Assembly: GCA_973895155.1 (NCBI GenBank)
Contig: OZ316892.1
Coordinates: 19,975,869 to 20,039,868 of the forward strand
Reading direction: 5' to 3'
DNA from: Marsupella aquatica
Lineage: Eukaryota > Plantae > Marchantiophyta
DNA: 64,000 nt
Shown: positions 1 to 64,000 of the stretch, piece by piece
Layout of the letters: the number at the start of each line of letters is the position of its first letter
Numbering within the stretch: the first letter of the stretch is position 1
Program-made: the position numbers and the translations under genes
The notes under the pieces: generated by a model
What the model was told of the DNA's origin: nothing
Databases searched by the model: none
The model's input: the letters and a program-made list of their open reading frames with translations, nothing else

Positions 1-1271
1 CCTCAATGTCCTTTTGTCTATCCCATTTTAGGTTTTGTTTTAACAGAGACTCATTATCAGTTTTGTCTGTATTAGGGTCACAATATAGAGGCTTCACTCT
101 AGACCTGGGCCCTTAAGAATATACTTTAGTTTGCATTTTTTTTGTAATAAGATAAATGAGCCATGAGGCTCTTGAGCATCAGGGTTTGTGAAAGGCCCGA
201 CCAGCTTCCCCACCCATCTACACTCACCACAAGCAATAAACCTTGGCTGGAATGGTCACTTTCATCAATTGGTCTTAGCTGGCTGTATCTGCTAGCTTAT
301 AGAGCACAGGACTACTCGTCTCAAGAGTAAAAAATGCTAGACCATGAGGTTAGGGTTCAAAAAGTGGGAGTAAAAAATGCTAGCTTTTTCTAATTTATGG
401 CATGCAAAATTATCATCCACAGGTTAGGGAACAAAGGCAAATTCCAGTGTCTTGATTGAGTCGAGATCCGTAAACAGTAGAGATTGCTCCTTCTTTGATT
501 TACTTTATGGTGCTTTAGGGTGCTGCAGCGCACTGTACAATGATAGATCACATCATCAACAGCCCCTTCAATAACGCCTCTGTCATGTCAAACGGCTGTG
601 ATAGAGCTCTCGAAGTTATTGATGGTCGACAAAGGACTAGACCCAGCTCCCTCCCTCTTCTTCTCCTTCAGCTTGCTTGCACCCTGTCTATTGTACTGCC
701 CTTCAGAGCAAGCTCGTCGACGTCAATGAAGAACTTCAGGGCAAACGAAGAATAGCAGATTTTGACGTTGAAAGAGTCGTTGGAACAACAATACATCAGT
801 TTCCGTCCGATGCAACTGAGTTCTGGTGACAGTGTTTTGAATTCCAAAAGTTCACGACGGTACAAGTTGAATGTGTATGAACGTGCTTTTTCCCATGAAT
901 AGAACAATAAGCTCGGTTTTCCTTAAATTCAATTTGCAATTCAGCGATTGCTAAATCAAGTATCTCGACTACAGGATTCAATGGTCAATTCCTTGTTGAG
1001 CTCGAATCGTCTGGAGGCATACTCCGATTCGCACAAGCTATTGAAAAACAACCTGTACATGTCATCGAGACACAGAAATACCAGTTGTTGAGCGGATAAT
1101 TATGTTTACTCAGAAGCAGAAGAGAAAAGGCACAAGGCAGGAGGCGATCTTTGTGCATGAATCAAATCATGAATCAAATTTTCCGTCAACAAGGTGTTGG
1201 CAGGGGGGCCATCACTGTGTTGGACTCATTCGCCTTCCTACACAACTGGAGCATTTCTAGCTTAATGTCTG

Positions 1272-1505
1272 CATCGACGAGTTGCTGATGAACTAGTCTG
1301 CGTCAACGGGCTGTTGATGAGACCTGATTCCCATACATTTTCGAATTAATTGACTCTTCATCGACGAGTTGCTGATGAAGTAGTCCGCGTCAACGGGCTG
1401 TTGATGAGACCTGATTCCCACGCATGTCTAGCATAATTTACTCTCCATCGGCTACTTGCTCTTGTAGTCTGCATCAACGGGCTGTTGATGAGACCTGATT
1501 CCCAC
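1272..1505. repeat. Tandem repeat, ~2.7 x 87 bp
   Basis: Units start at 1272, 1359 and 1446 and share TCAACGGGCTGTTGATGAGACCTGATTCCCA; lies just 3' of the alliinase-like gene. Confidence 0.9.
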
Positions 1506-1568
1506 ATTCTGCGTCTTCCTGGTTTACTTGTTATCGTTGGCGCGATGTCTCAAGAAGTGGAGGACACT

Positions 1569-3714
1569 CTAGCCAGCAACTAGAACAGACAGGTATTTCT
1601 CAAGTTGTTGATAGTCAGAATCTCGCTTGAGCAAAGAAAATCGGACATGGCGATTGGTGACTCCGTAGTTGACTCCTGGGTATGTTCTTATTCCCGAATT
1701 GAGAAACAGGTTGTAACAGTCTTCCTCCTCATCTCTGTTGCAGTAAACCCAAGCGTACGCTGCATAATACATATTGTTATTCAGATTGCACATAGGCCTG
1801 CTGCGAGAACATAAATGTGCATACCATTGAACAAGAAACTATCCGAAACACAAAAGGCAAAAAGGCCACAGGTAAATAAGAAAGACCAGGCAGCAAACTG
1901 CAAAAGGAATGAATACAAACGCACCCTTCTCAAAAAGGGCACCAGCAACGGCGCTCAAAATCAAATCTGGTGATTGAAAAGGTTATGTTATCGAAGCATC
2001 GCCCCTCTGTCAAGCTGTTTGTTTTGCAGATTGGAATTGTTAGTTCATACCTGGCGAAGCAGGAAGTGTCTGGCCGAAGAAGGCGCAGTACTCCGATTCA
2101 AGTTTCAGTATAGAGAAACGAGAAGAACGGGCCAAGATCCCTTGAATCCATTCATAACGAGCTGACAACACCGCTCGACCATAATGGAAGACGCGCCCTT
2201 CTGCTGCATACCGCGCTGCTGAAAGACCCATGGGCACCGGGCCATTGTCTCTGCTGTACACTGCATTGACTCCCCTCAGGATCTGATAAGCTCTGGTTTG
2301 AGAATCATGAGAAATTGTCAGAGAATTGATAGTCAGCACGGTCCTCACTAGCATGGCCATTTCTGGATCTCTGAAGAACGCCCACCTGTAACCAACCACC
2401 AAAAGAATTATTGTCAGCGAGTTATATGAATGCAAGATTAAACTCAGGATTAAACCCCCAAGACGAGACTGAGTTGAGTACCCACCCTAGACGAGTGCCG
2501 GCATGGCCGCCGACTTTGGAGAAAGTGAAGACCATGATGTCCTCATCAAAAGCGTGGTCCATAGATGACATGGAAGGCCAATTGTAAGCAAAATCGAAAA
2601 CCGGGTGACTCCCATTGAGAACAGGTTTTCGAGGCAAGAAGGTGGGATTGTTTGGCGTCGTCACATATTCCAAGACATTCTTGCCAACGGTGGAGCCAAA
2701 GGTTGTCGCCTCTCCTCCCCATGCATAAAGGTTGTTGCCGAACATCTCAGCCTGCCTCTTGTACAGCTGCACCCCACCCCAATCAGACAATCAATCAATC
2801 CATTAATCCATTAATCCATCACTGCTTCACATATACAAAGATCAATGATTGCAATAGATTGCAATCACATTTTCCGTGCAGCCTTCGCTTCATACCTCAT
2901 AAAACGGAGTGAGGCCGACCAGGCTAGTTTTCCCGGAATAGGTAAGAGAATGCGCTTGAGCGATGGCCATGAGCATTTGTGAAGATCCGGCTGAGATCAC
3001 AAAGCTCTTGTCTTTCGTGACGGCATTTCCGACCAGCTCATGTAACGCTCGGATTTCTGATTCCAGCGCTGAGGTGGTTCCGCTGACGGTATTGGTCCCC
3101 TCCCAATAACTTATCCGGTACCATGGTGGAGTCACTAGAGTCCCAATGTCCGCATTCTGCTTCCAAAAGACCTCGTACATCACAGGATCTCCACTGCATC
3201 ACTCAACAAAAAGTACTCGATACATGAAATCTGTCAAATTGAGACGGTTCATTTATCAACTGCTAGGAGTGAGATTGATAGATTGACTTTCAAAGTACCT
3301 GTCCAAGGCCGCGACACAGTCAGGGAGATATTCTGCACAAGTCGGGCCTGTGAAGCAGTCATGGCATTCGCAGACGACCTCGTTAGCGCTAGTTGGCAGG
3401 GTGTCCATGAAGACGGTGCCATGACCCGAGCATTCATAAGTCGCGAGATGTTCTGCAATCTCAGCCGCGCCATGAGCCCAATCTTCTCTCTTTCTGTCCT
3501 GCTGCGGCCCCACTAGCTTCGATTGTTCGTGAGAGACGGAACTAAAATACCACCATGTGTAGAAGTTCGACAGCAGAACCAAGAACAGGAGCCATCTCGT
3601 TACCCGCTCGCGAGTCGAGAGTAGATGTGCGGCTCCTCCAATTCCGGCTGCTTCTCCCAAAAGGGGCCGATGGCTCTCTTCGTCCACCACCTTCTCGTCG
3701 CCAGTAGCACCCAT
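1569..3714 (-). CDS. Alliinase / tryptophan aminotransferase-related (TAR3/4-like) PLP enzyme with N-terminal TM anchor and EGF-alliinase domain, ~506 aa
   Basis: Five GT-AG exons in consistent phase: 3714-3299, 3193-2896, 2766-2486, 2385-2051, 1759-1569 (1521 nt). Motifs: CSGHG..CECHDCFTGPTC (EGF), DSGDP, TTPNNP, DFAYNWP, PLP lysine in TFSKVGGHAGTRLGW, PAYAW. Confidence 0.92.
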
Positions 3715-4059
3715 CTCGAATTCGATCACTCAACCCACTAAAATGAATCCGTTCTGTTCATCATGGCCGGCACCAAGTAAACAACCCACCACGTAAGGAT
3801 TGATTCATACGGGTAGTGTTTTGAACCACGACAATAATATGATAGTCTTCTACAAAATCTGTTTAAAAGCGACCCCAACAATTGCAATGACTTGAAAGAG
3901 AGCTACGGTCTGTGTCATCTCTTGGTCTGAATCTTGATCTAGATATCTCGAGTAAGAGCGCCATGTAACTCGATCTGGAGAAGATATCTGGTCTAGGCAG
4001 ATCATCGCCGACGAGATCACGCTCGATTTGTTCAAGAGTCCGACCTATTAAGTGCTCAA

Positions 4060-4272
4060 CCGAGATATTTGAGCCCTGAAATCAACAAACATTCGTTTTG
4101 CGGCTTAAATTCGGCCGCGCTCTTAAACAATGTTGATATAGGGCGGAAAGGATGGCACGCATCAAGTGTCACCTGAGATATGTGAGCCCTGAAATCAACA
4201 AACATTGGCTTTTGGGCTTCAAATTCGGCCGCGTTTGAACAATGTTAATCGAGGGCCGAGAGGATGGCACGC
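4060..4272. repeat. Diverged direct duplication, 2 x ~100 bp (period 113), upstream of the alliinase-like gene
   Basis: GAGATAT.TGAGCCCTGAAATCAACAAACATT...AAATTCGGCCGCG...AACAATGTT...GGATGGCACGC at 4062 and 4175. Confidence 0.85.
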
Positions 4273-5613
4273 GCAACACGATGTCAGAACGGGGAGACTC
4301 AACAGAAGATATGCAAGCGGCTGCCATTACTGATGAAAACGGGCAGATCAGTGAATGTCGACAGATGCTATCGACCCAGCCGTCTGCTTAAATTCACTTT
4401 GGTAATTATATCAATCTTTATGTTCCCTAGCGGACTACAAACTGTTCGGGCCGCGAAATCTTCTCCTTTGGCTTGGGATGAGAAGCTCTACAATATCGCC
4501 CCGTACGCCATCGCATGTATGTCTATATGATTCAGCCCTTTCATAGCAGGACTGGTCAATCAGCGCACTACCCCCATACAAACGGTGGGTCACTCATGCG
4601 GTGTATTTCTCCATCATTCAGCTCAACTCACGTCGCCTGGCCTGCGGGCCCTTCAGAGCATGATCCCTATCCTAGCTTGTACCCTCCTCAAAAAGGTTGG
4701 TTTAGCACAACGCTATCGATCAGTTAATCGATCCTCACAGGGTCCCAACGGTGTCTGTCCTTCAAGAAAATCTGCATGCAGCACTGGTCAAAGAGTGCCA
4801 ACATAGTGTTCAGTTGACTTGCCTTTCAACAATTTTTCCTCTCCGAACCCGACTGTGAGGGGCGCGTGCAGACGTCGAGCGCATTGGAAATTCAATGACC
4901 TGCTGCAGTAGTAGAACGGCGCTTTGAGAAAATTTTGTCTTCGATCTCGTAAAGTGTTGGCCGACTGTCATATCGCCACCATTGCTTTGACAGTATACCT
5001 ACCACATATCAATCCGTTGCAGAACATAAATCAGCTAAGTAACTATGACAAATTTCGAAAACATTCTTCAAGAAGATGCCTGCACCCGAATATTGTGCAC
5101 ATTGATGGTAGGGAAACATTTTCCAAGAATCCATTGCATCTCGACCCGATCAACCATCCGCAAGTCTGAAGAACGAAGAAATATCGGAATCGAGTTGTGG
5201 AATCAATCCCTACTCACCGTGGACACTTTCCGGACCTCAACCGATCCCGTGTCCGAATGGCGATCCTGAACTTGAAGCTATCAACCATAGCACGAGGCCC
5301 GACGGCAGCAGCATCCACTGCACAAGCAGAAGGCTCTTGTGAGTTGCGTGCAGGCGCTATCCGATACATGACTACCTGCTGAAGTTTGGCCGACAATCTC
5401 TTGTAGTCTTGTTGCTTCTTTGTGGGTCCGTGTTGATTTTCAATCCGATGTGCGTATTGGCTTGCAGCTTCGCCCGGGCCTTCGCAGTCACAGATGCGAA
5501 CACTTTTCTGGTCACTACTGTATATCTCCCTGTTTCCACGGGGTTGTGGTTATAATTATAATAATGTCCAAAAAGTGGTGCTTTAGCCAAGTTTTGAGGT
5601 CTATTATTGTCTC

Positions 5614-6794
5614 CTAGACCAATAGCTTTTCTTTTCCATAAAAGATGTTGAAGTTAAAAATTAAAAAATTGGGTTGCACAAACTATGTTGAGATGATGAA
5701 AAGAAATCAAGGTGAACAAAATATCTGGAAGAGAGAAAAGATGACAATGTGAGAAAAAAACTTTAAGATAAAGAAAAGAAGTCAAGGAGAGAGAAAATGT
5801 TAAAAATAAAATTAAAATGTCATGGTGAAAAAAAAATATCAAGGTGAAAAAAAATGGGAAAGAAAAAATGTAATAGGTAAAATTATAATGTTGGGGGTGA
5901 AAATAAAATATCTTGGTAAGATAAAGATGTCAATATGAGAAAAAGATGATGAAATGAGAAAAAATTGGCAAGACAGGAAATGTTGAAAAAAGATAAATAT
6001 GTGAAGATTATAAAAATATGTCAAAGTAAAAAAACATGTCAAGGCCAGACAAGAAATTATAAGCTTTACAATGTAATTATCAAGACATGTTATGTGTGAT
6101 CCCGACCATATATTTTTGTGATCGTGTTCTATAATTCATCCATTGCACAAAGGAATTTGAGATTGGAGATATGTTATGTGTGATCCCGACCATATATTTT
6201 TGTGATCGTGTTCTATAATTCATCCATTGCACAAAGGAATTTGAGATTGGAGATAACGGCCACGCATATAGAGTCCAAGCACAATCGAATGAGAAGGAAA
6301 ATACAGTTCTTAAAATTTAAAAATTTTAGTACTAAAAACTTTCCATGTTTTTCAAATTTCAGAATTTAAAATTTAAAATTAAATATGAATCACTTTAATT
6401 ATTTTTTAATTAAGTTCTTCATCTTGGGCAGGTGCGGGCTGGCTAAAGGGCATCTTGAACAGATGTTTATTTTAGTTAGGTGTACGGATAGATCTAAGGG
6501 TGATAAAAATAAAATTTTGATGAAAGATCAAAATTGGTTCTCACTTTTTTATTAAAGATACAGTATTTTAGTGGTAAAAAATGATACAGGGGGTAAAACT
6601 TTATATGCATGGATGGTACCAAAAGGACACTGGTGCATTGGGAGCCTCTTCTTCCTAAACTTTTCCCTTTCACACTAGAGGTCATTAATTTTCTTTATTC
6701 CTTCTCTTTGTCGGATTGTTTTTTGCTTGGGCCCTGCAAATTTAAAAGACGACCACTCTATAAAAGAGTCGGGGCCTTGTATTATAGTTCCTCA
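5614..6794 (-). mobile_element. Old, decayed non-autonomous Helitron copy (H0)
   Basis: Reverse complement of 6680-6794 matches the 5' end of the copies at 7462, 12812 and 57100 (ACTATAATAC...AGAGTGGTCGTC...AAATTTGCAGGGC...AGAGAAGGAATAAA). 5650-6045 is the eroded 3' repeat array, ending CATCTTTT...TATTGGTCTAG at 5614. Confidence 0.6.
6087..6254. repeat. Perfect tandem duplication, 2 x 84 bp
   Basis: ATGTTATGTGTGATCCCGACC...GAGATTGGAGAT at 6087 and 6171. Confidence 0.92.
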
Positions 6795-8047
6795 AACAAA
6801 CCAAAGGCACCAGACTAGGAGACAAGACAAGATCCCAAAGCTAAGTGACAACCAAGATCCCAATGCTAAAGACCCAATCAATTGGAGGCAAAAAAATAAA
6901 ATGAAAAGGCCCGAAATATATTTCACATTTCAATCCTCAAAAGTTTTATCTGTGGGGTTTTAGAGAATTTATCCAAAAAAACAACAACAAAGAAAATTTC
7001 CAAGGAATACTCAAAAACTTTTTAAAATTGTTCGTGGTCTCCTGTCACTGGAAATTGAGATTTTATTTTCTGACCAATAATACAAATAGAGGACGAGTCT
7101 CAAAACACCCTTGCATAGCTTAATGTACATAGTCTTTCGTGGGAAAATACATTTGAAAACTACAGTAGTGAAGGGATGAAATTACAACAAAAGACTTGAT
7201 AGGATCCTTGCAGGCAAAAACAAACCCACAAGGCCCCCTTCTTTTAAAAGCAATTTTGTTGGGCAGCTGTCCCTGCAACCGCTGTATCCCTCGTTGTGTC
7301 ATGTCCACTTCCCAGTCACCTGTCCTGCAACCCTCATAAAAATTAAAGAAATATACCAACCCAAACAGAATTGCGTCTCTCCTAAATGGTGTGTAGGGTA
7401 TACCCTCTACTTGAATTTTCTGTTCCCCCATGATTGTACCGCTCCTAACACATCATCATCATCAAGAACTATAATACACAGTTGTGCCATTTTTTAGAGT
7501 GGTCCTCATTCAAATTTGCAGGGCACAAAAATTAAAAAATCTAATCAAAGATAATCAATAAAGCCAAAGTGTGAATTGAGTTTAATGTGAGTCACAAAAA
7601 GTTGCACCAATGCCCAAAACAAGCAAGAATAATTACACCAGGCACACAAAAAAAGAAGTGAAAGACTTTAACACAATGCACAAGAATGTGACGGGTACCC
7701 CGTCACGGGAAGTCACACATAACTGGTTGCAAAGGCCGATACCTTGTTAATAGTCAATGTAAATAAGCCATTTTTTAATTTTTAGTTAATTCCGTCATTA
7801 TAGGTTGATGATGCCCCAGGTGACTTTATATTCTTTCTCTCATAATAGTTCTAAGATTTGCGGCGACCTAAGTGGGCAAATATTTTGGGACCTTGAAACT
7901 AGCCAGGACCAGCCCCATAGGACTTACCGTTTTGCTTCAAGAGCTATTGTTGAGACCCCCATTGCAAAGTCAGGAGAGGGGGGGGTTTTTTTTTAAATAA
8001 ATCCCTCCTCAGGAGGGCGAGTCCCATTAGTGGCCGTCCGAGAGAAA

Positions 8048-8375
8048 GAGGGGCTGCCTCGCGAGCCCATAGGGCTGCGTGCCCGGGCGATTAATGGGGC
8101 TCCGCGAGCTGAAGGGGCTGCCTCGCGAGCCCATAGGGCTGCGTGCCCGGGCAATTAATGAGGCTCCGCGAGCTGAAGGAGCGCAAGCGAGCGGGGGGGG
8201 GGGAGTTAAAGGGCCTCCCGCGAGCTGGGAGGATCACGCGAGCGGGGGGGAGTTAAAGGGCCTCCCGCGAGCTGGGAGGATCACGCGAGCGGGGGGGAGT
8301 TAAAGGGCCTCCCGCGAGCTGGGAGGATCACGCGAGCGGGGGGGAGTTGAAGGGCCTCCCGCGAGCCGGGAGGAA
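8048..8375. repeat. GC/CpG-rich tandem arrays inside element A (2 x ~64 bp, then 4 x ~47 bp)
   Basis: Unit GCGAGCGGGGGGGAGTTAAAGGGCCTCCCGCGAGCTGGGAGGATCAC; recurring CGCGAGC core; each unit has a CCTCCC/GGGAGG mini-hairpin and G-runs. Confidence 0.92.
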
Positions 8376-8796
8376 TGGCCGCGCGCCCTGCATAGGGCCG
8401 CGCGCAGGAGGACGCAAGGGTAAGGCCCGAGAAATGGGCCGGGGCGCATGGCGAAGGCGCCAGGAGTTTTTTCGGTTCTATTTTTTTTCCTTCCTTTTTC
8501 TTTCCCTCTTCCTTTTGCACGACCCTCTCATTGCCGAAAGCAAAAACGGGGTTCTTCTCTCTCTTGCCGGAAGCTCTCTCCAGATTCTAATTATTTTTGA
8601 AGCTCTCTCTTTCATGGTGGATTAGTGGGGCTTGCTGGCGTCATTCTTCCAGGCATTAGTGGCGGCCGCACGGAGTAGTGACGGGAAATTGAGAGAATTT
8701 AAGTGATCGGGCTACGGGGGCTGTTTCGGGCCAGGGAATTGACATTGCCACGGGTGACGGGATTGGTGATTGAGAAATTGATTTCGGGATGCATGG

Positions 8797-10653
8797 ATGC
8801 TAGATCAACCAGAGTTTAGTGCGTCACGCATTCGGAGATACAAGGCTGCTTACCGTGACTACGTGGAGACTCGGATTACACGGGAAAGGGAAGAGAGAGA
8901 AGTTATGATGAGCACGGGATTGGCAGCGGGTTCCTCACCGGTGGGTAGGAAGATTTTTCGTCGAATTTATCCCAAGACCTCCACCAAGGTGATGGAGGAT
9001 TGTCGGAACATTTTCCAAGCCACCGGGCTTACAGAATTCATGAAGGTGGAGATTACCATCCCTTCAGGGAAGAGCTGGGACATTGAGGCCGGGATGGAGT
9101 TCCGAACGGAGGGAATCTACTTTGAATGTCTCAAACGTGTAGTGCCCCATGTGGAGTTGGCTAAGCTATTGTTTCTTGAGAATCAGAAATTCTCATTCAC
9201 ACCTCGGAATATCAGGGGAGAACTCACGTTGAAAATGGTGGCCACTTGGGTGACCAATCCTACCTCCACCACCGCCATCCCTCTTTCTGCTGTCAAGGAT
9301 GTTGAGTATAAGGGCTTCCTGGCCAAGGTGCATCAACGGGTTCTTGGCAACGTGCAATCCGGAGTGCTGAATGAGGAGCATTTCGTGGTAGCTATGGACA
9401 TCAAGAACTACCCAGCCCATGTGTACGGATGGTGGTGCTACGGATTGAAGAAGCTATTGGCCGTTGAGCCCGGGAGTGTGAAACCAGGTGGGGCTGTACA
9501 TTTGATGGGGTCATTTGTATTGGCCAGGGCAGAAGGGTTGATTGGTTCTCCGGGGCATGAAGACACGGGATCATCTCTCACCACGGAGATCCGGAGTATT
9601 GCCACTACCGTTTTAGGGAAGCTCACGGAGGAATCATTGTCTGCTGGTGGGGAGGATAATAGAGAAGAAGAGAACCAGGAGGATGATTGCACATTGGAGT
9701 GGCTTGAATCACTCGTGGGAGATCCGAAACAGCCTCTGGAATACAACATTCCGGATGTTTACTTGGCAGAGCTACGGGATTTCAGAGAGGGAGTCCACGA
9801 GGGACTCAAGCTAGTCCACGCATTGAGGGAGTCTCTCAAGCACGCCACAGTCAAAGTAGAGACGTTAGAGCAGAGCATCCTGTCACTGAAGGAGGTGATC
9901 AAGACCAAGGAGCAGACCATTCATGAGAAGGTCAGGCACATCAATGCAGCTCACGTAGAGATCACCAACTTGAAGGGAGCTTTGTCCACCAAGGCCAAGG
10001 AAGCAGAAGAAGTAGGAGCGTTGAGGCAAGCATTGGCCAAAGAGAAGCAAAATTCTGGAGAAGTGATGGAGTGGAGGAACCAGGTGGGAGCACTACGGAG
10101 TCAGGTGGCAGCCTTTGAGACACGAGCGAAGAGAAGTGAGGCCCTGAGTCTAGGGAAACGGAAGAGTCCCGGCACACCTGGCTCCACACTTTCCCCGGAT
10201 GTGATCTCCCAAGCTATCGAGATGGTGGTGAAGGAGGTTAGTGGGAAGTATGGACCCTTGTTGGATGGAGCCAAGAAGAGTCAGGAGAAGAGTAAGAGCT
10301 TGGAGAAGAAGCTCCGGGAGGTACGGAAATCGTTACGGGAGGCTCAGGTCAGTACGGGGATGCCACCCAGGTCTGTCACCCCCGGGACTCCCATGGCCAC
10401 GGGGCAAGTTCTACCGTTGGAGTTGCGGTCCGGAGAAGAGGCTACCCTCTGGAAGGACACAATTGGTGAGGGGTACATCAAGGCGTGGCAGGCCTTGGCT
10501 GCTTTGAGGAAGCGCGGGAGCAGCAGCACTAAGAGTACTCCGTCGAAGAAGAAGAAAAGTACGGTGGCACTCACTCCCGTGAGTGATGAGGAGGAGGACC
10601 ACTCACGGGGCACAAGTCCGGGCACCGAGAGCGAAGAAGAAGAGGAGGATTAG
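8797..10653 (+). CDS. 618-aa intronless TE-associated protein of unknown function (N-terminal globular region, long coiled coil, basic NLS-like and acidic tail)
   Basis: Uninterrupted 1857-nt ORF inside element A; heptad-like region around aa 340-520; KKKK and EEEED tail. No recognised catalytic motif. Confidence 0.75.
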   Translation: MLDQPEFSASRIRRYKAAYRDYVETRITREREEREVMMSTGLAAGSSPVGRKIFRRIYPKTSTKVMEDCRNIFQATGLTEFMKVEITIPSGKSWDIEAGMEFRTEGIYFECLKRVVPHVELAKLLFLENQKFSFTPRNIRGELTLKMVATWVTNPTSTTAIPLSAVKDVEYKGFLAKVHQRVLGNVQSGVLNEEHFVVAMDIKNYPAHVYGWWCYGLKKLLAVEPGSVKPGGAVHLMGSFVLARAEGLIGSPGHEDTGSSLTTEIRSIATTVLGKLTEESLSAGGEDNREEENQEDDCTLEWLESLVGDPKQPLEYNIPDVYLAELRDFREGVHEGLKLVHALRESLKHATVKVETLEQSILSLKEVIKTKEQTIHEKVRHINAAHVEITNLKGALSTKAKEAEEVGALRQALAKEKQNSGEVMEWRNQVGALRSQVAAFETRAKRSEALSLGKRKSPGTPGSTLSPDVISQAIEMVVKEVSGKYGPLLDGAKKSQEKSKSLEKKLREVRKSLREAQVSTGMPPRSVTPGTPMATGQVLPLELRSGEEATLWKDTIGEGYIKAWQALAALRKRGSSSTKSTPSKKKKSTVALTPVSDEEEDHSRGTSPGTESEEEEED

Positions 10654-12229
10654 ATAGGCGTACGGACGTGGGTGTACGGCCTCCAGATTTCCAACATTTT
10701 AGTGGGGGGTCACTCATGGGCTTGTTGGGATGAGCTCGCGGAGCTGATTCCAACAAGAGGCGGCGCTCCTCAAACGGAGCCAGGATGAGCAAGTTATGGC
10801 CTGGAGAACTTATGTTTTTGCGGTACGGAAACGGCCATAACTCAGGCGTCTGAAGTCCGTTGAGGGAGCGACTTAGTGATTCGGAAGCAGGAAAAGAAGA
10901 GCTATCCAGGGGTGAGCTCAGGTGTGCACTTGGAAGGGCACCTAGTTTCGGCCATTTTGGGGTGCCTCTCACTTTCAGGGTTCACGTGTACTGTTGGGGC
11001 GCCGTCGAAGGCACCGTCGGCCCCCTTGTTTTGGGTTTAGGGTTTTAGCAGCATGTGTGTGCCGCATGCTCCTCTTCAGTTTAAGGATTTCTCTTAGTGC
11101 AAGGTTTTAGCGGCGCCGCTAGGGTAGCCGCCACCGTTGTGACCCTGTGAGGGGTGCTTTGGTGTGATTTTTCAGTATTTAGGGGGATAGCCCCGAAGTA
11201 GTTAGGGGGACTCAGTGTGAAGTTAGCAAGGAGGGATAGAGTGGAGCCTGAGGAGTTTGAAAGCGTGTTCAGAGTAGTGAGGGGGAGCCATACTCATTGT
11301 CCGGAGAGGCAGGAGTTGAGTAGACGGCAGGAGGCCGGGTTACTCATGCAATGTGTATCGTTTTTCCCAAGAGATATGGATCTGTACATTTGACTTGATG
11401 GGCTTTTGTTGTGTGTTCCTTCTCCCTTTTTCGCTTTCCGAATTGTGTTCTCCCGTTCTATGATTTGAAGAAACTTGCTTGGTTTGAGTCGGCCTTGTGA
11501 GTAGGGGTGGTGACAGCACTCTTTGGGTGACTCCGAGTGAAGGTGTAGTGGGGTAGTCGGCAGGACTTGATCAAAAGCTGTGGGGTGAGGGTAGTCGGTA
11601 GACTTGATCAAAACCTACATTTCCGGGAGCGGAAACCAAAATACTCATCCTGGTGTGAAAAGAATCCAAATAGCGTCCCTCCACGACCCCGTAATACGAT
11701 ACCAACGGTTTAAGCGAAGAAAAGTGCGGTTTGCACGTATTAACCGTTGGAGAGGCAAGTGACAAAGAATCAAGGAGTATACATCCATGTAAGTAAATAT
11801 TGTACATATTCACATGCAAATTTGTATTGTACATATTCATTGTACATATTTCAATATTGTGTGCATCATAATTTTGTATAATAATGGTAAGAGTCCATAA
11901 AAGTAATTTAATTGTTAACAACATTTTAGTTACTACATCAATAAAAAAAACTATTCTCCCAATATTTGTGGTGATTTTTACAGTCATTTGCAGTGTCAAT
12001 TTCAATGCCAAAAAAACAAAAATAATAAGGCCCAAAGACATAGTGAAGCGCATGGCATGGGTGTTGATGGCAAGGTCTCAGGCGAGGGGCACACTCGCAA
12101 TGTAGGGTAGCCCCTCGATCTCACATGGGTGGGGAAGGGGGGCGGTGAACAAGTGGAGTGATGGTGAATGTGAAAAAGAGAAGACCAAAAATAGGAAAAT
12201 GGGAAAAGGGGGAGGTTAAGGTTTGAAAG

Positions 12230-12790
12230 GAACAATCTTTTTCTTAACAACATCTTTTGTGCAATGCACGGGTATTTACCTAAATGATGTCTTGGCCGAC
12301 ACGATATCTTTTCCCTCAACGATGTCTTTGCCGACACGACATCTTTTTTCTCAACAACATCTTGGCCGACATGATTTTTTTTAATGACATCTTGGCCGAC
12401 ACGACATCTTTTTTCTCAATAACTTCTTGGCCAAGACAACATCTTTTTTCTCAACGACCTCTTGGCTGACATGATATCTTTTTTTTCCCAACGACTTCTT
12501 TTCTCTCAATGAATGACCTTTAGGGCGACTCGACATAATTTCTCTCCACGACCTCTTGGCCGACACGTCTTTTTTTCTCAACGACATCTTGGGCAACATG
12601 ACATCTTTTCTCTCAACAACATCTTGGGCGACATGACATCTTTTCTCTCAACAACCTCTTGGGTGACACAACATTTTTTTCTCTCCAAGACCTCTTGGCC
12701 AACACAACATCTTTTCTCTCCACGACCTCTTGGCTAACATGACATCATTTTTTCTCAACGACATCTTGGCCGACACGACTTCTTTTGTGC
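12230..12790 (+). repeat. Helitron subterminal ~34-bp tandem array (GACATCTTGGCCGACACGACATCTTTTTTCTCAAC)
   Basis: Same unit recurs at ~19880-20790 and ~57610-58010, always just before the hairpin-CTAG end. Confidence 0.9.
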
Positions 12791-13133
12791 AACACACAGG
12801 TATTGAGCTAGTTAACTTCTATAATAAACAGTTGTGCCTTTTTATAGGGTGGTCGTCATTTAAATTTGAAGGGCACAAAAATTAAAGAAGCTGACCAAGA
12901 GAAGGAATAAACTAAAAAATTATATTATATTTGGTGTGAAGTAAAGAGTGACATGTTTTCCAAACAATAAATAGAGGAGAATGCCAGGAATGACAATGCA
13001 CAATAATGAGTACTTTATGGACCATCTATGTATAATACTTTATGTACCATTTAAGTATAATTCTATACCCATGATAATTTATGTCATAAGATTGATTACA
13101 AATATTACATACTGTAATAAAAAATATCAAAAC

Positions 13134-13245
13134 TGTCATGGAATGAATGCAATGAATGTCTGTATAGTCAAGAATGTGTGTACATATAGTGGGGTCGGAT
13201 GACCGGCTGGTCCGGTCGTCCGGTCAGAGGAGGTAGAGTCTAACA
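13134..13245 (-). repeat. 3' LTR of the copia element
   Basis: Identical by eye to 19629-19740. Confidence 0.95.
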
Positions 13246-13570
13246 CTCCCCTTTGGATATATAGTGACAACTATATAGACAACATAGACTATACCTATTA
13301 TATCATGTTCATAGGAAATACATGATATAAGTACAAGCAAGGTAGACTACCTCGTTAAAAACCTTTATCAATTCTAGCTTAGTAAAAACTCTACCAGTGT
13401 AGTAGAGAAAAAATATGAGTGCTAAAGGAAAAAGAGTGCAGCCTAACAGTCCTCGTCTTAATAAATGTCAATGTTAAGTAAAGTTAGATGCTATAGTAAA
13501 TCTAGCTTGAACATCTGTCTCAACAGTAGGTCGTCAGCATCATGTCATCAGCATCATGTCGTCAGCATCA

Positions 13571-16500
13571 TCAAGCATCATGTGGAGCAGCAGCCTCCAT
13601 GGTCATCATGCGTCGCACGCTCCGCAGTCCAATCGTCTGGCAGTGTCGGTGGTGAACTGATGGCGATAGTGATTTGGTGAAGAGATTCGCACAGTTGTCT
13701 GCACTTGAAATTTGTAAAATGTTGATCTCTGTTCCATGTAACTCGTGGGTGTAGAAGAACTTTGGAGTTATATGCTTCACGCGATCGCCTTTGATGAATC
13801 CTTTCGTGATCTGCTGTACACATGCTGGGTTATCCTCAAAAATGTTAGTAGGCTTCGTTAGTGGTGGTAGGCCGCATTTGGTGTTGATGTGATTTATAAA
13901 GGATCGTAACCAAACGGCTTCACAACCAGCCTCATGTAGAGCTAAAATCTCTGAGTGATTCGATGAGGTTGCTGTTAGGGTCTGTTTCACGCTTTTCCAA
14001 GAAAAAGCGGTACCCCTAATAGTAAAGACATATCCGGTTTGGGATTTTGCGGTGTCAGTGTCGGAAAGATATCCGGCATTCGCATATCCTATGAGTTCGT
14101 GGTTTGCACCGAATGGGTAAAATAACCCGGTATCGGGGGTGCCACGCAGGTACCTAAATACGTGCTTAACTTCGTTCCAGTGTCTGGCTGTGGGAGTTGC
14201 ACTGTGTCTAGCTAGTAAGTTAACTGCAAATGCAATGTCTGGTCGGGTCTGATTTGCTAAATACATTAATGCTCCTATCGCGAAAAGGTATGGGGTTTCT
14301 GGTCCTAATAGTGGTTCATGTTCTTCGCGCTTGCGAAAAACATCAGTATTGTTTTCTAATGAACGTACAACCATTGGTGACGTCAATGGGTGTGCTAGGT
14401 TCATATTGAATTGTTTTAGGATCTTTTTGGTTTGTGTTGTCTGATGGAGCATCATGCCAGTGGGTAGGATCTCTAGTTGTAAGCCTAAGCAAAAGTTTGT
14501 ATGTCCAAGGTCTTTCATCTCAAATGTTGATTTAAGACGAGTAATAGTATCTTCTATAATTTAGGGTGTCCCAAATATATTTAAGTCATCAACATATATA
14601 GAAACGATGACATATTCGTCATCCACATGTTTAATAAATAAGCATGGGGTAATGGCATCATGGGAAAAACCCATGGCAATCATTTCATCAATAAATCTTT
14701 GATACCATACTCTGCCACTTTGTTTCAGGCCATATAATGCCTTCAACACGCGGATAGCTAGTCCACGGCGAGTATTCCGTACGGTTGATACAGTGGTGTC
14801 ATTGTTATGAGTTACATGTGTAGATGACACATGAGGTATAACTTGAGATAATTGTTTTATAATCTTATGTAAATATGGAATATGCGATTTAGCGCCATGA
14901 GCCAAAGCTCGGCGATGTTGCTCCAACTCTGGAGGTGATCGCATGTATAGACAAGTGTCTAAAGTTCCATATAGATATGCGGTCACAACATCCAGTTGTC
15001 GCATCTGTAGTTGATGGAAAATGGCAAATCCGATAAGGTATCGGAATGTTGTGCTATCCATAACCGGTGAGTAAGTTTCATCATAGTGAATTCCCGATTG
15101 TTGGGTAAATCCTTTCCCTACTATGCGTGCTTTGTAGCGTACAACTTGGCCTTCATCATTTCTTTTGCGGACGAATGTCCACTTGTAGCCAATGGGGTGT
15201 ACGTCTTGCGGTGTTGGCTCAACTGGGCCAAAAGTGTGTCTGCTTAGTAGGGAATCTAATTCTCCATTTATAATTTTTTGTCATTCAGGCCAATCTGGTC
15301 TGTTTTGGCATTCTAAAATGGATATTGGTTTGGGTGTATCATCAGTGATATGTTTTGCCACCATTAATGCAAAAACATCATCTATTGAAGTAGTATTTCT
15401 ATCCCACATCGCACCGGTGTGTGCGTAGTGGATAGAGATCTCCTCATGAGTTGTAGATTCGGTATGATCGACATCAAGTGAAGGTGGTATAGATGAACCA
15501 TGCCTTCTTGGTTGTTTATCCTTTGATCCTAAGGGTTGCCACGTTTGGTACGAGGCTGGGATGTACTTGTTGGCTCACTTGATAATTCGATGCGAGCAGA
15601 TGCTCTCGCAGCTGGAATATGTGAATGGCTAACTTGTGATGTATCGACAAAAGCGTCGGGAAGTTCTTTTACAATCTTGTGGAGTTGTAAAATTCGTTGA
15701 ACTTTTTTCTCCCCTTGATTGGTTCTAAGGTCTTGCCAAAATGGCAAGTGTCTTTCCCACTCCAAAGGTGGTTGTGGGTGTTTAGGGGTTATTAATGGTG
15801 GGTAAATGTGTTCATCAAAATGGCAATCTAGAAATCTGGCTTTAAAAACGTCGCCAGTTGTAGGCTCCATATATCAGATTATGGATGGTGAGTCGAATCC
15901 GATGTATATTCCCAACTGTCGTTGGGGTCCCATCTTGGTTCGTTTGGGTGGAGTAATGGGGACCATTACTTGACATCCAAATGAACGAAGATATGATAGG
16001 TCAGGTTTGATACCATTAGCAATTTGGTATGGGCTATAGGTATTAAAAGCCGATGGGCGGTATTGAATGAATGCATTAGCCTGTAATATGGCATGTCCCC
16101 ATGCTGAGACGGGGAGTTTCGATTGCATTAGTAGTGGGCGTGCAATGAGCTGAAGGCGTTTAATGACAGCTTCAGCTAATCCATTCTGGAAATGCACGTG
16201 GGGTACAGGATATTGTACGTCGATGCCAAGTGATGTACAAAAGTCGTCAAATGTTTCAAATGTGAATTTCCCTGCGTTGTCCACCCTTAGTGTCTTAATG
16301 GGATGATCTGGGAATTGTGTTTTCACGCGCAAGATTTGCGCCAAGATGCGAGGTATAACCATGTTCCTCATTGAAAGCAGGGTCACATTTGACCATTTAG
16401 TTGATGCGTCGATTAATACCATAAAGTAGCGGAAAGGTCCGCTCGGTGGGTTAATTGGCCTGCAAACGTCCGCATGTATGATTTCCAAGAATTTTGGTAT

Positions 16501-18223
16501 CTTGGTTGGCAATTTTGATGTCGTGGGCCTTGTTATTAATTTGCTGCGTGAGCATGCAGTGTTAATTGGAATGTGGCGTATATTGGTTGGAATGCCTCTT
16601 GAATTCTTAATGATTTTGCTTAGCATGGATTGGCCAGGGTGGCCGAGGCGTGCATGCCAAAGCGCGGGCAATTCGCTTGGTTGTGCATTGTTATGCAAAC
16701 ATTCAATTTGAGTTACATAAAACCTACATGGGTACGAGAAAAAGGTTTCTTTAATGATTTTCCCCGTAGGGGTATTTTCAACCAAGTGGATTACTTCTTG
16801 GTTTCTTGTATCGCCTGTCTGGACGTTGAGTCCATTTGCTTGTATATCTCTAAAACTGAGGAGATTATGGGTTGCGTTCGGGGCAAAAATAGCAGATTCT
16901 ATGTGGATTTATGTACCCTGTGGGACTCTAATGGAAGCTGGGCCAAAGCCCTCTTCTATTTGGCTAGGGCCACTGATAGTGGTCAGTGATCTACGTGAAG
17001 GTGTGATCTTGTGGAAAAGGTGTCTATCCCGGAGGATAGTATGTGTGGTCGCGCTGTCAATAATGCATGTGCTTGGGCTATTTAGATCTGGGGTTGTGGA
17101 GCTACTCGCCACTAAATGTGCCTCGGGTTGAACAGGTGGATCTGTAAAGTCTTGGAATGGGTCGCTAGACTCCATAAACGCCCCGTGGGTCTCACGGGGT
17201 GGTGCCCTAGAGGTTTGTCCATCCTTGAGTGACTGTTGGTATAGGGCTCTAAGGTGTTGCAGGATTCTTTCTTGCTAGGTGGTTTGTCATGCCGCATTCA
17301 TGGCATTTTGGGCATTCCCGTTGTTGTCGGGGCTGTGACCAATCATTTCTACGGTTGTTGTTATATGTTCTTCCACCGCCGCGTCCTCCGCGTCCACCGC
17401 GTCCGTCACGTCCTCCACGTCCTTCTCATCCTCCACGTCCTCCACGTCCTCTAAAGGTCCGTCGGTAATTATATTGTGGACGTTGGTTAAAGAAACTCCC
17501 CCTGTTGTGGGTGTTGCTCCGGTTGCCATTCTTAGTGCGCTTAATGCCCTGCCTTGATGTGGAGGGTTCAACGTTTTCTATATTATGGGTTTCGCCCTGT
17601 GGTCCTGAGGCTAGTGTACTCGCAGGGCGTTTTCTAGAATTAACTAAAAGAAGCTCTTGGTTTCTTTCTGTGACTAGGAGGTGGGCGATGAGCTCTGAGT
17701 ATTGCCCGAACTTCATGTTCTGGTACTGGGTTGATAATAACACGTTCGAAGAGTGAAACGTGGACAAGGTCTTTTCTAGTAGATCCTTGTCGGTGACTGG
17801 CTCGCCACAGAGTGCAAGGGTTGAAGTGATCCTGAAGAGCTCGCTATTGTAGGTTGAAATAGATGTAAAATCCTGGACTCGTAGGTTTAGCTAGTCTTGC
17901 CTGGCTCTAGGTAGTTCGACCAATTTTTGGTGGTCGAATCGGGTCTGAAGCGCTGTCCATAGTTCGCGAGGGGTTGAGAGATGCATGTATTGTCTTTGCA
18001 AGAACCTATGGATATGGCGTCTAAGAAATACTAGGGCCTTGGATTCATTCACTTTGGTTAACGGGTCTGGTTGGGGTTCGCCAGCTAGTATGGGTTGAGC
18101 TATCCCTATAGCTGGGAGTAAGGTTAGCGAGGTGAGGTTCTCCTTGAGATTCATGGACCATTCTAGGTAATTGCTACCATTGATTTCTAGGGCTGGAAAG
18201 GTTAATTTCTCGAGGTTGGTCAT
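13571..18223 (-). pseudogene. Disrupted copia gag-pol polyprotein
   Basis: Gag MTNLEKLTFPALEINGSNYLEW, knuckle CHECGMTNH, protease CIIDSATTH, integrase WHARLGHPG/RVDNAG/QNGLAE, RT LYGLKQSGRVWY/IYVDDL, RNase H SSNHSEILALHEA/IFEDN. In-frame stops at ~17891, 17426, 16909, 15874, 15283 and 14561 plus frameshifts. Confidence 0.95.
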
Positions 18224-19616
18224 GTTCGGTTGCTATGTCACTAGCTTTCTAAGTTCTTTTTTAATGGTAATTGAGGCGTATGTACTAGTACGTATAGTAA
18301 AAGTCGACAAAGCACATTTATGCGGCATGCAGGGTGTGTTTTAGTGAAGGGGGCATGCAAATCTGGAATTCAATTTTAGGGTTTGCACTTAGGATTTAGG
18401 TTTTCCTTGTTATTTGGTTAACTGCAAAGTTCCTTTTGTATTTGCTCTTTCCTTTGTTAAATTGTGCAGTAATGGAGTTTTGCAGTTTGTACAATTATGG
18501 GTGATTATTTACTTTTGCCCTGGTTAAGTGCACATGTGACTTTGTAAAGTTAAGTTTTCTTTGTTACGGTGTGCAGTTATGAAGGTTTTGCGGTTATGTG
18601 CGCTTATTTGGTTAAGTGCAACATTACCTTTGTAAGCGAGATTTCTTTGACGGATTGTGCGCTTAGGGATTTTGCACTTAAATGTGTGTTTATGGTTAAG
18701 TGCAACTTTTCCTTTGTATCTGAAATCTCTTTGACGGATGTTGCAATTAAAGAGGGTTTTGCACTTAGCAGCGGTTTCTCGACGTTTTTCGATTGATGTT
18801 GCAAAATTTCAATTTCAACGACCTCCTTCCAAGCTCCTCTGCGGTCTTTGCTGTAGCTCCGGCCTTCCGTGACTGTTACTGCTTCGATTCTTTTGTTTTT
18901 GTCCTCCTCTTCTAATCGTTTTGCTTTTTTCTCAGGTTCCAATCCTGTGTGTTATGTCCTTATGGGGATTGAGGTGGTGGCTGCCTCTCTCTCACCCTTT
19001 CGAATCTCAGTGCCTCCGCTTCAACTTCGAGCTCTCTTCCTCTATTTGCTGCCGTTGTTCGATCAGGTTTCCAGGGGTTTGCGCTTGTCCTTTAGATTCC
19101 AATCGGCCTCTACAACGATTTGTGCTCTCTTTCTGTTTGTGGCTTCGATCAGTTTCTGCTTCTAAAGTTTTCTCTTTTATGTTGTTAATCTGCCTCCTTG
19201 CTGCCCCGGTCGTTAACTGCTTATGATCGATATGCTGCAGTTTCGATTCGATGAATGGGTCCCATTGCCTCCTTTTCTTCTCACAATAATTTTCTTGAGG
19301 AATCGGTCCTCACAGTGCCTCTCATCCATTCTTTCTCTTCAGAAGGTGATTTCGATTGGACTCTTTTCAATTCTCAGTTGTTGATGCTGTTCTGATCAAT
19401 TTTCTTCTCAGCATGCTTCTCCTTATTGTGTTCTTGATCCGCATTGATCTTTTCGCTTCTCGGTGTCCTTATGAATCAGTGCGTTTCTGCTTCTTCCGCC
19501 TTATTAATTTTTATATGCTTCTGGCTGGGTCTCTTTAATTTCTTCTTACTCGATCGTTACTCAATTCGCCATAGGTTTTCTTCTCGATTCTCCTTTGCTC
19601 CGCTCGGTGAGCTTTA

Positions 19617-19628
19617 GTGCTGATAACG
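19617..19628 (-). promoter_or_regulatory. Primer-binding site (half-tRNA-Met type) of the copia element
   Basis: CGTTATCAGCAC immediately follows the 5' LTR on the minus strand; the type reported for Bianca elements. Confidence 0.8.
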
Positions 19629-19740
19629 TGTCATGGAATGAATGCAATGAATGTCTGTATAGTCAAGAATGTGTGTACATATAGTGGGGTCGGATGACCG
19701 GCTGGTCCGGTCGTCCGGTCAGAGGAGGTAGAGTCTAACA
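19629..19740 (-). repeat. 5' LTR of the copia element
   Basis: Identical by eye to 13134-13245. Confidence 0.95.
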
Positions 19741-20859
19741 AAAACCAAAAAATAGTACAAAAGCGGTAAAAGAGGGGGGGGGGGGAGGATGGGGTGCCGA
19801 ATAAAAAAAATGAAAAATACAAAAACAAAAATAATTTTTAGCTGATAATACTTTGTGGTTGTTGTCACTCATTTTTTACCCCATGACATCTTTTACTAGA
19901 TAACAATTTTTGGGTAATTATATCTTTTATTACTTAGATATATTTTGAGCAATGATATTTTTTACTTAATGACATCTTTTGAGCAAGAAATTTATTGGCA
20001 TTTTTTGCACATCTTTTCCTTAACAACATGTCATGCAATGACATGTTTTACTTCACAACATCTATGACTGATGACATTTTTTTACTTGACGACAGCTTTG
20101 GAGTCACAACATTTTTTTACTTGACTACATCTTTTACTTGATGACATATGTTTTACTTCACAACAACTTTGGCAACACGAGTTCTTTTTACTTGATGATA
20201 TCTTTGACATAACAACATCTTTGGCTCCCGACATCTTTTTACTTGGCAATAATATCTTTCACATAATGACAACTTTTTACTTGACAATATGTTTTTACTC
20301 CATGACATCTTTGGAGACACCACTCCTTTTTTTCTGAACAACATCTTTTTACTCCACGGGTTTTTTTTAACACCATCTTTTTACTTTGCGTCATCTTTGG
20401 CAACACAAAATCTTTTTACTTCACGACATCTTTGGCAACTCGATTTTTTTTAACGGCATCTTTTGTGCAACGCACGGGTTTTCTTCACAACATCTTGGGC
20501 AACACGACATTTTTCTTAAGAACACCTTTGGCGACACAATATTTTTTTCTCAATGATGTCTTGGGCAACACGATATCTTTTTTTCAACGACATATTGGCC
20601 GACACAATATCTTTTTCCTCAAGGACATCTTGGCCGACACGACATCCTTTTCTCAACAACTTCCTGGCAGACACGACATCTTTTTTCTCAGCGACATCTT
20701 GGCCGACACAACATATTTTTTCTCAATGACCTCTTGGTCGACACAACATCTTTTTTCTCAACCAAATCTTGGCCAACACGACATCTTTTGTGCAACGCAC
20801 GGGTATTGAACTAGTGTATTCATATCAATTGCACCCACTGTACTTGGACTTGTCCTTTT

Positions 20860-21360
20860 CACATTTGCCTAAATTTATAGGCCGCCCCCTTTTCAGATAA
20901 TCTCTCGGCCAAAGAATCTGACTGAAAATATGGGAGGGGCTATCACGAATTTCCACCAAAAGTTAGACTGTGGCTCTCTGGACACGGGATTGGATATTAT
21001 AGAGTAAAGTGCTCAAACACTCAATTTGATAAAAGACTCCTGGTGCTTGAAACCTTGAAAATTTTGTGGTGACACAAGGGCAGCCATGGGGATCAATGCT
21101 AGCCAGATTTGTGATCAAGTACATGAAGACTGGGAATACCTTTGAGCGTTCACAGATTTTGCATTTACATTGACTTCATTGCAGTCTTGTAGCACAAATT
21201 GAACAAATTGTGACCAAGAACAGATTCGTGCCTCTGAGTCCAATTCCCCCATATGTGAGAAGTTTCCGTGGGTTCTTCTTATTCCATAAAGTTCTCCCCG
21301 TCGCTTGAAATTACAGTGGCGTAACATCCACTGTAGGTACCTCCAAAGTTCCAAATGCTT
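20860..21360 (-). pseudogene. Possible highly degraded Mutator-like (SWIM zinc finger) transposase remnant
   Basis: Frameshifted fragments EVNVNAKS / GIPSLHVL / PPIF..GR / KRGRP resemble the MULE SWIM region and C-terminus; heavily broken. Confidence 0.25.
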
Positions 21361-21911
21361 CCAAAATACTGTTCCATCAAGGAAAGTGGCAATCAGCAGA
21401 GCACGATGCCGACTTCATGATTGTGCAAGGCTAACATCACCAAGACACTTTATTCCGCCATTCGCGCCCCTGGATTGGCTATGGACAACACCGTCACAAG
21501 CAGACACTTGTGGCCTTCCCAACAAGTTGGAACGAATACACCTTACTTGTGCGATTCTGAATCTGCCGCGAGCACCCTTTCTGACCAATTCGTGTGAAGC
21601 AACCAAAAATATAAAATATGCCATGTCAAGACATTTTGAGGGAATCTTATCAGCCCCACTAGTTGGAGAAGACTCGCATGGATCGCATGCACGGAGATTT
21701 GTGGCCCACGCTAAGATTCAAGACGGAAAAGTAACGCACCAAAACGTTTATTATTTATTTATTTATTTATATTTATAAGCTTTTTGTCTTGGGGATTTGT
21801 TTTAGTGTTGGCCCGCCTAGGGTACGGTGACGAGTCACTCCTTCCTGGACCACCATGTAAGGCAAAGTAAAATGTCACTCTGGTCTCATGTTACAAATGT
21901 AAGATCTCTCT

Positions 21912-22030
21912 CGGTCCCATGATTTATTATTAAACTAATTTTTTTCAGGGTCCCATGAATTGTTATTATTAATTTATTTTCGGTGTCCCATGAATTGTTA
22001 CTATTAATTTATTTTTCAGGGTCCCATGAT
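21912..22030. repeat. Short tandem repeat, ~3.3 x 35-38 bp
   Basis: GTCCCATGAATTGTTATTATTAATTTATTTT unit. Confidence 0.85.
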
Positions 22031-23197
22031 GATGAAACAAAATCCCTGCCCATCCGTATGAATTGTGTAAAGCAATAGTTACTTTTGCACCAAAAAGAAA
22101 AAGGAACTGGTTACGTATTGTAGTTAGATCACCTAGAGTACATTCCAATCCCACTTGCCGATTTAGTTTCGACATTTGATGTAGACCATTAACTTTTTGC
22201 CACATTTGCTAAGAATGATGAGGACCTGGGTCCATTTGCAGTAATTTTAGTTCCTCTTTCTTGGTTTTTAGGGGTTTTCTTTTGCTCACTTCTTTTGCAT
22301 TTGGTTTTGTCCACTTGGGACCTCTCTTGTTTATACTTTTGTACTCTATTTGGCCTTTTCTGTAAAAAGTATGTGTTTTCTAAAAAAAAAAAAATTGACT
22401 ACTTTGACACAGTTCTATAATGTAATTGAAATGGCTGCATATGGTAAGAAGACCGTTTATAGGTAACGCTAGCCCAATTTCCCATTCATTGAAAGTAAAT
22501 AGATATGAAAAATAATAATCTTGCAAATAAAATTTCTATGCTATTTCAGTTAATCTTTGCCCCATCCTTGTTTTTTATCCACCCTCATTTCAGTTTTGTT
22601 TTTATTTGGAATCAATATCATTTTTGTCCATCCTCATTTTTGTCCATCCTCATTTAAAGTTTTTTTAATTGAGACTTATGATCATTGTCCCATAATTTCA
22701 TATTTCTTTAATATTAGTTGTCTGGACAAAATCTGGATAAGAATTTTGCGAAAATTTCACAGGACCATGAAGGGTGAAGTGGGGAGTTAGTGTGGTCCCA
22801 TGCAAGTATGTAATTGGTAGTAGTCTCTGACTTGCATAATAATTTTCATAATTAGATAGCCCATAGTTCAGGGATGACCTTCAAATCTAAGGGTGGCTTC
22901 ACACTACCTTGGAGGCATGCAGTTTCTATAAAAAAATTGCCTCCAAGATCTGATCGGGGCCATCCATTTGGGGAATCAGGGCCATCCATTTGGGGGAAAC
23001 TGTTGTTGTTCACTTTACAAATCGTTGGGGGCAATTTCAATGGAACCTGCTACCAAACCTACATGGAATGGAGTGACTGGGCCCAATTTCTGCTTATGTG
23101 GAACACTCTTTTGTCCTAGATTTTATATGACCTCTCTTGGAGATCTCTTCTTCTGGCCCATTGGTCCATTGCTACTTCAAGCCATTTGCATTTTAAG

Positions 23198-23299
23198 TTT
23201 TTCTAGATGTGACAAGAGAAGACCCTATGAAGGACGTGAATGTGGGTCATTTGCATTTTAAGTCCTTCATAGGATCTTCTCTTGTCACATCTAGAAAAA
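23198..23299. repeat. Inverted repeat: 38-bp stem with one mismatch, 26-nt loop
   Basis: TTTTTCTAGATGTGACAAGAGAAGACCCTATGAAGGAC (23198-23235) vs GTCCTTCATAGGATCTTCTCTTGTCACATCTAGAAAAA (23262-23299). Confidence 0.92.
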
Positions 23300-26200
23300 A
23301 CTTTAGCCAACAAATATGTGACATTCAAGTGGAGTGAGTCCTCAATCTGTCTTTTAACAAATTAATCTAGCTAGCACCACTGGCTCCACATCCCTTTACA
23401 AGACCTTGGGGACCAAAAAAGGATTCCAAAAATGATTCCAGGCCCATGATAGTGCGAGATTTAGTGTGTGCAATGGCCCTGAATTTGCTTTGGTGCGAGC
23501 TTTGGTGAAAAAACCTCCCAAGTGCCCCAACATCTTGTAAAGTCCTCTTAACAATAGGGCTATTTTTTGTCAATAGTCTCACAATTTGTTCTTTACATTA
23601 TGTTATATTTGACATGCTGAGCGCTCATATTGTCATTGTCATCAATTTTATATTGTGTATTAACTCTATGTCAAAGTTGATGTTCCCCAATTTTCTTGGG
23701 CCCTTCCCGTCCTAGTCCCCAATGTGCGCTGTCCACTCCAGCCAGATTGACTTTCATTGGTTTGTGTTCTAGCATCAACTTTGGGTTTGTGTGCTGGCAC
23801 CTTTTACTTTTTGCTGCTCGAGCTCCGTCTACAGAAGCTTCACTCTTATTGCCACCTGCAATGTGAAGGGTGAACTCTAGAGTCTTTATAAATTGAAGAG
23901 CAAACTGGAACTTTAGAGTTTTGCTGCCAGAGCAACAATTGCAACACATCTCAGGAAGCCATGAGTTTGCCACAACCCCGGGCCACAACATATTAAACCA
24001 ACTAAAGATTCTCTTAGGCAAAAGTATTGGGCTTTGTTTGAACACTTAGACTCACTTAGCTAAGTTGTCGTTGTTGCTTGCATCAGTCCAACTTGAAATT
24101 AGGCAGGTTTAGCCACATACACTACTCTTCTTCTTCAACTTTGGTTGGTTCCATTGCAAGGTACTTAGCTTGGTAAATAATACACTAACCTCTATCCTTG
24201 GCTCTGCCTTATACTTTTATGAGTGTTTGGCTTGATTCTTTTAATATCAAAGCTTTGGTGGATAGTCTTGGTTGATGAGCTTCCAAACTCTTCTTCCTTG
24301 CAGAATCTTGGTTGCTGTTCTGGCTACACTTTCCAGCAAACTCATGGTTGCTTTTTCTAACAAAGTCTTAGTGTTCAAACAGAGTCGGGTACTTTGGTCA
24401 AGAGTCACAATAGACAGAGTCTTGGTTTATGTTCTGGCAAACTGGTTCCCTCTCTTTGGGGGTCTCACTAACGCAAAAAGACACATCACTTGCAAGGAAG
24501 AATATGGTCATTATATTTGTTCTAAGGGAAGACGTTATTTTTTGTGAACTTTCAATCATTGGGATTGATATCAAATTTAACCAAGAATATCCAACTTGAT
24601 AGGGGTCAAAAGTTTCTCTATATCTGCATAAGTTTTAGGGTGTTCAAGCCTTCAAACTATTACACATGGTTGGGATCATCCATAGTAACAGTCAGACCCC
24701 CAAGTCCTCACAAGAGTTGTGATTTTTGCTTGGCAATTAAGCTCTAAGTTTGTTTGTCAGTTTGTAAACACTCTTAAATTTGCAGTTCACATTGTGATTG
24801 GTACCATGACTTAAGCTTTCATTGACAGATCGTAAGTAAAGGATGCCAAAAAACAAACCCCATGTTGTTGATACTTTCAGAACACAAACCAAAGTTGATA
24901 GGGCCAGAGCAGGCAGCTCGCATTGTAGATTGGGATGGCAATGTACCAACACCAAGAAAATTGGGGAGCACTAACATGACATACATTTTAACCACGGTCA
25001 ATCTTATTTACCAAAATTTGACAATTTCCTCTTGATACTATACTCCACACAAATTTTGGATAGTTAAAATTGGCCAATATGAAAATGTGACCATATGAAA
25101 ATACAGTCTAAGTTGATGAGATATTAGCAAGGCTAAAAGTGCTGGTGTACACGGCAACAGCTTAAAGGATAAAAACTTCCAATTCAACCAGACTACCAGA
25201 CGTGTCATCAAGAACTAATAAGAGGTTGCGCCAAAAAATGGCATGGTTGGTCATCGAAATTTGGTGTGTCATTTTGGGTGAGAAAAATCATAACCAGTAA
25301 ATATGGAACCAATAAGAGGAGAATACCAAATTGCAATTGGAAGTGGAGGATTGCAATGGTAGTCATTGTGGATCAAAGTGCCACCGTGGCCCAACCCTTG
25401 CACCAACCACCGCTGCTAGAACGCCTTCGATCCTCCAATTGCCAAACATGCCCCGAGTTTGGCCTTTGGGCCAACTCACCCGACTCACCCAACTTGCCTT
25501 AGTGGCCCTCACACCCCACATCAACATGTGCCTGGACCCTGCCCCAGACCCCACCCGACTCATGCCTTGACCGTGCCTCGACGGCGCTGTGTCTTCCCTC
25601 GCCCTACGCCCGTCACCTTCTCGTGCCCAACCTAGACCCAACATCTTGGGGTGGAATGAAATTTACCGGAGAACCCAGGGTCCCACCCCCAACCCTAACT
25701 CAACTTCTTGCCCCAAGTTCCAACTCCCCGACAAACCCTCAATTGCCGTTATTTCTTGCCACTCCGTTTAATTAGGACAGGAAGACAATGGTTGGGGACC
25801 AAAATTGGACCAAAGTCAGTCTAGGTGCAGGTCCCCAAAAGTATATATGAGGGGACCACCTCCTAACAAAACATCCAATGTTGGAAAGTGTTGAAACCAC
25901 ACCACCACCCCAAGGCAGCAGGGTGTTGGCATGTAAGGAGCCGAGTAAGCTTGGATGAGGCTACCAAAGGGTTCCATGCAAGGGGTAGGAAAATTGTGCA
26001 GCTGACAAGTGGGCTGAGCCATGTCGCTGCCCCAAGGGGTATTGGCATTGGGGCTTTGGGGCAAATTTTTGATTGCTATCTTTGGCACAGAAAGTTTGGC
26101 TTCTTCATAGAATTGAGGCAATTGGTTTTAGGGTCTCTAGACAGATTTCCTTTCATGACTCTCCTATTGCCGTCCATAACTCTACCAGGCTTTTCAGTTT

Positions 26201-26324
26201 TCACTCCATAGCTCCCTCCAACACTCCAAACCTGTGCCATGCTTTTGGGTTTCCATGTTGGCACAGTTTTTCTTGCTTTTTTGTGTACTTTTTCTAGTTG
26301 TTGCTGACTCCCTGCTTTGCTTGT

Positions 26325-26479
26325 TGGGCCTCTTTGGTCTTCTCGGGCTCTTCCCCTTTTCTCTCCCTTTATTATAGTGTCGTTTTGGCACTGTGATACA
26401 TATTGGGTACTCCTTGGTTTGTCAATGACTTAGGGTTTCACTGGAACTGTATATTACGTAATGCAGCTCTGCTTGGGCC
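26325..26479 (+). promoter_or_regulatory. Candidate telo-box plus site II elements upstream of CYP57
   Basis: TAGGGTTT at 26431-26438 and TGGGCC at 26325 and 26474; a combination common in plant housekeeping promoters, but the motifs are short. Confidence 0.35.
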
Positions 26480-26911
26480 GAGAAATGCTGGATAGCAAGA
26501 GAGGGATTGACGAGGGTTTTCAGTGCGGCACGAAGTAGTTCATTGTTGTAGAGAATCTCACGCAAGATCTGGATGCTTTTGATAGATTTTCTCCGTAGTT
26601 TATTGTCGTGGAATGTCTATTTGAGTGACAATATCTGGCGCCGTGGGTAGTTTAAACGATCTAGAGCGGAACAGAGAACTTGCAATATCGATCACTACTT
26701 TTTTCGGGATGGCCTGTGTACCACTGAGCTTTTGGAGCGGTTTGCCAATCTTCAGTGGTGCGAAAAAATTGCAGCATTGAAGAGTAATTTCTTTATAACA
26801 AGGAAGGGACTCTTTAGGCATTTTCAGACAGCAGAAAGTACGTTGGCAGCGACGACTTTCTCTTAGAATTTGACAGTTTCTTCTGGTGGATTATTGCTTA
26901 AGAGAGTAAAC

Positions 26912-28444
26912 ATGTCATCGGTTTATGTGTTGGAGCCTCCCACGAAAGGGAAGGTGATACTCAACACAACTGCTGGCTCGTTGGACTTCGAGTTGTGGCC
27001 CAAGGAGGCCCCCAAGGCGGTTCGCAATTTTGTGCAGTTGTGCCTGGATGGTTATTACGATGGCACGATATTTCATCGCATCATCAAGACGTTCATGGTG
27101 CAAGGGGGGGATCCAACAGGTACCGGAACTGGTGGGGATACTATCTATGGAGAGCCGTTTGCTGATGAATTTCATTCCAGATTGAGGTTTAATCATAGAG
27201 GACTCGTAGCTTGTGCAAATGCAGGCTCTCCCAACACGAACAACAGCCAGTTTTTCATTTCATTGGATCGGTGTGATTGGCTTGATAAGAAGCATACCAT
27301 ATTCGGGAAGGTCACTGGGGATACAATCTACAACTTGATCAAACTTGGAGAGGTTGAGACGGGCTCAGATGACCGGCCGGTGGACCCACCACCCAAGATC
27401 ATCTCTGTTGAGGTTCTCTGGAATCCCTTCGACGATGTCGTCCCTCGGCAGGTTGCGAAACCATCTATCGAGGCAGTGGTTGGTGATGCTGCCCCAAAGA
27501 ACAGAAAGAAAGCCAAAAAGGAGCTCAATCTTCTCTCGTTTGGTGAGGAAGCTGAAGAGGAGGAACAGCAATTGGCCAGTGTCAAAGAGAAGAAGATAAA
27601 AAGCAGCCATGATGTCCTGCAAGATCCTAGGCTGCTAAAATCGGCCAGTGATGCCTCACGAATGGACCCCATGGAAGCTCAACGGCGACAGGAGTTACAG
27701 AATTCGACTCGACAAGCCCTCAAGGAATCTGTGAAGGGGACTGATGGACAGCGATTTTCTAGGGCTCGTTCTCCAGGTAGTGATGAGGATGATGAGGCCA
27801 ACTTTGACAAGAGGATGCGAGACCAAATTTTGGAAAAGAAAAGGCTTATGCACATGGGAGGGGAAAAACCAGTAAGAAAGGACTCCAAGCGAGGGAAGAC
27901 ATCCACTTCTACAACAAGCAAATCTGCTCCAGCACCACGGTCAATGAGTAGTGATGATGATAGTGATGACGATGTAGCTGTGAAGAAAGAAAAGCTGTCA
28001 TTGAAGAAAAGGGGACTAGGTTCTCAGGCCCGAGCTGAGCTTGTAGAAACAGCTGACAAGGAGATGGAGCTGCTAAGCCCACTGGAACAGCAGAGAATGA
28101 AGTATAAGCAGAGGAAAAAGAGTCTCCTGGGTCGTGAAGAGAGTACACTAGCAAGGTTGGACAGGTTTACCAAGGTGATGACCAAGACAAAATCAAAAGA
28201 GACGAGTTCAAGAGTCACAGACACGGTAAAGGATGGAGAAGATAAAGCGCATGCAGATTGGCTGGCACACTCCCTGAAGTTTGAAGTTGATCCTACGAAA
28301 AAGGGTGACATGGATAGGAATGAGGATCCGAATCAGTATGTGGTGCACGACCCCTTACTTGAGAAGGGAAAGGAGAAGTTCAACAAAACGCAGGCCAAGA
28401 TGAAGCGACGAGACAGGCAGTGGGCTGGAAAATCTGTGACATAG
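26912..28444 (+). CDS. CYP57: Spliceosome-associated cyclophilin CYP57 / CWC27 homolog, 510 aa, intronless
   Basis: MSSVYVLEPPTKGKV start, FHRIIKTFMVQGGDPTGTGTGG, DEFHSRLRFNHRGLVA, SQFFI, WLDKKHTIFG, NLLSFGEEAEEEE, KSSHDVL.DPRL, YVVHDPLLEKGKEKFN. Confidence 0.95.
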   Translation: MSSVYVLEPPTKGKVILNTTAGSLDFELWPKEAPKAVRNFVQLCLDGYYDGTIFHRIIKTFMVQGGDPTGTGTGGDTIYGEPFADEFHSRLRFNHRGLVACANAGSPNTNNSQFFISLDRCDWLDKKHTIFGKVTGDTIYNLIKLGEVETGSDDRPVDPPPKIISVEVLWNPFDDVVPRQVAKPSIEAVVGDAAPKNRKKAKKELNLLSFGEEAEEEEQQLASVKEKKIKSSHDVLQDPRLLKSASDASRMDPMEAQRRQELQNSTRQALKESVKGTDGQRFSRARSPGSDEDDEANFDKRMRDQILEKKRLMHMGGEKPVRKDSKRGKTSTSTTSKSAPAPRSMSSDDDSDDDVAVKKEKLSLKKRGLGSQARAELVETADKEMELLSPLEQQRMKYKQRKKSLLGREESTLARLDRFTKVMTKTKSKETSSRVTDTVKDGEDKAHADWLAHSLKFEVDPTKKGDMDRNEDPNQYVVHDPLLEKGKEKFNKTQAKMKRRDRQWAGKSVT

Positions 28445-31400
28445 ATCATTATTGGGCCATGAATCTTAACAAACTACAATTGGACTGCATGGACACAGCT
28501 TGGACACTACAATTCCCCGTCTTTAACGGCTAGTCTTGAACATCTCAGTGACGAAAGTACCACGCTGAAGGAGGAGTTGTAGCGAAGAACATCGAAGGAA
28601 GGGAAGAAGAGCTCTGGTCGAATGTGCATTTTCTTTTGGAGGATGTGATCACCAAGTTAACCGGAGTCAGGTGGAGGCCCTATTAGATACTGAAAAGTTT
28701 ACTGCAAAGGTGCTTTGCCAATAATTCCTGTCAGCCTACTCTTCCATTGGATCATTCAGCAGGAGCCATGCACATGAAGATCATATAGTTCTCATCAAGT
28801 CAGCTGGTGGTGGGGGATGTCAGGCGCACCCTTCACAAGATTGATAGGCGGTCAAATATTCTCAGGTTACTTCCGAGTCGTCAACTTAAGTTGTTACACC
28901 ATTCAGTTCGGTCTGAATTTGGTACTCGTAAATGACGCAGAGAGATGTAGCTTTTCATTCATTTCGATCGTCTGCATCAACAGAATCTGAACATTCGACA
29001 ACTTGAATTGTTATCTGCTCCTCACTGTCGGTGGCGTCGTCGTCATCACTGATCAAAGTTGCGCTTACTCCAGCAACTGCTGGCACGTGATGCACCCACT
29101 TCAAGAGTGACTAACGAAGGACTGCTTTTAAACTGAAGCGTCGTGTGGCAGCAACCTGTGAGAATTTGAACTCGAATTCAGGGATATAATTGAGGGCATC
29201 AATGAGTTGTCCACACCAATCGAGGACTATTAGTGAGCAACTTCTTGAGTATTACAAAACACTGTGGCTTAAAACAAAGTGGTGCTTGCAACTCGTATTT
29301 ACTGAAGGTTTTAGCTTTTGAAGGCATTGGACTCACGAGAAGGTTATTGCTGAAACCTTCAGCTTCAAACAGATTCGAAGTTCTTGAAATGAGTTCTAGG
29401 TGACATATTGATTGTATGAGCACTGGCCGTACTGGCAGTGGCAGTGTGTAGCGCCACTTAGGTTGCACTTACGGTGGCACAATGATCCGCAGTACCTGTG
29501 TCTGTTGACACGGTCCTCCTGTTTCAAAGGACATGTGTCCTCCATCAAAGATCACGGTTTTAGTAATTATGAGATCCCCTAGGGTGAGTAGCAGGGGTCG
29601 TCAATTGCATTCATTCAACCCAGGATTTCATTATATACCCCCAGAGCTTGTGAGAACGTTGATACTTTAAGCTACACTAATATGTGTAAAGCATTGCGAC
29701 TGTGCTTTTACAGCCCCGAAGATGATGTTCAATGTTTGCAAGAGAAGTGTTGGGAACCTTCGAGCTCAGGCACAGCCTTGCCTGTACCTACTGTAATTAG
29801 AATGAGGTGCTTCTGTATGTTGAGAGCTCTAAGGGCAAACCAGTCCTTACCTCCTGTAGTTTCTTCATGTAGTCGGCGAGGACTATTCTATTGATTAGGG
29901 AATCATTCTGATGTAGTGCCCCGTACACACTGGATGAATGAACTTACGTTCTTTTGAAATAGCATGACATCATAAATAGCTGGTGCCCAAACCTCAATAG
30001 TTTTTGGTGCTCCACTTTTGGATTTACGGAAGCTGTAATGTGTTCATATCGAATTGTATGGCACTTTAGGTAGCGGCATCGTAATTGTACCCCCGTCCTG
30101 TATATCACCGTGGACACTGCTAGTTTTTTTTTAATCATTTTCTGAAAGTGGGTTGCGAGCAAGTGATAACATTTTCAATCCCTCGACGAAATCAAGTCCG
30201 ATGTGGGGGAAAATAAATGGATGACCAAGATTTGTAACTTTTACATTCTATATTTCGAAATACTATACTCGATTCATTTCTACCTATTCGATGGCCTGTT
30301 GTCTTGGAGGTGGCGGTCATCTTTCCAGGTTTCTTTATAAATTCAGTGGTATAATACATGGGCAGTAGTGGAGACATACTCACTCTTCACATCATTAAAA
30401 TTGGTGAGGCATGTTGAGTGGTAATTATTTAGCCTTATGTAGAGCACTCCCACTCAGCAGCCATAGGGAATCCTGGAAATCGACTGGGCATGTAAGAGTT
30501 GGGCCACTCAGATCAGCTACACAATGACAGACCTAACTGGAGTGTTATGGGAGAAAATTTACGTTCACAACCTGAGGAGTGTTTGCCTTACTTGCCATTA
30601 CTGTTACTAGAGTTTCATAATCTAGTTTCCCTATACTATGAAACCAGTGCTCCCAATCGAGCCCGGGGCACTAAAATTCAGGCTTGCAGGGGTGGAGGCA
30701 GAAATTCACCTCGCACTTGCCATACCCAAAAGATTCCTAAGCACTTGCCAAATTCTGTTTCGAGCATGGCTGTGTGTCGATACCAAAAGTACCGCCCATG
30801 TCCTGCCAAAATGCACCAATGTTCACAGTTGAGTCAATTGTCAGCTGCTAGACATAGATCCTACCATACTCTCCTTGCCATCCGCACTTGATGTGCTTCA
30901 TTCTAGTACTAACTAAGTTCCACCTGTGCAAGGTCGCAACGAAGATCTGGGTGAGGCCCAAAGTCACGCCCTTATTTGGCTTGTTAGAGTAGCGTGTCGG
31001 GAAAGCGGTGCAGATGCTCTAAGGACACTGTCTGTCGTAGTATCGTCCATGTTTGTTTTGCAGAACAATTAGGATAGGTTCAACTTTTGAAGCTATTTTG
31101 TTTGCCAAGTTATACCCTCAAGAATAGCTCATGACTTTTGCTTCTGGCAAGGATTTCTTTGTGTTATCCAAATGTGAAGGATATACCATGGGAGCACCTT
31201 TCTCTTCATTTCGATAATGGACAGTTTAAGTGAGACAAACCATCCCAAGATCACTAACTGTGGTGTGCACATTAGTGTAGTAGTGGACCCGTACTAATAT
31301 TGGATTAGGACAATTAGCATAGGCCAGAGTGCATGGCTGGGAAGTCAAATTGCCCCCCATAACATGAAGGTACAAACGAGGGAGTATATTCTCAGAATGC

Positions 31401-31621
31401 TATAGAGTAGGTGGCCTATGCTGAAGAAAGTACAGAGTGGTTCTTTAGAGCATTTTCACCGGTGGTCGGTACCTGTATGATCTGATCTGCTCCCTCCCGG
31501 ACACATGAATCACGCAACGTCATGGAATGCTTGATAAGATCATTCTGTGCTTGAATACTGTACAGTGAGGAAGCCAAGCAACGCAATGCAAAGCAAATTG
31601 AATTGCATTATCAGGTGAGCT

Positions 31622-34600
31622 ATGGCGCTCGCCGTTTTCTGGAGCACGAGCTGCTTCTCGTCACCACTTCTGTCCGGAGGGTCTTCTTCTTCTTCTTGTG
31701 GGCTCTTGCACCGATCATTCCATTTGCAGCATTCCGGAAGTAGCAGCAGAAGGAGGACGAGGAGGAGTTCAGGAATAATTGCTCCCATGGACTCTGGTGG
31801 CGAAGCCATTCTCACTTCTAAGCGCCAGTTGGGATGGGGCTCTTTCCGATGCCCCCCTCTTTCTTCGTCGAGGTTCGTCTCAACCAGTCCATGTGTTCCT
31901 GATTTTCTCCGTAACCTTCCTTGTCTGTACTATTCATAGCTAAATGCGCTTCCCGAGGAGGTCAATTCTTGGTCTTACTCTTTGTCTGGGGGATTCATCT
32001 TCGATTCTTGCTGCCCAGACCCTCGTCTCCATGCCAGTCGAGTCGTTGTGGTAGCGGACCACCTGAAGACTCATTCGTGTTTCGGAAGCCCCCCTCTCAT
32101 CACAATTCCAAATGGGTATTTGGCAGTCCAATTGCTCTGGTTCTCCGACTGGTTCGTCGTGAGCTCATGAAGAACCTCTTTCAATTTTTATCTACCCGAT
32201 GAACGTGAATGGCATTCACTGGGATTCAATGCCTCTTGACAAACCATTTGATTGTCTCTAATTCTGTACTAGTCCGATTATGTCTCCAATTTCTGTATAA
32301 TGAATTAAGCATGAGTACGATAAATTTGATAAGAGACAAATGGTTGAGTGCATGCTATAGCTAAAATTCATCGCCTTTGAAAACTCTCATGCGCAAAGGA
32401 GTTGAGAGCAAAACTTGATGTAGAAATAAAGTAAAAAATCTGTAGTCGGGCTTGGTGGCTAAATTTGGAAGGACAAGCAGCCCAGCGCCAACAATGTAGT
32501 ATCGTAGCCATTCTTTTGGGGGGCGCCCAAAAGCCCTTGCGCTCTGTGCTCGCGTTCAAGATGAGGTAGAGTTAAAAAAATTATACGTCTACTGCACTCA
32601 TACCGTATCTGATTTTTGGGTCAACAAAGTGGGATTCCACGGTCGACCCCTGATGATCGTTTGCTGTTTCCTATCCTGCCATTTCGCAAATTTTCTTGCT
32701 GACCATTTTTCGTAGTCCGGACTCATAGTTTTTCATCTTCTGCAGTGTGGTAATGGCTTCTACAGATTCAGCAGACCGTGTGCCAGATGTGGATTTGAAA
32801 ACCGATGATGTCAGCGCCCTTAAACTGCCTCCTTTGCCAGACAAGCAGGTTTTGGTAAGAACTTTCACTACTCCAGCGGTTGTCCCAGAGAGAAGGTCTT
32901 TGAACTGGGAATTCTCCAAAGTTTGCTGTTCTGGGGTGTTAGTGCTATTGTTGTAAACCGACCTCTGTGACATTGTCAGGTGGGAGTGGGCACAGTAGGA
33001 CTGGACTTTCTTGCGAGGGTGGCATCCTTCCCTGACCCAGATGAAAAAATCCGCACCTTGGACGCTTTGGTAAGATGAATTCTCTGACTTTTTAAAGCTA
33101 AATAGATAGCATTGACGTAAATAGTAAGCTGTTGTTGAACAAAATATGATACTCCTAATTATTTTCCCTGTTACTCTTTCAAATATTGTTTGATAAGAGA
33201 CTATAATGACTTGTTATAAATTTCATATTAGAGACAATTTATGGATACAGGCCCAGGGAGGTGGAAATGTTGGCAATGCCTTGACTGCTGCAGCACGATT
33301 AGGTCTAAGACCTAGAATATTCTCTAAGGTACAGTAAAGAACTGTGAGTTCCTATTTAAAGAAATATAAATTCCTTGTCTTAGAGTTTTTCTGCCTGGTG
33401 GTTTAGCAGTATGATGCGGAAGCGTCCAGTTGCAGTTTTCCACAGTTACTAGCTACTTTGTTTCTTTTCCCGTCAGTCACAGGATTTTATATGAATGTGC
33501 CGTATTCTGAAAGACCCCTTCGTTCGCTTGGCTGGTCTAGTCAGCCTGCTCCCAAATTGCATTTGTTTGTACTGTCCCAATCAAGAGCGTTGATTACCTC
33601 CAATTGTAGATTCACATGAGCTCTTACTTGCATCATTCGCGCTGTAGCTGGCAAACGACTCTGCTGGAATTGGAATTTGTAAGGAGTTGGAGTCTAATGG
33701 AGTTGATGTATCTCATATTGCGGTAAGAAGTGTCGCTTCATCTTAAAATGGTGTAGCCCCCTTATGCTCAGAATACTTTTTTATTTTGATTAAATTTGGC
33801 CCAGGGTTCTTTCTTTTACAGATTTCGTTCTTCGTGTAATAAAATTCTTCCCTGTTTTCTTGGTACTACTTTGGAATTTTCCATCCAGATTGTACACATA
33901 GGCCTCTTTCAAAGTGACTGAAGGTTCTGAATTTCACGCATCTCACGGAAATGAGTAGTATAAACAATTTTCCTATCATACATAGCACAATCTTGCCTTC
34001 GAAGTTGTCGGTTTGAGGGCTGACATTGTCCTAACTGATCAATCTGCTGAAGGGTCACCGTGGCGGTTGCTTCTTTTTGTCGCTTGCATTCTAAAAAGGG
34101 TTGTGCTAATTGGCTTAATACTGCACTGGATTCGTCATGATTGGCAGTGCAGATAGCTGAAGAAGGTGTCTCTCCCTTCACATATATCATCGTTGATAAG
34201 GAGACGTAAGAATGCCTGTGCGACTGACACAGCTATCATGTTCAAGTCTTCTAGGAATTGGAAATGCTCGCTTGTGGGTTAGAATGGCCGAACCTCCATG
34301 GTCAACAGCATGTTCCCATAGTAATACGAAATATCATTCTGCAACCTGTAAATCAGAATATATGTATTGGTCATATATAATGGGTCATGTTAAGCAATCG
34401 AATTTGGGGTTTGGGAAAAAGAACCTTGTACGGCAGGTGGAGTTTATCTTTCTGCTTCTACTTCACTACAGTAGCCAACGATGCTTTCAAGTTGTTACTG
34501 GGCTGAACATACTGGCAAAGTAATGGTACCATGGTCCATAGACCTCAATGTTGACTTCTAATCCTGTTCATGGGTTGACACTTTATTGCAGGAAAACCAG

Positions 34601-36804
34601 AACATGCATACATACTCCTGGACACCCCCCTTTGGAACCAAAAGAGCTTACTACTTCAACTATTTCCTCTTTTTTAAACGGGGCAGATTTGCTGTACTTC
34701 GATGGACGTATTCCTGAGGCGACGTTGCTAATAGCAGAGGAGGTAGTACTTTTCAACTTGAATTAAAGTATTTTTGCCTTTTAGCCTTTCATTCGGCAAT
34801 TTTGCTATCATTTGTGCTTTTACTACTTTCTACGTGACAGTCATACAGCCTCTCCAGGCATTTATCGTAGAGTGATCACCGAAGGGGTCTACTTAATAGA
34901 AAATTAGAAAAGGAAAGTTTGCAACTGGATTCATCCGGTTTTCTTGTTCAGGCAAGAAGGCGACAATTGCCAATTATTGTCGATGCCGAAAGGAAGAGGG
35001 ACAAACTGGACGAGATTCTTACCTTCGCAGACTACCTTGTCTGCTCTGCAAAATTTCCTCAGGTTGGAACACCTCAAGCACTTCGTTCAGTGGGCATCTT
35101 GTTACTCTGGTATTCTCAAACTCTCCTTTATATCTTTAGATGCTGGTTGGACTGCATGCCCCCAGCAGCCACCCGGATCTGTTTCGTCTAATAGTTGAAT
35201 TGTGGTATGACAGGTGTGGACAGAGGCTCCAACTCTTGCAGAGGCTCTGGTTAGCTTAGCTGTACAATTGCCTCGCTTGAGGTTCATAATAGTCACTCAA
35301 GGGTCGGACGGTTGTGTGATGCTCGAACGGAGCCCTTCAGGTAATCACTCGGTGCTGTCTTGCACCGTTTACAATCAGCAGGTCTATGAAACTAGGACTG
35401 TCTTCCCACGTCGTCTTCTAATCTCAAACGAAATAACAACTTGAGATCTTTACAGAAAGTTCGATCCACTTGCGGAGTTCAACCGCTTCTTTCAGAATTC
35501 CGGCTTAAGTCTCTGGGTAGTCCTGTGTCATGTCTTACACCACTTCGGGGCCCATTCTTTAGTCATTTCCTCATAAGCTGCTCTGAGATGGCAACCTCCA
35601 GACCGAGTGGATTCGCAAGCATTCAAGTCCTCCCTACCTGATTCTCAAACTTGCTCTTCGTGTTTGTTGTCAGAGGCACTTGACATCTTGGATCCCAACT
35701 CTACATTATTGTCGTTGAAAACTGAAGCTGAACAAGATCGCAACTCAAAGCCTGTGGTCTTTTCATCAAAGGTGATTTCAGAAGTTCTCTGTTGTGATGG
35801 AGATCGTCGTTGTATCTGGCAGAGTAACAAACATATGTGGCAGGAACCTTCCATTTATCTTTTTGCTTTGTTTTTCAAACGATTTGCATTTGGGCCAAAT
35901 TCAAAAGTAAGAGAAGGAGAGCTTGTGAGAGTCGGATACATTATATTCATTGTTGCTGAAGTTTTTGAGCCAGGAAACCAGCTGGCATAAAAGAAGATCA
36001 AAGGTACTGTAGATCAAGAAGTTACAAGTTGTTCTTTAGACTTTTAGTGAAGGTTAATTATAGGAAACCATGGCTCTCAAGCTTTGTGATTCTTGGTTTA
36101 TTCAGGTTGGTGTGCTAGAAGGCTCCAGCATTGAGAAAAGTTCAAATGAGGCTGTTGTGGGAAGACTGTTAGTCGGGACTGCAGCTACCCTGACATCAGC
36201 AGAAGTGGTGGACACCACAGGAGCAGGAGATGCTTTCATTGGGGGTATCACATACGGTATTGGGATCCTTAACTCAGTCTGAACCTTTTGTTACATAATC
36301 GTGAGAAAGTCTGAATTTGTGCCTACCTATTTTGCTGACTCCCTTCATAAGGTTGACTCTTTCAATGATGCGGGATTTTTTTGTGAACTTTGTGTTGTAA
36401 GTAAAAGTGGTCGATATTCTAGACGAAGACTGTCTTCAGCGATTAAAATTTGAGTCCCGAACAGTCTCCGCTCTGTTGACGAAGTGGTCAATGTCTGTTA
36501 TACATGCGATTCAGGTATCTTAGCAGGCTTCACTCCAGAGAAGATGCTACCGCTTGGAGCCACGGTGGTAAGTATTGCCCATTGCAAGATGGGAAGCAAC
36601 TAGAGATTCTAAGAGTCCGAAGAAATGATTTACAATTCGACAAGTGAAACTCTATTAGCATTTGTGCCAGTAATAACATTTAATTGACAGATTTCCTAAT
36701 TTTACTGTGATTTTCTTGTGTAGGCTGCTGCCAAATGTCAAGCGTTGGGTGCCCGCACAGGGCTACCACTAAGGAGCGATCCAAGGTTGCTTCAGCTGCT
36801 ATGA
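31622..36804 (+). CDS. pfkB-family carbohydrate kinase (ribokinase/ketohexokinase-like) with probable plastid transit peptide, ~475 aa
   Basis: 13 phase-consistent GT-AG exons: 31622-31872, 32746-32854, 32980-33069, 33251-33328, 33648-33722, 34153-34205, 34592-34742, 34952-35062, 35214-35340, 35674-35771, 36106-36256, 36515-36567, 36724-36804. Motifs GGGNVGNALTAAARLG, RTCIHTPG, DTTGAGDAFIGG; Ser/Arg-rich N-terminus. Exon 1 is the least certain. Confidence 0.9.
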
Positions 36805-37882
36805 ATAGGAATGTAGGATCAATGGCTACAGAAACCACAGGACCACATTTTGTTTTCAACAAACCCAGCTAACGTCAATCGCATGTCAGTTATGTTCTAC
36901 AAAACGAGTTCTGAAATGATGCCAGAAACACGGACATCAGGCCTGTAGGTTGCTTCAAATGAGCTGGAATGTGTAGATCTTCTTCGATTGCTGAACCCAC
37001 TAAACATATACAGCAAACCGGCCTTCTCTGGTGCCTCTGTGTCCGTTTTCTGCATTTATCTGATGTTTAGCTTGGGCAAACTGGATCAAAGCATTCTGGT
37101 GTTCTTGAAGACATCTGAATTTCCTCGCAAGGTTTTGGCATATTCCCTGTGTGAATCCGGAAATTTGTTACGCAGTTAACTGTAGCACTTGTAATCTTGA
37201 TTGATGGAGCAAGCATTCCTATTTGTTGCAAACAGACAAGACACATTTGCTCTAAGACAATAGGTTTTGGCACATTCCCTATTTTCTTCAATGAACATGG
37301 AATCAGTACATGCAAATTCCAGTAAAGGGTCCATTACTGCGCTACATGTGAGTTGGAGTGGATTTCAAATTATTCAGTTTGCTGACCGTTAACCAAAAGC
37401 AGTCCAGAACAGTGATGTTGGAAGTGATGGTGTTACATTGTATATTCAAAGGAGCTTCTGTACACAAGTGACAATCAGGTATCTGATTACGTTATGTCCA
37501 CTTTACCCACCATAGCTTGCTTGACAAAAGTGATGCTCTCATCGACCAAGCGGGTGAACCATGCAACCCCCTTGGACCATGACACATTTTACATGTCAAG
37601 TTTTGAAATGCAAAGTTTGACCTTCAATATCTGCCGTTCTATCCAGGGCAATTGGCTCTTCTTGGGCCTGTTAATAGACTCTTGGAAACATCTTTCCTAT
37701 GAGTCTAATGAAATCAAGTTTCACGGAGAATTGAGAAACCTACAAAGTTTTCAAAGATTGCTGAATTGATTTCTTGCCACATGTGAAATCTGTACTATGT
37801 GAGCAGAAAGAGGCTATGGTGCAATCCATCTGGGAAGCGTAAATCTATACGTTAGTTCGTCAAATGTGGAGGTATGTCAGGG

Positions 37883-37900
37883 TATATATATATATATATA
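37883..37900. repeat. (TA)9 microsatellite
   Basis: Direct reading. Confidence 0.95.
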
Positions 37901-39077
37901 CGTCCTATCACCTACCAACCCTTGTTGATCAAACAGGGCCGTGGGCAAAGCCATGTGATAACAACAGGCTCAACTAATATTTTAGAGTTGACATAGTTTT
38001 GACATTACATTCTAACCACACATTCAGGCTATTTTTGGGCCCAATCACAATACTGAACTAATGTTCACCCAATATTTGGTCCGAAGACCCACTTGAGCAG
38101 AATCTGTAGTGTTAGGCCGACCACTGATATAGAGGACCAGGCCTAATGGTTGTTTTGTTGTACGAGAAGGTTTGCAAGCTTTTGAAGAAATCTATCATTT
38201 ATCCTTCTTTTGCTTTGTATCATACTCTAGCTAAAGTTCTCCTCTGGCCAACTGACCCCTTTTTCTTTCTCACTTGAAGCCCTGTTGTCAGCTAGTACTG
38301 GCTCCAAATATGGGAAAATCTATTAGGGGTCTTAGAGGCACTGTAGGCTTTTGATCTAGCCCTGAATCTCAAATGCTGGGTAAGGGGTGGTGGAAGCAAT
38401 GTAGGCTTTTTATCTAGCCCTGGCTCCAAATATGAAGAGTTTGTGATTATGAGGGAGTTTCAAACCTAAAAATATTTGGTTCACTGACACTCCTTGCCTT
38501 ATGGGTGATTAGTAACTGCATGGCCAAGACCAAAAATGGTTGTGGCGGAAACGAAAACCACCTCTCCCTAAAGATTTGTCATTGGGGCCCCAAGAGGCAT
38601 GACTTTGAGGTAGTTCACTTGAGTAGAGACTAATAGGTCTTGGGTTCAAGTGTTGTGAGCTGACTCTTCCCAACTATTGTGACTAACTTTTCCCTTTCTG
38701 TGGGGTTTCACAGATTTTCCTTAAAAAAAAATTGAAAAAATGAAGAAAAAAAAATTTGTCGTTGGGTCCTTGGTCATTCCTGGCATGCAAAGGCCCACTA
38801 GAAGTGGAATTTTCTATTGAGCCCCACTCCAAAATCTTTTGTCAAGAAACCAAAAAGCTACTACTGAGTGTCTCACCACTCTTCCTACCTGACGAGGGTC
38901 TTTACCACATTCTGAAAAGGTTTAAACTACACAATTTGACATTTACTTTAGATGTAAAGGATGTCACAGACCGTCCATGGGTGCTTCTTTTTGCGTTTAA
39001 TACCCTTTCACGTTGCATAGTTGGGTGATTCTTGAATAGAACGCACAATCCAGATATAGATCGGGGTATTATAATGA

Positions 39078-39920
39078 TCTCTACTCTTACTAAAATATTC
39101 GTTTTCTTAGGCACCTTAAGCGTGTTAAGGTATGGAATAATGCTCTCCCATGACTAGAGCTCAAGACCTCAAATCGAGATTCTTCGATATTCGAGGCGTT
39201 ATGGCCCATAATGCCGCAATTACCGTAATACACACAAATAATTAAACCCTGATAGTCTCAATCTCGATAGTCTCTCGACCCGAGCGTCCGACGGCCAGCG
39301 GCGGCACGGGGCGTAGCTACGGGAGTCGCCAAGTTAGAAAGACAGCTAGAGCTTCGCTGCCTTGGAACGCGCGCCTACTGCCTAGTATAGAGATGGGCAG
39401 ACCCGCCCCTAACTCAGCCACCCCTACAGTCATGCTGCGGAGGCGCTCCTAGACGCGCGGTAGCCGTCGCATGAACTGATTGACGCCACGATGAGCCGAT
39501 GAGGAGTGTCAAGTGTAAACGGCGGTGGCGCGGTGCCCTGCGGTCGTGAAGGGGCCAGATCTGGAGCGTCGAAAAGGACGAACAGAGATCAGGAGCGTTG
39601 ATAGCGGTCCCCTGCGTTAAGTGGCGTGGCCGTCATTTTGCAGGCCGGGTCCGGAGCCCAATGAATGGGAGCGCGGATACAGGGGGCCGTCGAGGGGTTT
39701 GACTGGATTAAATGATTAATAGGGGTCGCGATTCCCGAAATAGGTATTTTATTCTAGACTGCAGGCTGCCATAATGCGGCAATCATTCTGTCAGAAAGGA
39801 CATGGCATCCCTGTCCGGTCGTCCACTACGTTAGTAGACAACTTCTATAAGGTTCTCACGCCGGTCGTCTACTACCTGAATAGACCACTCTACGGGGTTC
39901 TCACGTAGGGTAATTTTTAA
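39078..39920 (+). mobile_element. Possible second-family non-autonomous Helitron with CpG-rich interior
   Basis: A|TCTCTACTCTTACTAAAAT resembles plant Helitron 5' ends; CTACG...CGTAG hairpin near 39890-39908, but no clean CTAG follows. Confidence 0.3.
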
Positions 39921-40661
39921 TGTTTTCTCTGGTTCGATGGCATATATAATGTTGGAGAAGGTATTAGGAATATTCCCTATCCAATTTGGTAGACCAATTC
40001 AATGACATAATTATATCAGTGTCATAGTTTGATGGTGAGTATTATTGTTGAGAAGATGCGAAGAATGTTTAATTTGGTAGACTACTGTAGTTTATTATAA
40101 GCCAGGAAACAAGAATATCAAACCTGGAGACTGGACATTTGGGGGTGAAAGATGCAGTTAAAAGTAATGAAAAGTGAAGGAAAAGAGCACAAGAGGACCA
40201 AAGAAACCCCACAAGTCCAGAGAGAGCCACTAATTTGTGACCGATAAATTTTAAAGAGAGGTGTCATATTCTGGCTAATGCGGTGTCTGGCTAGGAAAGA
40301 ACCTGAGGGTTACTAACGGGAACATAAAAAGTATATGCAGCACTAGAGATGGCTTTAGATATTCACTGTTCACTAATAGGGCAGAGGCTCTTTCTGGCCT
40401 CTGGATAAACTCTTTTCGGTGACTACTGTACTCCGTAGGGCTTTAGATACTCTTGCGCTTTTTGGCTCTTGGTTTTGTTGGGGTTTTTCTTTGTGCTTTC
40501 GTGTCATGGGGCATCTCCTCTGTTTGCTCCCTTCAGTGGGTCTCTTGTCATTGGGGTCCTGTCTCCCTATTTCACCCTTATTGCTCTTTAGTAGGGTTGT
40601 ATAAAAGTCCAGTGAATTTTAGTCAAAAGTGAAGAAGATTCGACAAGTGAAATTTGATGAG

Positions 40662-43650
40662 TTTTTATTTTTTATTTTTTAATTATTATTATTATTATTA
40701 TTACTTTCATGAAGGGCAGAGCCCGGGAAACTTTATTCAACAAAAAAGGCAATACAAGATCTCCCGCCTGAGAGGAGGAGGCAGGAACGAGCAGAAAGAA
40801 AAGGTGGCTGAAAGAGGGAGCACACCCACGGCAAGGGGGAAGGGAGTCCTCCCAAGCTGCCCAAGAGAAGGGGGCAGACCAGAGGTGGAGAGGACTCCCA
40901 AGATTGGGAAGAAACATAAACCATGAAACCCAACCATACAGCCCCAGGAGACACCAAAGCAACAATCAACCCAAGACACCAGCCAAGGCACGGCAAGGAT
41001 TGAGCTGAGCACCACTCTCCACTGGCCGCCAAAGCAGGTCCAAGAGTCCACCAGCAATAAGAGCAGTCGATAGTAACCAATGACCACGGCGCGGCCCCAA
41101 TTGCATCAGGGTAGGGAACGGCATAGAGGCATAGTCCAGTGACAGGAAGCGAGTCAGAGGAAAAAGGGAATTGATCCCCCAACATCACCGAGAAGGAATC
41201 CCGCTACAAAGGGAAAGTCCAGCATGGGTAGGGCAAGAAATGTGATCGTCGAACCTCGAACTTCCTCCTCTGCCCAGATTATGAACTGCAAAATGGCCCA
41301 GACAACCGGCTGCAAGATGTGCAAGATGTGTCCCCGAGAGGGATCAAAGGAGAGGAATAATAGCTCGGTGGTGCCAGGAAGAGCGAAGAGACTGCTACGT
41401 TAGGTGAAGAAGAACCCCGCATCCAAGACCCAAAGACGAGATCTAGCCACCAGTGTCAAAGAAATGATTCCTCGTCAAAAGGAGAACCAAGTGGAGAGTG
41501 GAGAGAGCCAAACCCCTGAGGAGAACCAAGGTTAGTATCCGAGCAAGAGTGTAACTGAGGGGGGACCTGGGAAGTGTATAAGAACACATAGTATGTTCAT
41601 TCAGATGAAGACCTTCCTACTGCCAAACGAGGAATTTATGATCAGAAAAGGTGCCATATCGGAGCACTATATTGTTGTAATACTATGAGAATGGTCATAA
41701 TTTCCCAAAGGACAGACCGAAAGAACCCCACTACCTGTGAGAGTCCCGGGAGGGCAGAACATATCAACAAAGCTGACCCCGAAGGATCAAAAGGGTGGGT
41801 AAGAAGGAGGATCGGCGCTCCAATGCCAGTGAGTCATGTCGGGGACGGGATCCCCATCTGTTCCGAGATGGTGAGGGAGAGAGGACAATATCCAGGCCGG
41901 AAAAGAAGAAACAGCATCTCCACAGCAAGGGCAACCGATAGAGAAGGAATCCAGAGTTCCAAGTGAGCCAGAATAGGAGCATCAAGAGTCAATGATCAAT
42001 CTGAAATCCGAGCGAGTCCGTGTGAAAATAATGTTGAGCAGATAAAGGTAGCACACCGCTCGTGATAAGAGAAGCAGTTGGATCGAGAAAGAGAGCGATG
42101 GGACAGAGATGAGATGAGTGTAGCTTCATGAGACACAAAGCGGAGGTCATGGAAGAGGAGGGATATGGTTGATAGCCAATCCACAATGGGAAGCGGAGTA
42201 CATCCGCGGGGAACACAGAAAGGACAAGCTATCGCTCAAGAAAGGGCCACAAACATATAATTGACTCTCACCAATACTATATATTGGGAACCGAGCGGAC
42301 AAGAAAGGCTAGGCGATACTCCCAGTAAAACAGGGCCCATAGAAGGCCAAAGAGAACGAAGAGGGTGCTGGACAAGGGTGATGGAAGGGATGATAAATAC
42401 GATAACTGGACAACGGCTGAATACCCAACCGAAAACAACAACATCGCGAGTGATAGGCAAGGAACAAAGGACGAAAGTCAGGGAATACGCCGGTTGGCTA
42501 AAGGGCTGGAGATGTATTTCTGCGCATAATGCAGCCTGAGCCTCTTTGTTTCTGAGTCGGAACATATTGTCACTGAGCGAAGGTGTAGAACAACGGAGGA
42601 CGCTGCAGCAAATGGTGAGAAGATAACAGACCGGGATTGAAACTGAAAAATATTACAATTTTTCCAGAGCTGCCACACAGTTTCATATATAACGAAGAGA
42701 CGAGCGGAAGATCTAGGGGAACGGCTTAGGGACAAGTCCAAAAGACTGATGAAAGAGGTGCCACGAGGGATGAGAGAAATCGCAGGCATTCTCTCATAGA
42801 ACCAAGCCGTCCGATTCCAGGCCATAATTGCCTGTGGACAAGAGAAGAAGAGGTGCCGGCTGTCTTCCGTGCATTGTCGACAGAACGGGCAACACCCGTC
42901 GCCATGCCCACATTGAAGAGCCCGCTTACTTGTGATTAGCCCTGCAACCAATACTCTCCAAAGAAAAATCTTGCCCCGATTAGAAAGGTCAGAACACCAG
43001 ATTCTTCTCCATCGTCGTTTGATGAGTTTTGATGAGTTTTTGCCACTAACAATAAAGAAATCCAACACGCAAGCCACAGTGCACGAGGCAGCTCTATGTA
43101 TGCATACCATCTCAGTCTAAATCTCTGTTTGGGAGGTCTGGGAAGTAGTTAGCCTTGCAGGACAACCCAAGAATAAAGCATCTTGTTTTAGGATATGTAA
43201 TGACAGTGATAAAATCCACAAATGTTGTTTAATTTGTAATGGTCTTCTTAATCTAGCTGTGCCCACGTAAGTCAGAAGGAGCATGTCAATTTTAGATTCA
43301 AGGGGCCAACTACGGCAATTATGCAAGTTAGGAATTAAGTGAGAGCTTCAGCAAAGTGTCATATGTGTCTACATGGACGCCAACCAGGGAGAGGTTGCAA
43401 GCCAGGTTTATCTATGTTTCCCTCCAGACCTAGAGAGCTCACACCTCAACGTCGAGGATCAGGAACACGATTCCTTTTATTTATTGTTTCAAAATCATTT
43501 TTTACTGACTAGTAAAATCCAGTAGCAGAATGAGCCAGGCCTAGAAAAGACCTCGTCACCAGCATAATTCTGAAGGTTCTTTCTTCTTGGCCAAGTCAGC
43601 CAATATCATTTTGTGTGGGGAGAGGATGTTAGGATCATTCTTTATCTAAT
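40662..43650 (-). mobile_element. 5'-truncated L1-clade LINE (ORF2 C-terminus with zf-RVT, ~1.8-kb 3' region, TAA/poly(A) tail)
   Basis: WRRIWCSDLSNRGKIFLWRV...CPFCRQCTEDSRHLFFSCP in ORF 42478-43110; minus-strand tail (TAA)n-AAAAAATAAAAAATAAAAA at 40662-40702. 5' boundary is approximate. Confidence 0.85.
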
Positions 43651-45379
43651 TATATTAGATTAGTTTATGAGCAATAGATTTCATCATCGTCAAGGATAAC
43701 TATCAAATTCTGGCTAAGGGGGCCTTGGCTAGGCGGGAAACTTCTAATGGAAACATTTTAATCAATTTTTGCCAAAAGTGGCTATCACGACTTTTCACTC
43801 AGGTGGAATCTATCTAACTTTTGCCACAAAAGAAGGCTGCAAGACACTTCCCGACACGAGGCCACGGTAAAAGACACACCAATCATCTAATGTGCAGACC
43901 TACCACCACCTTTTTGGCACTGTAAAGAGAAATGGATATCTCACTATTAAAGTCAGTGCATAGAAGTATTACGTACCATTCTATATAACCCCAGCAACTC
44001 CTGCAACTTTCACTGAAGACAGCAATAGGGCGTCTCAACCCTCAAATTTGATGCACCTGAACTTAGTAGTTAAGGTCACGGACAATTAAAGTTATGGGCT
44101 GCCAAATTGTTGACCCACAACTATTTGCCATAAAGATTTGTTGTATGCCATGACCATAAGTCACTGTGGTTAATGAAAACAGAAAACAGAAAAAGATACA
44201 AAAGTATGTGAAAAAACTATAACCATTTGCATGGCAGAATCTATCATTGTAACTATGAACCTTTCAGACACCCTAATGCCACCAATCTAACCTGAGATTG
44301 AACCCAAAGAACTACACTTCACCTTAATTAGTGTAACTCAAACAAAGCTTGCAAATGCGTCATTGCAGAATACCTTATCAAATATCAATTGCTTGTTCGC
44401 TCTTTGGTTGAAAACGAAAGCCAAAGAGTGCTCGCATCAGATTATTTTTATGTTTTCTTGTTTTGAAAAGTCCCTCGAAAGACTCCTGGCTACATTTATT
44501 TATTGTTAGTGAGCTTTACAGAAGAAGTTAAAAAACTCCACGATGACTCGGAAAGTTCAGCGTATTGTCATCAAGTCAATCTTTTTCGTTGTAGAAATGG
44601 GCAGTTCATATTATTAATGACCTATAGTACAAGTGAAGTACAAGCACAGAGTCATCAAGTCAATCTTGCGAGGTCACCAGAACATTCCATTCCGAGGAGT
44701 CCCGGTAATTGCACATCAAAAGTGTGCACTCTACTGTATTGGCACAGTCCCACATGCTGGGATGCTACGCCCAGTTGTTTGGGAAGTATTTCTTGCACCT
44801 AAGTTCTTTCCGCCCGAATTGCTTGTAAAGATCTTTCTGTTCAGGGCAACCTTGGGCACCCGGCTGACCTGCCCAGCCCATCTGCCCATACCTGCCATTA
44901 TGCTGCCCAGCACCGCGGCTGCCCGTATGTTGCTGCCCAATCTTCCTCTGCCCGAACCTCGCCTGCCCGCGGTTCACCAAAAACATTTCGCCCCCCCTGC
45001 CCACGTTCTGAAGGGCAGGTACTCACATGCTTCGGACATGGATGGAATTCGAGTCAGGCACAGACGGAAAGACCGGGCAGCCCTGTGATACCTTCGGAAC
45101 TGACTAGAACGTTGCCGCACACAATTCTCGTACCTCGAAGATAATCATATTTCCGTTGACGCTTGTCACGGTATGAAACAAAGACGGGTAGCAAAAGCAC
45201 AAGGTAATTGTACCGGCTCGTCAAAGCATGACATCCGCGACCCGTGAACGTCTTTCTCCTCTTGTCTTTGTGCCCAGCTCTCAGTCCTATGTGTTTAGGG
45301 TTTAATGTCCCGCAATTTTGTAAGCCCTCATCTCTGAAGAACCACATTCCATACCATTGCGAGGTTGTTGGGGGTCACT

Positions 45380-46853
45380 ATGGAAGCCGCAGAGCCCGTT
45401 TCAATTGCGTCCAATTGTCTCGAAGCAATTGAAGGGACTCATTTTAGAAAGGTCCTGAATGCTAAGCACCTGAATAGGCTGGACTGGGATTGTGTCATTC
45501 TCGGGTGCCCTAGCGCGAAAACTTGGGCGAGGAAAGATCGAATCAACGAGCATTGGCGCTGGTGCCATAATGGGGTCGTTCAAATTACACAGCTTGGCAA
45601 GGGAGGGCGGAAGCCCATAGACGGCAAGGAAGGGAGGAACGCCTCAAATGAAGAGATGCTTAAACTCATGCGAACCAGGCACGGCTTCTTTCCCTGGAGG
45701 TGGCAGCAAGCCAAGAGCTTGAAGCTTCAACAAGAGAAGAACTACGTGGTCAAGCAATTTCTCACCCGCCACTTGGGGTACCTTCAGCAGGGTCCTCCAC
45801 CCCGCCCCGGCCCACTTCCTGCATTGTTGCTCGCGTTTGATGTTGTTGACCCTCCATATTTGGATACATGGGATCACCTTAAACACCACGTTTATAGGGT
45901 GTGGTTACTGGCACATTTGAAATTTGTGTTGTACGATCGTGGAGAAGAAGCGAAATCCTTCCGGGACTATATGGGATCGAGGCTCTCTGCATTGCATGAC
46001 AGCCGGGCCGCACTGAAGGGGGTGAAGAAAGTCGAGTCGGACTCCAAGCTTCATGCATTACAAAGTGTGGTGTCAGCTTATCACGACCGAGGTGAACAAT
46101 TGACTGAGCTACTCCGCGAAGCTCGGGCTTACATGGACGAAGCTGGTGCACGGTACTGGTATGATGCCTTCCATTCCGGTCCAGAGTGCGAGATAGAGGA
46201 AGCTGCCACCATGAATTATCTTGACTGGCGATTCAGCTCTTTAGGAAAGGAAAGAAAAATGAGCGTTGCCAAAACTGGAATTGCTCATCGCAGGAGGCGT
46301 CTTCTTGAATTAGGCGTGGACGAGGACGAACGCACAGCAAAAATTCAGGTACCCGCTCAGTCTCCACAACCTCCGTTGTTTGAGAATTACACTTTACAAC
46401 ACGACCATTGCCAACGTAATGAACACAGCCTTGTGGTTCTGCACTTATATTGGGTGCTTGCTATAGGGTAGGTTTACCGATGCCGAACAAGATCTCTCCG
46501 ACGACGATGAGAAATTTAGAGCCCGTGTGAGCAGGTTTGAATTGCACCTGGAAGTCACCAAATTTGTTTTGGACAACCCAAAATTGAAACCAGCGCCTTT
46601 GGGGGTCTGGGCAGCTACATTCCAAGTTGCCGACAGAGATTCCCGGGATGATAAGCTTGTGGTCAGTGCTAGTGAGAACCGCGGTTCCATGCAGTGGGAG
46701 CATAGGGCTCAGGCTTTTTTGAAAAGCTTATTCCAAGCCACCGATGCTGTTCCTTTGCGCCAAAGTAAAACCAAGCGAACCGGGGCGTTGGTTGGGCACA
46801 AACGAAAGAAGGCAACAGATGGGACTAGGCGTTCGACACGAACTAAGCCATAA
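45380..46853 (+). CDS. Two-exon hypothetical protein (~451 aa) with an N-terminal C2H2-like zinc finger
   Basis: Exons 45380-46348 and 46467-46853 join in phase 0 (CAG|GTACCC...TATAG|GGT); CVILGC-PSAKTWARKDRINE-HWRWCH; basic C-terminal KRKK. Confidence 0.6.
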
Positions 46854-48364
46854 GGGCGGTGAAAAAAACTCCATACATGAACCATCTGCCTCATCGGCAC
46901 TTTGGATCCAGACATATGTGAACCTGCGAGTCCATACTTACTACAATCGTAATGTTTCCAAACCTGAATTCTTACGTAGCGCAATCAAAACCAAGCCTGG
47001 ATAATTCTGAGGCTTTGGAGCATTGCATCATTCTTACACGACCATGTGTCCAGATACTTTGAAATAGAACACAGAACCCGCATTCATACGAAAAAGCGTT
47101 CTCCATATTTCAAATCAATTAAATGGCGAATGATAAAGTCATATTCATTATGTCAAATCCCTCTGTGCGCCCGTGAACAGTGTGCCTGTATTCGGGTTAT
47201 GTTTGTCAAATGTTTGCCATAATCGTGGTATGTGGCATTTATTCCAACAGTTCGCCCTTTCGTATTGTTGGCTATTCGTATCGTACCGCGATGTTCAATG
47301 CAATTATTCGTAATCGTGGTATTGGGGATTCATCCATTTCCCGGTACACATATGTTATGGGACGGCCACGGAGGGTAAAGGTGGGTATCGCCGTATGTAT
47401 GAATGTCTCCATAAAACTGTGCCAACAGCAAACTGGACGGAGTATGCAAAATTATATCACTGCAGACCTCGATATCTCTCACTTTGATCAGCGTTACATG
47501 TACAACCCTGTGCTTTGAGGGGAATCATGATCTACGCTTGCTTCACAAGGGATCGAAATAACGGTAAGCACAGACTTGCAATTTGGTTGTGTTTTCTGTC
47601 ATGGGCCCTGTGTAGCGTATTATTGTGATAGTTGCATGAAACAGCTTTGTGCCGGAGCAGGGAACAGTGACATTTCAGTTCTCGTGTAATGAGATGAGAG
47701 AAGAGGAGAGGAGAGCAGGGGGGAGCTATCACTAACCTCTATCATTCTCCCCTTAACTGCTCTCTTCTCCTGCTTGGGTCATATTTTTTCCGAAACAAAA
47801 ACTAGGCTTTCTCTAAAAGCTTCTTCCCTGTGTACTGATTGACACAGGGTCGTCATCTCGGAGATTCCTACACAACCATTAAATGGCCCTTCTCCCTCCA
47901 CTGCCTTAGCCTTCTTGTCAAACTTGGTTTAGGAATATATGGCCTCCATGAATCTCGACCCTGTTCCTCATGGATCCCTTTTACTCAAAACCACTTTCTA
48001 CTCGACAAGCGAGACCCAACGCTCTTGTTGAGTATCTCATCAAGACTAATGTCTGGTTCTAGGACATGACGCTGAAGCTTAGGGTTTAGGGCGAACTAAC
48101 CCATCCTTGTCCGATCCCCATAATCTAATTATTCACATTCATGAAACATTTGACGTGAAGAATTTGAGCCCGACAGTTCTTTTCTGGAAGCCGCAATAGC
48201 CTCTGCCGTCACATGTAATATTAGCGTTTCATACCACAATGCAAAATTTCATGCCATCAAATCAATGACTGCTCACAGTGCATTTCCACATTCCGACGTT
48301 TGACCTACGGCAGGGGCATGTTATGCATTACGTGTTGGTGATAATTTATCCAATCGTTCTCTCA

Positions 48365-48841
48365 TCGCTGCGCTACTTATCCTTCACTGAGGTCTACTGT
48401 AGTGTTCATGGTCGACAACATACATTTGATCTAATCAAACCGTGATAAATTGGATACCAAAACTAAGTATCATTGTATGTCTACCACCCATCAGAGTCAA
48501 AGTCAGTATCATCATCATTCTGCGAGTCACTGGTTTGGCAAATGTCAAAATGCAATTTGGAGAATTGAGTTACCACATTTCAACTGCGATTAAAAAATCA
48601 GGGAAACAACCCTGAAAAACAAAACTACACTGTAGTATCACAACACCAGTCGATAAAATCCGGCATCGTGTCCCTCGCTGCGCTACTTATCCTTCACTGA
48701 GGTCTACTATAGTGTTCATGGTCGACAACATACATTTGATCTAATCAAACCGCGATAAATTGGATACCAAAACTATGTATCATTGTATGTCTACCACCCA
48801 TCAGAGTCAAAGTCAGTATCATCATCATTCTGCGAGTCACT
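48365..48841. repeat. Direct duplication, 2 x 167 bp (48365-48531 and 48675-48841)
   Basis: Near-identical copies covering the last codons, stop and 3' flank of the small minus-strand gene at 48791-49132. Confidence 0.9.
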
Positions 48842-49132
48842 AGGATGGTTGGCCTCATGATGAGCTCTCGCCTCCTCCTTTGCTCTCTTCAAATAAAATT
48901 CCGAGCTCCTTGCGCGCTCCTTGCGAGGTTTCTTTACCGCCCGCTTATTGGGGGCCTTCTTGACCCGCAGGGCCCGGGCGGGACAAGGCACCGCTCCTTC
49001 CTACTGCTCCAAAGGTGGTCGTGGAGTTGCCCGTTCTCCTGAAGGCTGCCCCTTAGTGGCGATATTAGATTGAGCTGCAGGGGCCTTGTCATGGCCTGCC
49101 TTTGCACCGTCCTTGTGGTTTGGAGGAGCCAT
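48791..49132 (-). pseudogene. Small basic/acidic-tailed ORF (~113 codons) with one in-frame TAG at 49001
   Basis: MAPPNHKDG...PPLEQ*EGAVPCPARALRVKKAPNKRAVKKPRK...DDDTDFDSDGW reads in one frame across the stop. Confidence 0.4.
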
Positions 49133-49846
49133 GGAAGTGGGAAGGAAGCTAAAATGGAGCAGTGAGCGAGCACAAACTCCCTTGCCTGCAATGTGCTTAG
49201 GTTTGAGCACTATGATAAACATTCACGAAGGTAGGCCACTTCCTATCGACAATTATGTTGTGCAGAACCTCGTTCCTCTAGGTTTATATGTAATTGGATA
49301 CAGGGTACAAATATGAAGACCATCTTCGCATGTTTACGTTCTTGCATCGCGGAGCATCGTGGAAAGGCGTTAGTGCGCATCTATGTCAGTCAGTGCCAAT
49401 CGCGTGTCGCGCCCAAACTGCTTAATACGTGAGATTTATAAATGTTGTCATGGTATGATAGTAGGACGGAGGTGTACGCCTTCACCCCTGCCGGTAATCA
49501 CACATCAAAATGTGGCTGCATTCATTGATCGATAGACAAAAACTTGGGATATCACGGTATGCACGAGGTGTCGTACATAGTATGTGTCGTCATTTGATGT
49601 GCACCCGTCCTCACCTGGGCCAGCAATTGTGTCCAATAATCATAACCATACCTTCACGCTAAATCACGATCACGAGCCACTGCCGCTTAGGTTCCCTTCA
49701 CATACCAATCGCCCCCATTGGCCGACACCTACCAGAATTGATGCCGAGCACACTTCAAAAAGTACTAATGTGCGACCTGCACTCATGGATTCACGGAATT
49801 CATGTATGTTCTTCACAGTATGACACTACACCTTAAATCAAGTTAA

Positions 49847-50052
49847 TCTTCCTCCCCTCATCTTTCTAGTACAACTCCTTGGGTCCACATACTCCCGAAC
49901 AAGATTAGCTTATCTTTCTCCCTCATCTTTCCGTTACAACTCCCTGGCTCCACATACTCCCATAACAGATTAGCTTACCTTTCTCTCCTCATCTTTTGTA
50001 TAGAAGTCCGTGGGTGCACATACTCCCACAAAAGATTACCTTATCTTTCTCC
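49847..50052. repeat. Tandem repeat, ~3.2 x 66 bp
   Basis: CCTCATCTTT...CACATACTCCC...AGATTAGCTT units. Confidence 0.85.
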
Positions 50053-51483
50053 CATAAAACAAAGTCGGTTTAGGGACTTGGCTCAACATATTCCAATAAA
50101 ACAAGCTGAATCTTTGCAATTTAACTTGTTGCTCCACATACTTCCATATAGCATGCTCATCCTGGAACATGCTTTATTTTTTGTCTTGTAGTGATCTGAA
50201 AGTAAATAAAATATGAGAGCATAGAAGTGCTGTTATATAAGTAAAGTGTCTGCCAAGAAAAGCACAGTGACCAAGAAAAGGTACAGTCAAACAATGCTAC
50301 GATGTGTGCACTTAACTCAGGGTGCCTTATGAATGACACTTCTTACAATAAAAACCATAAACCTAGGAAAGAAAAACATGAGGAGAACTTAAGAGGCTAT
50401 GCATTCATGTTCTTCAGCATCATTTCTCTCACTCGTGGTGGTGGAGCCTTTGGTTTCATCTCTAAGAAAACACATATTGTGAAAGGGGGCTGCCAAAATA
50501 AGTTCAAAACACTCTAGAATACCTAAAACTAAAGGGGTCTAAAAATTAATTAAAAATGTATAGAATACAAAGGCTGCCCCTTGATAAGGCAGATTGAAAT
50601 GAAAATACATGACACAAAAATCTCAATAAGACAAAATCTGAAATGTGCATTCACCATATAGCATATACCAGCTTCGAAATAGTAAGTTAACCCCTCATCT
50701 TTCTATTATAAGTTGTAATTAGGTGATTATGAAGGGTTGAACTATAGAACTCCTGCTGGTAATCCTTGTACCCATTTTTCATCCTACCAAGCCCATTAGG
50801 GTTATGGTTTACTTAGCCAGTTCCATCATTGCTTCATGGACCGGCAAGAGGAAGATCAACTGGGCCCTAGTTCTTTCAGAGGTCATCGCCAAGCAGGTTG
50901 CGGTTGTCACTACTACTAGCCAAACTTATTTGACACCTTACTTGGCGCATGTCTACTGGACGAGACATTGTTTGTTACCAGTGGAGCTGAGCGATTGGAG
51001 GAGGAGAGTGAGACACTTTGAGCTTCCACAGCCAGAGTGTGCGAGAGAGCTGACTCCACCACCTACGACATCACCGACACCCCCAGTGCAGCAGGCGACA
51101 CCACCAGAGGTACCAGGGACGACTTCTTCCACTTTTGTGACTTCCACCTCTTCCACTTCATGGACTGATTTTATTGGTGATGCTGAGAGACTAGCTAGTG
51201 TGGCTGGTTTCAACCAGCATTTGGTTGCCGAGGCTACACGACTTTTGACCTGTACCCCATCCCAGTTACTTGATTGTATTCGGAGTTTGATTGCGGATCC
51301 TCGTTCTACTCCACTTCCCCCTGCCTCACCCTTAGTACCTTCCCCCCAGCCTGATATCCCTATGGATGTTGAGGAGCCAGAGGTACCGATAGTTGATGCA
51401 TGTATTCCTCCTACATGTACACCCACTCCCGAGCACCTTCCTTCTCCCATCCCCGAGCCTTTACCACCTTCACCTGTACCCTC

Positions 51484-54400
51484 TGTAATTAGGTGATTAT
51501 TCCAAAAAGAGAGTTAAAGTATCAAAACCATAAATTTTTAAAATTTTTAAGTTTTTATAAGGCCCTTTAAGCAAAATTAAGTTAGTATAAGCTCAAATGG
51601 GTAAGGATACCATTGGAAGACGTCAAGGCTACTCTGGTTTTCACATATTAGACATCAAGACAGCAAGAAGTTGAAAGGAGCTTCAAAAATGAGGTGACGG
51701 CCTGGACGGCCTCCTCGCAGGGACGGCCGGGACGGCGCCGTCCTGGACGGCCTCCTCACGAAAGACGGCAAAGACGGCGCCGGCTTGGACGGCTTCCACA
51801 CAGGGACGGCAGGGACGGCACCCATTTTTCGCTAAGGACGGCCGACTCCTTCCGCGCCGGCCCGCATGAAAAACTCGAGGACGTCTTGGACGGCCTCAAC
51901 GTAGGGACGTCCGGGACGTCCACCCCGCCACGACCTAATGTGACGTCCGCGCCGGCCCAAACCTTTTTCTCCATTTTTCTTTGAGGGACGTCCATGGCGG
52001 CCGGCAGTAGGGCGCAAGCTTTGACCCTTAGTGCTCACTTGTTAGACCACCATTTGAGCTTGTTTCAATTGCTATAGGAGCGCAACTGCCTAGAGAATGT
52101 TCGCCCCGATTCTGAACTGCCATTGATGAGACGTTGAGGAGTATTGGGTCATCGATGCTCTCTGATTTCTTGGAATTGAAGAAATTGAAATTTTGAGAGC
52201 TTCGCCTGATCAGAGCTCTTTCATTTCTATCTCTTTTCAGTTCATTCCTTCTCCCATAGTAGCGCAGCTACCTTAGATCCCTGAGATTTTATTCTTGAGC
52301 CTCAATGCTTACCCGTTTTTAGGAGGAGAGCTCTAGAGCCTTCTCAGATTTTCTGAGCTATGGCCACCATAAGCTTACCAATTAGTAAGGTGACCTTACC
52401 CCCAGGTCCTAAGGCTTACTTTAGACTCCTTAGTAACCTGGTAGAGATGGGCTTGAGTTCCTTACTTTTTCTTCCTTGGGATATGGTGCATGGGTCCATC
52501 ATTGCCAATTTTCTTCGCCCACCCCGAGCTGGCACTTTTCGGAGTTCTACTAGAGGTTCAGCTGATGTGTGTACCACTGCCGTTATTTCTGAGGTGTACC
52601 AGTTGAGCCAGGAGGGAGAGAGACTTATCTCTGTTGGAGAGGACTTGACTGTCCCCTATTTTAGAGGTACCAGGGACCGGAGGTCTGGTTGGAAGATTGA
52701 TCAGTGCAGGAACCGGGAGTTAGCTCATCTACTCCGATTCCTTGTACCTATCTTTCATCCGACCAAACCCACCAGGGCTATGGTTTACTTGACCAGCTCT
52801 ATCATTGTATCATGGACCGGCAAGAGGAGGATCAACTGGGCCTTAGCTCTTTCGGAGGTGATCGCCAAGCAGGTGGCTATCTTGTCTACTACCGGTGATA
52901 CCTATCTGACACCCTACTTGGCGCACATTTACTTTTCGAGAGGTTGCTTATTACCAGTGGAGCTGAGCGATTGGAGGAGGAGAGCGAGACACTTTGAGCT
53001 ACCTCAGCCAGAGTTAGCGAGGGAGTTGACTCCACCACCAACGACTCTTCGAGACCCCCTCCAGTGGAGCAGACGACAGCACCGGATCTACCAGGGATGA
53101 CTTCTCCCTCTTTCGTTGCTTCCACTTCTTATCCGTCATGGACTGATTTTGTTGGTGATGCTGAGCGACTAGCTAGTGTGGCTGGTTTCAACCAGCATTT
53201 GGTAGATGAGGCCACTAGACTCTTGAGTTGTACCCCTCTACAGTTACTTGACTGTATTCGTGCTTTACTTTCCGAGTCTCGTACCGTCCCACCCCCTCAT
53301 GTTTCACCCCTTGCACCTTCACCACAGCCTGATCACCCTATGGATGCTGATGAGCCGGAGGTACCTATCGCTGATCCTTCACTCCCTCCTCCATCCTCAC
53401 CTACACCCCCTCTACCTGATCCCATTCTTTCCCCTATCCCTCCTACATTTTCACCTGAGCACCCTCCATCTCCTACCCCTGAGCCTTTACCCCCTTCACC
53501 AGTACCCCCTCCAGATCCATTTTCCTCTATTGAGGATACCACCCTATCACCCCTTGATGATTCATTTCCCTCTCCTACCATGGAAGGAGATGAACCTATT
53601 CCTGAGCCTATTCCTGAGACTGAGCCTGAGCCTGAGACTGTAGAGCCTCCCAGTGTACCATTTATAGCTCCTACTCCTTTGATGTCTCAGCCTCCTATTG
53701 TCTCTTCTGTTGCCGACATTGAGCCTCTTTTTGTCTTTCCCGCCCAGTTTGATAGGATGATTACATCACTCATCGACGCACGCACTCCTCTTGCACCTCC
53801 TTTACCTCCACTTATGTTTGGTCGTGAGTCTTTTCCTTTTCCACACACCTACGACATGGTTCCGATTTCTCGTGGTATTCTATGGCTACCTATCGACAAG
53901 CTGAGATTACCCACGATTGAGACTCCTGACCTTTGGAGTTGGGTTTATCATTGTAGAAAGGTCATAGCACCTTTCCCTCTTCCAGCTCCAGACATTCCAT
54001 GGCCATCAGATTACTTTGTTTGGATCGGACCAGATGGACATCCCATCCGGAAGACCAGTGAGCCTCATTTGATTCGTTACCGTGAGGACCTTTTCCGTCG
54101 ACAGTATTTGAAGGGACAGAGGACCAAAGGGAAGATAGCCCTTGGTTATGTAGCTCGCCTCCCTTTACTTGTAGTCGACCCTCCTCCTATTATAGTATGA
54201 GATTAGTATTTTATTTTGTAGACTTTTACTTAGCTTTGACCATTTGACTATCCCTTAGTCAAAGTTGACTTTTACTTTACTTAGTTTAGACTTAGGAAAT
54301 GAAGAGGCATGTCTCTTCATTCTCCTTAGCCCGTGGGCGATCTCATGTACTTATTGTGATACCAGTCTCATTTTGAGACAGTGTGGATAGTTATTTGCAT

Positions 54401-56090
54401 CTCCTCATCTTGGAGTTTTGTCCCTTGTACGTGTAATGCAATTTTGCAAGGAAGATTTGCATACCTTGAAATTTGATTACTTGTGCTAGGAGTCTACCCC
54501 TCCTTCGTATGGTAATGCATGTTGCAATTACCGTAAGAAGTAAAACCCATAAAAATACAGTTTGCGGAATGTATTAGAAGATCCGTTGGTCGGTGCCTAA
54601 TCCAAACTACAACATTTGTTGTCCATTTCTGTATTTACATGAAGGACTTATCTTTGGAAGATAAGTATTGCATGAAATCAAGAAAAGAAAAATCTATATG
54701 TTAAGAAGTAGCAACATTCTTAATTCACGGATTTGAAGTACCATTGTGGTATACTGAATGTGCATTAGTTTTTCTTTGGAATTGCGCATCGCTGAAGAAG
54801 GAAACATGTTGCCGGCATTTTAATGACACACTACTATATACACAATCCGAAACTTATCTTGGGTTTTGTGAGCATAGACACTTCTTAAACATAGATTTAT
54901 GATAGAAACCTAGAGAGCAGTTATAGCAAGGTTATGTTTGACTTATCAACGTCTCAAATAATGCCATAGCTCTTTCTTAAGACATGGTGACGGAGTTAAA
55001 TATTGCTAAACTATACCTCTAAAAGCTCTAAGATTCTGTTATTCACACTAGAAGAAACCGGCCCGTTTTGAGACCTGGAGATGTGTGACTTGTCCAAGAC
55101 CTTCATGAAATAGCGACTCCAAGGTTGTTGGTGTCATGTTAGTCACACCTTCTTGACTGAGTTTTGGTGAAGTTTTGCCAAGTCATGTTTACAACTGTTA
55201 GGTAAGTTGCAACTATAACTTAGTTAAGGCAATTAGGGTGAAGTTATACAAGTGACTCTACATTAGAGTACAACTTATGAGACCACTACATTTGAACCCT
55301 TAAACCTTAAAGTATGGGATCCGCGACCATATACATATGATTTTGGATACACCATATGTCATTCCACATCAATTTAATAATAGTTTAGTCATACCATTCT
55401 AAACCATAATTACTTGATCTTAGATAGCATTAGTTTTCTTTTAGGCTCATCATTTGTGCTCTTAATTAATGAGCATGCAACAAGGCTATTGTAAGGTTAA
55501 TCCTAGCCCTGTGCGTTCATTTAATCTTTGCTCATATTGTGTTGTGTCAAATTTTCTTTAGGGTTTACAGCTCATGTCAACGCAAAGTGGTCGAGTGTCA
55601 CTGGGTTCAGTTCTCTCACTAAGTGTTAAGGTATGCATTGTGCGTTGCCTTTGGATACGAGTTTAGGGTGCGCGGGTTTTTCAACAGGAAACACACCAGC
55701 AGAGTGCAAATGGGAGTTGAAGGTGCGCGGGAACTCGGAGGTTTTTGTCAAGGAAAAACTTGGATGTCCATTGTGCTTACCAACAACCATCGTTTAGGGC
55801 GAGGAGCTTTACGGACTTCCGCTTGTCGTGCTTGAGTGTACATCTGCCCTCTATACTTTTGGGAGCTTTGGACTAGAGCAGATGATCAGCAAATGTCACT
55901 TTTGTTCTTATTTTATTAATTCATTGTGTTTTGTTTCAGATTCTATTTTTCTTATAGATGTTGAGTACCATCTCTAAACCACTCAAAACACTTTAAAACA
56001 TCTTTTCATCCCATTCTTGTTCTTCCATGGGAACGAACACCGAGTTTTTAGCATATATTCGATGATATTTGCTTTTGTTAGCATACGACA
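51484..56090 (+). mobile_element. Element B: 4607-bp TG...CA element with 5-bp TSD (solo-LTR-like) carrying one long ORF
   Basis: ccctc|TGTAATTAGG...CATACGACA|ccctc (TSD 51479-51483 and 56091-56095); GGACG(G/T)C motif array at ~51695-52000; no RT/IN. Confidence 0.85.
52360..54200 (+). pseudogene. ~613-aa TE-associated ORF with one frameshift near 53045 (N-terminal helical domain, Pro-rich linker, Trp-rich C-terminal domain)
   Basis: ORFs 52360-53100 and 53064-54200 are collinear with the paralog in B'. FLVPIFHPTKPTR...RINWA...TPYLAHIY resembles, from memory, retroelement accessory ORFs of mosses. Confidence 0.75.
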
Positions 56091-57099
56091 CCCTCTCCCC
56101 TTTCATCCCCTTCCACTCAGGAGGCCACTTTACCACACTCTGATGTTCTATCTCCCTCCCCTACCAGGGAAGGAAATGAACCCATTCCCGAGCCTAATCT
56201 GAATACTGAGACATTAGAGCCCCCCAGGGTACCATTTCTAGCTCCTACACCTTTGATGTCTCAGCATCCTATTGTCTCTTCTACTGCCGATATTGAGCCC
56301 CTTTTTGCTCTTCCTGTCGCGTTTGCTACCATGATCACTACACTGATTGACACACGCATTCCTCTTGCACCACCCTTACCTCCACTGATGTTTGGTTCCC
56401 ACTCGCTCCCTTTTGTACATACATATGACATGGTTCCTAGTTATCCTGGTATTTTATGGCTTCCTATCGACAAGCTGCGCATGCTAGAGATTGAGGGTCC
56501 GCAGTTGTGGAGTTGGGTTTATCATTGTAGAAAGGTCATTGCACCTATCCCTCTTCCAGCCCCGGACATTCCATGGCCCTCAGATTATTATGTTTGGATT
56601 GGACCGGATGGACATCCCATCCGGAAGACCAGTGACCCAGATCTGATGAGACTCCGACAGGATATTTTTCGCCGACAGTATTTGAAGGGCAATAGGGCCA
56701 AAGGGAAGTTAGCACTTGGATTTGTAGCGAGTCTTCCCCTGATTGTAGTTGACCCTCCTCCTATTGTCTTATGACATTTGTACCTCATTTGCTAAACTTA
56801 TTAGTGTATTGAGCTTTTACTACTTCACTACTTGCGTAGTTGAACGTTTACTACCCCTCATCTTTGTATCACTCCATACCGTGATGAATTTCGTGAATTT
56901 TGTAATATCGCTGACCGCACGGGGATATTCCTCTTGCTGTTCATGGACCCTGCCATGTTTGGGTGCTCCATACCGTGATGAACATCATGAAGTATGTATT
57001 ATCGCTGACCGCACACTGTATACTCCTCTTGCTCTTTATGGAGTTCATGTTGAAGTCTTTTACACAACTTCATAACCTCGAAAAGGAGAGGAAGATATA

Positions 57100-58037
57100 T
57101 CAACTCCTATAATACACAGTTGCGCCACTTTTTAGAGTGGTCGTCATTCAAATATGCAGGGCACAAAAATTAAAAAATCTGACCAAGAGAAGGAATAAAA
57201 CAAAATTGAATTATATTGAGTGTGAAATTTCCAAGCAAGAACTAAAGGGGAATTGGGAATGTCAGGGAATGCCAATACACAATAATCAAATATTTTATGG
57301 ACCATCTATGTATAGTACTATCCATGCATACTAAGCCCCATGCATAGAAATAGTATTTTCCATGCCTAGACATTGTACCCCATGGTAATCTATGTCCTAG
57401 GAGGAGTTTAAATGATTACAAATATTACATAATGTAATAGAAAAGTTCAAACCAAAAAATAGTACAAAAGGCCTAAAGGGGGGGGGGGGGGGGGGGAGAA
57501 GTTAAGGTTTTCAAGGAATTACAAAATGAAAAATACTAAGACAAAAATCATTCTTGACTGGTTATACTTTGTGGTTGTTTTACTCATTTTTTGCGCCCAT
57601 TTTGCACAAGATTTTCTTAAGAACATCTTGGGCGACACCACATCTTTTTTTCTTAACGGCATCTTGGGTGACACCACATCTTTTTTCTTAAACAACAACG
57701 TCTTGGGCAACACAACATTAGTTTTTCTTAATGACATCTTAGATGACATGACATCTTTTTTCTTAATAACATCTTGAATGGGAGACATGACATCTGTTGT
57801 TCTCAACGACTTTTTGGCCGACATGACATCTTTTGTTATCACCGGCATCTCGGCCAACACGACACCTTTTGTTCTCACATCTTGGGCGACACAGCATCTT
57901 AAGTTTCTTCTCAACGACCGATGACTTGGCCGACATGACATCTTTATTCTCAACAACCTCTTGGACGACACGACCTCTTTTGTTCTCAACAACATCAGGA
58001 ACGACATCTGTTGTGCAATGCACGGGTATTGAGCTAG
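57100..58037 (+). mobile_element. Uninterrupted non-autonomous Helitron (H3), 938 bp
   Basis: A|TCAACTCCTATAATAC...GTGCAATGCACGGGTATTGAGCTAG|T; inserted between A and T with no TSD. Confidence 0.88.
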
Positions 58038-58858
58038 TGGAATGATAAAGACAACTACAACGGCCCGCATGAGTCCAAAGAGAGATGAACTTGTGGAGTG
58101 ACGCCCTCTATCACTCCCCTAGTACTATGCAAAGTGAGAAGGAGGGAGGAATATAAGATGTGCATTCATTGATTTATAGACATCTAATGTGGTTTATCAC
58201 GATTGGTATGCTGCCCCATTTTCGTGTCCATTTAGCAGGATTGTTTGTGAGCACCCTTATGTAATTCGGAGCCTGCTTGTAATCATACATCAAAATGTGG
58301 CTCCATTCATTGATTGAAAGTCACATTACAAGTATCGCGGTATGCAGGGGTTCCGTACATAGTATCTGTAATATTACATGGTCTACAGTGAACGATGTAT
58401 ACCTAATTGTTAAGCATTTATCGTCCCTTCTGGTAATCATACATCAAAATATGGTTGCAGTCATTGATTGCAAGAGAAAAACAAGGATTATCACGGTATG
58501 AAGTGGTACCGTACATAGTATATGTCATATTTTGATGCGTTTATCGTGGACTGGGCTGGCATGCTCCGTACTCTATTACGTGATATTATTGGGACGGTAT
58601 TACTTAGCGTGAATATTACGTTTACCTTGGTGGTACTTATCGCAAGTCGATAGCAGTGGAAGTGTGCACAATAGTTTTGATGCGGCGAGTAGCAGTTCTG
58701 TTTGCGGGCGCAGATACAGCTTCGACTTTGAGGCAACAGCTCCGACTTTGATTTGCGTGTGTTGTGAGCGATATGATAGTGCGGCCGCAGGCAGACTTGG
58801 AAGCAACGGGTTGAAGGTAGACGCATGCCCCTATCCGCGTTACCAACCTCTCCACGCC

Positions 58859-59512
58859 ATGGCTGAATGGACTCCACTCGCAGAATTTGAGGGTTGTCGG
58901 GCGGCTTCTAAAGGCAAGGACTTTCCACCCTCCTTGGTGTGGGGGTTCAATTATGTAGCCAGGCATCCATACCCACGTAAATTTGTTTACTCTGTGTGTC
59001 CACAAACTTCATGCTCGAGATCGCTCGAATTCGGGCCGCAATGTGGGCATCGTTTACCGGGGGAACCAAAGTTTAGATTTGAGCTCATTTTATTTGATGC
59101 AGTACACGGGGCGCGAAAACCCGTGCGGGCTAACATCTGGAAATGTGCCTGCAATTTGTTGAAGTGTACCCCATACGACTTCAATGTCTTGCCTGAGCTA
59201 GACCAGGTTCGTCTGGTACAGTCAGTTCTGCAAAATTGTCCCAAGATTAAAGTGTCACTTTCAATAAGAGATATGGAGTTGCATATTGAGCACCTGATGA
59301 TTATGGATGAGGGTTTGACAGTGCCACGTTCCCTACATGTTGGGTCCTCCAGTGCGAGGAGGCCCATCGCCAGGACTTCCACCAATGGTAAGGAGACTGA
59401 GTTGACTACTCCAGCTAAGTCTTCATCAACTACTCCATCGAAGTCTTCTAGTGCAAAAAAAGTCCTCAGCGATCTTATAAAGGCATTGCAGGAGGCTGAT
59501 CTAGACGACTGA
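58859..59512 (+). CDS. RPA1 C-terminal-like (OB-fold with Zn ribbon) ssDNA-binding protein, 217 aa
   Basis: KFVYSVCPQTSCSRSL...CGH...PKFRFELILFD...ANIW..A.NLL..TP.DF fits the Rep_fac-A_C pattern (Y.ACP..C.K....C...RY.L.L.D...A.LLG); RPA70-like ORFs are established cargo of plant Helitrons. Confidence 0.6.
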   Translation: MAEWTPLAEFEGCRAASKGKDFPPSLVWGFNYVARHPYPRKFVYSVCPQTSCSRSLEFGPQCGHRLPGEPKFRFELILFDAVHGARKPVRANIWKCACNLLKCTPYDFNVLPELDQVRLVQSVLQNCPKIKVSLSIRDMELHIEHLMIMDEGLTVPRSLHVGSSSARRPIARTSTNGKETELTTPAKSSSTTPSKSSSAKKVLSDLIKALQEADLDD

Positions 59513-60213
59513 CCGCTACACGGCCGCTTATTCAAGTTTAGCGCAAGGGTGGACTTCGAAGGCGTAGGGATTTTTGTCAGTTTTGTAGGGACCCAGTGTG
59601 CCGAAGGTTGCTAACGAGGAGACTTCTGGGGATTTTTGTTTAGTTTGCACCAGGTTTATGATACTGAATACACACCGTGCTCGTGAATGATCAATACATA
59701 CCGTGATTTTCGTCAGTTTTTTATAACTCAGTGACTGCGCGCCATATATTTTTGCATTTTCATGAGCAGCAAGCATGGGCCTTTTACCCTGCACCGTGTT
59801 TCTCTTTGTGCCTGTATATCCCTTCATTGTACTGCGGTGTTCTGCTATCGAACAAATAAAGTATTGTTTTAGACAATGATAATGTCGGGTGGCAAACTTT
59901 GTGGATGCTTCGAGGTTTCATTCACAGGTACTAGGATTGACTGTTTCCATAAATCATAGTATGTCCGAGTACCCAGTGAGGCGGAGAGACGGCACCCGGC
60001 GCGCCGAAGGCTGCTAATGACACGACGGTTGCTAATGAGGAGACTGATTAACTATGATCAAATGTATGACAATACATACCATGATAAAATTGAGTCTTGT
60101 CATCATATCACTTATTTCACATCGCACCCTCGTAGGACTCTTTATTTATGCATACCGCGGAAATGAAGTACAACATGCCATGCACTGGCCATTGCATCAC
60201 AAACAGCAAGAAA

Positions 60214-61347
60214 CTATAGGGAGGAGGAAGACTGAACGGATGACAGGTCCTCAAACACTAGACGCTCGTCCTCTCTCATCTTTCCTAAGATCTGCGAAGC
60301 AGTCCTCCTTTTCTCGTCTCCTGGGGTGCCCCTACGTTTGTGGGTTGAAGTGGCCTGTGTACTACAATGGGCACAGCCAAATGCACAGGGCTGACGGGGC
60401 CGCTTAGGCAAAACCTTTACCGGCGGGGTGAAAGGCACAGCGTCTGAAGTGGCGTCGGACGAATCGCTGACTGGCTCCTCCAATTTTCCCTACGTTAAAA
60501 CACGGAATTGTTACGCCACTGGGCATGCCATGAACAGTACCATGTCATAGCACGAGCAGTAACAATAAAAACTCATTTGGGCTTGTGAGGACAATAACAT
60601 GCCATAGCTCGATCAGTAACAATCAAAATTCTCTGAGGACAGTAACATATCATAACTTACCAGCCTGATGGCTGCGGAATTCCCAATTTTGAAGCTGGGA
60701 AATGTCAGTTTCTCGTATATGTATTTGGCCTCTTCTTTCAGAAATGACTTCTTGAAAGTGCGCTTCCAGTTCTTGTAATGAAGGTCAGCCAAAGCAGCAG
60801 CTTCTCTTTGGAATGCCCAGTTTCCCCATAAGTCAGACGCTTCTATCACAACAATGTACGCCAGCGCGCTCGAAGCCATTTCCATCTTGAACTTGACAAA
60901 CACATCCTACTCTTCTCCAGGAACAAACTTTCTGGAAGCCATGAAATCTACTGCGTCCAAACCCCTCTCTGTCCTCCTCCACTCATCATCTGTCATACGG
61001 GGCATTGGGCGGCCATATGCGATCTTCCATCGGGCCATGCTCACCCAATCACTGAACAAATGCGACTGTTCTTTACCAGACTCAGTGATCCGGCGCTTCA
61101 AATCTTTGGTTGGGTCCAGCAGCTTGTCAATCCAAGTGTCCTTATCACCACCAAATAGTGCAATCTGTATGACATAAATCAAAGCTGGAGGCACTGGTAG
61201 CGAAGGTTCATGAACGTGATTCAATTCGCCAACCCCAAGGCTGTCATCATAATAGAAACGGTGGAAGTAGTCCTTCTGCTCAGTTCTTTTCTTTTTCCAC
61301 CGTCCGGCCAGGGTTAGTGCCCTTGGATGTGTTCCTCGGTCTGCCAT
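60214..61347 (-). pseudogene. Two-exon hypothetical gene (~320 codons) with one in-frame TAG at 60907
   Basis: ORFs 61347-60907, 60903-60661 and 60489-60214 link through one stop and a phase-0 intron at 60660-60490 (GTAAGT...ACGTAG). Confidence 0.55.
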
Positions 61348-61655
61348 TGCTGTTGTAGGAGCAGGAGCTGAGAAGTAAGTAAACGCCCGTAGAAGGTAGC
61401 TGCAGCAGGATAGGTGAAGCAGCTGCAAAGCCCTGTGCTGTCGAGCCTAGTATTCGAAGAAGAAGTGAATGTAGAAGAGTTGAATGTAGGACGCAGCACT
61501 TTGAAGACAAGCTCAAACTTTTGCGCAGCACTGTCAGCTTCGGGATGGAAGCGAACACTCCGCTTCTCTCTGGTAACCACGACAAGTTCTCGACAGCATA
61601 GGGCAGGACTTGCACATAGGACATGGATTCAAATTCTCGACGCCCTAAACGGAAT

Positions 61656-62057
61656 CTATTTGTAGTGGAGTGGCGGCTTCGGGGGCATTCCATACCATGA
61701 TACAATCTCCCGGTACATATATGTTTTGTATGTTATGTGCATTGGTACCAGTATTGCACGTATATGGTATTGAACGTTTACGGTGACATCGGGATCCATT
61801 TCGTCAAGGGCATCGTATGGAACAACGTAATTCGCAGTGTAATCACCTGTTGACATTGTATTACAGGGATTCCATCCCGTTTCTTTATGTATGTTGTAGT
61901 ATGGCTTTCTACATTCCATACGACTAATGCTAAACTGATCAGGGAAATTGTATAGGGTTCTAATAGCGCTCCTTGCTCTGCCCAGGAAATACAAACTGTT
62001 ATTGTCACGCCAAGCATGAACTGATAGACGCCCCTGGATAGAGTTTTCTTTAGGCAT
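61656..62057 (-). CDS. Hypothetical 133-aa ORF
   Basis: ATG start and protein-like composition; no family recognised. Confidence 0.3.
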   Translation of the reverse strand: MPKENSIQGRLSVHAWRDNNSLYFLGRARSAIRTLYNFPDQFSISRMECRKPYYNIHKETGWNPCNTMSTGDYTANYVVPYDALDEMDPDVTVNVQYHIRAILVPMHITYKTYMYREIVSWYGMPPKPPLHYK

Positions 62058-62350
62058 GTATGTAGTTACGAGTCACATCAGGCAATTTTCAGCTACCACA
62101 ATCCTTGCTGATTTTCCCGTGTACTTCTCTGCAGGGTCAACCTTTAATTGCATTAAAACTCATAAATGTTTCTCTCTTCACAACCCTTGTTGGTTCTCGG
62201 TTTACAACAAGTTTACGGCTCGATCGAAAACCCTGCTGGAAATCACACATCAAAATTTTGCTACATTCATTGACATTAAGAAAACATTTCGAGTTATCAC
62301 GGTCTGCAAGGGTGTCGTCGTCCAAAAATGGGAGCTGCGGGCGACTACTA

Positions 62351-63099
62351 CACTATTTACCATAGTTAGTGTTACTATGGAAATAGAGTGACACTGTAAA
62401 TAGTGTGAGTAACACTAATATGTGAATAGAGGAGTATTGGAGCTCAAATAACATTAATTATGGAACATACTAACATAGCACAAAAATCAATAATTCCTAT
62501 GAAAACACATAATAGAATGCTTTATGAATGAACTATTAATGTAAATCTCATGGTTTAGTTGGGCTCTCTCCATGGTCCATGCTATTGTCCAAAAATTCAA
62601 CCAATTCCATACCATTTTCAACTCACATTCTTCACACCCAAATAGTGTGACTACTATTACAAACAAGATTCATGGTTTCATGCAACATTTTTGGTATCAA
62701 TAGCCACTCCATAAATAATGTGAGTTGATTTCCATAATTAGTGTAACACTAATTGAATCACTCACAATCACTGTTAATACAGATTTCCTTGGAAATGTTT
62801 TTTTCATGATTTATTTAGATAGTGACCACGAAAACCCCGTGGCAAGGAAGAACAGAAAGAGTGATCCCATAACATACAATCAACCACCCCACCTGGGGTG
62901 CGGCAACAACATGTGATGAAAGCCCAGAAACCAGGCTGTCAATCTCAAACATTGGGATCTCAAGACCAGCAAGCCCCATTGGCCAGTGAAAGTCCTATCT
63001 GTTAATACAGATTTAGTGTTAGCAAGACTATTTCGAGAGGGATTCAATTTTTTGGAGCTACACAATTAGTGTTAGTAACACTAACTACAGTAAACAGTG
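62351..63099. mobile_element. Non-autonomous TIR element (MITE-like), 749 bp, CACT(A/G) termini, TA duplication
   Basis: ta|CACTATTTACCATAGTTAGTGTTACTA ... TAGTAACACTAACTACAGTAAACAGTG|ta: 27-bp TIR with 3 mismatches; internal AGTGT/AACACT repeats. Confidence 0.8.
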
Positions 63100-63172
63100 T
63101 ACTTGGTTTGTCTTGGGGTTACCATGGTTAGCTCGTCAACTCCGGGGCGGAAACATGCATGTCAAAATGGGA

Positions 63173-63320
63173 CATATACGGTGTACGACATTTCTCCATA
63201 CCATGATAGACCTTTGTATTGACTTTAAATCACTGAATGCACAGAGTTTACAGTGCACTCAGTGATTTAAAGAAATTAACCACGTTATCATGGTATGGAT
63301 GAATGTCGTACACCGATATG
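63173..63320. repeat. Long imperfect palindrome (~148 nt)
   Basis: CGGTGTACGACATT..TCCATACCATGATA and CTTTAAATCACTGA.TGCAC pair with their reverse complements across a short loop near 63245. Confidence 0.9.
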
Positions 63321-63385
63321 CAACTTTTGTTGATGGGCACTTTGTTGGATATGAATAACGCTTTGACGATGGACGTAGGCATTAA

Positions 63386-63457
63386 GGGCTCGCAGCTCGA
63401 TGGTAGTGCACTGGCGTTGTATGCGGGAGGTCCCAGGTTCAAATCCTAGCCAGTCCA
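63386..63457 (+). tRNA. Degenerate tRNA (Ala-like body, anticodon loop now TGT): pseudogene or SINE head
   Basis: 72-nt cloverleaf with GGGCTCG/CCAGTCC-A acceptor, AGCTCGATGGTAG A-box/D-loop and GGTTCAAATCC B-box/T-loop; mismatches in all four stems. Confidence 0.6.
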
Positions 63458-64000
63458 TGTTGATGAGATTTGCAGCACAGTTACCCCAGAAACACCCGCG
63501 ACCCATCTCACGTATCACATACCCCCTACCATACAGGCCCGGTTGCGTGGTTAGCGTAGAGGAGGCTATGCAGCTTATCATGGAGTATCGAGCTGGTCAC
63601 TACGGACCCATTCATGAGGATGATGTTTAGCACTATCCATGCCCGTGTTGTGCATGTGAATAAACTTATTGATCACAGTATGATCCGACAGTCCTTGATT
63701 AAGATTCCACACGACGTTTCTCATAGTATGTATTTTAGGAGTTCATCATAGGCGTCAGATTGCAATGAAAATAATAGTGCCGTCACCTGAGGGAATCATG
63801 GTCATGAATAGTGACCCAATTCCATGCTTGACATGCACAGCTCTGGACAGAACCCATGTTTTGAACAGGATTGATTATGCAAACGGGGTGGATGAAAATG
63901 CACATAGTAAACCTGACTTTTACGCCCCTCTTCACGTTCTTCACTCTCTTTCTCGAGGTCTAGGTTTATGGTTCTGATTTAGCATGTTCATGTTGGAACA

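Follow-up and report, generated by a model that had tools for sequence, protein, structure and literature searches.

A 4,078-bp unit in the liverwort Marsupella aquatica is probably an Athila/Tat-type solo LTR with a conserved 618-codon gene inside

Introduction

Athila retrotransposons, as described in the available portions of three sources (PMC6317226; PMC11728184; bioRxiv 10.64898/2026.03.20.713144), have a primer binding site (PBS) of the tRNA-Asp/Asn type, a 5-bp target-site duplication (TSD) and TG…CA ends, and in all three they resemble the unit described here, which lies in a 64,000-nt stretch of the Marsupella aquatica genome (the window). The PBS is that of tRNA-Asp in 72% of Athila elements and the TSD is 5 bp in 95%; a tRNA-Asp PBS is also found in TatII (37%). 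The 3' extra ORF of Athila is, in the same portions, a sense-strand ORF with basic clusters and a coiled coil, like the 618-amino-acid ORF of the unit, which gives weak leads to the Athila-associated families PF03078 and PF20167. The Athila ORF is placed there between pol and the 3' LTR, whereas here it would lie inside the LTR, and the LTR itself would be 4.1 kb long as against the 1-2 kb default of ATHILAfinder. Liverwort Tat elements without aRH are reported in the accessible part of PMC13468544.

Other large Ty3/gypsy elements, namely Ogre (PMD, PF10536), Retand (Transposase_28) and maize Grande (gene23), also carry a conserved accessory ORF; in the sections of PMC7264820 and PMC5418596 that deal with them, these proteins are often nuclear, sometimes have an SMC-like coiled coil and, in the case of gene23, have their own promoter, while the ORFs are internal and mostly antisense, in contrast to the sense, LTR-borne ORF at this locus. 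Retrosat2/RIRE3 (Tekay) shares LTRs of more than 3 kb, an extra ORF and many solo LTRs with the present family, but its ORF0 lies upstream of gag-pol and is handled apart from the LTR, and the Tekay PBS is mostly that of tRNA-Met (PMC3485330, in part). A protein-coding gene inside an LTR is known from MMTV, whose sag gene occupies this position and of which solo LTRs exist; MMTV is, however, an animal betaretrovirus, and Sag is a type II membrane superantigen (PMC11998498, relevant passages), whereas the 618-amino-acid protein lacks a transmembrane segment and showed no similarity to Sag. Like the 618-amino-acid protein, VANC of VANDAL/MuDR is an accessory protein encoded by a transposable element and combines a globular domain with a long coiled coil; structural homology between VANC and MAIN, a PMD protein, is reported in PMC13547354. 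VANC belongs to DNA transposons of eudicots, whereas the unit here is an LTR. VANC and Athila-domain proteins have been modelled as coiled-coil pentamers, according to the excerpts available. Coe1, as partly described, has a transposase gene between putative LTRs and not inside one. No ORF inside the LTR of a plant retrotransposon was found in the literature consulted; any eORF positions in a supplement of PMC6317226 may bear on this novelty.

Results

The unit extends from 7687 to 11764 of the window on the forward strand (4,078 bp). Its first letters are TGTGACGG and its last GTGACA, giving an imperfect terminal inverted repeat (TGTGAC against TGTCAC, 5/6), and a palindrome with an 8-bp stem (-9.0 kcal/mol as DNA) is located at 7688-7706 on the plus strand, at the U3 end. 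Exact copies of AAGAA, also on the plus strand, border the unit at 7682-7686 and 11765-11769, so that the ends and TSD proposed in an earlier sequence-only reading were confirmed and the TG…CA ends with a TSD of 4-6 bp that mark a solo LTR were present. No long direct repeat joining the two ends was found, in keeping with the earlier observation that there is no internal LTR pair. Both flanks consist of a dispersed repeat which the unit interrupts; no internal domain adjoins this copy, and the right TSD is not followed by a PBS. The exact PBS motif is absent from the whole 64-kb window, where four matches with 2 mismatches occur, none at the unit end.

Contigs from public sequencing runs indicated a young, many-copy family and gave independent support to both boundaries, as deep contigs start exactly at 7687 (runs X1 and X4) and end exactly at 11764 (runs X1 and X2). 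The X1 family contigs listed between these positions have a depth of 1,524-1,664 compared to 12.4 in the unique flank, and the excess is approximately 120-fold in both X1 and X2, although contig depth does not equal copy number. The depth of the X1 contigs listed stays level from one end of the unit to the other, so that neither end contains a short part at double depth. One X4 contig (depth 270) spans 8319-10761, including the whole ORF, with a single other letter and a single gap, both outside the ORF. Empty sites were seen in copies of the flanking repeat, where 6 of the 15 joints listed skip 4,098-4,187 nt across the unit, these joints having sides of less than 30 letters and net sizes within about 15 nt of 4,083 but not equal to it. 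At the 5' end, which has the TG and the TSD, lies a branch point common to the whole family. A mixed two-contig loose end before the 5' end in X2 (agreement 0.73) is purine-rich at its end; neither a polypurine tract before 7687 nor gag-pol was seen in the public-run contigs, from which the evidence on the family comes, and the 14 runs listed include no RNA runs.

A TG…CA pair and a repeated 5-mer could also surround a host gene by chance. The sequence within 50 nt of the two boundaries allows 6 x 9 = 54 pairs of a TG and a CA, among which approximately 0.05 exact 5-bp duplications are expected by chance and one was observed; this explanation has in its favour that the 0.05 refers to the neighbourhood of boundaries that had been chosen. 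It is refuted by the contig breaks at both exact boundaries, the 120-fold depth in X1 and X2, the empty-site joints and the PBS, which together dispose of the chance 5-mer that the sequence-only reading had named as one of its refuting cases.

The PBS was identified next to another copy of the unit. Record 23 of run X4 (197 nt, depth 164 as against approximately 3-5 in the unique flank) matches 11696-11764, the last 69 bp of the unit, without a single difference and extends a further 128 nt past 11764. After a 20-nt spacer, letters 21-30 of the 30 run-on letters shown read TGGCGCCGCT, which agrees at 9/10 positions with the beginning of the Athila tRNA-Asp/Asn PBS, TGGCGCCGTTGCC, and a mixed two-contig loose end in X1 has GGCGCC at the same offset past 11764; the PBS is therefore read from 30 letters of a single clean contig, from run X4, and from a mixed consensus. 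With k=31 assumed, a depth of approximately 80-155 follows for the run-on part, which is near the half expected if most LTRs are in two-LTR elements. Thus the 3' end adjoins a PBS in another copy, as is expected for a solo LTR, and the visible letters are of the type found in Athila, while the spacer of 20 nt is not short as in that group, where it is reported as 3-6 bp in Brassicaceae Athila and about 9 in FIDEL; it greatly exceeds the Brassicaceae value and the 0-5 bp of the rule used in REXdb. The location of the PBS downstream of 11764 on the plus strand ruled out a minus-strand orientation of the LTR, and its type ruled out a Tekay identity.

Because contigs break at both ends, depth is flat and a PBS follows the 3' end in the X4 contig, the whole 4,078-bp unit is very probably an LTR with the gene inside it. 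These results support the earlier proposal of a giant LTR that codes for a coiled-coil protein and persists in solo form, and weaken both of the readings set against it at the time, a stand-alone non-autonomous unit moved in trans and a deletion derivative with an internal ORF and short LTRs, though no full element with gag-pol between two such LTRs was seen. A stand-alone unit, or a rearranged Athila piece (3' internal ORF plus short LTR), multiplied by a retroviral-type integrase acting in trans, would be consistent with the lack of observed gag-pol and polypurine tract, and the extra depth of the tail, which comes from related families at 90% likeness, would fit a shared short LTR. Such an origin is nevertheless highly improbable, as a PBS at high depth would not be expected after a stand-alone unit, a rearranged piece should show a short LTR at both ends and a doubled depth, neither of which was seen, and the 5' end is the branch point described above. 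The family is likely of the Athila/Tat type of Ty3/gypsy, an assignment made from the LTR, the PBS and the ORF.

The ORF (8797-10653, plus strand, 1,857 nt) is predicted to encode a protein of 618 amino acids, while all other stop-to-stop frames in the unit are of 136 codons or fewer. The protein has a mostly helical N-terminal domain (about residues 48-250), an acidic linker, a conserved motif (residues 300-340), a coiled coil (about residues 310-520, approximately one third of the protein), basic clusters (residues 571-587) and an acidic tail. The basic clusters suggest that it is likely nuclear. It has no transmembrane segment, and its highest 19-residue hydropathy, 1.09, ruled out an Env-like role. 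Pfam finds no reverse transcriptase and no integrase in the ORF, as had been claimed, and no match to ATHILA, Transposase_32, PMD or Transposase_28 (whole protein, E ≤ 1; N-terminal domain, E ≤ 10); the protein thus has no HMM match at the curated cut-off to PF03078, PF20167 or PF10536 and differs from Athila proteins with respect to the first two. ESM Atlas gave weak leads from residues 48-250 to a cluster with ATHILA PF03078 (0.85; 17% of members) and to Transposase_32 (0.84), and from the whole protein to PMD and Transposase_28 (0.78), at scores below 0.9, which a third of shuffled proteins also reach.

Two AlphaFold2 models (from alignments of 9 and 10 rows) were poor (pLDDT 44.8 and 44.5), and Foldseek, a check proposed with the sequence-only reading, gave 0 matches in the PDB at E ≤ 0.001 for either of them. 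With the same low-confidence models, VIA-align against 48,161 chains gave best Z values of 5.0 (rmsd 3.4, 59 aligned) and 6.3 (rmsd 4.8, 68 aligned); the best matches are generic helices and VANC21 is not among the matches listed. As these models gave no VANC match, the link to VANC is a lead only. A PDB sequence search with the N-terminal domain profile returned 0 matches at E ≤ 10, and a profile comparison with a transposon-like ORF at 52360-53100 of the window was not significant (probability 0.7%, E 0.08; three control ORFs, E 0.47-0.65).

Homologues of the protein were found at 21-59% identity, with 13 matches at E ≤ 0.001 among 1.84 billion representatives; the five that are named are all from Calypogeia fissa. 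Together, 16 gathered homologues tile 617 of the 618 residues, with the start shared in one and the end in one, and the N-terminal domain is the best conserved part among the distant homologues. Because of this tiling the protein is considered old, and its long-term conservation is taken as shown. The intact frame of this copy is itself no proof of selection, as the family is so young. A word-based search with the single protein retained 0 of 7,994 candidates, and metagenome scans (viral contigs left out) gave 36 pattern matches with the protein, 0 of which were confirmed, and 0 matches with a 20-nt tail motif.

The role of the protein may be that of an anti-silencing factor, a predicted function that we put forward tentatively. 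Alternatively, the same LTR-borne gene could encode a scaffold protein, based on the coiled coil, that serves particle transport, nuclear import or the targeting of integration. This is possible if somewhat doubtful: the coiled coil makes up about one third of the protein, which also has basic and acidic tails, plant extra ORFs are of unsettled function with nuclear import roles proposed, and modelled Athila proteins have many predicted host contacts, but the best-conserved N-terminal domain leads to ATHILA, Transposase_32 and PMD, and PMD is tied to chromatin silencing.

The layout described earlier was borne out on measurement: a CpG-rich array, a pyrimidine-rich leader, the ORF and a tail of 1,111 nt, all on the plus strand. 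The array (8026-8470), with 70% GC and a CpG o/e of 0.95, contains 2 repeat units of 64 nt and 3.8 of 47 nt within 8049-8374 and 13 CGCGAG words, on both strands, as against only 1 elsewhere in the unit; it is likely a promoter or enhancer of the ORF. The leader (8471-8796) has three very short upstream ATG frames of 3, 4 and 8 codons. The tail (10654-11764) is non-coding, with a T-rich stretch at 11354-11453 (46% T), and parts of it are common to related families; it is likely the ancestral LTR core (promoter, R and U5).

The gene probably lies in U3. A position in R/U5 appears unlikely; the array would then serve as the main promoter of the element and the genomic RNA would begin with the ORF as its first cistron, much as if a 5' extra ORF had been incorporated into the LTR. 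The array followed by the leader is indeed the most promoter-like part of the unit, no TATA box marking a second promoter was found in the tail, and 33% of Tekay elements and 21-23% of those of Ogre and TatII have a 5' extra ORF. Such an arrangement would, however, require a strong-stop DNA of approximately 3.3 kb, and gag would have to be translated downstream of the 618 codons of the ORF; the domain leads favour Athila 3' ORFs.

Discussion

Taken as a whole, the locus is best explained, in our view with reasonable though limited confidence, as a solo LTR, likely of the Athila/Tat type, that holds an accessory gene for a likely nuclear coiled-coil protein with a predicted anti-silencing role. 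A full element would have inserted here, after which its two LTRs would have recombined to leave the solo LTR. The gene would be an Athila-type 3' sense accessory ORF that was taken into U3 when plus-strand priming shifted to a site upstream of the ORF, so that reverse transcription would copy the ORF to both ends. The CpG-rich array would be a promoter belonging to the gene itself and the pyrimidine-rich leader its 5' UTR, while the older LTR core would be represented by the 1.1-kb tail. The protein may oligomerise via its coiled coil and act on the chromatin or DNA of its own family.

A further, speculative proposal is that in a liverwort Ty3/gypsy lineage the LTR took up a VANC-like anti-silencing gene together with the promoter of that gene. 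The gene would be doubled with each insertion, and each solo LTR would be a working gene keeping the CpG-rich promoter array of the family unsilenced in trans; the integrase would appear to cut 20 nt inside the cDNA end and not the usual few.

Solo-LTR formation is a main route of retrotransposon deletion in plants, and solo LTRs are usually regarded as non-coding leftovers. With a complete conserved gene inside the LTR, the product of deletion could itself supply element protein. Such genes would be overlooked or counted twice in annotation where LTRs are masked, or where extra ORFs are classed solely by their position 5' or 3' of the polyprotein. For direct testing, the unit also offers a young, near-identical and intact Athila-type accessory ORF, from a class of still unsettled function.

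Structure and ends of the unit

The unit at 7687-11764 (4,078 bp, starting with TG and ending with CA) lies between two copies of the target site duplication (TSD) AAGAA, at 7682-7686 and 11765-11769. Its order is a CpG-rich array at 8049-8374 (2 x 64 nt plus 3.8 x 47 nt), a pyrimidine-rich leader, a single ORF of 618 amino acids at 8797-10653 and a tail of 1,111 nt. No direct repeat joining the two ends was found, and no second sequence resembling the unit was present elsewhere in the 64-kb window. The TSD, terminal dinucleotides and length match exactly those described in the sequence-only reading, and its layout (array, leader, one 618-aa ORF, tail and no internal LTR pair) was reproduced on re-measurement. 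As such ends have a chance expectation of about 0.05 near the chosen boundaries (from base counts alone), the sequence by itself is suggestive of a solo LTR, short of proof.

The tail also carries an LTR-end-like GGGGTGGTGACA motif at 11504-11516, 250 nt upstream of the true end, and a 16-nt word present twice, at 11564 and 11601. A segment near the LTR 3' end (11663-11745), able to form a stem, is common to related families and has a several-fold higher summed contig depth.

Copy state and age of the family

Copy state was judged from contigs of public sequencing runs aligned to 7300-12150; at least half of the unit's words were present in 6 of the 14 runs listed. Family contigs among those listed had depths of 1,524-1,664 from end to end in run X1 (unique flank 12.4) and 5,631-6,330 in run X2 (flank 46), while most pieces in run X4 were about 195-285 deep (flank 3-5). 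Near-identical copies are thus of the order of tens to a hundred or more, depth not being equal to copy number. Deep contigs start exactly at 7687 (X1 and X4) and end exactly at 11764 (X1 and X2), as expected where many copies diverge into different flanks. The surroundings of the unit are a dispersed repeat, and 6 of the 15 joints listed (at least 6 of 21), with short sides, skip 4,098-4,187 nt across the unit; in net size they differ from the 4,083 expected by no more than about 15 nt, and they are empty paralogous sites. A single X4 contig covers 8319-10761 with one differing letter and one gap; therefore the ORF is open in the majority of the family and the copy at 7687-11764 is very young.

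A dispersed repeat family with 35-nt tandem arrays occurs at 12232-12793, 19807-20824 and 57523-58038, and both the solo LTR and a Ty1/copia element (13134-19740, minus strand) are inserted in or beside its copies. Although the two 112-nt LTRs of the latter are identical and its TSD is AAAAC, its pol is split over at least three frames; a GTTATCAGCAC-type primer site, which we take to be the half-tRNA-Ile site of Bianca, adjoins its 5' LTR. The window also holds two host genes, one with an alliinase-EGF domain and represented by its first exon (3256-3714), the other intron-free and encoding a 510-aa cyclophilin whose tail is long and charged (26912-28444), together with a 43-nt inverted repeat hairpin (23198-23299) and a LINE-type zf-RVT fragment (42478-43110, minus strand).

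Extent of the LTR and primer site

One X4 contig (197 nt, depth 164) matches 11696-11764 with 0 differences and continues for 128 nt; the 30 letters displayed beyond 11764 are a 20-nt spacer with a terminal T run, then the 10 letters TGGCGCCGCT. Excerpts of two sources give the start of the Athila tRNA-Asp/Asn primer site as TGGCGCCGTT (bioRxiv 10.64898/2026.03.20.713144; PMC2844528). In X1, GGCGCC occurs at the matching offset past 11764, in a mixed consensus of two contigs. The run-on part has an implied depth of about 80-155, roughly half that of the unit (k=31 assumed). The absence of a repeat pair, the even depth, and the fact that the whole family branches at both ends show that the LTR takes up all 4 kb rather than a short stretch of the tail. 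At the window locus no primer site was found near 11764 and the TSD directly adjoins the unit, which is therefore a solo LTR. The proposal of a giant LTR itself encoding a protein is supported, as the 3' end of other copies runs into a primer site and depth is flat; that the unit is a solo LTR with a conserved gene inside is very probable. Neither a polypurine tract nor gag-pol was seen in the public-run contigs; X2 has one mixed, purine-ending loose end at the 5' side.

The X4 primer site lies 20 nt past the CA end of the LTR, the published distances compared being 0-9 nt. In the excerpts available, the spacer is 3-6 bp in Brassicaceae Athila (bioRxiv 10.64898/2026.03.20.713144) and 0-5 bp under the REXdb rule (PMC6317226), in contrast to 20 nt here; such a distance would require either integrase cleavage far in from the cDNA end or an unusual mode of priming.

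The family was called Athila/Tat-type and not assigned to Athila itself, because TatII shares the tRNA-Asp primer (72% of Athila and 37% of TatII elements) and can, like Athila, have 5-bp TSDs (PMC6317226, in part), and liverwort Tat elements without aRH are described (PMC13468544, in part). Reviews place the extra ORFs of plant elements in the internal region (PMC7264820), and the literature searches turned up no plant retrotransposon whose LTR is described as containing a gene; the precedent found for a gene within an LTR is MMTV sag (PMC11998498, in part).

The 618-aa protein

A phmmer search of 1.84 billion representatives gave 13 matches at E<=0.001, to which profile searches added two and a cluster look-up one (16 in total); all 5 named homologs were from the leafy liverwort Calypogeia fissa (10 of the 13 first matches looked up), which points to a liverwort as the likely host of the element. 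By BLASTP the 16 homologs together cover 617 of the 618 residues, with identities of 21-59%, the start being common to homolog P0002 and the end to homolog P0005. Sequence comparison thus indicates a protein conserved over long times. Pfam gave only sub-threshold coiled-coil matches (about aa 310-490) and none for the mostly helical N-terminal domain. The protein has basic clusters at aa 51-56, 454-456 and 571-587, an acidic tail and no transmembrane segment. In the ESM Atlas the top family for aa 48-250 was ATHILA PF03078 (0.85, 17% of members), then Transposase_32 (0.84), and the whole protein gave PMD and Transposase_28 (0.78); all scores being below 0.9, these are treated as leads. The families named are nevertheless those usual among the extra ORFs of Athila, Ogre and Retand, and they fit the primer site. 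Two structure models were both poor, and fold searches with them uninformative.

Tandem paralogous ORFs at 50763-56774 (DNA 79-83% alike, proline-rich tails) are TE-accessory-like; no Pfam match was obtained for them, nor was their similarity to the 618-aa protein significant.

Proposed origin and function

Most likely, the gene is a 3' sense accessory gene of Athila type that, together with a promoter of its own, was absorbed into U3 as plus-strand priming shifted to a point upstream of it. A rival arrangement would place the gene in R/U5, with the array as the single promoter. Under capture into U3, reverse transcription would then place a gene copy at both element ends, and LTR-LTR recombination would leave a single one, as at 7687-11764. 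The 1.1-kb tail may represent the older LTR core; a weak hint of this is the additional contig depth that related families contribute to it at 90% likeness.

The 450-nt array holds 13 CGCGAG words, against one elsewhere in the unit and 8 in the remaining 60 kb of the window. The word is a candidate target of the protein, although tandem duplication is enough to explain how often it occurs. In the parts of the sources available, VANC is said to have the same fold as the PMD protein MAIN, coiled-coil pentamers are modelled for VANC and Athila-domain proteins (PMC13547354), PMD-A clades are encoded by Gypsy elements and MAIN/MAIL1 are active in silencing (PMC5418596). Given these published parallels we favour, though with uncertainty, a function in which the 618-aa protein would be a nuclear oligomer acting on the chromatin of its own family.
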